IMG/VR virus record: IMGVR_UViG_3300044732_001058
DNA: 64,000 nt
Reading direction: 5' to 3' (one strand)
Origin: an uncultured virus (IMG/VR IMGVR_UViG_3300044732_001058)
Lineage: Duplodnaviria; Heunggongvirae; Uroviricota; Caudoviricetes
The stretch's first letter is position 1. The number at the start of each line of letters is the position of its first letter. The notes under the pieces are model-generated. The model ran no database searches, was not told the DNA's origin, and saw nothing but the letters and a program-made list of their open reading frames with translations. The translations under genes were made by a program, and so were the position numbers. Of this stretch, positions 1 through 64,000 are shown piece by piece.

Positions 1-1141
1 TAGTTCCGTTGATTCCGCTGGTTCCTGAAGATCCACTAGTTCCGTTGATTCCGCTGGTTCCTGAAGATCCACTAGTTCCGTTGATTCCGCTGGTTCCTGA
101 AGATCCACTAGTTCCGTTGATTCCGCTGGTTCCTGAAGATCCGCTAGTACCATTTATTCCTGAAGATCCGCTAGTACCATTTATTCCTGAAGATCCGCTA
201 GTACCATTTATTCCTGAAGATCCGCTAGTACCATTTATTCCTGAAGACCCACTAGTTCCACTAACACCAGAAGATCCGCTTGTTCCGCTGATGCCAGAAG
301 ACCCACTAGTTCCGTTAATTCCGCTGGTTCCTGAAGATCCGCTAGTTCCGTTAATTCCGCTGGTTCCTGAAGATCCACTAGTTCCGTTAATTCCGCTGGT
401 TCCTGAAGAGCCACTAGTTCCGCTGATGCCAGAAGATCCGCTTGTTCCGCTGATGCCAGAAGACCCACTAGTTCCGTTGATTCCGCTGGTTCCTGAAGAT
501 CCGCTAGTACCATTTATTCCTGAAGACCCACTAGTTCCACTAACACCAGAAGATCCGCTTGTTCCGCTGATACCAGAAGACCCACTAGTTCCGTTGATTC
601 CGCTGGTTCCTGAAGATCCACTAGTTCCGTTGATTCCGCTGGTTCCTGAAGATCCACTAGTTCCGTTAATTCCGCTGGTTCCTGAAGATCCGCTAGTACC
701 ATTTATTCCTGAAGACCCACTAGTTCCACTAACACCAGAAGATCCGCTTGTTCCGCTGATGCCAGAAGACCCACTAGTTCCGTTAATTCCGCTGGTTCCT
801 GAAGATCCGCTAGTTCCGTTAATTCCGCTGGTTCCTGAAGATCCACTAGTTCCGTTAATTCCGCTGGTTCCTGAAGAGCCACTAGTTCCGCTGATGCCAG
901 AAGATCCGCTTGTTCCGCTGATGCCAGAAGACCCACTAGTTCCGTTGATTCCGCTGGTTCCTGAAGATCCGCTAGTACCATTTATTCCTGAAGACCCACT
1001 AGTTCCACTAACACCAGAAGATCCGCTTGTTCCGCTGATACCAGAAGACCCACTAGTTCCGTTGATTCCGCTGGTTCCTGAAGATCCGCTAGTTCCGTTG
1101 ATTCCGCTGGTTCCTGAAGATCCGCTAGTTCCTGCTACACC
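1..1141 (-). repeat. Coding tandem repeat, at least ~126 Gly-X-Y triplets (GTS/GSS/GIN/GIS/GVS)
   Basis: 18/27-bp units; contains a 468-bp-period duplication (shadow ORFs 235..513 and 703..981 translate identically). Confidence 0.95.
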
Positions 1142-3802
1142 TTCATTTCTAGCGATTATTATTCTACTTGCAGGATAATTAGCTTGACTATTTATATTTT
1201 GTGAAGTTGAATCATTATGCAAAGCGTATATTTCTACGTAATCATTATTATTCAAAACTAGAACAGAAGAAAAATGAGTTACTGGATAATCATTGTTTGC
1301 GGGTATACTAGAATAAGAATATCTTCCCTGAGAAGAAGAAACGTTACCATTTTTTACTATGAATACAGATCTAGACGTACCAGAAGTTCCACCGCTTGCC
1401 CAGCCTATATATCCATCAACAGTAATAACAATTGAATCTCCAGAAGTATTTGTGAATCTATCAGTTCCATTGAAAGTTAAACCAATTGATCCTTGAGTAT
1501 TTGCAGTATCCGCTGTAGACCAAATTACTTTTGTATTTGAAGAAGATGATACGCTTTGAGTAGAATTGTTATAATAAGCTAAAGTAGAAGAAATAACCGG
1601 ATCACCACTAGTTCCGCTTGTTCCAGAAGTTCCACTTTGAGGCTCAATCAAAACACCACGAAAAGTCAATACATTTGCAGTTGTAGTTGACAACGCAAAT
1701 AAAACCGGCTTTGAAACTTCTCCAAAGTTACTTGGTTCTGTAGTTGTTACCGTTCCAGCAGTAGCTTCTGATAAAAAGTATATTTCACCAGCAGTCAAAC
1801 CTGACAAACCAGTTATCAATCCATCTACCACCACTTTAAAAGTATTTGTAGTTGCCGACTTAACAACACCCAATACTTCTGCATGTGCGGCGCTGTCTGC
1901 TTGCGCTTTAAAATAATTTGTTCCATCGAATCTAATAACATCACCGGCAATAAAACCATGAGCAGCAACAGTAAACTCTTCAATTAAAGAAGTGCCGCTC
2001 CCTGTATCTAATTGTTTTTTTACGATGTTATCTTCAACTACTAATTTATATAAATTTTCTGAAATTGTTGTTGTCGGCAATTCAGTAAATACTAAATTAT
2101 TACTACCACTATAATACAATGTACCTGTTGTTAAACTATCTGAATCAGAAAATACTGGCAAATAGCCACTAACACCAGATCCATCAATTACTTTTTTACC
2201 ACTTAACGGACTAAGATTTATTGCTTGATTTATATATCCAGAACTAATATATAAAGTATCTGAGAACTCTGAAACAACCTCATCAGTATTAATTGCGCGA
2301 ACTTTAACAAAATAATTAGCATCTTCTTTTACTGGAAAAATAAAAGATGGATCTATTGTAGAATATACAAAATCAGCAAAACCAGTTATTCTTTTTGCTA
2401 TTTGTATTCCTGTTACAGTATCATTTAAATCATTGAACCCACTAATATTAGGTGTGAAAATTGATAAATATCTAACATCAGAATACGTGCCAGTATATAC
2501 ATTACCACTAAAATATCCACCACTTGGCAAAAAACTAAATTCATTATTACCAGTATAATTATAGCACAGAAAAACTTCTGAAGAATTTGAAATTCCAGAA
2601 GGTATTCTTATTTCTGTAATATAATTTATTCCTGTAGAGTATTGATCATAAATACCTGTTGGCAAAGAACCTAAATTATCAGTATAAATTGTATGGTCAT
2701 TCCATCGTATTCCTGAAGACCCATAATTTTGAAAAATTGTACCAGATGAACTTAATCCAGTTCCAGTACCGTATAATATTGATGAAATTTTATCTAAAGA
2801 TCTATTTTGTAAAAAATAATCGTATTTATTAGAGTTAGATCCACTCTCTTCAACTAAAACATGAAATGAACAATCTTGAGACTCTGTAATCGCATCCCAC
2901 TTCACAAAAATATTTAAATCTAATTCTTTAGAAGTCTTATTAAAATTATTAAACGCATAGCCAGTAACATTATTTATTTTTTCTGGCAAAAACACTTCAG
3001 AATAAGAAGATGGCTTTATGCCTGAAGATGTTATTTTTTGACCACTAGAAAAATAACTATAAGGAATCAAATGAACATAATAAGGAAGTCTTATTTCATT
3101 ATCTGTTAGTTGATTTTGATTTAATCGAATTAAATCTGGAACATAAACGTTATCTAAAGATGGAGCGTTATAATTTGCGTAATATAAATAATCTTGACTT
3201 AAAGGATCAAAAGATTGACCCGTTGTAACAAATAAATCTAAAGATTCAATTATTTGTCTATCTGTATAGTTTAAATTTAAATTTGTTGTATTATCTATAC
3301 TATAACCACTAATTTGTACACTTGGCACGCCAAAATTTATTAAAGCAATTCCAGTGCTTGTTCTGCCTTGAAAATCTTGACTTACTATATCAATAAAAAA
3401 TTGATTATAATTAACAGCACTATTTGATCCGGTAATCGATGAGAATACATTAAACAACTCTTGAGAAGTTATTTTATAATTAGTTCTATTAAAAGCGTTA
3501 GTATCTGTAAAAATTAAACTTCTTCCAGTATCATAATAATTAACATAAAAACCAGAAAACCCCACATCGTTAACAAACGAAGTAATTAAATCTTTAGTTA
3601 TTGGTCTTTCTACAGCCCAAGATAAAGAAATCTGATTTTCAGCCATGAAGCCGCTGACAAAGGAAGTTGAAGGATCTATTCCAAAACTTGTTGGCGAATA
3701 AGAGGTATTCTTTGACGAAAAAATACCATTTAAACTTAAATCAATATTTTTTATAGCAAAAGCGCTATCGTAATCAATTCCTGTGTTGCTGATAAATGCC
3801 AT
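1..3802 (-). CDS. Tail fibre/straight-fibre protein, partial at its 3' end (runs off the left edge): FN3-like domains, cement-like domain, C1q-like domain, Gly-X-Y repeat
   Basis: Absent from the ORF track, consistent with no stop inside the window. ATG at 3802 (MAFISNTGIDYDSAF...). Spot translation in the same frame gives an FN3-type end (YFVKVRAINTDEVVSEFS, ~2270-2320), HGFIAGDVIRFD...KAQAD (~1650-1990), a C1q-like beta domain (~1150-1590) and GTS/GSS/GIN triplets to the edge. Directly follows gpJ. Confidence 0.8.
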   Translation of the reverse strand, partial: MAFISNTGIDYDSAFAIKNIDLSLNGIFSSKNTSYSPTSFGIDPSTSFVSGFMAENQISLSWAVERPITKDLITSFVNDVGFSGFYVNYYDTGRSLIFTDTNAFNRTNYKITSQELFNVFSSITGSNSAVNYNQFFIDIVSQDFQGRTSTGIALINFGVPSVQISGYSIDNTTNLNLNYTDRQIIESLDLFVTTGQSFDPLSQDYLYYANYNAPSLDNVYVPDLIRLNQNQLTDNEIRLPYYVHLIPYSYFSSGQKITSSGIKPSSYSEVFLPEKINNVTGYAFNNFNKTSKELDLNIFVKWDAITESQDCSFHVLVEESGSNSNKYDYFLQNRSLDKISSILYGTGTGLSSSGTIFQNYGSSGIRWNDHTIYTDNLGSLPTGIYDQYSTGINYITEIRIPSGISNSSEVFLCYNYTGNNEFSFLPSGGYFSGNVYTGTYSDVRYLSIFTPNISGFNDLNDTVTGIQIAKRITGFADFVYSTIDPSFIFPVKEDANYFVKVRAINTDEVVSEFSDTLYISSGYINQAINLSPLSGKKVIDGSGVSGYLPVFSDSDSLTTGTLYYSGSNNLVFTELPTTTISENLYKLVVEDNIVKKQLDTGSGTSLIEEFTVAAHGFIAGDVIRFDGTNYFKAQADSAAHAEVLGVVKSATTNTFKVVVDGLITGLSGLTAGEIYFLSEATAGTVTTTEPSNFGEVSKPVLFALSTTTANVLTFRGVLIEPQSGTSGTSGTSGDPVISSTLAYYNNSTQSVSSSSNTKVIWSTADTANTQGSIGLTFNGTDRFTNTSGDSIVITVDGYIGWASGGTSGTSRSVFIVKNGNVSSSQGRYSYSSIPANNDYPVTHFSSVLVLNNNDYVEIYALHNDSTSQNINSQANYPASRIIIARNEGVAGTSGSSGTSGINGTSGSSGTSGINGTSGSSGISGTSGSSGVSGTSGSSGINGTSGSSGTSGINGTSGSSGISGTSGSSGISGTSGSSGTSGINGTSGSSGTSGINGTSGSSGTSGINGTSGSSGISGTSGSSGVSGTSGSSGINGTSGSSGTSGINGTSGSSGTSGINGTSGSSGTSGINGTSGSSGISGTSGSSGVSGTSGSSGINGTSGSSGTSGINGTSGSSGISGTSGSSGISGTSGSSGTSGINGTSGSSGTSGINGTSGSSGTSGINGTSGSSGISGTSGSSGVSGTSGSSGINGTSGSSGINGTSGSSGINGTSGSSGINGTSGSSGTSGINGTSGSSGTSGINGTSGSSGTSGINGTSGSSGTSGINGT

Positions 3803-3810
3803 ATTATACT

Positions 3811-3816
3811 TTACAC
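3811..3816 (-). promoter_or_regulatory. GTGTAA motif (putative late promoter), overlapping the gpJ stop codon
   Basis: GTGTAAAGTATAATATG; 8 nt before ATG 3802. Confidence 0.6.
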
Positions 3817-6800
3817 ATTAATTAAACGCATATTAGAATCAAAAGCATACAAATCTATATCGAACACTACAGTATTATTGTTTTGTAATGATATGTTCTG
3901 TCCAAGAAAAATAGAAATTTTACCTGCTTGATTCTTATATTGTTTAAATTTTAAAACTTTTCCATCTTTTATGATTGTGCAGTATAAACCATTGATATAT
4001 TTATTGTTCTTTAATTTAGAAAACAGTTCAATAAAATTAATCTCTATACTTAAATAGTTTTTAAAATTGAAAGCATCTGTTAAAACTTCGTTTTCTATAG
4101 AAAAAGAATAATCAAAATTAATATTTATTGCTTGAATATAAGATAAAGATGTTTGTTTTATGTTTTCATTTATTACGGTATCAGAAAAAGCAGGTCTTAT
4201 ATAATCATCTGTAGCAAATATCACTTGTTTTTTATTGTATTGATTTTCATCTATATATTCATTTTTGTCCACAACATCGAATTTTTCAGCATTGTATTTC
4301 ATAGCTGAAATTCCATATTCGTTTGCAGACGCTTCATTCATACCTACAACTCTATATAAATCTTCTTGTTCAGCATCATTTTCTAAATATATAGAAAAAT
4401 TAGCGTCAGATCTTAAATTAGAAAAGCTATTATACATTGGCAATGGATATCTAGAAAATGTTATTTCATTTATTTTTGCAAATTGAGTATTAAAAGCTGC
4501 AACCGCATATAAAGGATTTCCTTTCGTTCTTGGCTGTGGATCTGTTAATTTTTGTTGATTTAAATAAAAAGTTACGTTAACTCCGTCATATGATATGGTC
4601 AATAAATCAGAACTTGTTATAGATTTATTAAAATTAAATGGAACCGCTACTGGATAACCAGGAAAAACTCCTAATAAATTTCCGCTATTTATATAAAAAG
4701 CATACTGAATATCTTCATAACTATTTGATATATTATTAGCAGAACTTAAACCACAAATAAAAATTTGAGAAACTTCTGCAACTTTAAAAGAAATTTGACA
4801 ATCTTCAACATAACTTTGCTTTGTAAAAGCTTTTTTATCCCAAGCTGCCGCTGAAATCAAATCAGACGATAAGGTTCTTCCATTATCAGAAGCTATAGCT
4901 TTGCTTTTTATATTCCAACTAAAATAATCATAAGGCAATAATTTTAACTTTAATTCTGAATTATCGCTTTCAAAAACACTCAACGTGCTTTCTAATGGTT
5001 CGTCATTGACAATCGATAAAATTTTTATTCTTTTACCAGTCACATCGTTTTTAAGCTCTCTATCAATATATATATAATTATTTTTAAAATCTAAAGATGT
5101 AACCTTTCCAAATTCCAATTTAGAATTTTTAAGATTATCTGCTATTCTAATTATATCTCCTATTTTTAAAAGACCAGCTTCTATACCAGTGGAAAAAGCA
5201 ACTGTTTGCGACTCTAGTTTACCTGTTGTCAAAAACCATTTACCTATTCTTTCGGCTTGATACTTAGAAGTTATTCCAAAGCCTAATATTTCTTTTTCTA
5301 TTAAACCGTATTTTTTTATTAATGTAGAATCTTCAACATAGACCACTTTATCTTTAAAATTATCTGTTTTGTCTAAATATGATACTTTAGCAACCGAATA
5401 TGAAGATTCTAAATTAGAAGAGCTATAATTAAAAACACCCTCTTTTACGTTTGAATTTGTAAAAACATAAGAAGTAGCTTTTTTCACATCTGTATTTAAA
5501 TTTAAAAGACCATTTTTAAAATAAAAAATACCTCTAAAGATAGACGATAAATCACTTAATATTTTCAACCCCTCTGTGGCTTCATTTATATAGATATTAG
5601 CAGAAAATCTAGGTTCTAAAAAATCTCCATATTCTGGATGTTTTACAACACATTTTCCAGACGCTACATTTAAAGAGCTATCAAAAATCTTTTTATTTCT
5701 AAAAGATAACGATATGTTTTCAGCGGTAGAATCATATGTATTTATTGAATTTGATATATTATTTAAATACGATATAGCAAAGCTTTTAGCGTTATCTTCT
5801 GTATTTAAAACTTCAGGATTCCCAACGATATACTGCTTTAAAGAATCATAAAATCTACCAGAATTATCAGATTCAATAAATTTTCTAATACCAAAATCAT
5901 TACATAACTTTATTTTTACTGTATTTCCTACTTTTGTTACCGACAATATAATTTTTTTAAAATTTATGTTTATATTTTCATCAAGATTATTCTTTATATT
6001 ATATAAATATATTATGCTTTTTTCTGGGTATCTAGTTTGTAATGTATTTAAAGCCTCAATTGAAGTAAAAGTTATTGTGTTATAATCTGTTTGATTTAAT
6101 TGTATTTTATTATCGAAAGTGAATTCATCTTCTTTATATTTGGTTCCAGCATTAGTAATAACTAATTCATCGCAAAATTTAGATATTTTATATAACTCCC
6201 ATTTATTTAAATCTTTTTCAGACATTGATGATTTAGCTAAACCGTATCTGCTATTTATACATAAATCATAAAAAATCCAAGCCGGATTATCAGTCCATTT
6301 TAATAATTTACTAAAATCTCCGCTCCAATCCTCATCGTATTGTCTAGCATCAGAGTCGTAATTATTCGGGACTTTTACTTTTAATAATTTACAATCAAAA
6401 CTTCTAACCGGAATATTAGCAAAGTGTTTAGCGCTAATTGTATTTTGACAAACCGCTGAATAAGGATAAGAAAACGCATAATCTACTCTTTCAACTATAG
6501 AATCTATTGAGAAACTTCTAGAATTATTACTTAATGTTCTATTTTTTGAACCAATTGCGGTCAATCTTTTTTCTACACTATACACATTTATTAAATATTC
6601 TGGAGGATTTCCAGATAAATTAACTTCTCTCTTAAATTGTATTTGAATTGGTATTACAACAGGATTTCCTTTTGCAACAAAGTAAGATTGATAATAAAAA
6701 TATGTTGTAGTTTTTTCTGTAACATTAGTAACCGATAATATAAAACGAATATTATTTCCACAAGTTTCTCCTTTTCCTCCTATATAAAAGCATGTATCTA

Positions 6801-7521
6801 TTTTTACATTTACAGTCGCTGAAGTTATATATTTATTTTTTACATAATGAGAGAAGCTTCTCGCTTTATTTTTTAAATATATTAATTGTTGATATAATGG
6901 ATTAGAAGTTAAATCAGAAAACTGTTCTCCTATATACGATTTATCTAAATTATTAAAACTAGCTATATTTGGATCTTGATCTAAATCGTAAACTTTAGAA
7001 TCATAAGAGTAGACACTGCTTGATATATCATTAAAATTGTTTACTTCATTTCCTAAAGTTAAATTAAAATTAGCTGCTGTTAAATTTAATAAATTTGTGT
7101 TTTTATCTTTTACTGAAATATCGTTGTAATAAATACCATAAGCTAATGAAGAATTTCTATTTTTAACCGCAGAATTCAAATCAAGCAAATTTAAAATATT
7201 ACCATCTTTATCTACCAAACCTTCAATAGGCCCTTCACATAAAAGATCATTGCTTTCATAAAAAGATTCTGTATCTAAAGTCGCATCTGCTGTTATAAAA
7301 GAAGATGCATATGATATCGTAGAAACTAAATCATTTTCTATAAATATTTTAACTACATCTGCTCCAGATGAGGAAGCGCTTAAAGAAGATGTGTTTATTA
7401 ATAAATTTGGATCTGAACTATTAGAACCCTTCTGAACCTCGTTTGAAGCTCCAATACTTTGCGGAATATCTCTTTCCATGTCTTCCGTTAATCTTACTGG
7501 ATATATTGAATTCGCGCCCAT
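3811..7521 (-). CDS. Tip attachment/central tail protein, lambda gpJ-like
   Basis: DLLCEGPIEGLV, YPYSA, KVKVPNNYD, WSGDF..KWTDNPAWIFYDL..N.RYGL, KWELYKISKFCDELV, EPRF, FTNSNV..G.F.Y, GITSKYQAERIGKW; follows L-K-I genes. Confidence 0.9.
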   Translation of the reverse strand: MGANSIYPVRLTEDMERDIPQSIGASNEVQKGSNSSDPNLLINTSSLSASSSGADVVKIFIENDLVSTISYASSFITADATLDTESFYESNDLLCEGPIEGLVDKDGNILNLLDLNSAVKNRNSSLAYGIYYNDISVKDKNTNLLNLTAANFNLTLGNEVNNFNDISSSVYSYDSKVYDLDQDPNIASFNNLDKSYIGEQFSDLTSNPLYQQLIYLKNKARSFSHYVKNKYITSATVNVKIDTCFYIGGKGETCGNNIRFILSVTNVTEKTTTYFYYQSYFVAKGNPVVIPIQIQFKREVNLSGNPPEYLINVYSVEKRLTAIGSKNRTLSNNSRSFSIDSIVERVDYAFSYPYSAVCQNTISAKHFANIPVRSFDCKLLKVKVPNNYDSDARQYDEDWSGDFSKLLKWTDNPAWIFYDLCINSRYGLAKSSMSEKDLNKWELYKISKFCDELVITNAGTKYKEDEFTFDNKIQLNQTDYNTITFTSIEALNTLQTRYPEKSIIYLYNIKNNLDENININFKKIILSVTKVGNTVKIKLCNDFGIRKFIESDNSGRFYDSLKQYIVGNPEVLNTEDNAKSFAISYLNNISNSINTYDSTAENISLSFRNKKIFDSSLNVASGKCVVKHPEYGDFLEPRFSANIYINEATEGLKILSDLSSIFRGIFYFKNGLLNLNTDVKKATSYVFTNSNVKEGVFNYSSSNLESSYSVAKVSYLDKTDNFKDKVVYVEDSTLIKKYGLIEKEILGFGITSKYQAERIGKWFLTTGKLESQTVAFSTGIEAGLLKIGDIIRIADNLKNSKLEFGKVTSLDFKNNYIYIDRELKNDVTGKRIKILSIVNDEPLESTLSVFESDNSELKLKLLPYDYFSWNIKSKAIASDNGRTLSSDLISAAAWDKKAFTKQSYVEDCQISFKVAEVSQIFICGLSSANNISNSYEDIQYAFYINSGNLLGVFPGYPVAVPFNFNKSITSSDLLTISYDGVNVTFYLNQQKLTDPQPRTKGNPLYAVAAFNTQFAKINEITFSRYPLPMYNSFSNLRSDANFSIYLENDAEQEDLYRVVGMNEASANEYGISAMKYNAEKFDVVDKNEYIDENQYNKKQVIFATDDYIRPAFSDTVINENIKQTSLSYIQAININFDYSFSIENEVLTDAFNFKNYLSIEINFIELFSKLKNNKYINGLYCTIIKDGKVLKFKQYKNQAGKISIFLGQNISLQNNNTVVFDIDLYAFDSNMRLINV

Positions 7522-7524
7522 AAA

Positions 7525-8037
7525 TTAATTATTATTAATTTTATTTGTTAATATTACATCATTGGCAACAACGATACTTCCTATTTTTAATCTTCCATAA
7601 CCTATAGGAATTGACACGTTTCTTTTAGTTACGTTTTCATAACCAGAAAAGAGTCTTGAATTATTTTTAATATCTTTTGGGGCTTTTGGAGTCATTAAAC
7701 TGGTTATTAACATTGAAATTCCTGTTGATATCGCTATCAAAAGAATAGCAATCAATATATCAATACCAGCAATTGTTGATCCCAATATCAATGGAACAAC
7801 TTCTATTTTCGAATCTTTTTTTAATATTGGCGAATTAAAATATTCATGAGACACTGGCTTATCATCAACATATATAATAAAATGCGTTAAATATTCCTGA
7901 AAATTACCCAAAGTTTCTAACAATTTTCCACTATTAGCCTCAATAGCCTCAAATGCTTCAAAAACAGTTTTGACATTTAAATGCCATTCTGTTTTCACAT
8001 AGTTTTCGAAAATACCATGTAATTTAATATTAACCAT
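7525..8037 (-). CDS. Tail assembly protein, lambda gpI-like (ubiquitin-like fold)
   Basis: IKLHG...EAFEAI...IEVVPLILG, hydrophobic segment, C-terminal IPIGYGRLKIGSIVV. Confidence 0.85.
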   Translation of the reverse strand: MVNIKLHGIFENYVKTEWHLNVKTVFEAFEAIEANSGKLLETLGNFQEYLTHFIIYVDDKPVSHEYFNSPILKKDSKIEVVPLILGSTIAGIDILIAILLIAISTGISMLITSLMTPKAPKDIKNNSRLFSGYENVTKRNVSIPIGYGRLKIGSIVVANDVILTNKINNN

Positions 8038-8040
8038 ATA

Positions 8041-8379
8041 TTATATTAATTTACACTTCTTTTCTTTAAAGATGTTTTGTTTAATATCATAGATAATCAT
8101 ATTTAAATTATGATATTTTTGATAAAACAAATCAACATTAGAAAAATCAAAGCTTTCAGGATGACTATGAAAATAGTATAAAATTGTGTAATTATTTTTT
8201 ATTTGCAAGTAATCTTTAGGAGAAACTAAAACGTGATTTTGTTTTTCTGGGTGTTTATTATCGACTGGAATGAATTTAATTACCGAGTCTTTTTCTACAA
8301 TAAACCCACAAACCTCTTCATTAGCATTTTTATTAGAATAAGATCGCAATTCATCATGTATTTCAGGTTTTAGATTCAT
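8041..8379 (-). CDS. JAB/MPN metalloprotease, lambda gpK N-domain-like
   Basis: EVCGFI...YFHSHP.....S..D JAMM motif; between gpL and gpI; ATG 8379 (MNLKPEIH) preferred over 8412 because it overlaps gpL less. Confidence 0.8.
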   Translation of the reverse strand: MNLKPEIHDELRSYSNKNANEEVCGFIVEKDSVIKFIPVDNKHPEKQNHVLVSPKDYLQIKNNYTILYYFHSHPESFDFSNVDLFYQKYHNLNMIIYDIKQNIFKEKKCKLI

Positions 8380-9409
8380 TGTTATATGGGAATGTAGCTG
8401 GAAAGGCCCCAAATGGTAAATACGGTTTATCTTTAGTTAAATTAACATTATCATTGAATCTTAATCTACACCCTCTTAAAGTACGCGAGCATTTATCTTG
8501 TTTCCAAACGTCAGTATTTTGCGAAGGATATTTATTTACATTATTAATTATGCAAACAAAATAATTTTTTGGTTTGTTTAAAGAAACTATTTCCGATTCA
8601 TCGTTTTCTAAATTAGCGTTAGAAACAGCATCTACATAAATAAAATCTCCAACCACATAAGAAGTGGTAGCCAACCATTCATTTTTATATGTTAAGCTCG
8701 TTAAATTATAACTGCCATTATAAGGTAAATCATATAAATCTCCTGAATTAGTGCTATTCGCTTTTTTAACAAAAACTTTATCATTTTCATCAGCAACTGG
8801 CGCTCCTAAATAACCGTTGAAACCACCCGCTATTGTTACTGGTAATTTAGGCCCTGAATAATCTCTATTGTTTCCATAATTACATCCATAACATCTATAA
8901 TTCCACGAACACGTATCATTAGTAATTTTTCTTGCAGGAATAGACAATGATTCAACATCGACTTTTGTTGTTAATTCCAACTCTACTAAATTTAAATTTT
9001 CTGCAATCTTTGCGTTTACCACAAACCTATCAAACGCTATATAAGTATTAAAACTAGATATTCCATATGGATTAATGTTATTTTCAAAATTACTAACGTC
9101 TAAATCTTTAGCTAATATTTTTTTTCTATTAAAATTTTTACCTATAAGATCGTTTCTGTCTTGCAACACTTTAGAAAAATAATTATTTATATTACCGATT
9201 TGCAATTTAGGTCTACTTTGCCTACCGTCCGAGGAGGTTTCATAAGAAGAAAACTCACAAGGTATAAAAATATATTCTTTATTTTGGAAAAATAAATTTT
9301 TGTTAAAATTCTTAGACCCATGAAATCTTAAATACCCTTCGTTAGATTCCAATTCTATTTCAAATAAATCTAATATTACATAATTATTAAGTTTAAATAA
9401 AGTGTTCAT
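8363..9409 (-). CDS. Minor tail protein, lambda gpL-like
   Basis: DLFEIEL, GRQSRPKLQIGN, IPARKI, Cys cluster CSWNYRCYGC...DKCSRTLRGCRLRF, LPFGAFP. Confidence 0.9.
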   Translation of the reverse strand: MNTLFKLNNYVILDLFEIELESNEGYLRFHGSKNFNKNLFFQNKEYIFIPCEFSSYETSSDGRQSRPKLQIGNINNYFSKVLQDRNDLIGKNFNRKKILAKDLDVSNFENNINPYGISSFNTYIAFDRFVVNAKIAENLNLVELELTTKVDVESLSIPARKITNDTCSWNYRCYGCNYGNNRDYSGPKLPVTIAGGFNGYLGAPVADENDKVFVKKANSTNSGDLYDLPYNGSYNLTSLTYKNEWLATTSYVVGDFIYVDAVSNANLENDESEIVSLNKPKNYFVCIINNVNKYPSQNTDVWKQDKCSRTLRGCRLRFNDNVNLTKDKPYLPFGAFPATFPYNNESKT

Positions 9410-12075
9410 TATAATGATGATATTTTACCAGCTAAATTAAAAATATTTGGAAACCTAACTCTATCAGTAATATTTAAATAAGAATTCGAAGCTATTCCTG
9501 TAAATAATTTCATATAACTTTGCAATAAATGATTATTAACTTTTCTATTTTCATCATTAAATAGAACTCTATTGTAACATAAAATATCAAAAAAACTAGT
9601 AGACATTGCAGTGTCGTTATTTTCTAATCTAAATGTTGTAGATAATATTTCTGAAATAAAGTTATTTATATTTCTTGCTGATGATTCTGTACTAAAATTT
9701 AAATCATAAAAAGTATGCAATTGCCCGTTTACGTATATTGTATAAACCGATCCAGTTCTTTTTATATTTAAAATAAATGGATATATTGTGAAAGAACTAG
9801 TGTTCAAACATTTAGATAATTGATAATATGAATTTTCAGCCCCTTTATTGAATAAAAAGAAATCTTTTGGCGCTTCATTGGCAATTTGAAAATTGTACAA
9901 TAAAGAAGTGAAAAAATTAAAAGTATTAGGCTCTGCAAAATTATTAATAGAAACATTTGTATCAGTGAATTGTTTGAAATTTACGTGTTTTTTGCTTATG
10001 TTGGTTGCGTCTGCATACCAATTTATCAAGTTGAAGGTTTTTGGTGGAGTCATTGTTCCCCCAAAACAACCAACTAGATACAAATCAAAATTCTTACAAG
10101 TTGATGAGCCAGAAATAAGCCCAGAAAGAGAACCGTTTGTAATAGTTAAAGCTCTGTATCCTGTTGAATTAAAATTAGAATTATACGAAACACCTCCGCT
10201 TAACGTATTTAAAGTAAAAATTGTTGAAGCGTTATTATTTTGTGCTACCCAAGATGACGAGCTTGTCAATAAAGAATTTTCTAATCTAAAAATATAATCA
10301 GTAGGTATATCAGTGTTATATAAAGAATATCTCAACGACGAATTAGAGTATTTTTTAATTAAATTTCCAGCTTGAGAAACTGCGCCAGGCATACTTAAAA
10401 AACTTAAACCTTTTGGATCACCATCTATAGGAAAACTATTTACGTTAGTGTATATTTTAGGTTGATAATACTTATCTCTACTAAAACTAAAAGTAGAAAT
10501 CTGATCTAAATATTTAAAATAAAAAGTATTAGAACCGTCTTCTCCATATTCTGATTTATTTGAGAAAAAAGAAGCAACAATAGTAGACGATGTAGTAATT
10601 GAGTCTCCATTTCTAACATGAGTGGCTTGTCCTCTAAATAGATCATATTTAGTATTTATTCCATATTTATTAAAAGCTCCATTTAATTGATAAAGAGTGC
10701 CTTTTATTAAATTATCAGAACTTAAACCATAAGCCTCACCAACTCCTGCAATTTCAGCTATGCCAGCTTTATTACCACCTCCACCAGCAGCTATGAAACT
10801 ATTTTTTTCCGTATAAATATTATAAATAAAATCTTTTATATCCTTATCTGTTTTAGCATCTAATTTGAATACATTTCCACCAGATTTTGAATCTGATAAT
10901 GTTGGGTTTGTTTTATTGTATTCTGCGGTTGTTTTGTTTAATACGCCTTCTAAAAATTCTGTTTTAGCAGAATTCACCCATACATCAGAAGTAATAATAT
11001 CTCCACCTTTTCCAAAGTTTCCAATTATATTGCAATTGTAAGGTATGTAAAAATTAATAAAAGTACCATTTGCATCTCCCGTGAAGTTTTGTAATACTAC
11101 ATTATTTAAATCGACAGCATAACTATTTTCATCTTTAGAAGAGAACGTTGAATTTCCTGGAAAATAAACATTTATACCAGAATAAAATGTAAAATCAGAA
11201 ATTGTTTGATTTGTTTTTAATATTTTTTGTGATAAATCGTAATTTACGTAATTACCATTTTCTATATAAACGTTTAATGCTTTTTTCTTGAATTCAATGT
11301 TTGGTTTAACTCCAGAATTTCCATTAATAACTTCTTCAGACAACTGTTCACTAACCGAATCTATACCTGTAGCATAAATACTTATTCCAGTATTGTTAGT
11401 GCTATATGTATAAATTCTTGCATAATAACCAGTGTCTAAAATTAAAGTTGGAAAATCTTTTTTAGAAACATTTACTGTATTTTCTAATTCTGGATATCCA
11501 TAAAAAGACGCAAATTTAGGATTGTTTGTCGTGTTTTGAGCGCTAATTATTCCAGTCGTAAAAACGGTATTTGTTACAAAATCAGTACCTGTTGCAATAT
11601 CTAATTGATATCCTGTAAAATAATAATTTTTCAAAGATCCAGTACCAGTTGGAGGCAACCAGCTAAAATCATAATTAATTCCATTATTTACATCGTAATT
11701 TTTTAAAGCTACAAATTTACGCACTGCTCCTGCTGTATTGGTTATTATTCTTGATCCAGTTGCATTTATTGTTATTAAACCGCTTGGATCAATAGCTCCA
11801 TCTTCAACAGATTGACCAAAGATTGTAAAATCCGCTGTTTCATCAGCCGCAGAAGCAGTGATTGTTGGTTTATAAAATATATAAAAGACTCCAGTCGAAC
11901 CGTTATTAATTATTAATTCAGAATTAGATGTAGAAAAAACATTTGTATTATTTTTGACATCAATAGCGTACTCTACATCAGAATTTCCACTATTATAAAT
12001 TACTACTGGATAACTAGAACCAAAACCCGTCAAGCATTCACCAATATGTTTTCCTGTTGTATTTACATATGTCAT
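9409..12075 (-). CDS. Putative tail-tip accessory/receptor-binding protein
   Basis: Beta-rich Ig/FN3-like N-terminus (FSWLPP..YQLDIA..YYARI), Gly-rich middle (GNFGKGG, AAGGGG), LamG-like C-terminus (YTIYVNG...DILCYNRVL); within the tail-tip operon. Confidence 0.55.
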   Translation of the reverse strand: MTYVNTTGKHIGECLTGFGSSYPVVIYNSGNSDVEYAIDVKNNTNVFSTSNSELIINNGSTGVFYIFYKPTITASAADETADFTIFGQSVEDGAIDPSGLITINATGSRIITNTAGAVRKFVALKNYDVNNGINYDFSWLPPTGTGSLKNYYFTGYQLDIATGTDFVTNTVFTTGIISAQNTTNNPKFASFYGYPELENTVNVSKKDFPTLILDTGYYARIYTYSTNNTGISIYATGIDSVSEQLSEEVINGNSGVKPNIEFKKKALNVYIENGNYVNYDLSQKILKTNQTISDFTFYSGINVYFPGNSTFSSKDENSYAVDLNNVVLQNFTGDANGTFINFYIPYNCNIIGNFGKGGDIITSDVWVNSAKTEFLEGVLNKTTAEYNKTNPTLSDSKSGGNVFKLDAKTDKDIKDFIYNIYTEKNSFIAAGGGGNKAGIAEIAGVGEAYGLSSDNLIKGTLYQLNGAFNKYGINTKYDLFRGQATHVRNGDSITTSSTIVASFFSNKSEYGEDGSNTFYFKYLDQISTFSFSRDKYYQPKIYTNVNSFPIDGDPKGLSFLSMPGAVSQAGNLIKKYSNSSLRYSLYNTDIPTDYIFRLENSLLTSSSSWVAQNNNASTIFTLNTLSGGVSYNSNFNSTGYRALTITNGSLSGLISGSSTCKNFDLYLVGCFGGTMTPPKTFNLINWYADATNISKKHVNFKQFTDTNVSINNFAEPNTFNFFTSLLYNFQIANEAPKDFFLFNKGAENSYYQLSKCLNTSSFTIYPFILNIKRTGSVYTIYVNGQLHTFYDLNFSTESSARNINNFISEILSTTFRLENNDTAMSTSFFDILCYNRVLFNDENRKVNNHLLQSYMKLFTGIASNSYLNITDRVRFPNIFNLAGKISSL

Positions 12076-14057
12076 AATTTTATTAACGTATTGAAATATA
12101 TGTCCGACTCTGTTAAACCTTTAAATTCTATAAATTTCACTGAAAGATCATGATTGTTTTTAAATTTATATGAATGATTCCATTCTGGACAATAAACATT
12201 TATTAATTTATTATAAGGGGCTGGCAATGTCATTTCAAAAATTTTAAAACCAGCATTCGAATCTAAAAATTTTAAAATAGCTTCAGTTTCTTTATCAGAT
12301 CTATTTGATAAATTATATGTAAATTCTAAATTAGTTTTATTAATTCCATAGTTCTCATAAGCAGCGGCAGAATTATTGAATTCTGTTTTTGTAAATTTTG
12401 GAGAAATTGGAATTTCAAAATCTAATTCTGGTTGAAAATAAAAAGATCTTGTAAATAATGAATTTGCTCCAGAAGGTCTTTGCGTATGTGTGGGAATAGT
12501 ATTATCTATTCCAGTGTACCAATAATAACCTTTTTGACTTTCTGCATTTGTATTATAGTAGACTACGTCATTCTTAAAATAAGATTTAGTTTCGTTAAAA
12601 AAAGAAGTTACATCTTTTCCAGTAACCTGAAACCCTCTATAGTCTAAACTAGAATCATAAGCCGATTCGCATTTGATTGAAATCTTATTTAAATTAGCTT
12701 CTACCGAATTATATTGCAAATCAGAAAAATAAATTTTTGAGTTGTTTTTATATGGAAAGAATAAATCTATTTTAACATTTTCATAAGAATCAACAATATT
12801 TTTAGGAGTATATTCAAAAGTGTTTTGAAAAAATCCTATTAGACATTTAGCTTGAATATCAGTAAGACCATCATAATTTAAATTAAATTGTGAATTTAAA
12901 TTATTTATATTAGGTATTACATTTGTAAAATAATTATCTCCATAGTTCATTCTTTCGGCTTTTGTAGAAAAACTGGCCGAACATCCATATGTTTTATTAA
13001 AAACAGAATCGATTTCTTTTGTTAGATATTGAGATCCAGTTATATTTATTGGAGAATAACGATAATCAGAAACAGTAAAATTAGATTTACAAATATATAA
13101 GCCATCATCATTTGTAAAATGTTTTTCAAAAAGATATTTTTCTACCGCCAATATATCATCATCGGTTGGTGTTTTAGCAAAACCCAATATTTCATAATAA
13201 GAAATGTTTGACGCATCATAATTATATAAATTATTTTGACTTGGATGAGCGTTTTGCGCGGCCCCCATCATTAATCCACTGCATCCAGAATTAAAATGAT
13301 TAGATGTTACGTTTAATAATTCATAACCGTTATTTCTTAATCGTAAATTGTTAGTTGTGTTGTCTTTTATTATAGATACTATATTTTTATTTTTTAAAAC
13401 TTTAGAAGCAGAAAAACAAGAATTAACATTCAATGGAGAATTTTCTGCTGCTCCTGTAGCGTTAATTATAAATTGCTGAGATAAAGACGGAACGGCTGTA
13501 TTCCAACTATATATTTCATTATTACCTGAAACTCCTAAGAATCCACTTGTTGTATAAGTTGTTGCATATAAATCAGTATCTATAATTGTAGCTATATTGG
13601 GCTTTATAGACGCTCCATAATTTCCTTGTCGTAAATCATCGAACTCATAAACCACGAACCAACAACGATCACCTGTTAAAAATCCAACAAAACCATCACC
13701 TGTCGTATATAAACTATTAACAGAGTATTTACTTAAATCCGACTGACAAGTTACACAATTTTTATTTTGATCGTAAAAAGGTCTATTTTCTATTGTTGAA
13801 TAGTTATTAAGATCTTGACCTATTTCATGACCTACAGCGTTATTATACCATTTATAAATACGTCCTGATGCATCAAATTCTAGATTATTTAAATCATCGA
13901 GATTGAACCATGCGTAAAGACCAGACAAATTAGTTGGATCTTTTAAATTGCCAGTAAAATATTCAAAGTCAACTAAATTATATTGCACATAAGAATCGCC
14001 AATATCAAAATCAGCTATTCCAGAAACTGAAAACTGCGTGTCTAAAAATTTACTCAT
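12072..14057 (-). CDS. Distal tail protein with two lambda gpM-like domains and an N-terminal LamG-like domain
   Basis: Two copies of the gpM-like pattern (YGDNY...NINNL...FNLNY...AKCLIGFF and EFNNS...GINKT...FTYNL..RSDKETEAILKFL); N-terminal LYAWF..DD...KWYN...EILGF...VEKYL. Confidence 0.7.
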   Translation of the reverse strand: MSKFLDTQFSVSGIADFDIGDSYVQYNLVDFEYFTGNLKDPTNLSGLYAWFNLDDLNNLEFDASGRIYKWYNNAVGHEIGQDLNNYSTIENRPFYDQNKNCVTCQSDLSKYSVNSLYTTGDGFVGFLTGDRCWFVVYEFDDLRQGNYGASIKPNIATIIDTDLYATTYTTSGFLGVSGNNEIYSWNTAVPSLSQQFIINATGAAENSPLNVNSCFSASKVLKNKNIVSIIKDNTTNNLRLRNNGYELLNVTSNHFNSGCSGLMMGAAQNAHPSQNNLYNYDASNISYYEILGFAKTPTDDDILAVEKYLFEKHFTNDDGLYICKSNFTVSDYRYSPINITGSQYLTKEIDSVFNKTYGCSASFSTKAERMNYGDNYFTNVIPNINNLNSQFNLNYDGLTDIQAKCLIGFFQNTFEYTPKNIVDSYENVKIDLFFPYKNNSKIYFSDLQYNSVEANLNKISIKCESAYDSSLDYRGFQVTGKDVTSFFNETKSYFKNDVVYYNTNAESQKGYYWYTGIDNTIPTHTQRPSGANSLFTRSFYFQPELDFEIPISPKFTKTEFNNSAAAYENYGINKTNLEFTYNLSNRSDKETEAILKFLDSNAGFKIFEMTLPAPYNKLINVYCPEWNHSYKFKNNHDLSVKFIEFKGLTESDIYFNTLIKL

Positions 14058-14884
14058 AATGAATTCCTAAGTGGAGCAACCCTTTGGCTAATTGCCATAG
14101 TGCTTTGTAATATTCCATTTGAATCTATATTCAAAGATCTTGAATCCAATCTACCAGATATACTAAAAGTATTTAATAAATTATTATTATAATCTTTTAA
14201 ATATATATCGCAAATAGATTCTATACCCTCAATATCTAAAACATTAGATTTTTTAAAATAATTACCATCAACTGATACCGCTTTTGCTTTATTTATTTTT
14301 GCTACTCTAAATGGCGTTATTTCACCATTTTTATAAAATGGAACTCTATCACAACTTTCATTATATGAATAACTAAAGATTTCAGAAAATCCAAAAACAT
14401 TAGATAAATCAGATATATAAGAATTATTTGAATGAGAAATCTGTGTCAATTTTTGCACGGCTGGACCAGTTGGCCCACTTGGCCCACCTATATCATTATT
14501 CTTTAAATTGTATGTGCTATTTGTAGAGTTTATTTTTCCATACCAATCAAAATCAATACTTAATAAAATAGGAGAAAATTGCGATGCTGTAAAACTTATA
14601 CTTTTAACATAACAATTTTCAACAGAAACGCCACCAAAACTACAATTTATACTTGACTCTGAAGAGTTTACTATATTAAGATAATTTGGTAATGATCCAG
14701 TAAGATAAAATTCTGTAGATAATGATCCAACCACAGTCTCTTGAGGAGCGTATCTCAATAAGCTTCCATCAGCTAATAAGACTGGCTGAATATTAGATCT
14801 TAAAGAAATTTTAACAGATGTAGAATAAAAAATTTCGCTATTTATTCTAAAATCTAAATTTTCATATTTTATGAATTTACTCAT
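14054..14884 (-). CDS. Putative tail tube-fold/tip protein
   Basis: Beta-rich; segments resemble the tube and tube paralogue (CYVKSISFTAS..SP; IFSYSYNESCDRVPFY); located between TMP and Dit. Confidence 0.45.
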   Translation of the reverse strand: MSKFIKYENLDFRINSEIFYSTSVKISLRSNIQPVLLADGSLLRYAPQETVVGSLSTEFYLTGSLPNYLNIVNSSESSINCSFGGVSVENCYVKSISFTASQFSPILLSIDFDWYGKINSTNSTYNLKNNDIGGPSGPTGPAVQKLTQISHSNNSYISDLSNVFGFSEIFSYSYNESCDRVPFYKNGEITPFRVAKINKAKAVSVDGNYFKKSNVLDIEGIESICDIYLKDYNNNLLNTFSISGRLDSRSLNIDSNGILQSTMAISQRVAPLRNSL

Positions 14885-16626
14885 TAAATAATAATGTATT
14901 TTAAAGAGCTTGTTACTTTTACTGGAATATTTAATGTTGTAAAATCCGACTTAAATAATCTAAATTGAAGCAACTGACCAGAAGTAAAACTTCCAAACGT
15001 AGTGAATACTATTTCAGCTATTTGATTAGTATTTAATGTTACTGTTCCACTACATTTGACATTAGCATAATCTCCAGTTGTATTTATATTGTTATAACCG
15101 TTTGTAGCCGTAACTGCTGGAGTTATTGCGTAAAATTGAAAAACAACATTAGTGGCAATCGTGTCTGATGTTAATAATTTTACTCTTTCTAATTTACCAT
15201 TATACATTGACACTCCAAATGGAGCATCATTATTAAAGTTACCACTACTAACCGTAGAAGAACCATTAACACCGAAAGGATCTATATATATATTTGATGT
15301 GCCAGTTAAACTTGAATTATGCACTTCAATAAAATGACCTTTACAGTAAGAAGAGTTTGTTGTAAATCTCCCATCAATATCAAAATCACCAACTGTAGAT
15401 AATTTTGCGACAACATTTGGGCTTGTTCCAAAATAACCTCCTTTTATAAAAACAAAATCATCTGATCCACCGAATGTTGTATCATTATATATATTGCCTA
15501 TAGACCATTTATCTGTATCTACTGCACTATCATATCTAGAAAAAGTTGCAAATGAATTTCTTGGACCAGTATCTGCACCACCTATAGCTTTATTAGCAGC
15601 TATAATTATTTCACATGTTTTAACCGTTCCAGTGTTGGCGAAGTGAGCTACTGTTTCAGAAGATATTGTATTAACGTCTAATTTATATTGTGGAGCGCTT
15701 ATTCCAAGCCCCAATAAACCTTCTCCAGCGTGACTATAAACTAAATTTGAAACCGAATCGTCATAAGATGGACCAAGGTAAGTTTTATTATTTATTACCC
15801 CAAAATATCCAGAATCAACTGTATTTCCTAAAGCTAAAGTTGTATTATTTGTATTACCATCTAATCTAGTTACTATTCCAGATCCGCTTACGTTTAATGG
15901 CGCATAAGGAGTTGTAGTATTAATTCCAACTTTTGGTAATAATAAATCATTATCAATATATATAGCATTATATCCCAATCTAATATCAGCTAAATTATTA
16001 TAATTTATTGAAAACACTTCATCAGTAGCGTTAGTTTTTATTTCACCATTATATGGATCTAATATAATTGAATTTCCAGAATTTTGAAATTCAGAAAACT
16101 CGCCACTTACTAAAAATTTTCTTGTTAAAGCTCCAGTAGTTCCATGAAACGCAAAATTTCCGCTTTGATCGACAACCATTAAATTAGTAAAAGTGCTGCC
16201 ATTATTTATTGATGATTCTAAATATAATTTTGTATCATTAGGCTCCTTTGCTATTTGATAATACAGGTTTGGATCTGTTATAGAAATTCCAATTTTTCTA
16301 GCTGCGCTAGACGTACTAATTCTAATTTGACCTGATCCATTCGTTGCGCTTGTATTATCAGCAACATCTAATGATACATAAGGAGTTTTATCATTTACAC
16401 CAACAAATCCATTACTACCACTTACTGTTAAACCAACAAGACCCGCACTTTCAAATAAAGAAATACCACTAGCGTTTTGTGCTGTTAGATAATTAAAAGA
16501 CTTGGCTAATTCAGATCTTTCTATTTTATTATTATTGGCGGACGTAGAATCTGAAACTAAAAAGATATCTGTATCTACAACAGCGCTTCCTAATTTTGCC
16601 GATAAGCTTGAAAGTGTTATTGACAT
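14884..16626 (-). CDS. Putative tail fibre/spike protein
   Basis: N-terminal ITLSSL...DTDIFLVSD...KI anchor-type motif; repeated GFVGVNDKTP, KVGINTTTP and LLGLGISAPQYKLDV fibre motifs. Confidence 0.65.
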   Translation of the reverse strand: MSITLSSLSAKLGSAVVDTDIFLVSDSTSANNNKIERSELAKSFNYLTAQNASGISLFESAGLVGLTVSGSNGFVGVNDKTPYVSLDVADNTSATNGSGQIRISTSSAARKIGISITDPNLYYQIAKEPNDTKLYLESSINNGSTFTNLMVVDQSGNFAFHGTTGALTRKFLVSGEFSEFQNSGNSIILDPYNGEIKTNATDEVFSINYNNLADIRLGYNAIYIDNDLLLPKVGINTTTPYAPLNVSGSGIVTRLDGNTNNTTLALGNTVDSGYFGVINNKTYLGPSYDDSVSNLVYSHAGEGLLGLGISAPQYKLDVNTISSETVAHFANTGTVKTCEIIIAANKAIGGADTGPRNSFATFSRYDSAVDTDKWSIGNIYNDTTFGGSDDFVFIKGGYFGTSPNVVAKLSTVGDFDIDGRFTTNSSYCKGHFIEVHNSSLTGTSNIYIDPFGVNGSSTVSSGNFNNDAPFGVSMYNGKLERVKLLTSDTIATNVVFQFYAITPAVTATNGYNNINTTGDYANVKCSGTVTLNTNQIAEIVFTTFGSFTSGQLLQFRLFKSDFTTLNIPVKVTSSLKYIII

Positions 16627-16629
16627 ATT

Positions 16630-17529
16630 TTAATTTAAATATCCTTTGTAATTAAGTTTTACACTTAAAATCTCATCCGCATTCGAATTAAATTCTTGAG
16701 ACACTAATTTAACATTATTAAAAGATTGATTAAACAAAGAAACCCCAACAGATTTTCTAGCCACAATTAAATCATCTATTCCGACATCTAAATCTTGATT
16801 TGAATCTGCCAATAGATTTTGATCTTGCAGAACAGCTCCAACAATTAACAAACTAAACGAAGAATCAATATCATTATTTAATTGCTCGTATAATTTTCTG
16901 GATTGAAAATCATCAATTTCAATATTAAAACTTACGCTTATTTCTATAGGAAAATCACACAATACCTCATATGGAATATAATTATTTGATGTTTGCAATG
17001 TATAAATTGGTTTTTTAGGAGAATTTATAGAATAATCGAAATTAGTTATTCTATTAGATGAAGAGCCGCTACATGTTATACTTATATCTTTTACTTGTGG
17101 AACAGTAACATATCTTGCTTGTCTAGTGCCTGATGCTGAGTATCCAGATCCTATATCTCCAAAAACTTGAATACTCATCGAAGTCTGTGGAATATCACCA
17201 ACCGAACAAGACAAGCCAAAAGAACTTAAATATCCACTTTGAAATCCTATTGATCTATTATTATAATTTATGCTTCCAGCAAAACTAGGAGCTATTAAAT
17301 TATTTTTTTGACCTGTAAAATTTAAAAACGGCTCATTATATACTAAATATTTATTAACATTAAATTCAGCCGTAGGTACATCCGCAATTACTTGTTTATT
17401 ATACCCAATTCCTATTGTGTTAATTGGCGCATAATTAATTGAATACGAACCATCAACTGATATAACCCCTGAAATAGCTTGGCCGTCAAGATAAAAAACA
17501 TTTTCATAATTAAGTATTGTATTTTTCAT
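16630..17529 (-). CDS. Tail tube protein paralogue (tube initiator-like)
   Basis: YLSSFGLSCSVGDIPQTSMSIQVF aligns by eye with tube FVSEYSFEASVGAIPTASVTVEAF; immediately after TMP. Confidence 0.6.
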   Translation of the reverse strand: MKNTILNYENVFYLDGQAISGVISVDGSYSINYAPINTIGIGYNKQVIADVPTAEFNVNKYLVYNEPFLNFTGQKNNLIAPSFAGSINYNNRSIGFQSGYLSSFGLSCSVGDIPQTSMSIQVFGDIGSGYSASGTRQARYVTVPQVKDISITCSGSSSNRITNFDYSINSPKKPIYTLQTSNNYIPYEVLCDFPIEISVSFNIEIDDFQSRKLYEQLNNDIDSSFSLLIVGAVLQDQNLLADSNQDLDVGIDDLIVARKSVGVSLFNQSFNNVKLVSQEFNSNADEILSVKLNYKGYLN

Positions 17530-17530
17530 T

Positions 17531-20500
17531 TTATGCTTTTCTTGTACCAGCTAATGAACCGCCAAATCTTTGTTGTTCACGAATAACATCAAGAACTGCT
17601 CCATATATTTTAGTATTAAGATTATTTGATAATTCAACATCTTGCTGTTTATATGTTGAACTATCTGCTCCCATTTGTATAGCGCCGTCTCTATTAACTG
17701 AAGTGTTGAAATTAAATGAATTACTAGCATTACTATTATTAACAGTATTAGAATTATTAGCTACAGCAGATGTTCCCCCGCTTTGCATTCCTACACCATA
17801 TTGTTTAACCATTGGGCTATTATATAATCCACCTTCCATATAAGCAGGAATTGTATCTGATAAACGAGAACCTATTGAACCACCAGTCTGACGACCCATA
17901 GGTTTTGTAACTAAAGCTCTATTTGGTCCAAATGATGGTCCTGATAAAAATGAATTAAATCCTGATTGTATATTAGTTGGACCTTTATACTCAAAATTAT
18001 TTCCTAATAATCCAGATTTTTGAAATTTAGCTAAAGATCCAAGTTCTGAATTTGTCATTCCAGCGCCTCCAGTTGCATTTAGCTTGGCGGATAAAGTTTG
18101 AGCTTTACCAGCTTGGATATTTCCCATTTTATTAGATATTCCAGCGCCTATTCCAATTGTTGCTATAGAAGCTACAATAGACCCAACCATTTGGGCTGTT
18201 TGAGCTTGTCTTGCGCGTTTCTTTTGTCTGGCTTGTTCAGCTTTTTGTATTTCAGTGTCACGTAATTCTTTGTATAATGAACTATTTTCAAGACCAAAAG
18301 TAGTCATACCATCTTCCATTGACTTTATATCACTCAATTCCGCATTGAACGCTCCACCACTAGCGAAACGAGGCGCAGCAGAGAAATTCAAAGTATCAAG
18401 AGCGGCAGGACCACCCATTGCCATTACCGCTCTTCTATTTAATACATATTCACCATTCTCAAGCATGGCTGGATATTTATCTCCAGAACCAGTTCCAGAA
18501 ACATACATGCCAGATTGTGCGCGTACAACACCTCCTTTTTGAGCCGTAAATAGACTTTCAATTCCTGATCCACTTATCAATTTTGAAACACCAACCTCCA
18601 TTAATCTATTACTAATAGTATCTAAGAAATTAGCAGCAACACCTAAAAGAGCATCACCAAGATTATCAGTTTCTTTTACTGCCGCTTTTATAGCATTTAC
18701 CATTCCATCTCTAAAAAGCATAGGCGTATCTTTTGCCAATCTATTTAATCCAGTATCAGCATCTTCTTGTATTTGATCGAAACCTTCTTTGAATCCCATC
18801 CTTATCGATTGTCTATCTTTAGCTTCTTGTCTAACTTTACTATTCAAAATGTCTTGTATTGAACGCATTTTATCTAATTCATCAACATTAGAATTTAATA
18901 TGCTATTAATTTCTTTTTCTGTATCTGCTAATGTTTTGGCGGCTTCACCTTGCAAACCATATTGATTTCTAATATTCGATAATTCTGAAACAAAAGCTTT
19001 AGCTTGATCAACATTAGTGATCTTGCTTGTATCAAGATTTGATATAGCTGTTCTAGCTTTTTCTATTTTACCTAGTTGATCTTCAGTTGATGGACCAACA
19101 AATCCATCTTGAACTAAAGGATTTATTTTTTCTGCTTGCACTTTATTTCTGAATGTTTCGAATTGACTCAACTGTTGTTGAACGTTTTGAGTTGCTTGTG
19201 CGTTTTGACGGCGCTGTCTTAATGCTAAATTTTGTTCATCAAATCCTATTTGTTTTTCAGCTTTTCCTGTAACTCCTAATCCAAAGAAATTTGCTGGTCT
19301 AGATTTTGCAGCGTCTAACCTTTGCTCTTCAATTTCAATTGTATTTAAAATCCCTCTTTGAGCTTTTTCAATTTGCAATAAAGTATTAAGGCGATATATA
19401 TACGCATTATTTATTCTATCGTTTACGTCAGCAATTTTGATATCAGCTTGAGAATTTGATTCAAAAATTTTAGATTCTTTATCAAGACCAATTAATGTTT
19501 GAGATATAATCCCCATTTGTTCTTGCAAAGGTTTATATAAAACTGAAGTTTGATCGATATTTGAAAAGATATATTCTAAATTTTTTCTAAAACTCTCTAA
19601 TGAAGCTGGATCATTTATTTTATCAAGCATATCATCTAAATTAAATAAATCTGTCATATCAGATATATTTACTTTATCAACACCTAAATTTTTATATAAA
19701 TTAGGTTGTTCTGATATAGATACTTTTTCAATTTCTTGAAATGCAGTTTTTATTGGGGTTAATATAGGAAAAAGTGTACTTTTAAGTTGCGATTTTACGT
19801 TTCCTAAAGTATCCGCCCTTGTTAAAGACTGTCTTTCCATCATCAATCCTCTATTTTGCATTATAGTTTCTCTATTTATTCGGCCTTCAGATAATCCAAA
19901 TCCAAAACCAGGCGTTTTTCTAGTATTTTGTAAATCATTCTCTCTTATATCAATGTTTGCTTTTTGACCAGCAATAGAAATTGCTCGTTTTGTATCGCTT
20001 TCTATTAATTTATTTTGTAAGATTAATAATCTTTCTGTACTTTCTGCTTTTCTTTTAGCAACATCGTTCTCAAGAGCGCTTAAAGAAAGATTTTCTTTTT
20101 TAGTTTGAATTAATAACATCAAAGAATCTCGCTCTTTTTTTAATTCAGCGTTTAATGATTTTACCTCGTTTGGATCGACATTTTTATATCCCGCTGCGCT
20201 TGTAGCTTCTACAGAATTTGTATTTTTAATTAATTCATTTATTTGGCTTAATTGTTGTTCTGTAGATGAAGTTTTAAAACTTTCAATTAATTTTTCAAGT
20301 TTTCCAAGCGTACCAGCATCAGATCCACCTAATGTTTTAGGTAATTTTGAACCAATATTTTGTTCAAAATCAGAGGTGAATTTCATTCTAGATGCTTCTG
20401 TTTTAGTTTGAGTTTCTCTATTTCTAGAAGATATTTCTCTTGAAGCTTTTTCTAAAGGAGTTGAAATAGAATCTAAATAATTATTAGCGGCATTTTCCAA

Positions 20501-23500
20501 TATCTTAAACCTACTTGATTCAAATTCCATGTTTTGAAGTTGAGAAGCAATGTTAAAGACATAATTAGAAATAGAGTCTTCTATTCTTTTTATGATTGGT
20601 CGCGCATTAAATTGTTGTTTTTCAAGCTGTTGAGCGGCGCTTTTATATTTATCATTTGTAGCGTCAAAAAACCTCTTCACTAAAACCCCGCTATTAGCTA
20701 CAAAAAAATCTCCTTCGACTCCCATTTCATCTATTACATTATCAGATAAATCCGCTAACTCTTTAGCAATCGTTTCTGATATGTTGTATTTTTTAGCTAT
20801 CGCCGCTAAATCAGATTCGGATGTATAACCTTGCATTTCTTTTTGAAACTCTTCCATAAATGCAGAAGAATTTTCGGCAGTTAATCCGCCCTTTTTAAGT
20901 AAATCAAAAAAACCTTGAAATTGCACGAAAGATGTCTGCAAACTTGCTTCTGTTTCTTTTATATCACCAGAGCCTTGCTGAATATTATATCCTTTTTTTG
21001 CTAATTGATTTGATCGGACTGGTATTGTAAAAGATAATTTATCACCACTTTCTTTATAAGAAGTTTTTAAATTATTTATTGATTTTACCATATTTGCAGT
21101 ACTAGTAAAATCTTCAATAGCTTTACCCATCTTATCTATATCACCACCTGCTTCCATAAATTTTCTTCCTAATTCAGGAGACTCTTTTGATAAATTTTGA
21201 AAAGTTTCTGATAGTTTAAAAGAAGCTTGATTTAATAAAGATGGATCTGATATAGAACTAATTTCTTTTAATTGCTGGATGTAGGAACCACTTGAACTAA
21301 TAATATTATCAACTTGTGCTTTATAAAATTCTGAAGACTTCTGCAAGTCTTCTAACGAATCTTGAGAGTCATAAGCGGCTTTGCCTAAACCAATTAAAGC
21401 TCCAATTGCTGCTCCAGCAGCAGTTCCTAACCCTGGAATCATCGATCCAATTTCAGCACCAGTTGTTGTAGCAGTTAAAACTCCACTAGATGCGCTCGAT
21501 GCAAATTTTTCAGCAGTACTTAACTGAGATCTATCTCTGCCTCCTTGAATAAGATTTTCTAACTGACCACCAATTAAAGCTCCACCCACTACACCAGCAA
21601 TTCCACCTAATTTTGAACTTGCAAATTTATCTGCTTTTGCTCCTTTTGCGCCAAAAAACTTTTCAGATAAAGATTTAGAAGTAGATGTATTTGCAGTAGT
21701 TTGATTAGCGGCGTTTCTTTCTGCATCAGCATGAGCTTTAACTTGTTTTAACAACTCATTAAAAGATGCTGCCTGTAAATTATAACTTTTTAATATTTTT
21801 TGTACTGCTGAGTTTATTTGAACATTATTGGTTTTTAATAAATCTATACTTTTTATATAATTATTAATAGCAGTATCAATTGAATTTCTACTTGTTACTC
21901 TTCCAGACCTCTCTCTAATTGCTGTTCCAGAAGAACTAAAATCAGCAAAGTTAGGCACAAACCCTCCACTCATTAACCCAGCATCCTTCTGCCCTCTCAT
22001 TGAATCACTCAAAGCATTACTTAAACCACCATGATCGGCGATTGCGGAACTAAATGTTGGCTGACTCTTGTTTCTAATGTGTGGGAAAGGTTTACTATCG
22101 AATACGGCTTTTTCTCCGCTCATGCTTTCTTCTAAGCCCATTACTGCTTGTTTATACGCAAAGTTGGGAATAAAACCTTTTGCAGCATTCATTGCTAAAA
22201 ACGCAGGATCTTTTACATAATTATCTAATAAACTATTTGTTTCTGCGGACAATCCTTTTACAAGATCAGGGCTATTCTTCAATATTTGAGAATAACTTGT
22301 TCCAGCTAATTCAAGAAAGTTTTTACCAAACTCAGATGGCAATTGATTTTCATGACCAGTTTCATTGAAAACCATGACACCTTCTTTTATTTTAGCCGCT
22401 TGTTCAGGATCAGTTTGAGCAACTCTCTTTAATTTATCATTCATGTGTTTAGCAACCGAGCCACCTGATAAATTTTTTTTCGGAAAACCTTTAAAATCAA
22501 GACCAATAATTCCATCATCTTGTAAAAGAGCGTCATCAAATGCAGTTTGACTAGATTTTGCTCTAGGTTGCAATACACTGCCTCTAACAAATTCACCAAA
22601 TATATTGGATTTATTTATTAATTGTAATGCTTTTCTACTAAAAGTTTCATATAATGGACCGAAAATATTAGGATCACCATTTTCATCTGCACCTTTAGCA
22701 GTGCTTCTAAAACTAATTTGTCTAAATGTATCTACATCACTAGCTTTAGATATTCCTAAAGTAGGTTGGATTTTATCAAAAGCAGCATTACCAAATTTCT
22801 TAAACCAAGGAATTCTTATTGCGCTTGTAGGAGGAGCAAAATTAGGAATAAAACCTCCAGACTTATAGTCCAAAGCTAATTTTTCAGCAGTTTCTTTTTT
22901 ATTTGAACCTTTAGCTACATACGTCTTTTCAAGAGGAACTTTAGTGCGATCTAAGAAAAGATTTGAAGATATTATGTCTTTATCGCTTATGTCACTAAGT
23001 CGTCCCGCAATCGATTTATTTTTTGCAATTAAATTTCTTTTATTTGTTTTGTGTACAACGTTCTTATCAAGCCCACCTGCTGTTTGAGGTAAAATCACAG
23101 ACCCGCCTTCTACTGTAGGCTTGACATACCAATTGCCTGATCTAGTACTCTTAATAGTAGCGTTATTAGACCTTATTATTTTAGAAATATAGCTGTCTAA
23201 ATTAATAGGCTTTTCTGATAATTTAGCGTCTCCCCAAAAAGTCTTATTATTTAAGCCTAGTTTTTCCTTTACTTGTGGATCTTTAAACTCAAACGGATTA
23301 TAATCTAATATATCGTTGTCTTCTAAGTACGCTTGTTTTAAGCCAATAGCAATCGCTATTGTATTATCAAAAACTTTTCCAGCATCCATCTTTGCTAAAT
23401 AATTTGAAGCAAAATTAGGCACAAATCCACTATTCATATACGGATCAACACCCGTTCTACTTATAGCGTTTTGTCTATGTGCGCGGCCAGCTTTTGATCC

Positions 23501-25306
23501 AGCAGGAGGATTAATAAAAGGTTGAGCAAAACCGGGAACATATTTAACATCTTCCGCAGTATTCATTACTCCACCAACAGGAGATTTCACTACTTTACCG
23601 GGAGCATAACCACCAGCTTGTGCGCCAACTGTTTCAGCCATTCTTGTTGCAGCAGGAATATAACCTCCTGCGCGAGTGACCTGCAAACCACCAGATCCTT
23701 TTACTCGCACACCTTGACCGGCCAATTGAGTTGCTAATTGTTTTGCAAGAGTTGACTGTATTTGATATTCTGCTGTTTGCTGTCTTGCTAATTGAAGCAG
23801 CAACTGAGCTTGCGCAGCTTGATTACCCATAGAGCCAGCAAGAGCTTGCGATACCGGCCCTTGTTGCTGCATGATTTGCAAAATAGATTGTTCAATGTTT
23901 TTTCTATTTTGAGTTTCTGTCGTGATACCAGCAATCTGAGGCAAAGCCTGAGCGAGATAAGTGAAAGAGTTTTGTATTAACTTAAAAAGCGTAAAGAAAG
24001 CGGCAATAGCACCGGGACCAGCTATTACATTACGAATACCTTTTAATAAACCATTAGCGAAAGTAGAACCAACTCCTTCTCCTTCAAGAATTTCGTTCAT
24101 GCTTTCAACAAGTGATTTCAATTGTTCTGTACCATATCTAGCCAATGGTTCAAATGTTACTTTACCAATGTTATTTGCTAGTTGTTGTGTAGAAGTGGCG
24201 GTTTGCTTTAATAAAGCATCAAGAGTTTGATTTAGTTTTGCAGTAGCGACTTCAGCTTCATTTGTTGCTGATGCGCCTCTTTGTAAAGCTCCAGCATACA
24301 CACCTTGAGATTTATTTAAATCACCAACAATAGCTTTAAGAATGTTAACTTGATAAACACCAGCGACTTGTTCAGATAACTGCGCTCTTTGAGCGTCTCC
24401 TAAGTTTTTATAAGCACCTGCGAAATTTTGTAGAATAGAGACTGCTGGTAAAGTATTTCCTTGTACATCTCTTACAGCTATATTGAAAGCTTCTAATTGG
24501 TCAAGAGTATCAGTACGTTGTAAGCGAGTAAAAATTGTTTTTAATGCGTTACCAATAACCGCGCCGCCTCTTGCTGTACTTTGTTGAGCGGATGTAACTA
24601 ATGCATTTAACTGATCAAAACTAACTCCTGCTTCTTGCGCCGCTTGACCTGTACGAGACAATGCTTCAGCCAAGTCTCCTGCGCCAACTGCGAAATCCTG
24701 TTCGACAGCTACAAGTTTATTTAATATTTGAGTTGTTGTTATTCCAGTTGCAGAAAAACCGTTTATAGTAGAAGTTAAAGCGTCAACAGAATTTGCAGTG
24801 CTAATTCCGGCCACTCTTGCTAAAGTTAACGCGTCTTTTGTTCTTATCAAAACTTCTTCAGCTTTTAAACCTTGACGAGAGAATTCAAGAGCAGCTTTAG
24901 ATGCATCATCAAATGAAGAAGCCGTTTGTTTACCAACGCTAAATAAATCTGTACTAAATTTTTGTAATTGACCAGTAGTTAATCCGAATACACGATTAAT
25001 ATCAGCAAGATTCTTTTCGACATCGATAGTAACATTAGCTAATTCTTTAAAACTACGAATAACACCACCAAGAACAGCGGTTGAAGCTCCGAATGCAATA
25101 ACGCGAGCATTAGAAGCGGCAAGAGCCGCCTCAAAATCCTTAACATCACCAGTCATTCTTCCAAGCGGCTGAGAGAAAGCTCGTTGATTAACGCTTAAAT
25201 TAACCTGATTGTTCTGAGCGAATTTTTGATTATACGCTTGAACACCAGCTTGAATAGAAGCTGTTAAAGCTGCTTGATTGGCGGCGACATTGATTTGAAC
25301 GGCCAT
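17531..25306 (-). CDS. Tape measure protein with inserted cargo domains
   Basis: 2591 aa; TP901-type N-terminal region (AALEFSRQG, LAEALSRTG, IGNALKTIFTRL); Ala/Gly hydrophobic segments; C-terminal GSGDKYPAMLENGEYVLN motif; between chaperones and tip genes. Confidence 0.92.
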   Translation of the reverse strand: MAVQINVAANQAALTASIQAGVQAYNQKFAQNNQVNLSVNQRAFSQPLGRMTGDVKDFEAALAASNARVIAFGASTAVLGGVIRSFKELANVTIDVEKNLADINRVFGLTTGQLQKFSTDLFSVGKQTASSFDDASKAALEFSRQGLKAEEVLIRTKDALTLARVAGISTANSVDALTSTINGFSATGITTTQILNKLVAVEQDFAVGAGDLAEALSRTGQAAQEAGVSFDQLNALVTSAQQSTARGGAVIGNALKTIFTRLQRTDTLDQLEAFNIAVRDVQGNTLPAVSILQNFAGAYKNLGDAQRAQLSEQVAGVYQVNILKAIVGDLNKSQGVYAGALQRGASATNEAEVATAKLNQTLDALLKQTATSTQQLANNIGKVTFEPLARYGTEQLKSLVESMNEILEGEGVGSTFANGLLKGIRNVIAGPGAIAAFFTLFKLIQNSFTYLAQALPQIAGITTETQNRKNIEQSILQIMQQQGPVSQALAGSMGNQAAQAQLLLQLARQQTAEYQIQSTLAKQLATQLAGQGVRVKGSGGLQVTRAGGYIPAATRMAETVGAQAGGYAPGKVVKSPVGGVMNTAEDVKYVPGFAQPFINPPAGSKAGRAHRQNAISRTGVDPYMNSGFVPNFASNYLAKMDAGKVFDNTIAIAIGLKQAYLEDNDILDYNPFEFKDPQVKEKLGLNNKTFWGDAKLSEKPINLDSYISKIIRSNNATIKSTRSGNWYVKPTVEGGSVILPQTAGGLDKNVVHKTNKRNLIAKNKSIAGRLSDISDKDIISSNLFLDRTKVPLEKTYVAKGSNKKETAEKLALDYKSGGFIPNFAPPTSAIRIPWFKKFGNAAFDKIQPTLGISKASDVDTFRQISFRSTAKGADENGDPNIFGPLYETFSRKALQLINKSNIFGEFVRGSVLQPRAKSSQTAFDDALLQDDGIIGLDFKGFPKKNLSGGSVAKHMNDKLKRVAQTDPEQAAKIKEGVMVFNETGHENQLPSEFGKNFLELAGTSYSQILKNSPDLVKGLSAETNSLLDNYVKDPAFLAMNAAKGFIPNFAYKQAVMGLEESMSGEKAVFDSKPFPHIRNKSQPTFSSAIADHGGLSNALSDSMRGQKDAGLMSGGFVPNFADFSSSGTAIRERSGRVTSRNSIDTAINNYIKSIDLLKTNNVQINSAVQKILKSYNLQAASFNELLKQVKAHADAERNAANQTTANTSTSKSLSEKFFGAKGAKADKFASSKLGGIAGVVGGALIGGQLENLIQGGRDRSQLSTAEKFASSASSGVLTATTTGAEIGSMIPGLGTAAGAAIGALIGLGKAAYDSQDSLEDLQKSSEFYKAQVDNIISSSGSYIQQLKEISSISDPSLLNQASFKLSETFQNLSKESPELGRKFMEAGGDIDKMGKAIEDFTSTANMVKSINNLKTSYKESGDKLSFTIPVRSNQLAKKGYNIQQGSGDIKETEASLQTSFVQFQGFFDLLKKGGLTAENSSAFMEEFQKEMQGYTSESDLAAIAKKYNISETIAKELADLSDNVIDEMGVEGDFFVANSGVLVKRFFDATNDKYKSAAQQLEKQQFNARPIIKRIEDSISNYVFNIASQLQNMEFESSRFKILENAANNYLDSISTPLEKASREISSRNRETQTKTEASRMKFTSDFEQNIGSKLPKTLGGSDAGTLGKLEKLIESFKTSSTEQQLSQINELIKNTNSVEATSAAGYKNVDPNEVKSLNAELKKERDSLMLLIQTKKENLSLSALENDVAKRKAESTERLLILQNKLIESDTKRAISIAGQKANIDIRENDLQNTRKTPGFGFGLSEGRINRETIMQNRGLMMERQSLTRADTLGNVKSQLKSTLFPILTPIKTAFQEIEKVSISEQPNLYKNLGVDKVNISDMTDLFNLDDMLDKINDPASLESFRKNLEYIFSNIDQTSVLYKPLQEQMGIISQTLIGLDKESKIFESNSQADIKIADVNDRINNAYIYRLNTLLQIEKAQRGILNTIEIEEQRLDAAKSRPANFFGLGVTGKAEKQIGFDEQNLALRQRRQNAQATQNVQQQLSQFETFRNKVQAEKINPLVQDGFVGPSTEDQLGKIEKARTAISNLDTSKITNVDQAKAFVSELSNIRNQYGLQGEAAKTLADTEKEINSILNSNVDELDKMRSIQDILNSKVRQEAKDRQSIRMGFKEGFDQIQEDADTGLNRLAKDTPMLFRDGMVNAIKAAVKETDNLGDALLGVAANFLDTISNRLMEVGVSKLISGSGIESLFTAQKGGVVRAQSGMYVSGTGSGDKYPAMLENGEYVLNRRAVMAMGGPAALDTLNFSAAPRFASGGAFNAELSDIKSMEDGMTTFGLENSSLYKELRDTEIQKAEQARQKKRARQAQTAQMVGSIVASIATIGIGAGISNKMGNIQAGKAQTLSAKLNATGGAGMTNSELGSLAKFQKSGLLGNNFEYKGPTNIQSGFNSFLSGPSFGPNRALVTKPMGRQTGGSIGSRLSDTIPAYMEGGLYNSPMVKQYGVGMQSGGTSAVANNSNTVNNSNASNSFNFNTSVNRDGAIQMGADSSTYKQQDVELSNNLNTKIYGAVLDVIREQQRFGGSLAGTRKA
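21944..23431 (-). repeat. Four dispersed GF(I/V)PNFA peptide repeats within the TMP
   Basis: Copies at 23408-23431, 22835-22861, 22157-22183 and 21944-21970. Confidence 0.9.
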
Positions 25307-25315
25307 ATGCTTTAT

Positions 25316-25321
25316 TTACAC
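25316..25321 (-). promoter_or_regulatory. GTGTAA motif upstream of TMP
   Basis: 9 nt before ATG 25306. Confidence 0.6.
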
Positions 25322-25334
25322 GTTAAAATTACTA

Positions 25335-26330
25335 TTAACCGAATATTTTCATCATATCGTCCATACTCAATGAGCCGCCTTTCTTTTTAGCTTCATCTGC
25401 TAAAGATAAAGTCTTTTGACCTTTAGCCTTTAATCCTATATATTCAAGGTCTTCTGATGTTGCACCAACTATTGAACTAGCTTGATTTTCTTTGTTGTTC
25501 TTTTTTTCAATTGTTTTTTTGGCGTTTTCATTGGCGTTCACATAATCAATTATTTTATCAGGATCGTCTTTAATATCTTGAGGCATTTTATCATTTTGCT
25601 GAAAAACGTTCTTAAAAAATCGAGCATAAATAAGTAATTTTACTTGATTATAAGTAAGCTCGCACACACATTTACCGAAGAATTCAGTAGGATTTTCAGC
25701 AAACGGCATATACAAATTAAAAAAATCTTGCAAAATTAGGTGTTGAATCGTGTTATCATTTATGTTTTTGTAGACCTCTGAGTATTGTTTTATAATACAA
25801 GTTAGAGTTTCGGAATCGATATTATCAAACTCATCTTCTTCAAAAGCTTCTTCATCTAATTTTTTATTTTTATATAAGCATTTTAATATATAATAATCAT
25901 TAACTCTTTCTTCAGCATAACTTTCGGCGGTTCTTTGAAAGAATGATGCTCTTGTATTTTTTAAATCGTTTAAACGTTTTTGCGCCGATTCAATATCATT
26001 ATTAACTCTTGTTATTTCTGATTTTAGATATAATGCTTTCTTTTGTTTATTGAAGTTTTCTATTAAATTTTGTTCTTGTGTTATTAAAGATTCTTGTTTA
26101 TTTGACCATTGTTTCTCTTCAACTAGCCGCTCTAAAGTTTCGCTATTCGTAGGAACGCCGCGTTTTTTAGCTTGATCAAAATAGACATCATAAATTTGAT
26201 CAATATCGACTTGATCTTCCAAAGACAAATGCTTTAAATAAAAAAGATTCTCTAAAACTTTAATCTCAGAGAATCCATTTTTTATATCCCTAAAAGCTTT
26301 TTTGTATTTACTCTGTTGGGACTGTTCCAT
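25335..26330 (-). CDS. Putative tail assembly chaperone (second)
   Basis: Charged helical protein immediately upstream of TMP; positional call. Confidence 0.5.
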   Translation of the reverse strand: MEQSQQSKYKKAFRDIKNGFSEIKVLENLFYLKHLSLEDQVDIDQIYDVYFDQAKKRGVPTNSETLERLVEEKQWSNKQESLITQEQNLIENFNKQKKALYLKSEITRVNNDIESAQKRLNDLKNTRASFFQRTAESYAEERVNDYYILKCLYKNKKLDEEAFEEDEFDNIDSETLTCIIKQYSEVYKNINDNTIQHLILQDFFNLYMPFAENPTEFFGKCVCELTYNQVKLLIYARFFKNVFQQNDKMPQDIKDDPDKIIDYVNANENAKKTIEKKNNKENQASSIVGATSEDLEYIGLKAKGQKTLSLADEAKKKGGSLSMDDMMKIFG

Positions 26331-27087
26331 CTATTTCTCCAATGATTCTATCGAATTCTTCTTTTTCTGTATTACTGGTAAAGAACCAATAACTAATAAC
26401 ACTAGCTAGTTTACTATAGCATTTTTCATAAATTTCATTCTTGTTTTCTTCGTAATCGAACATTACAGATTCTTTAATTTCAAACGTCTTACCGGGAAAC
26501 AGCCATTCATATTCAGGACTCTTTTTACTATTATCCTTGAATTGAGTAAGACTGAGTACGTACCAAAGAATAGCTCTATTTTGAGCTTTAATGTCGGCGG
26601 TGTGATTAAACAAAGTCATATAACTCGTTTCTTTTTCAATAAGAGTTTTACGACGTTGAAGAATTTCAGAAGTTACTTTTTCAATTTTTAGCTTGTAATC
26701 TTCATCGCGTTCTGATTCTGGTTTTAGATTAAGAATAGTTAATCTGCTTTGTAGATCTCCAATTTCTCCAGCGGCAGACACCATGATCTTTGCGTCATTG
26801 TCGCTAATCAAACCACCAGTATCACTATACTTATTTAGCAACATCGCCTTTGTTAAAATTCCATTTCGAATACAGCGGCTCATTTCAATACTGAATTCCA
26901 TGTCAGCTTCTTGCATTTGCTTTCTATTTGGCTGAAGAATATGAATTTCTATTGGAATTTGTTTCTTAACTTTTTCCTTATAAGTGCGTACGACCTGTTC
27001 GCCTTGTTCATTTGTAACCGTTTCAGTCTTGTCCTCTTCGACTTCTGCTGTTTTAAAAATATTGAAACTATACAGTGACTTTGACAT
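26308..27087 (-). CDS. Putative tail assembly chaperone (first)
   Basis: Charged helical protein two genes upstream of TMP; positional call. Confidence 0.5.
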   Translation of the reverse strand: MSKSLYSFNIFKTAEVEEDKTETVTNEQGEQVVRTYKEKVKKQIPIEIHILQPNRKQMQEADMEFSIEMSRCIRNGILTKAMLLNKYSDTGGLISDNDAKIMVSAAGEIGDLQSRLTILNLKPESERDEDYKLKIEKVTSEILQRRKTLIEKETSYMTLFNHTADIKAQNRAILWYVLSLTQFKDNSKKSPEYEWLFPGKTFEIKESVMFDYEENKNEIYEKCYSKLASVISYWFFTSNTEKEEFDRIIGEIDGTVPTE

Positions 27088-27128
27088 AATTTATTTATAT
27101 TAATATATATTCTATAGTTTTTCAACCA

Positions 27129-27134
27129 GTGTAA
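27129..27134 (+). promoter_or_regulatory. GTGTAA motif upstream of the neck operon
   Basis: 8 nt before ATG 27143. Confidence 0.6.
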
Positions 27135-27142
27135 AGGTATAT

Positions 27143-27598
27143 ATGGCTACGAATCTTATATCTGCTTCAGAAAAAACCGCGCTTAATGCGGTTATTGATG
27201 ATGTTCATGAGACTTTTGCTCGCGAAATCACTGTTTTTAAAGAAGCCTCACAGATTGTAATTATTACTGACCCTAACTTTAATCCATTATATAATACTGC
27301 TGGTCAAACCACTTCATATGTAAATACACCAGTTTATAAGACATTTAAAGTAAGAATATTTTATAACGACGACATTAGTAAAAAATACTGGAGCGAATCA
27401 GGACTAGCTTCTCAAATTAAATTAGAAGTCGTTGTTGGATCTGTAAGAATAAAGATGCGAGCAGAAGATTATGATTATATCAAAGATGGTCGCCGTTTTG
27501 ATGTTGATGGAAAACGATTTGTGTTGAATTCTTCATTTAGACCTCATGGTTTATTTGATAATCAATATTATACTCTTTATCTCAAACCTGACGCATAA
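27143..27598 (+). CDS. Putative head closure/stopper protein
   Basis: 151 aa, beta-rich; HETFAREITVFK...RFDVDGKRF...YYTLYL; first gene of the operon ending in the tail tube. Confidence 0.55.
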   Translation: MATNLISASEKTALNAVIDDVHETFAREITVFKEASQIVIITDPNFNPLYNTAGQTTSYVNTPVYKTFKVRIFYNDDISKKYWSESGLASQIKLEVVVGSVRIKMRAEDYDYIKDGRRFDVDGKRFVLNSSFRPHGLFDNQYYTLYLKPDA

Positions 27599-27601
27599 AA
27601 T

Positions 27602-28192
27602 ATGGATTCAGATTATACAAAAATAATGCAAGATTTGCAAGGTGATAAGGAATATCAAAAAGAAGTTCATAGAATAATTGAAAAAGAATTCAATAAAATA
27701 AAAAATCAATATTTACAAGAATTTCTTAATCATCCTATCACTCAAGAAATAAAAGGAGGCATAGATGCAACAAACACATCAGGAACTCTTGCTGGTATAA
27801 CTAATTTATATTCTTTTATTGGGTTTGATGAAGGATCTGATCCCATAAAACCTATTGAAGATTTATTAGAAAAATCTAATTACAGAATTGTTTTTAATAA
27901 TAAAGCTTTAGATAGTTCGGTTATTTTTGACATACCTACGGCTGTGCAAATATTTGAAGTAACACCTATGCCTTGGGCAGTTGGCAGAAGTTGGGCGAGA
28001 GGAATCGAAACTGGAATATCAGGTCTTGGATATTATTTAAAAAAAATAAAAAACAGTCGATCTGGATTCGGCGTTCAATCATCAACCAATCAAATCAGAC
28101 CTGGAACTGTTTTTAAAAATACAAAATACATATCTGATTTAATAAACAAATTCTCTAAAGATTTAAAAAGTTTAAATAAAATTACAGCATGA
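27602..28192 (+). CDS. Putative neck/tail completion protein
   Basis: Position between putative stopper and terminator; SWARGIETGISG; basic C-terminus. Confidence 0.45.
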   Translation: MDSDYTKIMQDLQGDKEYQKEVHRIIEKEFNKIKNQYLQEFLNHPITQEIKGGIDATNTSGTLAGITNLYSFIGFDEGSDPIKPIEDLLEKSNYRIVFNNKALDSSVIFDIPTAVQIFEVTPMPWAVGRSWARGIETGISGLGYYLKKIKNSRSGFGVQSSTNQIRPGTVFKNTKYISDLINKFSKDLKSLNKITA

Positions 28193-29049
28193 AACCGACA
28201 TTTACTCATAATGTTATTAACAGTTTTTTTCTTTGGTTCGATAATTTCTTAATGACCAAAGGTGACGCTTATAAAACTTATACAACAAAACTATATAATT
28301 ATCAAGACCCTCGACTTGGTGGAGATAAAGTTGTTTACGGATCTCCATATAAACAATGGGTATACGATAAAAACATAACTGGCGCAACAATACCATCTGG
28401 TTTTACAATTAATAATCAATTTGTATCTACTGGTACAAGTGGTATGAAAATTGATTTTGATAATGGCAGAATTATTTTTAACAGCGGAGTTTCAACGGGC
28501 CTCAATATAACCGGAACTTATTCAGCCAAAGAAGTAAACAGTTATATAACAGATCAGCCAGAAGATAATTTAATAATTGAAAATAAATTCGTAACAAATA
28601 GTAGATTCACAGTATCTGAAAATTATATTACTCCATATAATCCTGTTACTCCTTGTATATTTGCTTCTATTGAAACGTCTCATAATACCGCATTCGCTTT
28701 CGGCGGTGAAGATGAAACAAAATGCATTGTTAAAGTCGTAGCGTTTTGTGAAAATTTATATCAGCTAGATGGAGTTCTTAGCGTATTTGGCGATTCATAT
28801 AACGAAATATTCAGCATCATACCAATGACAGGTCATCCATTAGGAGAATTCAATGAAATGAAAACTGGCGCGTATCCTACGGGATATGATTATAAAAATT
28901 TAAACAACGCATATAATTCTCAAACACTTTTTATATCCCATGTTGAAACTTCAAAGATTCGCGACAGCGTTATTAAAGAATTAAATCCGATTCTTCATAT
29001 TGGATTTTTAGATTTTGAAATCAAAACTTATCGATACCCTCGATTATAA
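28189..29049 (+). CDS. Putative tail terminator protein
   Basis: Directly upstream of the tail tube; PCIF..IE....FAFGG pattern. Confidence 0.5.
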   Translation: MKPTFTHNVINSFFLWFDNFLMTKGDAYKTYTTKLYNYQDPRLGGDKVVYGSPYKQWVYDKNITGATIPSGFTINNQFVSTGTSGMKIDFDNGRIIFNSGVSTGLNITGTYSAKEVNSYITDQPEDNLIIENKFVTNSRFTVSENYITPYNPVTPCIFASIETSHNTAFAFGGEDETKCIVKVVAFCENLYQLDGVLSVFGDSYNEIFSIIPMTGHPLGEFNEMKTGAYPTGYDYKNLNNAYNSQTLFISHVETSKIRDSVIKELNPILHIGFLDFEIKTYRYPRL

Positions 29050-29119
29050 TTTCACAAAAACAACCAATCACTGTAAAAAATATTAACAATTTAACAACAA
29101 TTAAACAAATAAAAAACAT

Positions 29120-30454
29120 ATGGCAAGAAATCGTGTAATATACCAAAGTCAAGCTTTATTTATCGCTCCAAGTTCTACTGGAGTACAAGTAAGCGGAGCA
29201 GATAGCGCAGGTACTGGATTCACTGCCTCTCCATTTACTCCAACTGATACAGGTTCACTAGCATCCGGTATTTCTCTTCTAAAGAAGATGGATCGCATTC
29301 AAAATTGTAATTTTAATTTTACAATTAATAGACAAGATATCAATGAATTCGGTAAACTCGCTCGTATCGATTCTATTGTTATGGAAGCTCCAACAGTTGG
29401 ACTTGATTTCAGTTATTATGTAACTGATGGCTATAATGAAAGATTAATGGGCTTTAATATTACTGGAGTTACTGATACAAATATCGTTAATGGCGCACAA
29501 GCTATTTCTGGATTACTAGCTGATCTACAAGGTAATAATTATTACATTTTAACTGTAGATGAAGGTGAAGACGTTGTTGGCGGAACATTGACCCCAAATT
29601 CTACTATAGTAGGAATTGGTAATGGATTCGTTAGCGAATATAGTTTTGAAGCTTCTGTTGGAGCTATTCCAACAGCAAGCGTAACTGTTGAAGCTTTTAA
29701 CATCAAATCTGATTCAGCCGAAACCATCACAACCGTAACAACCGGAAATGCACCCGCAACATCAGTGGTTGGCGCAGATATCACCTCAATAACTGGAAAC
29801 AGTGCAGCAATTAATCTTTTTGCTACTCCAGCTACTAAATTTACTTCTATTGGTTCTGCATATAAACTTGATTATTCAAGAGCTTTTTCAGGAGCAATTG
29901 GTGCTGCCGCTGGTGTTAATTTTACAGGATTCACCACTGGAGTAAGTTCTGTAAGCGCATTGCGTCCTGGTGATATAGTTCTTTCTCTTGGAAACAGCGT
30001 TGGTTTAACAAATCTAGCAGACGCTCATATTCAATCATTTAGTTTTACTCTTCCATTGAGCAGAACAATTCTACAAAGACTTGGAAATACATTTGGTTTC
30101 GCAAGAGTTGTTAATGTTCCTATTAATATGGATGTAAGTATTAGCGCAATTGTTTCTGAACTAAAAGATCAAAATCTTTTTGACGCTTTAACAAGTGGAA
30201 CTCAAACTCTTTCAATTACATTGAAAAATAGCTCATCAGCAAATAAGATTGTTTATGAAATCAGAGGCGCACTATTATCTTCTGAAACATATTCTGAAAA
30301 TCTTGGTGATAATCAAACTGTAGATTTAACATATTCAGTTCAAATCGGCGGTGCAAACGACACAACCGCTGGATTGTTTATGTCTGGAAGTTATCAAAAC
30401 GAATTAGACTCTATTACATCAGGCTTCTTCAAGCTTGGCACTGGCAAGATCTAA
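29120..30454 (+). CDS. Major tail tube protein (internally duplicated fold)
   Basis: MARNRVIYQS start; Ser/Thr/Gly-rich; two similar halves (RIQNCNFNFTINRQDINEFG and HIQSFSFTLPLSRTILQRLG); followed by a strong terminator; CTGTAA motif variant at 29071. Confidence 0.8.
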   Translation: MARNRVIYQSQALFIAPSSTGVQVSGADSAGTGFTASPFTPTDTGSLASGISLLKKMDRIQNCNFNFTINRQDINEFGKLARIDSIVMEAPTVGLDFSYYVTDGYNERLMGFNITGVTDTNIVNGAQAISGLLADLQGNNYYILTVDEGEDVVGGTLTPNSTIVGIGNGFVSEYSFEASVGAIPTASVTVEAFNIKSDSAETITTVTTGNAPATSVVGADITSITGNSAAINLFATPATKFTSIGSAYKLDYSRAFSGAIGAAAGVNFTGFTTGVSSVSALRPGDIVLSLGNSVGLTNLADAHIQSFSFTLPLSRTILQRLGNTFGFARVVNVPINMDVSISAIVSELKDQNLFDALTSGTQTLSITLKNSSSANKIVYEIRGALLSSETYSENLGDNQTVDLTYSVQIGGANDTTAGLFMSGSYQNELDSITSGFFKLGTGKI

Positions 30455-30464
30455 AATAGATAAC

Positions 30465-30503
30465 AATAAAAAACCCCAGTCGAAAGACTGGGGTTCTTTT
30501 TTT
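30465..30503. terminator. Bidirectional rho-independent terminator
   Basis: AACCCCAGTC-GAAA-GACTGGGGTT hairpin with an A-tract before and T-tract after, between convergent genes. Confidence 0.9.
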
Positions 30504-30505
30504 AC

Positions 30506-31018
30506 TTATGGATGACCATATCCATACGGATAATAAAAATATCCAGATCCTGTAAATATCGGCGAACCATCTTCACCAGCTACTTGCACAGGCGCAGCTT
30601 GATAAATATTATAACTAGATACTAATCTTTCCATTTCTTCTCTAGCGTCATTAGCTAATCCACGATATGTTTTTGCAAGTTCGTTTTTATTTGTGCGCGT
30701 AATCATTGTGTCGCCTTCACGCAAAGTCACAAAATCTACAGAGCTATCTACTCCGCGCAACACTTGGCGAGTCTTTTTTGTATAAAACTCATACAAGTAC
30801 ATTTGCTTATATATTGATCTTTCTTCTTGTTGAAAAAACCCTGTTGGTTCAAAATTAGAATTTTGTACTGAATATTGGCTGTATATTTTTGTATTTAACA
30901 AACCAACATTATTAGCAAGCCATCCTGAAATATAATAAAATTGAGCATAGCCGCTATCATACTCAAATTCATTCGCGAATATTTCATCAGCTAAATCGTG
31001 TACACTATAAGCTACCAT
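30506..31018 (-). CDS. Putative head-tail adaptor/connector
   Basis: 170 aa, helical; FVTLREGDTMITR beta-hairpin followed by a helix, as in connector proteins; preceded by GTGTAA. Confidence 0.5.
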   Translation of the reverse strand: MVAYSVHDLADEIFANEFEYDSGYAQFYYISGWLANNVGLLNTKIYSQYSVQNSNFEPTGFFQQEERSIYKQMYLYEFYTKKTRQVLRGVDSSVDFVTLREGDTMITRTNKNELAKTYRGLANDAREEMERLVSSYNIYQAAPVQVAGEDGSPIFTGSGYFYYPYGYGHP

Positions 31019-31027
31019 ATATATATC

Positions 31028-31033
31028 TTACAC
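31028..31033 (-). promoter_or_regulatory. GTGTAA motif overlapping the APS kinase stop codon
   Basis: 9 nt before ATG 31018. Confidence 0.6.
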
Positions 31034-31483
31034 TTTTTTATTTAACTTACGAACTAATTCGTTGTATATCATTTTAGAATAATAACTGCTATTCTTACTT
31101 TGAACTTCGATATCAAACTTTTTGGGCGGCTCAAATACTTTATTAGTATCTTCGTATGTTGATTCGTTAATGGTATTCATAAATATTAAAAAATCAGGAT
31201 CAAATTGGTCTCTAGTTTTTTGAAATGGACATACAAAGTCGCAAATGACTATTTCGTTATATTGACCGTACATGTCGGCCAAATCTTTCATTCTTTTACC
31301 TTGACGTTCACGACCAGTTTCACTGAAGTCCCAATCGTTGAATTGTTCACGAACTTTATCTGCATTTAACCAATGACATTTATAATGATGGCTTAAAAGA
31401 TAAGACAAATCTGCCGCTAATGTGGTTTTACCAGATCCCGGCAAACCCATAATTAATACCTTTAAAAACGAACCAATTGGCAT
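31028..31483 (-). CDS. cysC: Adenylyl-sulfate (APS) kinase-like protein
   Basis: P-loop GLPGSGKTT, WLNADKVR, DFSETGRERQ, ICDFVCP, FEPP; shorter than typical cellular CysC. Confidence 0.8.
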   Translation of the reverse strand: MPIGSFLKVLIMGLPGSGKTTLAADLSYLLSHHYKCHWLNADKVREQFNDWDFSETGRERQGKRMKDLADMYGQYNEIVICDFVCPFQKTRDQFDPDFLIFMNTINESTYEDTNKVFEPPKKFDIEVQSKNSSYYSKMIYNELVRKLNKKV

Positions 31484-31493
31484 ATTATATGGT

Positions 31494-32318
31494 ATGGTTG
31501 AAAAGATATTTTTTCAATGTTCACTACCTCGGGCAGGTTCGACACTTTTACAAAATGTGCTGGCGCAAAACCCTGATTTTTACGCCACACCAACTAGTGG
31601 ATTGATTGAAATCTTCCTTAATGCTAGAAATATTTATTCTACAAATATTGAATTTAAGGCTCAAGACATCAATGTAGTTGAACCAGCATTCAAAGCTCTT
31701 TGTAAAGAAGGCATGTTTGCATATTTTAACGCCATCACTGATAAGAAATATGTTATTGACAAGAGCAGAGGTTGGAGCGTTACATACGATTTTCTAAATT
31801 GGTATTATCCAGAACCAAAGGTTATTGTTATGGTTCGCGATCTGCGAGCAGTTGTGGCGAGCATGGAAAAGAAGTGGCGACAATATCAGCACATCGATGC
31901 TGGCCTTCAAAACTGGAACGAACTTCGTAATACTACGGTTGATAAGAGAATCGATTACTTTTTAATGCAAGCGCCGCCACTTGCTGTAAGTATTGATGTA
32001 TTGTATGATACTATTATGCGTAAATTAAGTAAGAAATGCTTATTTATTAAGTTTGAAAACTTCGCCAGTAATCCTCAAAGAGAAATGGAACGAGTATATG
32101 AGTATCTTGAATTACCATTTTATCAACACGACTTTAATAATGTAGAACAAAAGACTTTTGAAGATGACCGTATGCACATTCCTTTTGGCGACCATACAAT
32201 TCAAAAAGTAATCAAACCAGTACCTAACGACTATATAGATATTCTTGGAAAACAGAACTGCGATAATATATATAACAAGTTCTCTTGGTTCTATAAAGCT
32301 TTTAGTTACGATTATTAA
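31494..32318 (+). CDS. PAPS-dependent sulfotransferase
   Basis: 5'-PSB loop SLPRAGSTLL, DKSRGW, 3'-PB VMVRDLRAVVAS, IKFENFASNP; likely start ATG 31494 (MVEKIFF) rather than 31422. Confidence 0.88.
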   Translation: MVEKIFFQCSLPRAGSTLLQNVLAQNPDFYATPTSGLIEIFLNARNIYSTNIEFKAQDINVVEPAFKALCKEGMFAYFNAITDKKYVIDKSRGWSVTYDFLNWYYPEPKVIVMVRDLRAVVASMEKKWRQYQHIDAGLQNWNELRNTTVDKRIDYFLMQAPPLAVSIDVLYDTIMRKLSKKCLFIKFENFASNPQREMERVYEYLELPFYQHDFNNVEQKTFEDDRMHIPFGDHTIQKVIKPVPNDYIDILGKQNCDNIYNKFSWFYKAFSYDY

Positions 32319-32338
32319 TTTCTATAGATAAAAAAATA

Positions 32339-32344
32339 GTGTAA
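32339..32344 (+). promoter_or_regulatory. GTGTAA motif
   Basis: 14 nt before ATG 32359. Confidence 0.55.
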
Positions 32345-32358
32345 AACTAAATACAAAT

Positions 32359-32640
32359 ATGAGCGACCCAACATTCCCAATTATCAATCTACCAAGTGCT
32401 GTAGAAATTCAACAAGCTGCTAATACCAGTCAAATCGAAATCCTTCAAACCACAGACGACCCAATCGGTAAGACCGTAAAGAGTTTGGTAAAGATATCAA
32501 CCACTCCTTACGCTCATAACTGGTATACAGTATGGTCTGGAGATACATATGATCAAGCTGGTCAATGGACGGACACCCAATTGTCTGCCGCCATCGTTAC
32601 TCTAGTAATGGCAGAATATCCTCCTGCTTTGACACGATAA
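32359..32640 (+). CDS. Small hypothetical protein, possibly virion-associated
   Basis: 93 aa; has its own GTGTAA motif and terminator; WSGDTYDQAGQWTD motif. Confidence 0.6.
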   Translation: MSDPTFPIINLPSAVEIQQAANTSQIEILQTTDDPIGKTVKSLVKISTTPYAHNWYTVWSGDTYDQAGQWTDTQLSAAIVTLVMAEYPPALTR

Positions 32641-32675
32641 TAACTGTAGAAAAAAATACCAAAAATACATAAAAT

Positions 32676-32708
32676 ACCTCAAGGACATATTGTTCTTGAG
32701 GTTTTTTT
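32676..32708 (+). terminator. Rho-independent terminator abutting the next start codon
   Basis: ACCTCAAGGACA-TAT-TGTTCTTGAGGT then TTTTTT, with ATG at 32709. Confidence 0.75.
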
Positions 32709-33473
32709 ATGGCTGAAAAAAAGAAAGTATTAATCGCGACTCCATCTTACGACGGTAAACTGGATGTTTATTATATCGACTCACTTCTAAACACTTTATC
32801 ATTAGCTGAAAAGAATAATGTAGAAGTATATCCATTGTTTATTTGTTACGACTCTCTTATTCAACGTGCGCGAAATGATTTGTTTAAACTTGCTTATAGT
32901 AACGATATTGATAATTTGTTTTTTATTGATGGTGATGTAGGATGGAATCCTCAAGATTTTTACAAGCTGGTAAAAAGCGACAAAGATATTATCGGCGGAT
33001 CTTATAGAAAAAAGACTGACAACGAAGAACTTTACGTTGTGAAAGCTCTTGATAAAGATAATTCTAAATTAAATTTGAGCGTTGATAAAGACGGCATTCT
33101 TGAAGTGGCGGGTTTAGGTTGCGGATTCATGAAAATTTCTCGCAAAGCTATGAACGCTTTATGGGAGATTTCCAAACCGTATACCTCAGAAAAAGGTGAC
33201 ACACGAATGGTGTTTGAAGTTGTTTGTGAAGACGGCGATCTTATCAGTGAAGATATTTATATGTGTAAAAAGTGGCGCAATCTTGGTAATAACATTTATC
33301 TCGATACTAACATCACATGTTCGCACACAGGCGCGAAGACGTTCGTAGGAGACGTTGGTAAATGGATCAACTCTTTTAAAAATCAAAACACTTTCAACCC
33401 ACAACCAGCAACTGATTTGTCTAAGTATTTTGTAAAGAATAATAATGAAGATGATTTTAAAGTTCTTGTATGA
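32709..33473 (+). CDS. Glycosyltransferase, GT-A fold (GT2-like)
   Basis: VLIATPSY, SLIQRARN, DxD motif LFFIDGD, GCGFMKISR, SEDIYMC, H.G. Confidence 0.8.
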   Translation: MAEKKKVLIATPSYDGKLDVYYIDSLLNTLSLAEKNNVEVYPLFICYDSLIQRARNDLFKLAYSNDIDNLFFIDGDVGWNPQDFYKLVKSDKDIIGGSYRKKTDNEELYVVKALDKDNSKLNLSVDKDGILEVAGLGCGFMKISRKAMNALWEISKPYTSEKGDTRMVFEVVCEDGDLISEDIYMCKKWRNLGNNIYLDTNITCSHTGAKTFVGDVGKWINSFKNQNTFNPQPATDLSKYFVKNNNEDDFKVLV

Positions 33474-34432
33474 CGGATATTTACGCAGACGTTATTTTAT
33501 TTGATAGCATAGGATCTCCATACGATGGAAATACGATGCACAAATGCGGAATGGGTGGCAGCGAGTTTCAAGCTATTTTACTTCTTGAAGAGTTAGCTGA
33601 AGAAGGATATAAAGTTATATGCCTAAACAATTCTAATAAAGAATCTTTTGTAAATGGAGTGTTGTATGCGCCAAACAATTTGGTTGATAGTTATAAATTT
33701 AAGTGTAAGAATTTAATAATCCATAGGTATAGCGAAATTCCTAAAATCGGTCACAAAAAAGCATTCATGTGGGCAACCGATTTGAATGGCGTTCATAATC
33801 TAAAATTCTATAAGCTATTTGAAGAAAAGAAACTAACTTTAATTACCCTCAGTAATTTTCATAACGATTTGTTTCCAAAGTCTTGGGACAAGCATGTAAT
33901 TTATTTCATGATACCTGATTGGGTGTATGAGTATTCTATACCAGAGAACAAGAAAGATTATATATACGCCAGTAGTTTAATGAAAGGATATTCATCCACA
34001 TTACCATTATGGAAATATCTAAAAAATGAAAAACTACTTAGTAAAACTGATATATTGAATGTTTGTTTACCGGGATACGACAATCCGACCCAAGACATAA
34101 GCGAAAAAGATTATGGAATCAATTATCTTGGAACGTTGAAGTTCAAAGAAGTTATAGAACTGATGGCGAAATGTCGCGGCATGTTTTATGTCAATACTAT
34201 GCCTGAGACTTTTGGCATAAGCGTTGTACTAGCCGACATATTAAAGACGACACCGTTTGTTTATGGTATAAACGGTCTAGGAAGTTTATCTGAATTAATA
34301 AATAATAAAAATCTTACTACCGACATGCAAGAATACATTAATATGTTTAAAACTTATTCAAGCTTAAACGAAACGCCGCGAAACTTCCGCCCAAAGATGG
34401 TTATTAAATGGTGGAAGAAAGTATTGATTTAA
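33470..34432 (+). CDS. Glycosyltransferase, GT-B fold (GT4-like)
   Basis: MGGSE N-terminal motif, YIYASS..KG, PETFGISVV. Confidence 0.75.
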   Translation: MTDIYADVILFDSIGSPYDGNTMHKCGMGGSEFQAILLLEELAEEGYKVICLNNSNKESFVNGVLYAPNNLVDSYKFKCKNLIIHRYSEIPKIGHKKAFMWATDLNGVHNLKFYKLFEEKKLTLITLSNFHNDLFPKSWDKHVIYFMIPDWVYEYSIPENKKDYIYASSLMKGYSSTLPLWKYLKNEKLLSKTDILNVCLPGYDNPTQDISEKDYGINYLGTLKFKEVIELMAKCRGMFYVNTMPETFGISVVLADILKTTPFVYGINGLGSLSELINNKNLTTDMQEYINMFKTYSSLNETPRNFRPKMVIKWWKKVLI

Positions 34433-35058
34433 GGTCTAATAAATAATAGACTTTCGGCAATCAATTCGTTCTTATCGTTCATAACCGTTTCGACTGGCAT
34501 AATATAATCAAATTTTAGATCAAACATTTTGTTTAATATTTGATCTTTATTGCAGCCGCCTTCATTATAATTATTAAAAGACACTTCGGCGATAACAACT
34601 TTAGCGTTTTTAAAAGTATTTATACCGCCTTCTATAATATCTAATTCACTACCTTGAGTGTCTATTTTTATAAGATCGTAAACATCTTTCACACAATCAT
34701 CTAATCTATAAATCGGCAACTCTTCGATTATTAAATTTTGTTCGTTATATGTTTGCGAGTTTTCTTTGTATATAGAATTGCCAGAACAAATTGGACTCCA
34801 TTTTGTTTTATAAAATTTAGTTGTGCCGTTGATTTTACCAAGCAATTTTATTTGATAATCGTAAAGTTGTTTTTGGTATAACTTTTCGCACTCAGCATTT
34901 CCTTCGAATAATAATATGTTTGCGACAGGCCAGATTTGGCGCATAATGTCTGCCGTTTGGCAGACACTTGCACCGATATCTAATATATTTTTAGGATAAA
35001 ATCCTTTGTCTCTGAGTAAGAAACAAATTTGAGAATAATAGTCATAAGAATAACCCAT
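34429..35058 (-). CDS. FkbM-family SAM-dependent methyltransferase
   Basis: ILDIGA, FEGN, RLDD, DLIKIDTQGSELDIIEGG. Confidence 0.85.
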   Translation of the reverse strand: MGYSYDYYSQICFLLRDKGFYPKNILDIGASVCQTADIMRQIWPVANILLFEGNAECEKLYQKQLYDYQIKLLGKINGTTKFYKTKWSPICSGNSIYKENSQTYNEQNLIIEELPIYRLDDCVKDVYDLIKIDTQGSELDIIEGGINTFKNAKVVIAEVSFNNYNEGGCNKDQILNKMFDLKFDYIMPVETVMNDKNELIAESLLFIRP

Positions 35059-35078
35059 GACTATTATATAAAAAAAAC

Positions 35079-35615
35079 TTAACCATTAAAGCTTGGCATT
35101 GGAGGAAATGGAGGAATACTTATATTTGGAGCGGATGTCGGAATGGTGGGCCACACCGCTTGAGTAACATCTGGGATATCTAACATTGTACGCAATTGTT
35201 GTCTGAAGTTTTTAAAATCAAGTTTTGCGGCATCAGATATCGGCGAATCAGGCAATTGAGTGAAATCAGTGATAACTAAATACTGATCGCGAATCATTCT
35301 TATGCTAGTCTCTATTCTGTTTTTTCTTATCTCTTCTTCGGACGGAGTCACATTGACTACAGTAAAAGATTCATGACAAGTTTTATTCTCAATGTTTAAA
35401 GAATAAGATGTTTCGATTTTTTGTTGTATATTAATCGTTGGAAGCGGATCGCTGTTTACAACCCAGAACCCTTCGTCGTTTCCAGACCATGATAAATCAG
35501 CCAATTGCTCATCAGATAGTGCAAATAAATTAGATATATTTTTGTAATTGTTTGGTAACGCCGCTGGCGAAGAAACTATTCGATTATTTACTACTAAAAC
35601 GTAATTTTTATCCAT
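35079..35615 (-). CDS. Tail fibre assembly chaperone-like protein
   Basis: C-terminal IRMIRDQYLVITDFTQLPDSP...FRQQLRTM.D.P....WP motif. Confidence 0.75.
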   Translation of the reverse strand: MDKNYVLVVNNRIVSSPAALPNNYKNISNLFALSDEQLADLSWSGNDEGFWVVNSDPLPTINIQQKIETSYSLNIENKTCHESFTVVNVTPSEEEIRKNRIETSIRMIRDQYLVITDFTQLPDSPISDAAKLDFKNFRQQLRTMLDIPDVTQAVWPTIPTSAPNISIPPFPPMPSFNG

Positions 35616-35617
35616 AA

Positions 35618-36220
35618 TTATTTAGAGGTATAAGTTATTTGCGGATTGATAAAGTTATTTAATAATGATTGTTTAAAATCTAATAAGTTACCAGCCATTG
35701 TTGTTCCTGCTTGTATGTTAGCGCGAATGTTACCTTGGTTTATACCAGTCTGTGCGCTCGCCATATCTTCAAAAGCTTGACGAGTCAAACGACATTCCCA
35801 ATAACGAGATTCGGCGGCTTCAATTTCATCGTATGTATAAATTTTCGGCAAACTATTTATTAGTTTAACAATAGTTTTGATTTCGCGTTCTCTAAAAATC
35901 ATATTTTCTTCATGTTGGCGCAAAATATATTGTTTCTTACAAGCTTCTAGATTGTCAATTTCATCGTTTTTTAATTGTAAACGTTTGATTTCTATTTTTA
36001 ATTTTTCTATGTCAAAACAATCGCCAATAAAGCCATCACGCATAGATTTAAGTTCCATCATTAATTGCAGAAACTTACGTTCTGGCAAATCGTGTTCTTG
36101 CATGACAAACCTTTCTAATTGAAAAGAAGTGCGACCAGCAGTGTATTTAGAAAAATCAATTGCGCCCAAATCAAACTTATTTGAGAACTCTTTTAATTTG
36201 TTATCTAGTAAATTATCCAT
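35618..36220 (-). CDS. Coiled-coil protein, putative chaperone of the fibre tip
   Basis: SFQLERFV...R...Q...E...YWECRLTRQA..D...G.INQGN; between the propeller and the fibre chaperone. Confidence 0.5.
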   Translation of the reverse strand: MDNLLDNKLKEFSNKFDLGAIDFSKYTAGRTSFQLERFVMQEHDLPERKFLQLMMELKSMRDGFIGDCFDIEKLKIEIKRLQLKNDEIDNLEACKKQYILRQHEENMIFREREIKTIVKLINSLPKIYTYDEIEAAESRYWECRLTRQAFEDMASAQTGINQGNIRANIQAGTTMAGNLLDFKQSLLNNFINPQITYTSK

Positions 36221-36225
36221 ATATA

Positions 36226-37185
36226 TTATGCCCCGCTACTGCCATTTATCCAACCTGAATTTGTATCACCCGTAGTGTAACTATTATTACTCCAAGTTTC
36301 TGTTGAAAAAGTTAATTTATGATATGCGCGATTTAATGTATAATTTCTATAACCAGTCCAAACATATCCAACAGTTGCCGTCGCGCTACATACGCCTTGA
36401 AACAACTGCAAACTACCTTCTGGGCTATTAGATCCAGTAGATACTGTTTCTGTTGAAAAAGTTAATTTAATATTACTAGCGCTTGTAACATTTGCTCCAT
36501 TAGCTCTATAACCCCATAATGAATTAGAAAAAGCATATCCCTGAGAATTTGATACACTGTCAGTAGCGGATAAAGTAGACGCTGTATCACTTGTCATAAC
36601 GTATTTATATATAGTATTAGTATTAGCACCGCTACTATTATATCCACCTATTACATAAGCATTATTACTTTCATATAATCCCATAGAAACGTGTCTAGCA
36701 GCGGGTATAGCAGTCGTATTTGTTGCTGTATCGCTTGCTGTTGTTATATAAGTAGTATCACTTCTATATTGACCAAGAGAGTCGCTATAGCCACCCATAA
36801 AATAAAAACGAGACGCTACTATGGTTGGTAAATTAATTGTCGAGCCTCTTCTTTCTACAGTAAAAGAAATAGTGGCGGTAGATTGAACGTCACTGGACGC
36901 AAGTATTTTGTTTTTAACTGTAACAATTCCAGAATTATAACCATTTATGTGATAAATATTCGTAGAACTAAAACCTCCTGCTCCTTGAGATATTCTTGGA
37001 CCAGTATTCGCATTTCTTGTGGACTCACTATCTGTACTAAAAGATATTGTTCTATTATAACCGACATTGCTCTGTCCTCCTGTCACATCTCCAAATAAAA
37101 AATATGCAGATCCAAAACCAGTAACTTGAGTACCAGCAGCAATCGGAGCGACTTGTGTTTTATTGGGGCCAAGAAATTTAATCAT
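36226..37185 (-). CDS. Kelch-like beta-propeller, putative fibre-tip adhesin
   Basis: About six repeats (AYFLFG, IYHING, FYFMGG, AYVIGG, GYRANG, GYVWTG) followed by KLTFSTET-type segments; directly downstream of the giant fibre. Confidence 0.7.
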   Translation of the reverse strand: MIKFLGPNKTQVAPIAAGTQVTGFGSAYFLFGDVTGGQSNVGYNRTISFSTDSESTRNANTGPRISQGAGGFSSTNIYHINGYNSGIVTVKNKILASSDVQSTATISFTVERRGSTINLPTIVASRFYFMGGYSDSLGQYRSDTTYITTASDTATNTTAIPAARHVSMGLYESNNAYVIGGYNSSGANTNTIYKYVMTSDTASTLSATDSVSNSQGYAFSNSLWGYRANGANVTSASNIKLTFSTETVSTGSNSPEGSLQLFQGVCSATATVGYVWTGYRNYTLNRAYHKLTFSTETWSNNSYTTGDTNSGWINGSSGA

Positions 37186-37191
37186 ATGTTA

Positions 37192-40100
37192 TTATAGATT
37201 TTGACCTACGATAATTGCATAAATATTAGTACCGCCATCATAAGTAACAAATTGATAAATATCTCGCTTAGAACTTGCAGTTGTAAGAGTTGGCGCAGTG
37301 CCTCCCGGCCATTTTATTGCGGCGGGCCAAGTTATTGAATAACCAACGCCACCACCAACTGTTACAATTGTCCACATATGAACAATACTGCTTGCTTGAA
37401 TATTTGATAAAGTCAATGTTGTTATTGTTGCGGCGAGAGTTAATTCTGTTAAATTATACTGAGTATCAATTGTTGTAGATGATGCCGCTGTTACTGTTAC
37501 TCTTTCGCCATATGTGTTTCTTGTTCTTACTGCATTTAAAACACTTGTACTAGCAGGATCAACATAATAAGCAGTGTCGTTACTGTCATAAAATATAGGA
37601 GCGCGAAAATCTGTATCAGAATAAGCTGTTCCGACAACGTGTAGTTTTTGTGAAGGACTTGTTGTACCTATACCAACATTACCATCAACAAGAAGCCCAA
37701 TAGTATTAGCGCCAGGACCACCTGCTGTATTTGATAATAAATGAAAATATGTATTTACTGTTCCACTTCCAGGTTGAGTCCTTGGAGTTAAATAAATTCT
37801 AGGATTTCCAGAATTATATCCAGTGTAATATAATTTTACGTTATCGTAAGAAGCATTATCTCCTACATCTCCTAATCTAATTCCTTCACTACCCCCGCCA
37901 ATATTAAAAGCTCCTCTAACATCTAACTTTAGTGACGGACTTGTTGTACCTATACCAACATTACCACTACTATCAACATTTATTCTTCTATTACCTTGGC
38001 CGTCAGAGATTATAATGTTATTGGCAATTGTGGCACTTAATCCTGTGACGTTTGCGCCTAAGATTGTGTTGTAGTTGCCTGTGGTAATACCACGACCAGT
38101 GTTATAACCAATTATTGTGTTTGCGGTTCCTGTTGTAATATCATATCCAGAAGTATCACCCAACGCACTATTACTAGTACCTGTTGAATTTGCATTCATC
38201 GAATTATGACCAATTGCTGTGTTGGACGATCCGGTTGTATTTGTAAATAATGCATATGTACCAAATGAACAATTATAATTGCCAATTGTGTTAAAAGGCA
38301 TTGCATTGTGACCCATTGCTACATTTCTTATACCAGTCGTATTCCACCTTAATGCTTGCAATCCAACAGCAGTGTTTGAATTTCCCGTTGTATTTCTAGC
38401 TAATGTATAATATCCGAATGCACTATTACAAACACCAGTTGTATTAGCATTTAATGCTTTATAACCAAAAGCGCTGTTATTGTTTGTTGTATTAGCTGAT
38501 AAAGCAGCATAACCAAATGCACTGTTGTTGTTACCAACTACGTTATTTACCAGAGCATATTTACCAAATGCACAGTTTCTATTACCTGTCGTATTAGCAA
38601 ATAAAGCAGCAGAACCAAACGCATTATTGTCATTACCAATTGTATTAGCCTTTAAAGAGTCTACACCAAATGCGTTATTGCGAACACCGCCTGTGTTATT
38701 TCTCAAAGCGTATAAACCAAACGCACTATTACTTACGCCTGTTGTGTTATTTAATAAAGACGCATGTCCAACTGCGGTATTATATCTACCAAATGTATTG
38801 TTTGTTAAAGCACTACGTCCAACTGCTGTATTTAAATCACCAGTTGTATTAGCAGACATTGCATATGTGCCAAATGCACTATTGTTACTACCTGTAGTAT
38901 TAGTTCTTAAAGCGTATTTACCAAACGCACTATTATTAACGCCTGTTGTATTAAATATTAAAGCTTGAAAACCAAATGCATTATTATTTGCGCCAATTGT
39001 ATTTCTTTCTAAAGCGCTAGTGCCAAATGCGCTATTACCATTACCTGTGGTATTAAGATTTAGTGCTTGATAACCAACTGCGGTATTATATAAACCAATT
39101 GTATTAGATAATAAAGATGAAAAACCTACAGCGGTATTGTATATACCAGTTGTATTAGCGTATAATGAATATGTACCAATTGCGGTATTATTACTGCCTG
39201 TTGTATTTGCTTGTAATGATTGTTGTCCAAAAGCTGTATTATAATTACCAAAAGTATTAAATAATAACGATGAACGACCAAACGCACTATTACTAATACC
39301 CGTTGTATTATTTATAAGTGCATACATACCAAATGCTGTATTATTTGAACCAGTTGTATTGTTTTGTAATGAACCACGACCAAAAGCACTATTACCATTA
39401 CCTATTGTATTTGTTTTTAAAGAGCCATAACCAAACGCACTATTACTACTAGCTGTTGTAGTATACATCAACGCTTGAAGACCAAATGCACTGTTCCTAG
39501 TACCTATTGTGTTATTTCTTAAAGCTTCTTTACCAAATGCACTGTTAAATTCACCAATTGTATTAGCATTTAATGCTTTGTAACCAAACGCACTGTTATT
39601 ACTTACAGTATTATTAAGCAAAGCTTGAAAACCAACAACGGTATTATTACTACCAGTAGTATTAGCGAATAATGAATTATATCCTATAGCGGTATTACTA
39701 TTTCCAGAAACATTATTATATAAAGTTGTATAACCAAACGAAGTGTTATTATTACCAACTGTGTTCTGAGCTAAACTTTCATATCCAACCGCACAATTAA
39801 ATTGACCAGCTGTATTATTAACTAAAGCTCTATTACCGACTGCAACATTTCTTATACCAACCGTATTTGATTTTAAAGCATAAAACCCAAATGCACTGTT
39901 AAAATTACCCGTGGTATTATTTAATAAAGCATTTGTACCAAAGGCGCTATTACCTTCGCCTATAGTATTTGCTTGTAATGTTCCATTGCCGACGGCTGTA
40001 TTATTGCTACCAGTTGTATTATAATATAATGAATTAAAACCTACTGCTACATTATTAACACCTATTGTATTACTTACTAAACTACTATAACCAAATGCGC

Positions 40101-43100
40101 TATTATTTCCACCAATAGTATTATAAAATAAACTAGCGACACCAACGGCTGTATTACCTGTGCCTATTGTATTGTTTTGCAATGCGCCTTTTCCAAATGC
40201 CGAATTATTTATTCCTGTTGTATTACTTAATAAAGCGCTTAGACCAACTGCTGTATTGTTGTTACCTATAGTATTGCTTTGCAATGCGCTTGTTCCTACA
40301 GCAGTATTACTTTGACCTATAGTATTACTAAGTAAAGACTGATAACCTACAGCAACATTATTTGCACCTATTGTATTAACAGCTAAAGCTTGATTACCAA
40401 ATGCGGTATTATAACTACCTGTTGTATTTGATTTTAAAGCGTAATAACCAAACGCACTGTTAAATCCACCGATTGTATTATTTAATAATGATCCCCAACC
40501 AAATGCACTATTTCTTTGACCAATTGTATTTGCGAGTAAAGATTTATATCCAAATGCACTATTTAATGTACCTGTTGTGTTAGCAAACAAAGATTTATAT
40601 CCAAAAGCGCTATTGGCGCTTGCCGTATTAGCATTTAAAGCGGAATATCCAACTGATGTGTTATTATTTGCATTTGCAGTTTGTAAAGAACCCATTCCTA
40701 TTGCAACATTTCCACCACCAGCTATATTATTTCTCAATGCATATGAACCAAAAGCACTATTATTTCCACCAGTTGCATTTTGTCTTAAACTTTCGAATCC
40801 AACCGCAGTATTAAATTGTCCACTGGTATTAGAGTATAATGATTCTAAACCAAATGCACTATTAGCACCACCGCTATTGTTAGCGTATAACGCTGCATAT
40901 CCAACTGCTGTGTTTCTAGTGCCAACGGTATTATAATATAAAGAGTAAGCGCCAACAGCAGTGTTAGAAATACCTGTAGTATTTAACAATAATGAGTATA
41001 TACCAAACGCACTATTATTAGATCCTCTTGTATTTGTACCCAAAGCACTTCTACCCATTGCGGTATTGTTTATACCAGTAGTGTTATACTTTAAAGCGTA
41101 ATTACCAAATGAACTGTTACTTGTACCTATGGTATTACCTTTTAAAGAGTCTCTACCAAATGCACTATTTCCATAACCTGTTGTATTAGCAGTTAATGCG
41201 TTAGATCCAAAAGCGCTGTTATTGTTTGTTGTATTAAAATAAAGAGCGTTATAACCAAATGCCGCATTATTATTACCACTTACATTTGCTAGCATACAGT
41301 TAAAACCAACCGCTGTGTTGTTACCTCCGACTGTATTATAATTTAATGCTTGACGACCAAATGCACTATTATTACTACCTGATGAGTTGCTTTGTAAAGC
41401 GGCGCGGCCAAAAGCACTATTATAAACACCAGTTGTATTTGTCAATAAAGCATACATACCAAAAGCACTATTATCTGCGCCAATTGTATTATTATATAAA
41501 GCAGCTCTACCAACCGCTGTATTTCTACTACCTGTAGTATTCTTATATAGCGCTTCATCACCAATAGCGATATTAAATTGACCTATAGTATTGCTGAACA
41601 AAGTTTGATGACCCATTGCAACGTTATAATTACCACTTGTATTTGTAATCAACGATTTAAAACCAAACGCTGCATTTCTATGTCCCGTAGTATTAACGGC
41701 CAATGCTTTATAACCAAATGCACTGTTATTGCTTGTTGTGTTAGCCTCTAAAGCTTGAAAACCAACGGCAGTATTTGCACTACCTATTATATTAACTGAT
41801 AATGCGCTACGACCAAGTGCTGTATTGTAAATACCAATTGTATTAGAATTTAATGCGTATGTACCAAATGCTGAATTATTACTTCCGGTTGTATTAGCGG
41901 TTAATGAACCGTATCCTACAGCCGTATTTAATGAACCTATTGTATTATTTTGTAATGCAGCAGTACCTACAGCTACGCTTGAATAACCAGTTGTGTTAGC
42001 GAATAACGCTTTATAACCAAACGCACTGTTACTGCTTGTAGTATTAGACACTAATGCATAAGCGCCAAATGCACTATTATTATTTCCATTAACATTTAAT
42101 GCAATTGCATTGCGACCAAATGCAGTATTATTTGCTCCGACTGTATTTGAGGTTAATGATGTTTTTCCGAAGGCAGAATTATTATAACCTGTTGTGTTGG
42201 CTTTTAGAGCGTAATAACCAAAAGCATTATTATCGCTTCCTCCTGTATTGTTTACTAACGAATTAACGCCTACTGCATTATTTCTTGCACCTGATATATT
42301 GTTTGCTAAAGCGTTTGTACCAATCGCGACGTTATTAACACCAACTGTATTATATCTTAATGATTGAAAACCAACGGCAGTATTACTAACACCAGTTGTA
42401 TTTTCTCTTAAAGCGTTAAATCCAAACGCGCTATTGTTACTTACGGTATTATTAAACAAAGCAAAATAACCAAATGCACTATTATTACTGCCACCTACAT
42501 TAAGTATTAAAGCTGCGTGACCAAATGCGCTGTTAAAACTGCCTGTTGTATTTGTTTGTAAAGTGCCGAAACCAATAGCGGTATTATAAGTACCAGTGGT
42601 ATTGGCAAATAATGATTTGTAACCGAATGCTGAATTATTATAACCTATTGTGTTAGCTGTTAGTGATTTATAACCAAACGAGGTATTATTTACACCTACA
42701 GTATTACTTGATAATGATTGATAACCAAAAGCACTATTTGCTATACCCGTGGTATTATTAGTTAATGCTTGTTGACCAACAGCGGTATTATTTTTACCTA
42801 TAGTATTACTAAGCAAACTATTCAATCCAACTGCTGTGTTTCCATTACCTGTGGTATTATACAATAAAGCTTGCATACCAACAGCAACGTTGTTTACGCC
42901 AATTGTATTATATCTTAAAGCGCTATAACCGAAAGCGGTATTATTGTTTGTGGTATTGGTATATAAAGCATAATTACCGAAAGCGCTATTATTACTTCCT
43001 ACTGTATTTACATATAATGATTGTAAACCTACAGCAGTATTTTTACCACCAGTTGTATTAGAATTAAGTGCTTGTTGACCTACAGCAGTATTATTAACAC

Positions 43101-46100
43101 CGCCTGTATTAGATAATAAAGCATTTACACCAACAGCAACATTAGATGCACCTGTAATATTATTTATTAAAGCATATCTACCAAAGGCACTATTATTTAC
43201 TCCTGTAGTATTATAATACAAAGCGTTATGACCAACAGTGGTATTATTTGTACCAATCGTATTACTAAATAAAGCAGCTCTACCAACCGATGTATTTCCA
43301 CTACCTGTAGTATTGTATCTTAATGCTTGCATACCAAACGCACTATTATTACTACCTGTAGTATTGCTTTGTAAAGTACCTAAACCAGTAGCGGTATTAG
43401 CAGTACCAATTGTATTAGAATATAAAGCATTATGACCCACCGCAGTATTATTATCAGTCGTATTATTATATAATGATTGATAACCTACACTAACGTTATT
43501 ACTAGCACTAGTAACGGAATGTAAACTTTGATAACCAATTGCTATATTTTTTTGACCAGTGCTATTTAATACAAGCGATTGTTGACCAATTGCTATATTT
43601 GATCCACCAGTTGTATTGTAATACAAAGCGTTTAATCCTATTGCAATATTGCTATAACCAAATGTGCTTGTTCTTAAACTATTAGTACCAATTGCAATAT
43701 TGTAAATACCAGATGTATTGCTCAGTAAAGCGTATGTACCAAATGCAGTATTACTTACGCCAATTGTATTAGCCGATAACGAGCTTAAACCAACAGCTAC
43801 ATTGTTTGTACCAGTTGTATTAGCAAATAATGCTTTATATCCGAAAGCGCTATTATTATTTGTAGTGTTAGCGTACAAAGCTAGATGCCCAATTGCTGTA
43901 TTGTTATTGCCTATGAGATTTGTATACAATGCTTGCGTACCCATTGCAACATTTGATGATCCACTTGTATTTAATATTAATGCTTGATAACCAACAGCTA
44001 CGTTACTAGCACCTGTTTTGTTGCTTTCCAATGCACTACGACCAACGGCTACTATATAATTTGCAGTATTACTATACAATGATCTCCAACCTATACCAAC
44101 TGTATCACTTGCGTTACCAACATTACATGCTTGGTAACCAAAATAAGAATTTCTTTCACCAGTTGTATTTGAGTTACCAGATTGATAACCTACAGCAGTA
44201 TTAGCTGAACCTATTGTATTTTGACTTAAAGCATACGCACCAATTGCACTGTTATTAACGCCAGTCGTATTAGAGTATAATGTTTGTCTACCAACAGCTG
44301 TATTATTACTACCTGTAGTATTATAATATAAACTATAAACACCAAATGCGGAATTGCTATTACCTATAGTATTATATCGCAACGCTTGCATACCAAATGC
44401 ACTATTACTAGCGCCTGTTGTATTTGCAAATAAAGATGTATAGCCAAAAGCACTATTACTGTTTGCTGTGTTATTAAATAATGCGTTTGTGCCTACAGCG
44501 GTATTATTATTACCAACGGCATAAAATAACGCATTTACGCCTACAGCAACATTAGCAGAACCAACAATATTTGTAAATAAAGACCCTCTTCCAACCGCAG
44601 TGTTATAACCGCCTGTTGTATTATTACGAAGTGATGATCTTCCTATTGCGGTATTTTCCACACCAATTGTGTTAGCATATAAAGATGTATAACCAAATGC
44701 ACTATTATTAGAACCACTTACATTACTAAATAATGATTGATAACCTACAGCAGTATTAGCAGCACCAATGCTATTAGATCTCAAAGAATAATTACCAAAT
44801 GCGACGTTTGCGGCACCTGATGTATTTTCTCTTAAAGTGTATATGCCAAATGCGGAATTTTGTTGACCAATTGTATTATTTCTTAAAGCATGGTAACCCA
44901 CCGCAGTATTATTACTACCACTAGTGGTTAATCGCAATGCGTCTCTACCCACAGCGGTATTACTAGAACCAACTGTATTACCTCTCAAAGCGTATAAACC
45001 GAATGCAGAATTATTTATACCTGTGGTATTACTGAATAAACTATAAAAACCAAATCCACTGTTACTAATACCAGTTGTATTATTATAAAGTGACTTATAA
45101 CCAAATGCACTATTAAAACTACCAATCGTATTAACAAATAAAGCTCTATATCCAAAAGCGCTATTATTTCCTCCAGTTGTATTATAGAACATTGATTGGA
45201 AACCAACAGAAACATTGTTGGCACCAATTGTATTATTAAACAAAGCATTAACACCTACGGCTGTATTTTTAACGCCGGTAGTATTGTATCTTAATGCAGT
45301 TTCACCAAATGCGCTATTGTAATTGCCAATTGTATTGTTCTGTAAAGAACCATTTCCTATAGCAGTGTTTCCTGTGCCAGTTGTATTATTTAATAATGCT
45401 TTATAACCAAATGCGTTGTTATTGTTTGTGGTATTGTTGTATAAAGCGTATATTCCAAATGCCGCATTACTTGATCCAATAACATTTAAACGTAAAGCCT
45501 GATTACCAACAGCGGTATTATTTGCGCCTGTAGTATTAGTAAATAATGATCTAAATCCTACAGCGGTATTGTTAGAAGCGATTGTATTATTTGCTAATGA
45601 GTCTAAACCTACAGCAACATTTGAAGCTCCTGTTGTGTTAGCTGCTAAAGCTGCATAACCAACTGCGGTATTGTTATTTGTAGTGTTATTTTGTAAAGCT
45701 GTATATCCTACTGCTGTATTATTAGAACCTATTGTATTATTTACTAAAGCGCTAACACCAACTGCGACATTATAATTACCAGTAGTATTTGAGTATAAAG
45801 AAACTCCACCAAATGCAGTATTATTTAATCCGATTGTATTGAATCTCATTGAATTCAATCCAAAAGCACTGTTGTTAGTACCAGTTGTATTATTTAAAAG
45901 AGCATAAGCGCCAAATGCATTATTATTACTTGCTGTGCTATTTTTTAATGCGCTTCTACCCATAGCTGTACTATTTACGCCAATTGTATTAGTTTGTAAA
46001 GCGGCATCACCAAATGCGCTATTATTTGCTCCAGTAGTATTATAAAGTAAAGAATAATGACCGAATGCGCTATTTGAAACTCCTAATGTATTAATTTGTA

Positions 46101-48654
46101 ATGAACTTCTGCCAACGGCTGTATTAGATATACCTACAGTATTATTAGCTAAAGCATATGCACCAACAGCAGTATTTTGAGTACCAGTTGTATTAGAGTT
46201 TAAAGCTACATAACCAAATGCACTATTGTCTACACCTGTTGTATTAGCAAATAAAGCCTGAGAACCAAATGCGCTATTTCTTGCCCCTATTGTATTTGAA
46301 AATAAACTATTTAATCCAACAGCAGTATTATTGCTACCAGTAGTATTAGTTTGTAATGTTTGATAACCAAAAGCAGCATTGTTTGTGCCTATTGTGTTAT
46401 TTTGTAAAGCGGCAAAACCAAATGCTGCATTTCTATAACCTGTTGTATTTGCAAATAATGCTTTGTAACCAAATGCGTTGTTACCGCTTGTAATGTTATT
46501 TTGTAAAGAACCATAACCAACAGCAGTATTATTTGTACCAATTGTGTTGGAATATAAAGAATTAGCACCAACTGATGTGTTATTTATACCAGTTGTGTTA
46601 GAAAATAAAGAAGAATAACCAATAGCTATATTTGCTGTTCCTATTGTATTTGTCTTTAAAGATTCAAAACCAAATGCACTATTATAGTTACCAGTTGTAT
46701 TAAATCTTAAAGAAGCGTAACCAAATGCACTATTATTAGCACCGATTGTATTGTTTCTTAGTGAATAAAATCCAAATGCATTATTAGAACTACCAGTTGT
46801 ATTTGATAGTAATGAATAAAATCCTACAGCAACATTGTATGTGCCAATAGTATTACTTGATAAAGCGTTAGTGCCTATAGCAACATTATAATTTGTGGTA
46901 TTAGAATATAAAGCATCAGAACCAATAGCAACATTGTGACTACCAAGTACATTACTGAATAATGATCTATAACCAAATGCTGTATTATAAGCACCACTTG
47001 TATTATTTCTCAAAGCATTATAACCAAATGCGTTATTTCTAAAACCTGTTGTATTTGCTTTTAATGCTTGAAAACCAAATGCACTATTATTGTTTGTGGT
47101 ATTATTGTTTAATGCACTATAACCAAATGCACTATTTGAAGCACCAATCGTATTATAAAGCAATGAATTGTGACCAAATGCACTGTTATTCTTACCAGTA
47201 GTGTTGCTATATAAAGTATCTTTACCAACCGCAGTATTACTATAACCAAACGTATTGAATCTCAAAGATCTATTACCTATAGCTACGTTATAATTACCAG
47301 TAGTATTAGCTCTTAAAGCATAATAACCAAATGCATTATTATCAATACCTATTGTATTAGATCTCAATGATCTATAACCAAAAGCGTTATTTCTACTACC
47401 TGTAGTATTGCTATATAAAGCATAGCTGCCGAATGCATTATTAAAATTACCAATTGTATTATTTGCTAATGAATAATAACCAACAGCGGTATTATTAACA
47501 CCTGTCGTATTTGCATTTAATGCAGTATTTCCAACAGCAGTATTACTAGCAACATTACCAGTACCTCTTCCAACAATAACACTATTAATAGACAAACTAT
47601 GTACAACATCTGTAGTATTACTATCTCCAAGCGCTGATGCAGAAGTAAATTTGGCTATTGTATTTGTTGTGCCTGAAGCGTTGGCGCTTGTTCCAGACGA
47701 ACCGCTTGTGCCAGACGAACCACTCGTCCCAGATGTACCAGAAGAACCGCTTGTACCAGACGAACCACTCGTTCCACTTGTTCCAGAAGAACCACTCGTC
47801 CCACTTGTTCCAGAAGAACCACTTGTTCCAGATGTCCCAGAAGAACCGCTTGTGCCAGATGTTCCAGAAGAACCGCTTGTACCAGAAGAACCACTTGTCC
47901 CAGATGTGCCAGAAGAACCGCTTGTGCCAGACGAACCACTCGTCCCACTTGTTCCAGAAGAACCACTTGTTCCAGATGTCCCAGAAGAACCGCTTGTGCC
48001 AGAAGAACCACTTGTCCCAGATGTGCCAGAAGAACCGCTTGTGCCAGACGAACCACTCGTCCCACTTGTTCCAGAAGAACCACTTGTTCCAGATGTCCCA
48101 GAAGAACCGCTTGTGCCAGATGTTCCAGAAGAACCGCTTGTACCAGAAGAACCACTTGTCCCAGATGTGCCAGAAGAACCGCTTGTGCCAGAAGAACCAC
48201 TTGTTCCAGACGTCCCAGAAGAACCGCTTGTGCCAGATGTTCCAGAAGAACCACTCGTCCCAGATGTTCCAGAAGAGCCACTTGTTCCAGATGTGCCAGA
48301 AGAACCGCTTGTGCCAGACGAACCGCTTGTTCCAGATGTGCCAGAAGAACCACTTGTACCAGACGAACCGCTTGTACCAGACGAACCACTTGTACCAGAC
48401 GAACCACTTGTACCAGACGAACCACTTGTGCCAGAAGAGCCGCTAGTACCATCAATACCTGAAGAACCACTTGTTCCGCTAGAACCGCTTGTTCCACTAG
48501 AACCGCTTGTTCCACTAGAACCGCTTGAACCGCTTGTACCGCTGCTTCCGCTTGTCCCACTTGTGCCAGCAAAGCCTGACGTTCCATTAACGCCTGAAGA
48601 ACCACTTGTACCAGATGTGCCATTTCTTACTTGGAATGCTGTATAGCTGCTCAT
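37192..48654 (-). CDS. Giant fibre protein (3820 aa): Gly-X-Y stalk, long 14-aa beta-roll repeat shaft, fibre C-terminal domains
   Basis: GTS/GSS triplets; NTTGxxNxAxGxxAL repeats (YadA-head/Hep_Hag-like); two GNVGIGTTSPS motifs; APIFYDSNDTAYYVDP; terminal ITWPAAIKWPGGTAPTL domain. Confidence 0.85.
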   Translation of the reverse strand: MSSYTAFQVRNGTSGTSGSSGVNGTSGFAGTSGTSGSSGTSGSSGSSGTSGSSGTSGSSGTSGSSGIDGTSGSSGTSGSSGTSGSSGTSGSSGTSGSSGTSGSSGTSGTSGSSGTSGSSGTSGTSGSSGTSGTSGSSGTSGTSGSSGTSGTSGSSGTSGSSGTSGTSGSSGTSGSSGTSGTSGSSGTSGTSGSSGTSGTSGSSGTSGSSGTSGTSGSSGTSGSSGTSGTSGSSGTSGTSGSSGTSGSSGTSGTSGSSGTSGSSGTSGTSGSSGTSGTSGSSGTSGTSGSSGTSGTSGSSGTSGSSGTSGTSGSSGTSGSSGTSANASGTTNTIAKFTSASALGDSNTTDVVHSLSINSVIVGRGTGNVASNTAVGNTALNANTTGVNNTAVGYYSLANNTIGNFNNAFGSYALYSNTTGSRNNAFGYRSLRSNTIGIDNNAFGYYALRANTTGNYNVAIGNRSLRFNTFGYSNTAVGKDTLYSNTTGKNNSAFGHNSLLYNTIGASNSAFGYSALNNNTTNNNSAFGFQALKANTTGFRNNAFGYNALRNNTSGAYNTAFGYRSLFSNVLGSHNVAIGSDALYSNTTNYNVAIGTNALSSNTIGTYNVAVGFYSLLSNTTGSSNNAFGFYSLRNNTIGANNSAFGYASLRFNTTGNYNSAFGFESLKTNTIGTANIAIGYSSLFSNTTGINNTSVGANSLYSNTIGTNNTAVGYGSLQNNITSGNNAFGYKALFANTTGYRNAAFGFAALQNNTIGTNNAAFGYQTLQTNTTGSNNTAVGLNSLFSNTIGARNSAFGSQALFANTTGVDNSAFGYVALNSNTTGTQNTAVGAYALANNTVGISNTAVGRSSLQINTLGVSNSAFGHYSLLYNTTGANNSAFGDAALQTNTIGVNSTAMGRSALKNSTASNNNAFGAYALLNNTTGTNNSAFGLNSMRFNTIGLNNTAFGGVSLYSNTTGNYNVAVGVSALVNNTIGSNNTAVGYTALQNNTTNNNTAVGYAALAANTTGASNVAVGLDSLANNTIASNNTAVGFRSLFTNTTGANNTAVGNQALRLNVIGSSNAAFGIYALYNNTTNNNNAFGYKALLNNTTGTGNTAIGNGSLQNNTIGNYNSAFGETALRYNTTGVKNTAVGVNALFNNTIGANNVSVGFQSMFYNTTGGNNSAFGYRALFVNTIGSFNSAFGYKSLYNNTTGISNSGFGFYSLFSNTTGINNSAFGLYALRGNTVGSSNTAVGRDALRLTTSGSNNTAVGYHALRNNTIGQQNSAFGIYTLRENTSGAANVAFGNYSLRSNSIGAANTAVGYQSLFSNVSGSNNSAFGYTSLYANTIGVENTAIGRSSLRNNTTGGYNTAVGRGSLFTNIVGSANVAVGVNALFYAVGNNNTAVGTNALFNNTANSNSAFGYTSLFANTTGASNSAFGMQALRYNTIGNSNSAFGVYSLYYNTTGSNNTAVGRQTLYSNTTGVNNSAIGAYALSQNTIGSANTAVGYQSGNSNTTGERNSYFGYQACNVGNASDTVGIGWRSLYSNTANYIVAVGRSALESNKTGASNVAVGYQALILNTSGSSNVAMGTQALYTNLIGNNNTAIGHLALYANTTNNNSAFGYKALFANTTGTNNVAVGLSSLSANTIGVSNTAFGTYALLSNTSGIYNIAIGTNSLRTSTFGYSNIAIGLNALYYNTTGGSNIAIGQQSLVLNSTGQKNIAIGYQSLHSVTSASNNVSVGYQSLYNNTTDNNTAVGHNALYSNTIGTANTATGLGTLQSNTTGSNNSAFGMQALRYNTTGSGNTSVGRAALFSNTIGTNNTTVGHNALYYNTTGVNNSAFGRYALINNITGASNVAVGVNALLSNTGGVNNTAVGQQALNSNTTGGKNTAVGLQSLYVNTVGSNNSAFGNYALYTNTTNNNTAFGYSALRYNTIGVNNVAVGMQALLYNTTGNGNTAVGLNSLLSNTIGKNNTAVGQQALTNNTTGIANSAFGYQSLSSNTVGVNNTSFGYKSLTANTIGYNNSAFGYKSLFANTTGTYNTAIGFGTLQTNTTGSFNSAFGHAALILNVGGSNNSAFGYFALFNNTVSNNSAFGFNALRENTTGVSNTAVGFQSLRYNTVGVNNVAIGTNALANNISGARNNAVGVNSLVNNTGGSDNNAFGYYALKANTTGYNNSAFGKTSLTSNTVGANNTAFGRNAIALNVNGNNNSAFGAYALVSNTTSSNSAFGYKALFANTTGYSSVAVGTAALQNNTIGSLNTAVGYGSLTANTTGSNNSAFGTYALNSNTIGIYNTALGRSALSVNIIGSANTAVGFQALEANTTSNNSAFGYKALAVNTTGHRNAAFGFKSLITNTSGNYNVAMGHQTLFSNTIGQFNIAIGDEALYKNTTGSRNTAVGRAALYNNTIGADNSAFGMYALLTNTTGVYNSAFGRAALQSNSSGSNNSAFGRQALNYNTVGGNNTAVGFNCMLANVSGNNNAAFGYNALYFNTTNNNSAFGSNALTANTTGYGNSAFGRDSLKGNTIGTSNSSFGNYALKYNTTGINNTAMGRSALGTNTRGSNNSAFGIYSLLLNTTGISNTAVGAYSLYYNTVGTRNTAVGYAALYANNSGGANSAFGLESLYSNTSGQFNTAVGFESLRQNATGGNNSAFGSYALRNNIAGGGNVAIGMGSLQTANANNNTSVGYSALNANTASANSAFGYKSLFANTTGTLNSAFGYKSLLANTIGQRNSAFGWGSLLNNTIGGFNSAFGYYALKSNTTGSYNTAFGNQALAVNTIGANNVAVGYQSLLSNTIGQSNTAVGTSALQSNTIGNNNTAVGLSALLSNTTGINNSAFGKGALQNNTIGTGNTAVGVASLFYNTIGGNNSAFGYSSLVSNTIGVNNVAVGFNSLYYNTTGSNNTAVGNGTLQANTIGEGNSAFGTNALLNNTTGNFNSAFGFYALKSNTVGIRNVAVGNRALVNNTAGQFNCAVGYESLAQNTVGNNNTSFGYTTLYNNVSGNSNTAIGYNSLFANTTGSNNTVVGFQALLNNTVSNNSAFGYKALNANTIGEFNSAFGKEALRNNTIGTRNSAFGLQALMYTTTASSNSAFGYGSLKTNTIGNGNSAFGRGSLQNNTTGSNNTAFGMYALINNTTGISNSAFGRSSLLFNTFGNYNTAFGQQSLQANTTGSNNTAIGTYSLYANTTGIYNTAVGFSSLLSNTIGLYNTAVGYQALNLNTTGNGNSAFGTSALERNTIGANNNAFGFQALIFNTTGVNNSAFGKYALRTNTTGSNNSAFGTYAMSANTTGDLNTAVGRSALTNNTFGRYNTAVGHASLLNNTTGVSNSAFGLYALRNNTGGVRNNAFGVDSLKANTIGNDNNAFGSAALFANTTGNRNCAFGKYALVNNVVGNNNSAFGYAALSANTTNNNSAFGYKALNANTTGVCNSAFGYYTLARNTTGNSNTAVGLQALRWNTTGIRNVAMGHNAMPFNTIGNYNCSFGTYALFTNTTGSSNTAIGHNSMNANSTGTSNSALGDTSGYDITTGTANTIIGYNTGRGITTGNYNTILGANVTGLSATIANNIIISDGQGNRRINVDSSGNVGIGTTSPSLKLDVRGAFNIGGGSEGIRLGDVGDNASYDNVKLYYTGYNSGNPRIYLTPRTQPGSGTVNTYFHLLSNTAGGPGANTIGLLVDGNVGIGTTSPSQKLHVVGTAYSDTDFRAPIFYDSNDTAYYVDPASTSVLNAVRTRNTYGERVTVTAASSTTIDTQYNLTELTLAATITTLTLSNIQASSIVHMWTIVTVGGGVGYSITWPAAIKWPGGTAPTLTTASSKRDIYQFVTYDGGTNIYAIIVGQNL
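38055..47560 (-). repeat. Degenerate 42-bp (14-aa) coding repeat array, roughly 225 units, with interspersed 13-aa units
   Basis: Consensus N-T-(T/I)-G-x-x-N-(T/S)-A-(V/F)-G-x-x-(A/S)-L; unit count estimated from length. Confidence 0.9.
47686..48621 (-). repeat. About 104 uninterrupted Gly-X-Y triplets (GTS/GSS)
   Basis: Direct translation; 9-bp periodicity. Confidence 0.95.
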
Positions 48655-48668
48655 ATTATATATTTATT

Positions 48669-48674
48669 TTACAC
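48669..48674 (-). promoter_or_regulatory. GTGTAA motif upstream of the giant fibre
   Basis: 14 nt before ATG 48654. Confidence 0.6.
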
Positions 48675-48710
48675 TTTTATTGTTATGATCGTGACTTAAC
48701 AAATGTTTAT

Positions 48711-50264
48711 TTAACTAATTATTATACCTCTGTATCTTAGTATATTTCCAGTAGTAGATGATGTGGCTATTAATATTGGTTTTGATATCTGAGTAATAGT
48801 AGATGGTTCAGTTACAGTTATTGCTCCAAGTACCGTTGGAGATAGAAAATAAACGACACCAATTGTCAAACCACTTAAACCAGTAACTTTCCCTTCAAAT
48901 ACAATATCAAAAGAATCACCATTTACTAATTGAACTATACCAAATACCTCTGCATTTTGCGCCGAATCTGCCAATGCTTTATACCATGTTCCCGCATCAA
49001 ATCTAACAACGTCTCCTAATATAAATCCATGTGATACTTGAGTATAAGTTTCATATAATGAATATGAACTACCCATACCACTTGTGCCAGACGAACCTGA
49101 AGTCCCAGTAGATCCTGATGTTCCACTTGAACCGCTTGTTCCGCTGGTTCCTGAACTTCCTGAAGTACCTGACGTTCCACTAGATCCTGAAGTACCTGAT
49201 GTTCCGCTAGATCCTGAAGTTCCATTTACGCCAGAAGATCCAGAAGTACCGTTAATGCCTGAACTTCCACTTGTGCCAGAAGAACCGCTTGTTCCACTGG
49301 TTCCTGAACTTCCCGAAGTGCCTGATGTTCCACTAGATCCTGAAGTTCCATTTATTCCGCTAGATCCTGAAGTTCCATTTACGCCAGAAGATCCAGAAGT
49401 ACCGTTAATGCCTGAACTTCCACTTGTGCCAGAAGAACCGCTTGTTCCACTGGTTCCTGAGCTTCCTGAAGTGCCTGATGTTCCGCTAGATCCTGAAGTT
49501 CCATTTACGCCAGAAGATCCAGAAGTACCGTTAATGCCTGAACTTCCACTTGTACCAGAAGAACCGCTTGTTCCACTGGTTCCTGAGCTTCCTGAAGTGC
49601 CTGATGTTCCGCTAGATCCTGAAGTTCCATTTACGCCAGAAGATCCAGAAGTACCGTTAATGCCTGAACTTCCACTTGTGCCAGAAGAACCGCTTGTTCC
49701 ACTGGTTCCTGAACTTCCCGAAATGCCTGATGTTCCACTAGATCCTGAAGTTCCATTTATTCCGCTAGATCCTGAAGTTCCATTTACGCCAGAAGATCCA
49801 GAAGTACCGTTAATGCCTGAACTTCCACTTGTGCCAGAAGAACCGCTTGTTCCACTGGTTCCTGAGCTTCCTGAAGTGCCTGATGTTCCGCTAGATCCTG
49901 AAGTTCCATTTACGCCAGAAGATCCAGAAGTACCGTTAATGCCTGAACTTCCACTTGTACCAGAAGAACCGCTTGTTCCACTGGTTCCTGAGCTTCCTGA
50001 AGTGCCTGATGTTCCTGAACTACCTGACGTTCCACTCGTTCCACTACTACCTGATGTTCCAGACGTTCCAGATGAACCGCTAGTTCCTGAAGTGCCAGCC
50101 GGTCCTCTTTCAACAATATTACTAGTTGATCCTGCTGGCGCAACTGACTCTACTAAAATAGTATTCTTATTACTACTTTCAACAACAGTAGAATTAGATC
50201 CGCCTCCAACAGTTACATTTATTTGATTATTATTAGAGGAAACGTTGACATCTATATTTGACAT
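48711..50264 (-). CDS. Gly-X-Y (collagen-like) fibre protein with a C-terminal cement-like domain
   Basis: About 114 triplets (49080-50105); C-terminal HGFILGDVVRFD...KALAD..AEVFG domain paralogous to a domain in CDS 1..3802. Confidence 0.8.
   Translation of the reverse strand: MSNIDVNVSSNNNQINVTVGGGSNSTVVESSNKNTILVESVAPAGSTSNIVERGPAGTSGTSGSSGTSGTSGSSGTSGTSGSSGTSGTSGSSGTSGTSGSSGTSGSSGINGTSGSSGVNGTSGSSGTSGTSGSSGTSGTSGSSGTSGSSGINGTSGSSGVNGTSGSSGINGTSGSSGTSGISGSSGTSGTSGSSGTSGSSGINGTSGSSGVNGTSGSSGTSGTSGSSGTSGTSGSSGTSGSSGINGTSGSSGVNGTSGSSGTSGTSGSSGTSGTSGSSGTSGSSGINGTSGSSGVNGTSGSSGINGTSGSSGTSGTSGSSGTSGTSGSSGTSGSSGINGTSGSSGVNGTSGSSGTSGTSGSSGTSGTSGSSGTSGTSGSSGTSGSTGTSGSSGTSGMGSSYSLYETYTQVSHGFILGDVVRFDAGTWYKALADSAQNAEVFGIVQLVNGDSFDIVFEGKVTGLSGLTIGVVYFLSPTVLGAITVTEPSTITQISKPILIATSSTTGNILRYRGIIIS
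49080..50105 (-). repeat. Gly-X-Y coding repeat (GTS/GSS/GIN/GVN) with higher-order blocks
   Basis: Near-identical ~117-135 bp blocks repeated several times. Confidence 0.95.
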
Positions 50265-50265
50265 T

Positions 50266-50595
50266 TTATAATTGTGTTACATCAGCTAATACGTTTAATC
50301 TAAATTCAAAAAGAGTACAATCTAGTATCCCAGTAGAATAAAAATGTAAATCACCATACAAATTAATAGGAGGAAACCCTTTAGTAACTGAAGACGGAAA
50401 GCTAAATTGCACAACGCCTGTTCCGTTTACACCTGATACCGTTGTTGGCACAAATTGATATAATAAATTACCGTCAGGATGTGGACGCAATTGTCCTGTG
50501 CAAGTTATATTCGCGAAATCTAAATTAGCGGAAGTAACAGTTATTGTTTGCGTGGGAAATGTGTCTCCTCTTATTATTGATAACTGTGTCGCCAT
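50266..50595 (-). CDS. Putative fibre-anchoring collar protein (BppU-N/T5 LtfC-like)
   Basis: LSIIRGDTF...GQLR...LYGDL...V.ADVT pattern; first gene of the fibre operon. Confidence 0.6.
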   Translation of the reverse strand: MATQLSIIRGDTFPTQTITVTSANLDFANITCTGQLRPHPDGNLLYQFVPTTVSGVNGTGVVQFSFPSSVTKGFPPINLYGDLHFYSTGILDCTLFEFRLNVLADVTQL

Positions 50596-50605
50596 TTGTT
50601 ATTTA

Positions 50606-50611
50606 TTACAC
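50606..50611 (-). promoter_or_regulatory. GTGTAA motif
   Basis: 10 nt before ATG 50595, just downstream of a terminator. Confidence 0.6.
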
Positions 50612-50631
50612 GTTATATTAAATCTGGAGAC

Positions 50632-50658
50632 AAAAAAACCCAAGCTTTCGCTTGGGTT
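50632..50658 (-). terminator. Rho-independent terminator
   Basis: AACCCAAGC-GAAA-GCTTGGGTT followed by a T-tract on the minus strand. Confidence 0.88.
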
Positions 50659-50676
50659 CGCGTTGTTTATGTAAAC

Positions 50677-50883
50677 TTACTTTACCACTGGCAAGTCTGG
50701 ATTGACGACACCATTACTTGATGCATCAGCAGCAGACTTTGCGCGAGTGGTTAGTTCTTGATTAATAAGACGAAGATTGGCTTGCGCCATTTCGATCTTA
50801 CCGAGTTCATCATAAGCGAAAGCTTTTAGTTGAATGTCGCTTACTTGTGATAGGTTAACTTGATTCTGATTGTTCTGTTCCAT
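50677..50883 (-). CDS. Small coiled-coil hypothetical protein
   Basis: 68 aa; LKAFAYDEL..IE..Q.NL..IN.EL. Confidence 0.65.
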   Translation of the reverse strand: MEQNNQNQVNLSQVSDIQLKAFAYDELGKIEMAQANLRLINQELTTRAKSAADASSNGVVNPDLPVVK

Positions 50884-50904
50884 AATTAATTAAGGTACTA
50901 TATA

Positions 50905-51324
50905 TTATATCTCGCGAAGGATTTTTAAAGTTTTTAGATGCTTTGGATTATTAGGGTCTAAAATTAATGCTGGATTATTAATTAACATAGAAATACTGCC
51001 TTTATTTGTAGACTTAAATTCGCGCAATAGTTTTTCTTTAATTTGCATTCGTGAGCCGCTTGCAAATATGCCTATGTTTTCGCACATATGCTGCAAATCA
51101 ACAATAGCCATTTCATTTAGTCTTTCTCTAAAAACATCAATATTAGATGTGCCAAATGGATTCATCTTTCTAATGCCAAGAATTTCTTCTAGCTTTTTAA
51201 CTTTTTCAATGTCTGGATCGAGATGAGTTTTTCCATCCGCAAGCGTTAGATTATCTATGTCTGACTTCTTAGGTTCAGGCTTTTTTGCATCTGTTGGGAT
51301 ATTTTTAATTGACTTTTTAGCCAT
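50905..51324 (-). CDS. Hypothetical protein with a SAP/Rho-N-like helical motif
   Basis: LNEMAIVDLQHMCENIGIFASGSRMQIKEKL; follows the capsid gene. Confidence 0.55.
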   Translation of the reverse strand: MAKKSIKNIPTDAKKPEPKKSDIDNLTLADGKTHLDPDIEKVKKLEEILGIRKMNPFGTSNIDVFRERLNEMAIVDLQHMCENIGIFASGSRMQIKEKLLREFKSTNKGSISMLINNPALILDPNNPKHLKTLKILREI

Positions 51325-51332
51325 ATACTATA

Positions 51333-51338
51333 TTACAC
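51333..51338 (-). promoter_or_regulatory. GTGTAA motif
   Basis: 8 nt before ATG 51324, just downstream of the capsid terminator. Confidence 0.6.
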
Positions 51339-51355
51339 AAAATATATATTATTCA

Positions 51356-51388
51356 ATAAAAAAGGCGTTACCCTTTCGGATAACGCCT
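51356..51388 (-). terminator. Rho-independent terminator after the major capsid gene
   Basis: AGGCGTTATCC-GAAA-GGGTAACGCCT then TTTTT on the minus strand. Confidence 0.88.
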
Positions 51389-51412
51389 AATTTATGACGG
51401 ACTTACTACATA

Positions 51413-52588
51413 TCAGACTATAAGACCCACAAGCGCTCTGTTGTCGAGAACCATACGACCCTCTTCAAGAGAACCATAATAACCAATCTTACCCTGACGA
51501 AGAGTATATTGGTCATCAGCGACTAGATTGAACTCAGAACCGCTGTCAGCATCAACAGCTACAGCGCGAATTAGTGAATCACGGCTTCTGTCAAGACCAA
51601 CTATGATCTGTTCAGTAGCGAGGAATTGCTGGGCAGTTCCACTATTTGCATTTACAGCATAGTTGTCAGCGTAAGCTGTAGAACCAGCGACTGTATCGAA
51701 AATTGTGGTGAACTTCTTACCAACACCGAACTCTAGAATTTCCATGATTGAAACTCCGAAGAATTCAGGTAGACCAGCTTGATTGAAAAGTTGGTTACGA
51801 ATTTCATCGGTAGCAGTGATAGGAGCATTACCAGCGCTATTAGAAGTACTGGCAGTACCAGCTATAGAAGCTTTGGTATTGATTGGATTATAAGCCATAC
51901 CACGAATTTCTTCGATGATTTCTGGAGAAACGATAAGATCGGTTAGACCTCTACGAGCGCCAGAAGGAGTACCACCAACGAATGAAGCATTAATACGCTT
52001 GATCTTAGTGAACAACTTGTTCAAGTCGTTAAGAACGAAACGTCCAGCAGCAGCAGCGCGGAAGGTGTGATAGTTATTAGCGGCAGTAGCATCATTACCA
52101 GTAGAAGCTTGAGCTAGAGCAGTCATTACGAGGTTAGCAGAAGTTCTTTCTTGCTTGAGCATAACTTCTTGAGCTATGCGAGTGAAAGACTTACTAACTA
52201 CGTCCAAACGACTCTTGGCAGCGTACTTCTTATCGAAAGCGATTGCGCTATCGAGACGATAAGTAGCAATCTTTAGCTCAGAAGCCAAAGGTTGAACTAC
52301 GTTCTGAGGAAGACCACCAGCTACACTCTGACTATAGACCTTGATGTAATCTTCATCGAAGATATCATAATAGAGGTCTAGAGGAATTGAGGGATTATCT
52401 TCAGCATTGAATTGAAGACTTGTGAACAAATTAGAAATAGTTGGGGCGTTATTAATAACTTCAGCCAAAACTGGTCCAATGAATTCAGCCAAAGCTACTT
52501 GAGCATCGAAGGCTACTTCACGGTTCTTTGAGGCTAGAGCTTTAATTAGCTCGACTTGTTCGTCTGTTCTCTTTAAAACGATTTTCAT
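51413..52588 (-). CDS. Major capsid protein (HK97 fold inferred)
   Basis: 391 aa; follows protease and decoration genes; LIVSPE motif; C-terminal IGYYGSLEEGRMVLDNRAL; followed by a strong terminator. Confidence 0.82.
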   Translation of the reverse strand: MKIVLKRTDEQVELIKALASKNREVAFDAQVALAEFIGPVLAEVINNAPTISNLFTSLQFNAEDNPSIPLDLYYDIFDEDYIKVYSQSVAGGLPQNVVQPLASELKIATYRLDSAIAFDKKYAAKSRLDVVSKSFTRIAQEVMLKQERTSANLVMTALAQASTGNDATAANNYHTFRAAAAGRFVLNDLNKLFTKIKRINASFVGGTPSGARRGLTDLIVSPEIIEEIRGMAYNPINTKASIAGTASTSNSAGNAPITATDEIRNQLFNQAGLPEFFGVSIMEILEFGVGKKFTTIFDTVAGSTAYADNYAVNANSGTAQQFLATEQIIVGLDRSRDSLIRAVAVDADSGSEFNLVADDQYTLRQGKIGYYGSLEEGRMVLDNRALVGLIV

Positions 52589-52609
52589 ATTATTTATTAG
52601 TTAAATGGA

Positions 52610-53287
52610 TTAAACAACGTAGGAGGAATTACAATCGAATTGAACAAGAGCGTATTTACCAGTAGTAGTACCAGCAAAATAGTCACTCTTACCATTCTGA
52701 GAAACACGTTGACCAGTGCCGAGAATACGGCCAATGATACTTGTGGTTCCAGTGATTGGAGATACAGCGCTAGCCAATAGGCCAGAAACCTTACCAGCGT
52801 TAGCTGAGATGATAAGATGGCTATTAACAACCATGTTAGCGTCAACCCAGTCAATAGCTGTATCAGCTAATGTGAAGATACCGCGACTAACTACAGGTAC
52901 AGCTTGTCCAGTGAGAACGGCTTGTAGTTCTGCTCTCTTTACTGGATTGTAAAGAAGTCTTTCACCATTTTCATCAGTGGCTAGAGTCTGATTAAGAGTC
53001 ATGCCAAGAACTGGAACACCAGCGGTGGCGGCTGTAAATTGCAAAGGTACAGCAGGGTATTGAGCAGCACCCAAGAAAGGGTAATCTGATTTACCAAGTG
53101 TATTTGTGATATCGGTAGCTGTGTACTGAATTGGATCGAGATCCAAATTACCAGCAGATACCTTGACGAAAACACCTGCTGAACCATTACCATTTGTAGA
53201 TGGTGTGGCATCAACAGTGTCGCTCGCGAACATGTTGATAACATCAACGTCGCTATACTGTCTGAATGGATATAATCTTAGTGACAT
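52610..53287 (-). CDS. Head decoration/cement protein
   Basis: Between protease/scaffold and capsid; LGMTL...DENGE.L...GQAVPVVSRG; Ala/Gly/Thr-rich. Confidence 0.65.
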   Translation of the reverse strand: MSLRLYPFRQYSDVDVINMFASDTVDATPSTNGNGSAGVFVKVSAGNLDLDPIQYTATDITNTLGKSDYPFLGAAQYPAVPLQFTAATAGVPVLGMTLNQTLATDENGERLLYNPVKRAELQAVLTGQAVPVVSRGIFTLADTAIDWVDANMVVNSHLIISANAGKVSGLLASAVSPITGTTSIIGRILGTGQRVSQNGKSDYFAGTTTGKYALVQFDCNSSYVV

Positions 53288-53293
53288 ATATTT

Positions 53294-54886
53294 TTAAAAT
53301 TTAACTGTTATGTTTTCCTTGCTGAAAGCTTTACCTAGTCTTTCTTTCCAAGAAGCTTTTGCTTCTGAAGGAGCGAGTGACTGAGCGGGTATAGCTGGCT
53401 CTTCGCGTTTGGCGTTAGCCAAAGCTGTTTCAACTTCAACTGTCTTTTCGACAACTTCAGTTCGTTGAGTCTTTGCTTGTCCCATTCTCTTTGCCAATTC
53501 GGCTTCCAGACGTTCTTGGAAAAATTTATCTTGATCTTGCTTTGAAGCTTTGTTCTTGTGTCTAAAAAGAACAGCGAGCTTTTCTTTATAAGAAGCAAAC
53601 GCCTCTTCTGTGTTTGCCAAAGCAGATACTTCTTTAGCTAGAAACTGACGATCAATCTCATCAAGATCATAATCAGTATCTAGGAAACTCATTCTTGAAC
53701 TATAAAGTTCTTGAGAAGCTTGAGCGGAAATTGTTTTTTCGAGTTCTGCTAATTTAGCGAGAGTCTCAGAAAGTTTGTTGTTGTTCTCATCAAGATCTTT
53801 CTTGAATTTTTCAACTTGAGCGATAGCTTCAGCCTTAGCGACTTCAGCATTTTCCATCTCTTGCTTCATTTCGTCACTCTTTAGTTTAATGCTCTCAGCG
53901 ATCTTGGCTGAAATAGAAGCTACGGCTTCATCACTAAACTTGGCAGTATCTTGCTTTTCAGCGAGAACTGTTTTTAATGCAGATAGTATTTGTTCTAAAT
54001 CCATAATTTTTGTTTTGGTAATATTTACAGGTTGTTTTTGTTTTTGTGAAAATATTTTATTGTTAAAGTTTAATAATTCTACAGAATCGACTTCATAAAA
54101 CTCAGCTTCTTCTGTTTCTATTTCTTGTTTTTCGTTTTCAATTTCTATAGCAGATGTTCCATCATCAATTACTACGCCTTTAACATCAGCAGCAGGATTG
54201 CTTGTGAATCCGATACCTAAAGGATAAATACGTCCAGTAACCAAACGATATACTGGAGTTCCATCGTTCATATATCCAGATCCATCAAAGCCTTTTAAAT
54301 ATTTCTTGAATTCATCTATTTGTTCTTTTTTAGTGATAATCTCCGCTTGCTTCAAATCTAAACTTCCAACTGCAATATAATACTCATTAAATCCTATCTC
54401 CCAACTTGCACTAATTTTTTCATATAATGCGGAATCAGGATCGTTAGAATCCATTAATGCGTCTGCGAAATCGCGATCAACTGTTTTATAAATTACAGCG
54501 GCCAAAGCAATATTAAATGGACTAAGACTTCCTCTTACATCTTCGTCAGATAATATTTTATTTTCTCCATAAGAAGAAAACGCTGAATTAACAATATGCC
54601 CAACTACTCTTTTTTTGTTATGCTCAATATTTGTTGGCTTATGAATGAAATAATTTTTAAACGCAATAGCTGTATTCGTATCAATACCATCACCATTTTT
54701 ATTAAAACGATTTACAAGAGCCGCATTAAATGCGGCCCCAACTAAATCGACATTCTTTTCTAAATTAACTGAAGAAGGTATAATTGACTTAAGCGGTTCC
54801 AATGAAGCTTGCGACAACAAAACATTGCTATCGAAATTTAACGAAGCCGTAACTATGTTGTCAAATTTAGTTCTATAAAGGAACAT
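53294..54886 (-). CDS. Prohead protease with C-terminal scaffold
   Basis: NKNGDGID, KPTNIEH..VVGHI, ASWEIGF, GIGFTSNPAA, then a long acidic coiled coil; after the portal. Confidence 0.8.
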   Translation of the reverse strand: MFLYRTKFDNIVTASLNFDSNVLLSQASLEPLKSIIPSSVNLEKNVDLVGAAFNAALVNRFNKNGDGIDTNTAIAFKNYFIHKPTNIEHNKKRVVGHIVNSAFSSYGENKILSDEDVRGSLSPFNIALAAVIYKTVDRDFADALMDSNDPDSALYEKISASWEIGFNEYYIAVGSLDLKQAEIITKKEQIDEFKKYLKGFDGSGYMNDGTPVYRLVTGRIYPLGIGFTSNPAADVKGVVIDDGTSAIEIENEKQEIETEEAEFYEVDSVELLNFNNKIFSQKQKQPVNITKTKIMDLEQILSALKTVLAEKQDTAKFSDEAVASISAKIAESIKLKSDEMKQEMENAEVAKAEAIAQVEKFKKDLDENNNKLSETLAKLAELEKTISAQASQELYSSRMSFLDTDYDLDEIDRQFLAKEVSALANTEEAFASYKEKLAVLFRHKNKASKQDQDKFFQERLEAELAKRMGQAKTQRTEVVEKTVEVETALANAKREEPAIPAQSLAPSEAKASWKERLGKAFSKENITVKF

Positions 54887-54897
54887 ATATTTACATT

Positions 54898-54903
54898 TTA
54901 CAC
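54898..54903 (-). promoter_or_regulatory. GTGTAA motif overlapping the portal stop codon
   Basis: 11 nt before ATG 54886. Confidence 0.6.
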
Positions 54904-56934
54904 GGAATACTTAGTACTGTGATATAAAAGTGCTGCTGCATATGTGTCTAAATCATGTTCGCCAGCAGTAGTTTGTATCTCACTTAATATGTTTAGCTTG
55001 TCTAATTTATTTGGATCGTTTAGAACTTCTGTAGCTAAAGAAGTCCAAGATTCACATTGAGATCCTAATATGATTGCTTCAGAAATGCCTTGTGCTAATT
55101 TATTCTGTTCAGCGTTTAAAGATTTTTTAGAATATTTCTTTTTCAAACCTAATTCTACAATAGAATACAAATCTTTTGTTTTGTCCATGACTTTAGCGAT
55201 TGCCTCTTTTGCATAAACAGAAGCGTTAGATCCGACAGGACGACCTTTTTCAGTTGGAGTTGTTGTCTTTTTGATTGCGGATTTAATTCCTGAAACTTCA
55301 GGCGTTGGAGGAGCGATAACAGGAACGCCGCCAACAATTGGGTTATAATATCCCTTCTTTCTTTCTTCTACAAACTTAGCTTGAGCAGTGCCTAACTCTT
55401 CTTTAGTTGGATAAATACCAGTTTCAATTACTCTCAACCCTTCTTCTGGAGGCAGTATTCCTAGTTCCATCATGCGCGTGACCACGCGATTAAATTGAGT
55501 CTCGTCTTTAATAGACACCTCTTCAAACTTAGCGATAGGGCATTTACCTTTAAATCCCAAGTTGCGAAAAATCAATTCCATTTCAGGCTGTAGAAAATCA
55601 TTCAAGAAAGCTTTTCTAGCTTCTTTTAATCTTTCAAAAAATACTTGAGCTTTGACAGTTGTATTCGCAAACTTTTCTGAACCGATAAGAATGTTCTGCA
55701 ATCCTTCTTTAATGTCCTCATTAACGACTTTATACTTTTCATATCCTAAAACTTTATTCATATCTGGGATAATGAACTCAGCTTTTGTTGTATAATCTGC
55801 AACAAGAACGCGACCAACAGATTGATTGCTCAAAAGATTTTGCATCGCTTTTATATTCTTGTGATTAATACCTCCTTTAGCTGGTTCGCTACCCATAGTT
55901 ATCAATAGAATAACATTCTCAATTGTGCGGCAAATAGCTTGATCAATCTTTTTCATTTCCATCTTGAAATTGATATCATCAAGAACGGCGAAACCAAAAG
56001 GTATAGCAAAAGGTTCGTAATCTTGCTTCTTATAAAAAGAATAAATAATATCTGTAGGATTCAATTGAATTTTAAGCCCATCTCTTGCCCATTGACCCAA
56101 TCTGATTTTTTCTTTTGTATCGTTGTCTAAACTATCGAATACAACTTTATCGTGATCGTTTTTAGGCGATCTAAGTCTTTCTAATTCGTATTCAGAAAGT
56201 ATTTTTTGATAAACAATTTGATGCCAAGAACTTGTGTGATTTGTTGTTAAATAATATGGATTGAGCAGTGTGTATTGAACTGGAATTAAATTCTTTACGT
56301 CGTATGGCGTAGGATAATTATACAATTTAATATCTGTATTATAAGACGCTCCATCATATGAAGCGTATGTTTCTAGAATTTTTTGAAAATCGTCGATATT
56401 AAATTTAGCATTTATCTTGTAAAAGAAAACATTACCACTGCGATAATACTCGCGGAAGTATTGATCTTTAACATTCCACATCCTTGTATACTTCATCCAT
56501 TTTGAGAAAAAGTCTTTTGATTTTTGACTTCCACCTTCTAAATATATTTCAGCATTAGCAAATTCAGACATAATATCAACAGCATTTCTAAAAATAGCTA
56601 TATTTGCATAAGCTTTCTGGCATAATTCTATAGCGTCACGAATATTATATCCGTTAATAGAAGTTTCGAATGGCAACATTCCTTCTCTAATGTTTCCGTA
56701 TTTATAAATCTTTGGTCCTACATAAGCCAAATTTCTACGTAAATTAGTAGACTCGCCTCCTCCACTTCTTTCATAACTAGAAGCTTTAGCCTCTTGTTGA
56801 TAGAATGGATCACCAACTAAAGAAGGTTCAGAAGCATTATCTCTTAACATAGCGTCAAGCGGCTCAGACTGCCCCTCTTGAGCTTTAGAGAATTTGCCCC
56901 AATAATCTGATCTTTTATTATATTTGCGACTCAT
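54898..56934 (-). CDS. Portal protein
   Basis: Between terminase and protease; IFRNAVDIMSEFA, REYYRSGNVF, YTLLNP, KKQDYEPFAIPF. Confidence 0.82.
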   Translation of the reverse strand: MSRKYNKRSDYWGKFSKAQEGQSEPLDAMLRDNASEPSLVGDPFYQQEAKASSYERSGGGESTNLRRNLAYVGPKIYKYGNIREGMLPFETSINGYNIRDAIELCQKAYANIAIFRNAVDIMSEFANAEIYLEGGSQKSKDFFSKWMKYTRMWNVKDQYFREYYRSGNVFFYKINAKFNIDDFQKILETYASYDGASYNTDIKLYNYPTPYDVKNLIPVQYTLLNPYYLTTNHTSSWHQIVYQKILSEYELERLRSPKNDHDKVVFDSLDNDTKEKIRLGQWARDGLKIQLNPTDIIYSFYKKQDYEPFAIPFGFAVLDDINFKMEMKKIDQAICRTIENVILLITMGSEPAKGGINHKNIKAMQNLLSNQSVGRVLVADYTTKAEFIIPDMNKVLGYEKYKVVNEDIKEGLQNILIGSEKFANTTVKAQVFFERLKEARKAFLNDFLQPEMELIFRNLGFKGKCPIAKFEEVSIKDETQFNRVVTRMMELGILPPEEGLRVIETGIYPTKEELGTAQAKFVEERKKGYYNPIVGGVPVIAPPTPEVSGIKSAIKKTTTPTEKGRPVGSNASVYAKEAIAKVMDKTKDLYSIVELGLKKKYSKKSLNAEQNKLAQGISEAIILGSQCESWTSLATEVLNDPNKLDKLNILSEIQTTAGEHDLDTYAAALLYHSTKYSV

Positions 56935-56945
56935 GTTAATAATAG

Positions 56946-56951
56946 TTACAC
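56946..56951 (-). promoter_or_regulatory. GTGTAA motif upstream of the portal gene
   Basis: 11 nt before ATG 56934. Confidence 0.6.
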
Positions 56952-56954
56952 ATT

Positions 56955-56971
56955 GTCACTTTAAAAGTGAC
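56955..56971. promoter_or_regulatory. Perfect 8-bp inverted repeat GTCACTTT-A-AAAGTGAC
   Basis: In the terminase-portal intergenic gap, next to GTGTAA. Confidence 0.4.
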
Positions 56972-56981
56972 TTTTTAGCTT

Positions 56982-58847
56982 TTAAGCTATGAACATAGGT
57001 TCAAAAGTTTCAGTCATATCTTCAACTTGAGTATTATTCATGTCGAAATAAATCTTACACAACCAATTACCTAATACTAATGCTGAGTAACTATCTTTTC
57101 TAGGTTTATCTGGTCCAGACTTACGTTTAAGGTTCGCTGGAAGATCAAAGTTCTGCATACCTTGAGCAGATGTTGTTATTTGTATGAGAGCGCATTCTGT
57201 TTTAGTTAACAATATCATATCAGTTAAATGTTCTACAAAATCAATCATTTTAGCTTCTTCATTTTCTTTTTCAGTGTCTAAAGCGTTAGAGAATTTTAAA
57301 TCTGTAATACCAATACGCTTTTTAGTTTGACTTCTGAAATTATCATCAATAGCTCTACTAGCAAAATATGTACGGCGATGATCAAAATTCGCTTGTAACA
57401 TTTCATTCGCTAATCGTATCCAACCTGAAGTTGGTTTTCTCAAGAAAACGTATTTATAATCTGATCTGTTGTATTCGGTTTTTGCAGAATATAAATTTTG
57501 AGCATATTCTTCGGGTCTTTCAAACTCTGTTACCATTGATTTCAAATTTATTTTAGCATCCTTAAACAATTCGCTTTCATTGCAAGAATTCATGAACTGA
57601 ACGCCGCCGTTATAGTCCATGCAGATCGCTATAATATTAAAGTTCTGCAATAGATATAAGAAATATTTAATATGATCTTTTAAAGAAGATCCAGAGAGAG
57701 CGTAAGAATGAATTAAAGTATTAATTTGCTTTTCTTTATCTATTTTTAAGACTTGAATTGCAAAATCATCTGATGATTCAGTTTCTGACCAAGAAGGATC
57801 TACCGCCAATATATATTCATCTTCTGGATTGCCAACTACCTCAACAGCAGGAAGCTCACCATCAGGAACAGTGCATAACGCCATCTTAGATATTTTAAAA
57901 TAGCCAGAACTATCATCACTAAACTGTGCGCCGAACTCTCGCAAAAACTGCGACTCACTCATTGTCGATTTTGCTTGATTAATTAGATTTTGATCGTACA
58001 ACTGAACTGGAGCGCAGTCATAAGAGAACTGCATAATACAACGCTTAGTCTTTTCTTTGTTTTTAGGGTTAGATATTAGATTTTCATACTGCTCGTATAA
58101 TTTATACAAGTATTCAAATTTAAAAGACGCTGAAGATAATGCTATTAATTTATTGTTAGGCCAGATATACCTATCTTCTTCAGTCATTTCTCCTTTATTA
58201 ATCAATTGGGTTTCAAGATTATAAAGCTCTTCTCTTTGAGTCGGGTTTTGAACGACGGATAAGAAGGGAATAATGACTTCGTTATAAATACGTTCAGGCA
58301 TCAATAAAAACTCATCAATAATAATACGATGAAAACGAAAACCACGAAGCTTTTCGCCATCACCTAATGGCAATGCACGAATGCGGCTTTTACCAATCTC
58401 CATTACCCATTCATCGTTAGACTTGGATATTTTTGTAATACATTGTTTTAAAAGATAAGCTTCAGGTTTAGCAGCGATGTCTTCTATCTTTTTAAATATC
58501 ATTTTTGACTGACGAAATGATCGGGATAATATACCTGTTTCAACTCCTTGATTTAATATAGCATCAAGTACGGCATAAATACCAGTAGTATAAGATTTAC
58601 TCATACCACGCGACCACACGCCTAAAAAATAATCACTTTCCAACATGCCTTTAATAGCCATGTGTTGAAAAGGAAACAGTTTGACACCAGTTATTAAATC
58701 AGTAGCAAAAGTAGTATTGTTGCGAAGAAATTGATAAAACAATAACTTCGCTTCTCGTTCTTCTATATATCCAGGTATCTTCGCTAATTCCTCATTGGAA
58801 ATTAACTGCGATTTCCTTGGTACTTGGTTGCCAATTTCCCAGCTCAT
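56982..58847 (-). CDS. terL: Terminase large subunit
   Basis: LFPFQ, Walker A SRGMSKS, LRGFRF, Walker B IIIDEF, coupling motif LSSAS, RNase H-like LAVDP and KDSYSAL. Confidence 0.93.
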   Translation of the reverse strand: MSWEIGNQVPRKSQLISNEELAKIPGYIEEREAKLLFYQFLRNNTTFATDLITGVKLFPFQHMAIKGMLESDYFLGVWSRGMSKSYTTGIYAVLDAILNQGVETGILSRSFRQSKMIFKKIEDIAAKPEAYLLKQCITKISKSNDEWVMEIGKSRIRALPLGDGEKLRGFRFHRIIIDEFLLMPERIYNEVIIPFLSVVQNPTQREELYNLETQLINKGEMTEEDRYIWPNNKLIALSSASFKFEYLYKLYEQYENLISNPKNKEKTKRCIMQFSYDCAPVQLYDQNLINQAKSTMSESQFLREFGAQFSDDSSGYFKISKMALCTVPDGELPAVEVVGNPEDEYILAVDPSWSETESSDDFAIQVLKIDKEKQINTLIHSYALSGSSLKDHIKYFLYLLQNFNIIAICMDYNGGVQFMNSCNESELFKDAKINLKSMVTEFERPEEYAQNLYSAKTEYNRSDYKYVFLRKPTSGWIRLANEMLQANFDHRRTYFASRAIDDNFRSQTKKRIGITDLKFSNALDTEKENEEAKMIDFVEHLTDMILLTKTECALIQITTSAQGMQNFDLPANLKRKSGPDKPRKDSYSALVLGNWLCKIYFDMNNTQVEDMTETFEPMFIA

Positions 58848-59751
58848 TATCTAAAAAATACTGTATATCTACCTGCCATACTGACTTACCATGATATAAT
58901 AATTTTGGTATAATATCTAAAGATTTGTTTCGACTACCAGTGAATATAAATTGTATATGCCTTGGATATTTATGACATAAAGAACGCATATTATGAAAAA
59001 CGTATTCTAAATTTGTTTTTCTATTGTATTTACGCTGATTTATTAATATGCTACTTATACTGCTTTCAATAACCACAAACAAATAACAATTCAATTCAAC
59101 CGCTTTCACCACTTCTTTCTCAAATCTTTCTATTCCAGAAGCCATAGTACCTAGAAAATCAGATTCGCTTTTTCTATCAACAAATGTATTGGTAAAATAT
59201 TTTTTATCAGCTATTAGATAATCTCCTACAAATATTTTTTCTATTTTAGACTTAGGAAATTCCAACGCATCTTGTTCTCTGGTATCAATCAGTATCGGCA
59301 AATGAGATGCATCAATTTTATTAAAAGCTTCTGGTAAATTTTTGTTATATAAAGGTTCAATATTTAATAGCTTACATGCGTTGGTATAAGAACTAAAATA
59401 CTTCTTATAAATATTTAAACTCGGCAAATCAAGAGTTATCACTTCATTATGAAACGGCGCAAAATGATATTGTTTTTCATCTACCCTCTTTTTTAGCAGT
59501 TCAATGCATTTTGTTTTAACTGTTTCTTCGTTAGATGCAGCTTCCCACTTCAGAAACTCTGTATAATCAAGAAACTCGGTTTCAAAATATTGTTTTTTAT
59601 TTTTAAAAGGTATTTGTTGGCGATAATAAAGAGAGTTTCTCGGATAATACGTGCAATAATACTCCGCTTGATAAAGGTTATGCTTTTTTAAATGGGCATG
59701 AAAAGACTTATCGTTATTAAAAGATTCGCTACAGATTTTACACTGAATCAT
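58792..59751 (-). CDS. C2H2 zinc finger plus ERCC4/XPF-type nuclease
   Basis: CKIC...HAHLKKH; ILIDTREQ, VGDY, VDRKSESDF, FVVIE. Confidence 0.78.
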   Translation of the reverse strand: MIQCKICSESFNNDKSFHAHLKKHNLYQAEYYCTYYPRNSLYYRQQIPFKNKKQYFETEFLDYTEFLKWEAASNEETVKTKCIELLKKRVDEKQYHFAPFHNEVITLDLPSLNIYKKYFSSYTNACKLLNIEPLYNKNLPEAFNKIDASHLPILIDTREQDALEFPKSKIEKIFVGDYLIADKKYFTNTFVDRKSESDFLGTMASGIERFEKEVVKAVELNCYLFVVIESSISSILINQRKYNRKTNLEYVFHNMRSLCHKYPRHIQFIFTGSRNKSLDIIPKLLYHGKSVWQVDIQYFLDNELGNWQPSTKEIAVNFQ

Positions 59752-60818
59752 ATAGCATCTTCTTTAGAAATTCCTAAAATTCTAGCTTTCCATGAAGACA
59801 TATTCTCTAAACGATCAGCTTCCTCCTTAATAGTGCGCTTTTGCATATCGGCAATTTGAATCATCATTTTGCGTTCTTGCTCGTCTTGAAAAAGCTCTAC
59901 AAGGTTAAGTATAGAAGCGTTCTTCTGATGCGTTTGCTCTACTCTCTTGGACCGTTCGCCATTGAGCTTTTGAATACTCTTGTCTATACGCCCAGCGCAC
60001 TGATTGTATTCTTCAGAGATCGTCTTAAGAACCTCAGTTAGACGCATTGTGAAGTCTTTCTGATCTTGCGTCTCATTGAACATATCATTTATCTTATTTT
60101 TCTTAATATCGATCTGTCTTAGATTGATATAGTCCATGCAAACATTAATATACAAATTAATTTCATCAACAGTCAAGTCAGGCTTATCCCAAACAGAGCG
60201 CACGAATTCTGCTTCAAATAATTCTTTATCTATAGAGCTGTTGTATGAGTCATAATTCCCAACGAATCTTGGACTTGATAAATAATTTAATAATTTTTCC
60301 ATCCATTTTCTATGTTGCAAAGATAATTTTTCTTCAGAAATGTTTTGGCCGCACCATTTATTTGCTTTATTGATTACCGTTCTGATTGATCGCGGAACAG
60401 AGTATTTGTCGCCAACTCCAGATTCGTTATCTACAAGATAATCAGGATATTTTTCTTTTATGTATTTTTGAACGGCTCTATACTCAGGTGTAATAAAAAT
60501 ATTAAAGTTTTCAAGGCCCAGAAATTTTTCATGGAATATTAACTCTGTTACTTGCCTAGGAGTTATTCTTGTTTTAATGTTTTGTTCAATAAATTCACAA
60601 TTTTCTTTTGATAGTATTTCTATTGTTTGTGTGGGCTTTGGCTTTTCTTGTTTTTTAACAAATCCAGTTGTTAAAAGAAAGTCTCTAACCAGTTTTGCCT
60701 CTTTAGATCTACCCGTTAAATCTTCACGATTATAAAGTAGATTAGCGAGGACGACGTAATCTTGAATTCCTTCGTTAATCTTCTTTAATATAAATGCTTT
60801 ATTTTCGTCTGTTAACAT
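59748..60818 (-). CDS. Hypothetical helical protein, possible small terminase/packaging factor
   Basis: 356 aa with a C-terminal coiled coil; two genes upstream of terL; function is positional inference only. Confidence 0.4.
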   Translation of the reverse strand: MLTDENKAFILKKINEGIQDYVVLANLLYNREDLTGRSKEAKLVRDFLLTTGFVKKQEKPKPTQTIEILSKENCEFIEQNIKTRITPRQVTELIFHEKFLGLENFNIFITPEYRAVQKYIKEKYPDYLVDNESGVGDKYSVPRSIRTVINKANKWCGQNISEEKLSLQHRKWMEKLLNYLSSPRFVGNYDSYNSSIDKELFEAEFVRSVWDKPDLTVDEINLYINVCMDYINLRQIDIKKNKINDMFNETQDQKDFTMRLTEVLKTISEEYNQCAGRIDKSIQKLNGERSKRVEQTHQKNASILNLVELFQDEQERKMMIQIADMQKRTIKEEADRLENMSSWKARILGISKEDAI

Positions 60819-60819
60819 A

Positions 60820-61533
60820 TTAAGATGAGAATATATCGTTTTCTTTTAATAACAATTGAGCTTTCACATACAACATTTTTTTTAAATTTTTTATTTGTTT
60901 GTAACCAGCTTTTCTTCCTTTTTCGCTTGTTTTAAACTTTAAAACTTGGGCTACTTGATCATCGCTAAGATTGTCTATAAAAAACATTTTATAAATAAAG
61001 AAATGCTTATCTCCTAAATTGCTTTTCATTAAACCGTGAAGTTTACTTTCAGCATTTTTATAATCGTAACTTATACTTGATTCACAATTCATAAAATAAT
61101 TTTTATGATTCTCTAAGCTTACAGTCATCTTGACATCGTAAGCGGATTTTTTTACTTTCTCCCACTTAGCGTATAATGGGCATTCATTACATTGTTTGCC
61201 GCTGGTTGTAAAACCACATGACATTTCTATTCCAGAATCACCTTCTTTATTTTGATTAAATGGACAAGATAAACAAGGACGCGCAAAACTTGTATAATTA
61301 TTTCTTATTATATTTCTAATTTGATTCGTGACTATACGATTCACCCAAGGTTCAATCGCTCGCGATTGATCCCACAGATGCCATTTTTTATATATATGAA
61401 GTTTGATGACTTGCTCTATATCTTCAAAATCAAACCAAGTAATCGCTTTTAACTTCCATTTATTTCTGCGCTTTTTGATTACTTGGTTAATAATCTCATA
61501 CATGTCTTCAAAATTTTTCTTTTTACGATTCAT
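60820..61533 (-). CDS. Phage RNA polymerase sigma factor (sigma70/ECF-like) with a Cys-rich insert
   Basis: Region 2-like DFEDIEQVIKLHIYKKWHLWD...PWVNRIVTNQIRNIIR; region 4-like FFIDNLSDDQVAQVL; insert CLSC...C...CNEC. Confidence 0.75.
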   Translation of the reverse strand: MNRKKKNFEDMYEIINQVIKKRRNKWKLKAITWFDFEDIEQVIKLHIYKKWHLWDQSRAIEPWVNRIVTNQIRNIIRNNYTSFARPCLSCPFNQNKEGDSGIEMSCGFTTSGKQCNECPLYAKWEKVKKSAYDVKMTVSLENHKNYFMNCESSISYDYKNAESKLHGLMKSNLGDKHFFIYKMFFIDNLSDDQVAQVLKFKTSEKGRKAGYKQIKNLKKMLYVKAQLLLKENDIFSS

Positions 61534-61927
61534 CTATGTCTTGTATTGGGCGCGAACTACACTCCTTCAACGACTGACTTAAAAATTCTTCTTTACTTAG
61601 TTTTCTATAATTGGAATTCGGTCTTGAATTAATTCTTTCACTTGGATCGACTGGGGGAGCGTTAAATAAATCTTTTCCTAAATATTTATTACCTGCTGGT
61701 TTTTCTATTTCGTATGAAAGCTTCGATGGTCTAACGAATACAGTGGGAATACCATCTTCATCGACTTCTGTATTTTGTTTGCGAGAGGTAGATCTCGATT
61801 GTAGTGAATTTTGTAAAGTCGGTTTACTGATGTTTGCAAATCCTCCCAAAGAAACCCCACAGTTAGTACAGAATTTAGAGCCTTGGGCATGTTTTGTTCC
61901 GCAACTTGAACAGTAAATATTACTCAT
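61523..61927 (-). CDS. Zinc-ribbon protein
   Basis: YCSSCG.....SKFCTNCG. Confidence 0.75.
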   Translation of the reverse strand: MSNIYCSSCGTKHAQGSKFCTNCGVSLGGFANISKPTLQNSLQSRSTSRKQNTEVDEDGIPTVFVRPSKLSYEIEKPAGNKYLGKDLFNAPPVDPSERINSRPNSNYRKLSKEEFLSQSLKECSSRPIQDIDES

Positions 61928-61937
61928 GGTTATTATA

Positions 61938-62687
61938 TCAATGAATGTTTGTTTTATCTAATCTCTTAAGAGAATGAACGATGTATTTAAGAATTTCACT
62001 ACGCATGATATCTTCTTCATTGAATTCAAAACAATAAATACCTCTTTCTTCGCTGTCTTTATTATTAAACAAATCATAAATTTTCATAAAACCAGATTTG
62101 TTTCCGATGTCTGATTGCATAGCGTCTCCGCAGATAAACATTTTAGTATTCTCGCCAATACGAGTGAGAAGAGTAATCAACTCCTTGCTGCTATAGTTCT
62201 GAGATTCGTCTGCAATAATGATCTTCTCGTTCCATGTAGCACCTCTTAAGAAGTTCACAGGCAAAGCCTCTATAATACCACTAGTTTCAAGATATTTTGA
62301 TTGAGACATGGGAATAAGTTCATCCAACTTATCATACAGTGGTATCATAAAAGGATTAAACTTTTCATCTACAGTTCCAGGCAAAGAACCTAAGCCTCTT
62401 TCTCCAGACTCGACGATTGTTCTAATGTATTTGATCTCGTACTTTGAATTCATATTTAACATATGCAATGCACAATAAACAGCCAAAAATGTTTTAGAAC
62501 TTCCGGCAGGTCCATTAATAAAAACAATTTTAGTATTTTTATCAAAAGCTATTTGAGTAAAACTTTTTTGCTTATCCGTTAAATTAAAATTCTTAATTGT
62601 TAATTTAGTCGATTTAAAACTATTATTTGAGATAATGTCGTTCAGATCGTGTTTTTCTTTTTGAATTTTTTTCTTTTTGATTGACAT
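61938..62687 (-). CDS. phoH: PhoH-like ATPase
   Basis: GPAGSSKT, LGSLPG, FLRGAT, IIADESQN, LLTRIGE, GDAMQSD, DIMRS. Confidence 0.93.
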   Translation of the reverse strand: MSIKKKKIQKEKHDLNDIISNNSFKSTKLTIKNFNLTDKQKSFTQIAFDKNTKIVFINGPAGSSKTFLAVYCALHMLNMNSKYEIKYIRTIVESGERGLGSLPGTVDEKFNPFMIPLYDKLDELIPMSQSKYLETSGIIEALPVNFLRGATWNEKIIIADESQNYSSKELITLLTRIGENTKMFICGDAMQSDIGNKSGFMKIYDLFNNKDSEERGIYCFEFNEEDIMRSEILKYIVHSLKRLDKTNIH

Positions 62688-62700
62688 ACTATAAATAAAT

Positions 62701-62706
62701 TTACAC
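62701..62706 (-). promoter_or_regulatory. GTGTAA motif upstream of phoH
   Basis: 13 nt before ATG 62687. Confidence 0.55.
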
Positions 62707-62714
62707 TATTATAT

Positions 62715-63779
62715 ATGGTTTTTCACTGTTTGAGCGTTCCTTACTCGCCTACTAGAAAAGATGTTTCATTATGTGCTTTTGTGCAAAAGGTTTATAAGTT
62801 TTGCGACGAAATGACTAAAAGGGGTCATACTGTTTATCATTATGGTCATGAAAACTCTATTGTTAATTGCACAGAACATATTAATGTTACTAATAATGAT
62901 ATATTAATTAATAGCTATGGCAACTTAAATGATTGGAAGATCAAAGGTTTTGATCAAAACGTTAATACAAAAGCGGTTAATGCGTTTAATGACAATTGTG
63001 TTACAGAGTTAAAAAAAAGAATAAAATCAAGTAATGAATTTATATTATGCTGGTTTGGGTTCGCGCATGAACCATGTGTTAAACACTTTTATGATAAAAC
63101 TATAGTAGTAGAACCAAGCATAGGTTATGATAGCATGTTCGCGCCAATTAAGATATTTGAAACATATAGTCAAATGCATAAAATGCATGGTCATTCTAAA
63201 ACACATGTTGAATTAGGATGCGAACATATTGTTTATCCCGGCTTTGATCCTGACGACTTCATATACAAAAAAGAAAAATCAAATACAGCATTATTTTTAG
63301 GCAGGATTATAGAAGAAAAAGGCGCACAGCTTGCTTATGATATCTGCAATCATGTCGGACAAGATATTATATTTGCAGGGCCAAACATACTGAATCTTAA
63401 AGAGACTAAACATTGTAAATTTGCAGGATTCGTTGGTCCTATTGAACGAATGAATTTACTAAGCGATGCGAAATTTTTATTTGCTCCTTCGTTGTTTATG
63501 GAGCCATGCAATTGGACAGTTATTGAAGCTCAATTTTCAGGAACGCCCACTATTACAACAAATTTCGGCGGCTTTACCGAAACGGTATTACAAGGAGATA
63601 CAGGATTAAGATGTTCTACTACTAATGATATGATTTACGCCACTCAAAACATAGATAAACTTATCAATCCTGAAAATTGTTATAAAAACGCTAACTCAAG
63701 ATTTACAATTAAACATCAGTGTGATTATTATGAATATATTTTTCGTAACCTATCTTTAACTCAGATAAGTCAGATGTAA
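62715..63779 (+). CDS. Glycosyltransferase family 4 (GT-B)
   Basis: RGHTVYHYG, LFLGRIIEEKG, EPCNWTVIEAQFSGTPTITT..GGFTETV..G.TG. Confidence 0.88.
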   Translation: MVFHCLSVPYSPTRKDVSLCAFVQKVYKFCDEMTKRGHTVYHYGHENSIVNCTEHINVTNNDILINSYGNLNDWKIKGFDQNVNTKAVNAFNDNCVTELKKRIKSSNEFILCWFGFAHEPCVKHFYDKTIVVEPSIGYDSMFAPIKIFETYSQMHKMHGHSKTHVELGCEHIVYPGFDPDDFIYKKEKSNTALFLGRIIEEKGAQLAYDICNHVGQDIIFAGPNILNLKETKHCKFAGFVGPIERMNLLSDAKFLFAPSLFMEPCNWTVIEAQFSGTPTITTNFGGFTETVLQGDTGLRCSTTNDMIYATQNIDKLINPENCYKNANSRFTIKHQCDYYEYIFRNLSLTQISQM

Positions 63780-63999
63780 AAAATTTCTTTTGAAAATTTT
63801 GTTTTGCCATATGTCTTTGATAATTACAATAATCAACGTGTTGTGCGGTTACTTCATTATTTTTAGCTTTATTAACCGCATCAAATGTTAATTCATTAGC
63901 TTTAATCATACTTTCGTATTCTTTTGAATGCATCATGTGCGACCATTTTTCGTTATCAAATTGATTTTGTAAATACACATAACATTTGATCCAAGCATT
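63709..63999 (-). CDS. Hypothetical protein, probably 5'-truncated by the window edge
   Basis: Frame stays open upstream of GTG 63978 (NAWIKCYVYLQNQF...); 3' end overlaps the convergent GT4 gene by 71 bp. Confidence 0.55.
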   Translation of the reverse strand, partial: NAWIKCYVYLQNQFDNEKWSHMMHSKEYESMIKANELTFDAVNKAKNNEVTAQHVDYCNYQRHMAKQNFQKKFFTSDLSELKIGYEKYIHNNHTDV

Positions 64000-64000
64000 A

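Follow-up and report, generated by a model that had tools for sequence, protein, structure and literature searches.

Why does an uncultured tailed phage from freshwater carry an APS-kinase homologue, a sulfotransferase, two apparent glycosyltransferases and a methyltransferase side by side within its virion module? The original prediction had read this cluster, found in a 64,000-nucleotide stretch of phage DNA (here called the window), as a chain of enzymes that glycosylates, methylates and sulfates virion proteins. All five enzyme genes are present within 31028-35058 (Table 1), and the observed clustering was confirmed overall, with the cassette lying beside giant fibre genes. For comparison, we used 47 related viral loci, in which the sulfotransferase (ST) falls into 10 sequence clusters, 8 of them non-fragment. 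The same gene set recurs in at least 21 of the 47 loci, so on this comparison its clustering in the window is not due to chance. The enzymes are as originally named, except that the kinase homologue (KIN) lacks the lid and the GT-A assignment is only probable.

Table 1. Cassette, fibre and neighboring features in the window
Feature	Position	Strand	Description
Fibre downstream of J-like tail-tip gene	2..3802	-	>1267 aa; Pfam Collagen 9.7e-53; runs off window
Bidirectional terminator-like hairpin	30468-30499		After the 170-aa gene
170-aa gene	30506-31018	-	Same orientation as KIN, 9 bp downstream of KIN
KIN	31028..31483	-	Lid-less mini APS-kinase homologue, 151 aa
ST	31494..32318	+	PAPS-type sulfotransferase, 274 aa
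s93	32359..32640	+	Conserved 93-aa acidic protein without family match
Terminator-like hairpin	32676..32702	+	Between s93 and GTA254
GTA254	32709..33473	+	Probable GT-A (GT2/Anp1-like) glycosyltransferase, 254 aa
GTB320	33470..34432	+	Divergent GT-B (GT4-like, retaining-type fold) glycosyltransferase, 320 aa
FkbM	34429..35058	-	FkbM-family SAM methyltransferase, 209 aa
Tail-fibre assembly chaperone	35079-35615	-	Phage_tail_APC 3.9e-8
200-aa protein	35618-36220	-	Fibre accessory gene
Kelch-like Ser/Thr-rich protein	36226-37185	-	319 aa; sub-threshold Kelch match
Giant fibre	37192..48654	-	3820 aa; Pfam Collagen 2.6e-39
Collagen-like fibre	48711..50264	-	517 aa; Pfam Collagen 1.2e-50; tail-fibre PHROGs
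GT4	62715-63779		Pfam-confirmed

The true start of ST is ATG 31494, not GTG 31422, and the protein matches Pfam Sulfotransfer_3 (E = 6e-18) and Sulfotransfer_1 (5.9e-11) as well as phrog_27463 (2.6e-39). The residues of the 5'-PSB (R13, G15, S16 and T17) and of the 3'-PB (R115, D116, R118 and S123) are invariant across 11 sequences; judged by its sequence, ST has intact PAPS-binding motifs and is a PAPS-dependent sulfotransferase. Its PDB matches are confined to the protein-tyrosine sulfotransferases TPST1 and TPST2 (six distinct sequences; 1.6e-8 to 2.8e-4). The best NCBIfam match, below cut-off, is NoeE, a carbohydrate sulfotransferase that serves a secreted glycolipid signal.

Only residues 9-93 of KIN match Pfam APS_kinase (E = 6.6e-14; 52.6 bits, where the family's gathering score is 21.1), and the protein falls under all NCBIfam APS-kinase cut-offs, the best being TIGR00455 (45.7 versus 138.7 bits). 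A KIN-family profile found 89 PDB sequences at E <= 0.001, 60 of which were listed; the best 25 of those 60 (2.5e-23 to 1.6e-11) are APS kinases or APS-kinase-type domains, apart from one adenylate kinase 9 entry, and the alignment passes over about 33 lid residues. The P-loop reads GLPGSGKTT, and N-A-D stands where the DGD motif is expected. Given this replacement and the missing lid, the APS-kinase activity of KIN is only putative. KIN and ST are divergent, with start codons 10 bp apart; the 170-aa gene behind KIN found no family in Pfam and PHROG searches.

The earlier observation that the window holds no ATP sulfurylase was borne out by Pfam on the scanned open reading frames (ORFs) and by a mini-nucleotidyltransferase HMM. 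Mini APS kinases adjoin ST in 5 of the 8 non-fragment ST clusters. Loci with this pairing are L027/28, L030/31/33, L035, L040/41/46 and L045, and every one of them also has a nucleotidyltransferase of 131-154 aa. This small protein, so often found near ST and the mini kinase, may be an ATP sulfurylase; Xylella phage Salvo gp32 joins the kinase and nucleotidyltransferase domains in a single protein. The recurrence supports the proposal that the kinase belongs with the sulfotransferase, a link that looks functional, rather than with sulfur assimilation.

GTA254, with 522 homologues, reaches no Pfam family at threshold and gives only weak Anp1 and GT2 signals (in 14 and 11, respectively, of 28 family members); hhalign against GT2 domains returned E values of only 0.0012-0.0034. 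It matches phrog_1574 (1.3e-24) and, weakly, a glycosyltransferase PHROG (8.8e-4), and it has an Atlas lead at 0.98. Its D-x-D (D74 and D76) and a QRARN motif are invariant, and the C-terminal tail DDxFKVL is conserved. These sub-threshold matches point to a protein that is probably a GT-A glycosyltransferase. Its stop overlaps the start of GTB320 by 4 bp, an arrangement by which the two genes are translationally coupled.

No Pfam glycosyltransferase family was found in any of 26 GTB320 family members; the GT-B claim nevertheless stands, as hhalign against five Pfam-confirmed GT4 proteins gave a probability of 96.4 (E = 1e-9; 229 columns), and the AlphaFold model (pLDDT, 96.8; pTM, 0.93) retrieved GT4 enzymes in Foldseek, tll1591 first (5.4e-10; TM, 0.68-0.72), followed by BshA, WaaG, PimA and PglA. 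Profile comparison and predicted fold together confirm GTB320 as a soluble GT-B/GT4-like glycosyltransferase. Among viral proteins, those that match it best in structure are multidomain phage proteins with the names GT-A type and FkbM. Of 26 long relatives scanned, 14 carry the domain fused to GT2, 6 to methyltransferases (2 of them to FkbM) and 8 to TPR repeats; these fusions tie the cassette activities together. FkbM itself exceeds the cut-offs of both Pfam (Methyltransf_21, 2.3e-11) and TIGR01444 (51.3 versus 37.7). The GT4 gene at 62715, first counted as a third glycosyltransferase, has its identity confirmed but is a backbone gene outside the mobile cassette, since in the related phage genome G005 it is 70% identical and likewise adjacent to PhoH.

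Across the compared loci, ST is 92-97% identical between window-type and L018-23-type backbones, which have no flanking genes in common. In L011-13, cassette genes are 73-97% identical and flanking genes only 45-52%. The cassette is thus portable on this comparison, moving between phage backbones and better conserved than its surroundings. Its partners vary: GTA254-family genes adjoin ST in 4 of the 8 non-fragment clusters, and in other lineages GT8, GT9 (heptosyltransferase), GT25 and HtrL-type genes lie nearby. No recognisable glycosyltransferase occurs near ST in L027/28 and L036-type loci, which leaves room for a sulfate acceptor other than a glycan made by the phage.

FkbM comes last in the fibre operon, on the strand of the fibre-assembly gene and 20 bp behind it, and an RNA-library contig (34757-35368) bridges the two; the accessory genes at 35079..37185 have matches to phrog_4912 (tail fibre assembly) and phrog_1409. 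Counted by ST cluster, 7 of 10 have an ORF of at least 800 aa no more than 3 kb from ST; counted by locus, 21 of 47 do (32 of 47 within 5 kb), against a background of 18/133, 23/183 and 50/319 genes (13-16%) in three phage genomes. In L027, ST sits 38 bp behind an 1127-aa ORF; in the complete genome G007, a giant ORF precedes each of two STs; and some of the giant ORFs near ST contain Peptidase_S74, a fibre-type domain. Together, the place of FkbM and the recurrence of ST near giant ORFs support a tie between cassette and fibre genes. Within the window, 58% of genes lie no more than 3 kb from a giant ORF, so local position there says little by itself.

The acceptors originally put forward were three Ser/Thr-rich Gly-X-Y fibres. 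These are real: besides their Collagen matches, the 517-aa fibre has 115 triplets (58 GTS, 39 GSS), the C-terminal part of the fibre at 2..3802 has 126 (GTS, GSS and GIN), and the N-terminal part of the 3820-aa fibre has 104 (61 GTS, 40 GSS), followed by more than 3000 aa of NTxxGxxAL-type repeats with 197 N-x-S/T sites. The expected co-occurrence with ST and the kinase failed in three genomes. G005, which shares the head module of the window at 46-85% identity, has collagen-like Ser/Thr fibres and is without both ST and KIN; G006 and G007, complete ST-bearing genomes of other lineages, have no Gly-X-Y run of at least 8 triplets. The GTS/GSS stretches are therefore not singled out as acceptors; equally likely are the long region of adhesin-like repeats and other virion proteins. 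G005 has instead a different glycan cassette that begins some 8 kb beyond its fibre gene (GT4, GT25, GT11, GT10, CMP-sugar synthetase, NeuB and carbamoyltransferase), which, next to similar fibres, suggests a variable decoration locus.

Given the recurrence of ST near giant ORFs and beside mini APS kinases, the best reading, to which we give a little under an even chance, is that these glycan-tailoring genes form a mobile cassette, which accompanies fibre genes and carries out PAPS-fed decoration of the phage's own fibres. In the cytoplasm late in infection, the two glycosyltransferases would assemble a short glycan, drawing on nucleotide sugars of the host; FkbM would O-methylate it, and ST would add sulfate from PAPS, which KIN would top up from APS supplied by the host or by a gene outside the window. 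The acceptor would most likely be the giant fibre proteins before assembly, and the fibres would end up coated in a glycan that is both methylated and sulfated. For giant viruses, reviews have already used gene clusters to infer that fibril glycans are sulfated. Physical coupling counts for fibre decoration: FkbM in the fibre operon, the GTA254/GTB320 overlap and the short KIN-ST spacing. Against it stand the placement of the ST operon, which is transcribed against the direction of the fibre operon and begins no nearer than 4.9 kb to the giant fibre gene; L026, without a giant ORF in its 19 kb; the mismatched fibres of G005, G006 and G007; the GT8, GT9 and GT25 neighbors of ST, which fit host-surface work; and the qualified identities of GTA254 and KIN.

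The main rival, which we consider possible though rather unlikely, is that the cassette works on the host envelope, adding glycan, methyl and sulfate groups to LPS, capsule or a glycoprotein of S-layer or pilus in the course of infection, e.g., to block superinfection or keep progeny off cell debris. Its position near fibre genes would then reflect no more than the clustering of receptor-related accessory genes in that region. The GT8, GT9, GT25 and HtrL-type neighbors are typical of LPS-core work, the G005 cassette (NeuB, CMP-sugar synthetase and fucosyltransferases) resembles surface-glycan loci, and NoeE acts on a secreted product. Furthermore, phage glycosyltransferase sets of this kind are read in published genome papers as host cell-wall modification (PMC12801897). 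However, the cassette has no flippase, polymerase or initiating transferase, and none of its six proteins has a membrane segment; FkbM closes the fibre operon; in several backbones unrelated to one another, ST comes straight after a giant fibre-like ORF, at a rate far above background; and no lysogeny genes were found in the 64 kb read.

It is improbable that ST sulfates fibre Tyr, Ser or Thr directly, with the glycosyltransferases and FkbM making a separate decoration. The TPST matches and a closely similar 3'-PB stretch favor this, as do the L027/28 and L036-type STs that lie behind a giant ORF with no recognisable glycosyltransferase near. However, ST has Thr at the position of the TPST Glu that we take to be catalytic, its best curated match acts on carbohydrate, and it often adjoins GTA254-family genes. 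Acidic residues, which Tyr sulfation usually requires, are also scarce in the fibre repeats.

Modification of phage DNA, with glycans on hypermodified bases that are then methylated or sulfated, is very improbable. The closest isolate relatives of KIN include those of Ralstonia phages phiRSL1 and RsoM2USA, in L020 only 1.2 kb separate the cassette from a Mom-family gene, and GT-B enzymes do act on phage DNA, a DNA alpha-glucosyltransferase being a distant Foldseek match of GTB320 (rank 46). Against this, the window yielded no gene for a hydroxymethylase or for any other base modification, the cassette sits inside the virion module with giant fibre-like ORFs as recurrent ST neighbors, and in structure GTB320 best matches GT4 enzymes whose substrates are sugars, lipids and small molecules. 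Slimmest of all is the chance that KIN is a cysC-like auxiliary gene boosting host cysteine synthesis, unrelated to its neighbors: its Pfam match and the listing of cysC-type genes among auxiliary metabolic genes in viromics papers favor this, but KIN-type genes recurrently adjoin ST, the two start codons nearly touch, and the window yielded neither a PAPS reductase nor a sulfite reductase.

The cassette also contains s93, a conserved ORF missing from the original prediction and without a Pfam or PHROG family. It occurs wherever GTB320 occurs (window-type, L018-23-type and L026 arrangements) and is absent from other arrangements. Contigs over all six cassette genes were found in four of four freshwater metatranscriptome runs, in which DNA carry-over is possible. 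The hairpin behind s93 has a 12-pair stem followed by a T run, and one RNA-library contig (32334-32805) runs through it.

The structural region of a siphovirus-type phage, with a GC content of ~33% and mostly minus-strand genes, makes up the 64-kb window. On the minus strand, the large terminase and head genes are followed by a 517-aa collagen-like fiber, a 3820-aa fiber, three fiber accessory genes (one of them a tail-fiber assembly chaperone), the cassette, the tape measure, the lambda-type tail-tip genes L, K, I, and J, and a last collagen-like fiber that runs off the window end. All three fibers matched Pfam Collagen (E = 2.6e-39, 1.2e-50, and 9.7e-53), with 104, 115, and 126 Gly-X-Y triplets per fiber and GTS and GSS dominating; the surroundings of the cassette are therefore as the original prediction described them. 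The ATG start of ST (position 31494) and the divergent start of KIN are 10 bp apart, and overlaps of 4 bp join GTA254 to GTB320 and GTB320 to the convergent FkbM. FkbM sits 20 bp behind the fiber-assembly gene on the same strand and therefore ends the fiber operon. KIN and a 170-aa gene terminate at a strong bidirectional hairpin. A promoter scan of positions 26000 to 37500 was uninformative (56 sites, versus 52.9 ± 6.9 in shuffled sequences). Contigs from RNA libraries (170 to 612 nt; 90 to 99% identity) span all six genes and their neighbors in 4/4 freshwater/lake metatranscriptome runs compared, and single contigs bridge s93 to GTA254 and FkbM to the assembly gene; these contigs carry no information on strand, level, or timing and may include DNA carry-over, and we do not regard them as proving expression.

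Features of the window and of related viral loci (L numbers), with coordinates
Feature	Locus	Coordinates	Strand	Description
KIN	window	31028-31483	-	mini APS-kinase homologue
ST	window	31494-32318	+	sulfotransferase
s93	window	32359-32640	+	conserved protein
GTA254	window	32709-33473	+	probable GT-A glycosyltransferase
GTA254 C terminus	window	33400-33473	+	conserved tail
GTB320	window	33470-34432	+	GT-B (GT4-like) glycosyltransferase, from model
FkbM	window	34429-35058	-	FkbM methyltransferase
Hairpin	window	30468-30499		strong bidirectional hairpin, terminator-like
3820-aa fiber	window	37192-48654	-	collagen-like stalk and repeats
Tape measure	window	17531-25306	-	PF10145
237-aa protein	window	60820-61533		sub-threshold Sigma70_r2 match
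GT4 gene	window	62715		backbone gene
Glycan kit of G005	L130	10697-18146		glycosyltransferases and sugar enzymes
Mini nucleotidyltransferase	L027	11501-11899		candidate
Mini nucleotidyltransferase	L030	12593-12988		candidate
Mini nucleotidyltransferase	L035	11274-11729		candidate
Mini nucleotidyltransferase	L041	11283-11747		candidate
Mini nucleotidyltransferase	L045	8234-8605		candidate
Mini nucleotidyltransferase, fused	L001	4992-5738		C-terminal half of Xylella phage Salvo gp32, kinase in same protein
Tandem ST-GTA254 pairs	L021	6314-11355		two pairs
Cassette border	L020	14085-16003		homing endonuclease and Mom-family gene
Cassette border	L026	8039-8371		ORF with TNB domain

The Ser/Thr-rich Gly-X-Y stretches had been proposed as the acceptor, and co-occurrence of the cassette with GTS/GSS fibers was the pattern expected among relatives; it did not hold. 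G005, a related phage genome record of 127.7 kb (88% complete) that has 13 colinear head-region genes in common with the window (46 to 85% identity), carries Ser/Thr collagen-like fibers at the same place and lacks both ST and KIN, and no Gly-X-Y run of at least 8 triplets occurs in the complete, ST-bearing records G006 and G007. This pattern ties the cassette to giant fibers at large and not to GTS/GSS stretches. G005 has a glycan kit that starts ~8 kb beyond the end of its fiber gene and is composed of GT4, GT25, GT11, and GT10 glycosyltransferases, a CMP-sugar synthetase, NeuB, a sub-threshold Maf-type (MptE-like) domain, and a NodU-type carbamoyltransferase. It seems that, among relatives, different glycan kits replace each other next to the fibers. 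The third glycosyltransferase originally noted, at 62715, was confirmed as GT4 but belongs to the backbone (70% identity to its counterpart in G005) and not to the kit.

The largest fiber consists of a collagen-like (GTSGSS)n stalk followed by more than 3000 aa of NTxxGxxAL repeats, in which there are 197 N-x-S/T sites. These repeats presumably resemble the head repeats of trimeric autotransporters, and similar repeats are present in giant ORFs adjoining ST in L030 and L048.

We compared 47 related viral loci, in which ST formed 10 clusters at 80% identity; two of these clusters contain fragments only. At least two unrelated backbones, whose flanks share nothing, carry the block ST-s93-GTA254-GTB320-FkbM. 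Between these two backbones (L003 to L023 versus the window), ST is 92 to 97% identical and s93, GTA254, GTB320, and FkbM are 58 to 71% identical, a difference that suggests that ST was recently exchanged by itself, without the rest of the cassette. In L011 to L013, which share the backbone of the window, the cassette genes are 73 to 97% identical and the flanks 45 to 52%. Being better conserved than its flanks within this backbone, the cassette is therefore exchanged between phages. An ORF of at least 800 aa lies within 3 kb of ST in 7/10 clusters and 21/47 loci, and within 5 kb in 32/47 loci; as a background, the genes within 3 kb of such an ORF amount to 18/133, 23/183, and 50/319 in three phage genomes. 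ST follows a 1127-aa ORF by 38 bp in L027, and each of the two STs in the complete 304-kb genome G007 has a giant ORF ahead of it. Several of these neighbors have fiber-type features (Peptidase_S74 or NTxxGxxAL-type repeats); as exceptions, the large neighbor in L045 is a GT-domain protein, and L026 has no giant ORF. Across relatives, the glycosyltransferase genes lie inside the structural module and show linkage to a structural gene, as in a phage virion glycosylation system. The island DNA had no match among isolate phages. A set of 80 PhoH-containing loci (at least 71% identity) contained no ST, KIN, or nucleotidyltransferase, but all belong to the lineage of the window, which makes the set useless as a control.

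We tentatively favor, at somewhat less than even confidence, the reading in which a portable, PAPS-fed glycan-tailoring kit would decorate the phage's own fibers in the cytoplasm. Its fuller version is more doubtful: tailed phages of lakes and the sea would coat giant adhesin-like fibers with a methylated, sulfated glycan by means of a portable cassette fed by a minimal PAPS pathway, whose APS kinase is the lid-less 150-aa form and is joined, in other lineages, by a ~135-aa ATP-sulfurylase-like nucleotidyltransferase. The main rival, remodeling of the host envelope, is rather less likely. It draws on the LPS-type GT8, GT9, and GT25 genes that adjoin ST in other lineages and on the literature, where such genes are read in this way (PMC12801897). 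Membrane components of the seroconversion type were not found in the cassette, which speaks against it: membrane segments are absent from all six proteins (highest 19-residue hydropathy, 1.32), and no Pfam family of a flippase, integral-membrane transferase, or acetylase was found.

ST belongs to Sulfotransfer_3 (PF13469; E = 6e-18; 66.3 bits versus a gathering score of 27), and its PAPS-binding loops (5′-PSB PRAGST and 3′-PB RDLR..V.S) vary little or not at all among 11 ST sequences. The solved relatives of ST are all tyrosylprotein sulfotransferases (TPSTs). Direct sulfation of protein by ST is nonetheless improbable. In a weakly aligned stretch after the 5′-PSB loop, the position matching what we take to be the catalytic Glu of TPSTs is Thr in ST. 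The Nod-factor sulfotransferase NoeE was the best curated family (E = 7.8e-12), but at 44.6 bits against a cut-off of 500, ST cannot count as its equivalog. A search for longer proteins with ST fused to other domains found none, which is weak evidence. Glycan modification of DNA as the function of the cassette is very improbable.

Returning to the PAPS-fed kit, KIN passed the Pfam model APS_kinase (PF01583; 52.6 bits versus a gathering score of 21.1), with residues 9 to 93 only aligning to profile positions 5 to 91 of 152. A profile of KIN and eight relatives was searched against the PDB, and the best 25 rows were APS kinases (E = 2.5e-23 to 1.6e-11), except for one adenylate kinase 9. The family measures 142 to 162 aa, against 175 to 211 aa in solved stand-alone APS kinases or kinase domains, and lacks ~33 residues of the mobile lid that separates the core from the C-terminal YEPP region (the alignment skips from 116 to 150 of chain 2yvu). 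In alignments with PAPSS2 and with archaeal APS kinases, KIN shows the matching motifs GLPGSGKTT, DFSETGRER, and CPF; we take the first to be the P-loop and the other two to be the APS-binding stretch (F-S...R, S/C-P-F/Y). Compared with CysC, KIN keeps the P-loop, the F-S...R stretch, and the C-terminal YE-P-x-x-P region but is without the lid, has N-A-D in place of D-G-D, as do its close relatives, and falls below the cut-offs of all six NCBIfam APS-kinase models (best, TIGR00455; 45.7 versus 138.7 bits). The D-G-D motif of true kinases is retained by Salvo gp32 and by the ST-adjacent kinases of other lineages. The nearest cultured-phage relatives of KIN are 37 to 44% identical.

Mini APS kinases (142 to 162 aa) adjoin ST in L027/28, L030/31/33, L035, L040/41/46, and L045, and each of them has an HxGH nucleotidyltransferase (131 to 154 aa; Pfam CTP_transf_like) beside it, the pair sometimes being accompanied by a DUF2061 membrane protein. 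These nucleotidyltransferases, with the motifs GR(W/Y)QPxHxGH, GRGVGY, and ISAT.IR, are candidate minimal ATP sulfurylases. In Xylella phage Salvo, a weak Sulfotransfer_4 match lies two genes upstream of the kinase-nucleotidyltransferase fusion. Mainly because this pairing recurs near ST, KIN is read as a predicted PAPS-supply enzyme and not as a generic P-loop kinase, and a role in sulfur assimilation, which the same pairing disfavors, is the least probable alternative of all. As with Sat and CysC, which occur as pairs and as fusions (PAPSS1/2), other lineages pair or fuse the mini kinase with a small HxGH nucleotidyltransferase, but the window, as originally noted for ATP sulfurylase, has no such partner, nor do its near relatives. 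The nucleotidyltransferase profile had no match in the nearest records of the window, which is uninformative either way because all are fragments 29 to 42% complete. Among enzymes of PAPS synthesis, this kinase without a lid and the mini nucleotidyltransferase are candidates for being the smallest.

A conserved 93-aa protein, s93, lies 3′ of ST and is followed by a terminator-like hairpin. Of the 522 homologues of GTA254, none is listed as carrying a Pfam glycosyltransferase domain. GTA254 has a D-x-D motif after a β-strand and an ARN-type motif, as in GT-A enzymes; in 28 sequences, F72, I73, D74, and D76 (FIDxD) are invariant and QRARN is conserved. Matches to Anp1 (14/28 members; best E, 0.0011) and to GT2 (11/28; best E, 0.00048) were all below the cut-off, hhalign against GT2 domains gave E values of 0.0012 to 0.0034 over 60 to 66 columns, and GT25 and GT8 profiles gave 0.088 and 0.022. 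An Atlas search led from GTA254 to Anp1/GT2 viral clusters. GTA254 is probably a GT-A glycosyltransferase of a GT2/GT62-like type. Its C terminus, after a variable linker, is an acidic-hydrophobic DDxFKVL(V) tail that is conserved in most relatives and may be a docking peptide.

Neither sequence nor profile searches of PDB sequences returned anything significant for GTA254 or GTB320, and none of 26 members of the GTB320 family matched any Pfam glycosyltransferase family at an E value of ≤0.1 (the gathering score of Glycos_transf_1 was missed). Alignment of GTB320 with single GT4 proteins was not significant, but a 75-sequence profile aligned with five Pfam-confirmed GT4 proteins with a probability of 96.4 and an E value of 1e-9 (hhalign). 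The predicted structure (pLDDT, 96.8) has a two-Rossmann GT-B fold, and Foldseek found 236 PDB matches at an E value of ≤1e-3, topped by the GT4 enzymes tll1591, BshA, WaaG, PimA, and PglA (TM, 0.6 to 0.72). From this model, GTB320 is a divergent GT-B (GT4-like) glycosyltransferase. The domain has at least 1233 cluster representatives (E ≤ 1e-3) and no Pfam model. Among 26 long relatives scanned, it is accompanied by GT2 (14), TPR (8), Methyltransf_24 (5), 2OG-Fe(II) oxygenase (3), FkbM (2), and GT25 (1) domains, and among viruses its best structural matches are phage proteins with several domains whose names include GT-A type and FkbM. These fusions mirror the gene content of the cassette, which supports one shared pathway. 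GTB320-domain fusion proteins (among P0241 to P0389) reach 1834 aa. FkbM passes both PF05050 (44.6 versus 22.7 bits) and TIGR01444 (51.3 versus 37.7 bits). Overall, the enzyme identities first proposed were upheld for ST, FkbM, and GTB320 and in part for KIN (by Pfam but not by NCBIfam), and the support for GTA254 stayed below threshold.

Cytoplasmic glycosyltransferases encoded among the structural genes of mycobacteriophages reportedly O-glycosylate the phages' own virion proteins, in 2023 work by Freeman and colleagues; the acceptors are said to be capsid and tail-tube C termini, in a system that is not known to include a sulfotransferase, APS kinase, or methyltransferase. The window likewise has phage glycosyltransferases among structural genes, but here, the predicted system includes a sulfotransferase, an APS-kinase homologue, and a methyltransferase, and has giant fibers as the proposed acceptors. 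Among rhizobial Nod-factor enzymes, NoeI is an FkbM-type 2-O-methyltransferase and NolO/NodU is a carbamoyltransferase. As in Nod-factor tailoring, the window pairs a NoeE-resembling ST with an FkbM methyltransferase, and G005 combines the NodU-type carbamoyltransferase with fucosyltransferases; the chemistry predicted to be in common is O-sulfation, O-methylation, and O-carbamoylation of sugars. The Nod-factor acceptor is instead a lipochitooligosaccharide, and ST is far below the NoeE cut-off.

The glycans of Bacillus BclA contain methylated sugars, and no sulfation is known on the BclA/BclA3 exosporium glycoproteins. These Thr-rich Gly-X-Y proteins are O-glycosylated by a dedicated cytoplasmic enzyme, SgtA, encoded alongside (PMC7157674). 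They belong to a bacterial spore surface and not to a virion, and the co-occurrence of the cassette with collagen-like stretches failed outside the lineage of the window. Mimivirus encodes collagen-like proteins plus the enzymes that glycosylate them (PMC9546862); a point of likeness is that the GTB320 domain family is fused to 2OG-Fe(II) oxygenase domains in 3/26 long relatives. The mimivirus chemistry differs, being hydroxylysine-linked glucose/galactose added by GT-A-type collagen glycosyltransferases, and no hydroxylase is present in the window. Megavirinae have clusters of virus-encoded glycosyltransferases and methyltransferases for their surface fibrils, with sulfate-metabolism enzymes in those of Moumouvirus australiensis, Cotonvirus, and Tupanvirus (SAT/APS kinase in Tupanvirus), from which sulfated fibril sugars are inferred (Chem Rev 2022, PMC9614988). 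Sulfation is predicted from genes there and here, but the Megavirinae infect eukaryotes and have a SAT/APS kinase of full size and pathways for sugar nucleotides, whereas the window, from a tailed phage, has a 151-aa lid-less kinase, no sugar-nucleotide genes, and a cassette that moves between backbones.

A 2023 study of phages of marine OM43 bacteria called the function of phage sulfotransferases unclear (PMC10580990); the present gene set makes it directly testable. Our literature search found neither sulfated phage virions nor the exact phrase "phage-encoded sulfotransferase." If the fibers are coated as proposed, this would be the first sulfated virion known for any phage, and both enzymes that make PAPS would have new minimal forms. 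How the phage recognizes its hosts, sticks to particles and mucus, and resists proteases in water would then hinge on a posttranslational coat that is invisible to genome annotation and missed by fiber-based host prediction.

Some further features were observed. L021 contains two tandem ST-GTA254 pairs (in the order ST, GTA, ST, s93, GTA, GTB). A GIY-YIG/NUMOD3 homing endonuclease and a Mom-family gene border the cassette in L020, and an ORF with a Cas12f1-like TNB domain does so in L026. In the window, the tape measure has 2591 aa, which implies an unusually long tail, and the 237-aa protein near the terminase, with its Sigma70_r2 match (E = 1.8e-4), may be a phage sigma-like factor.
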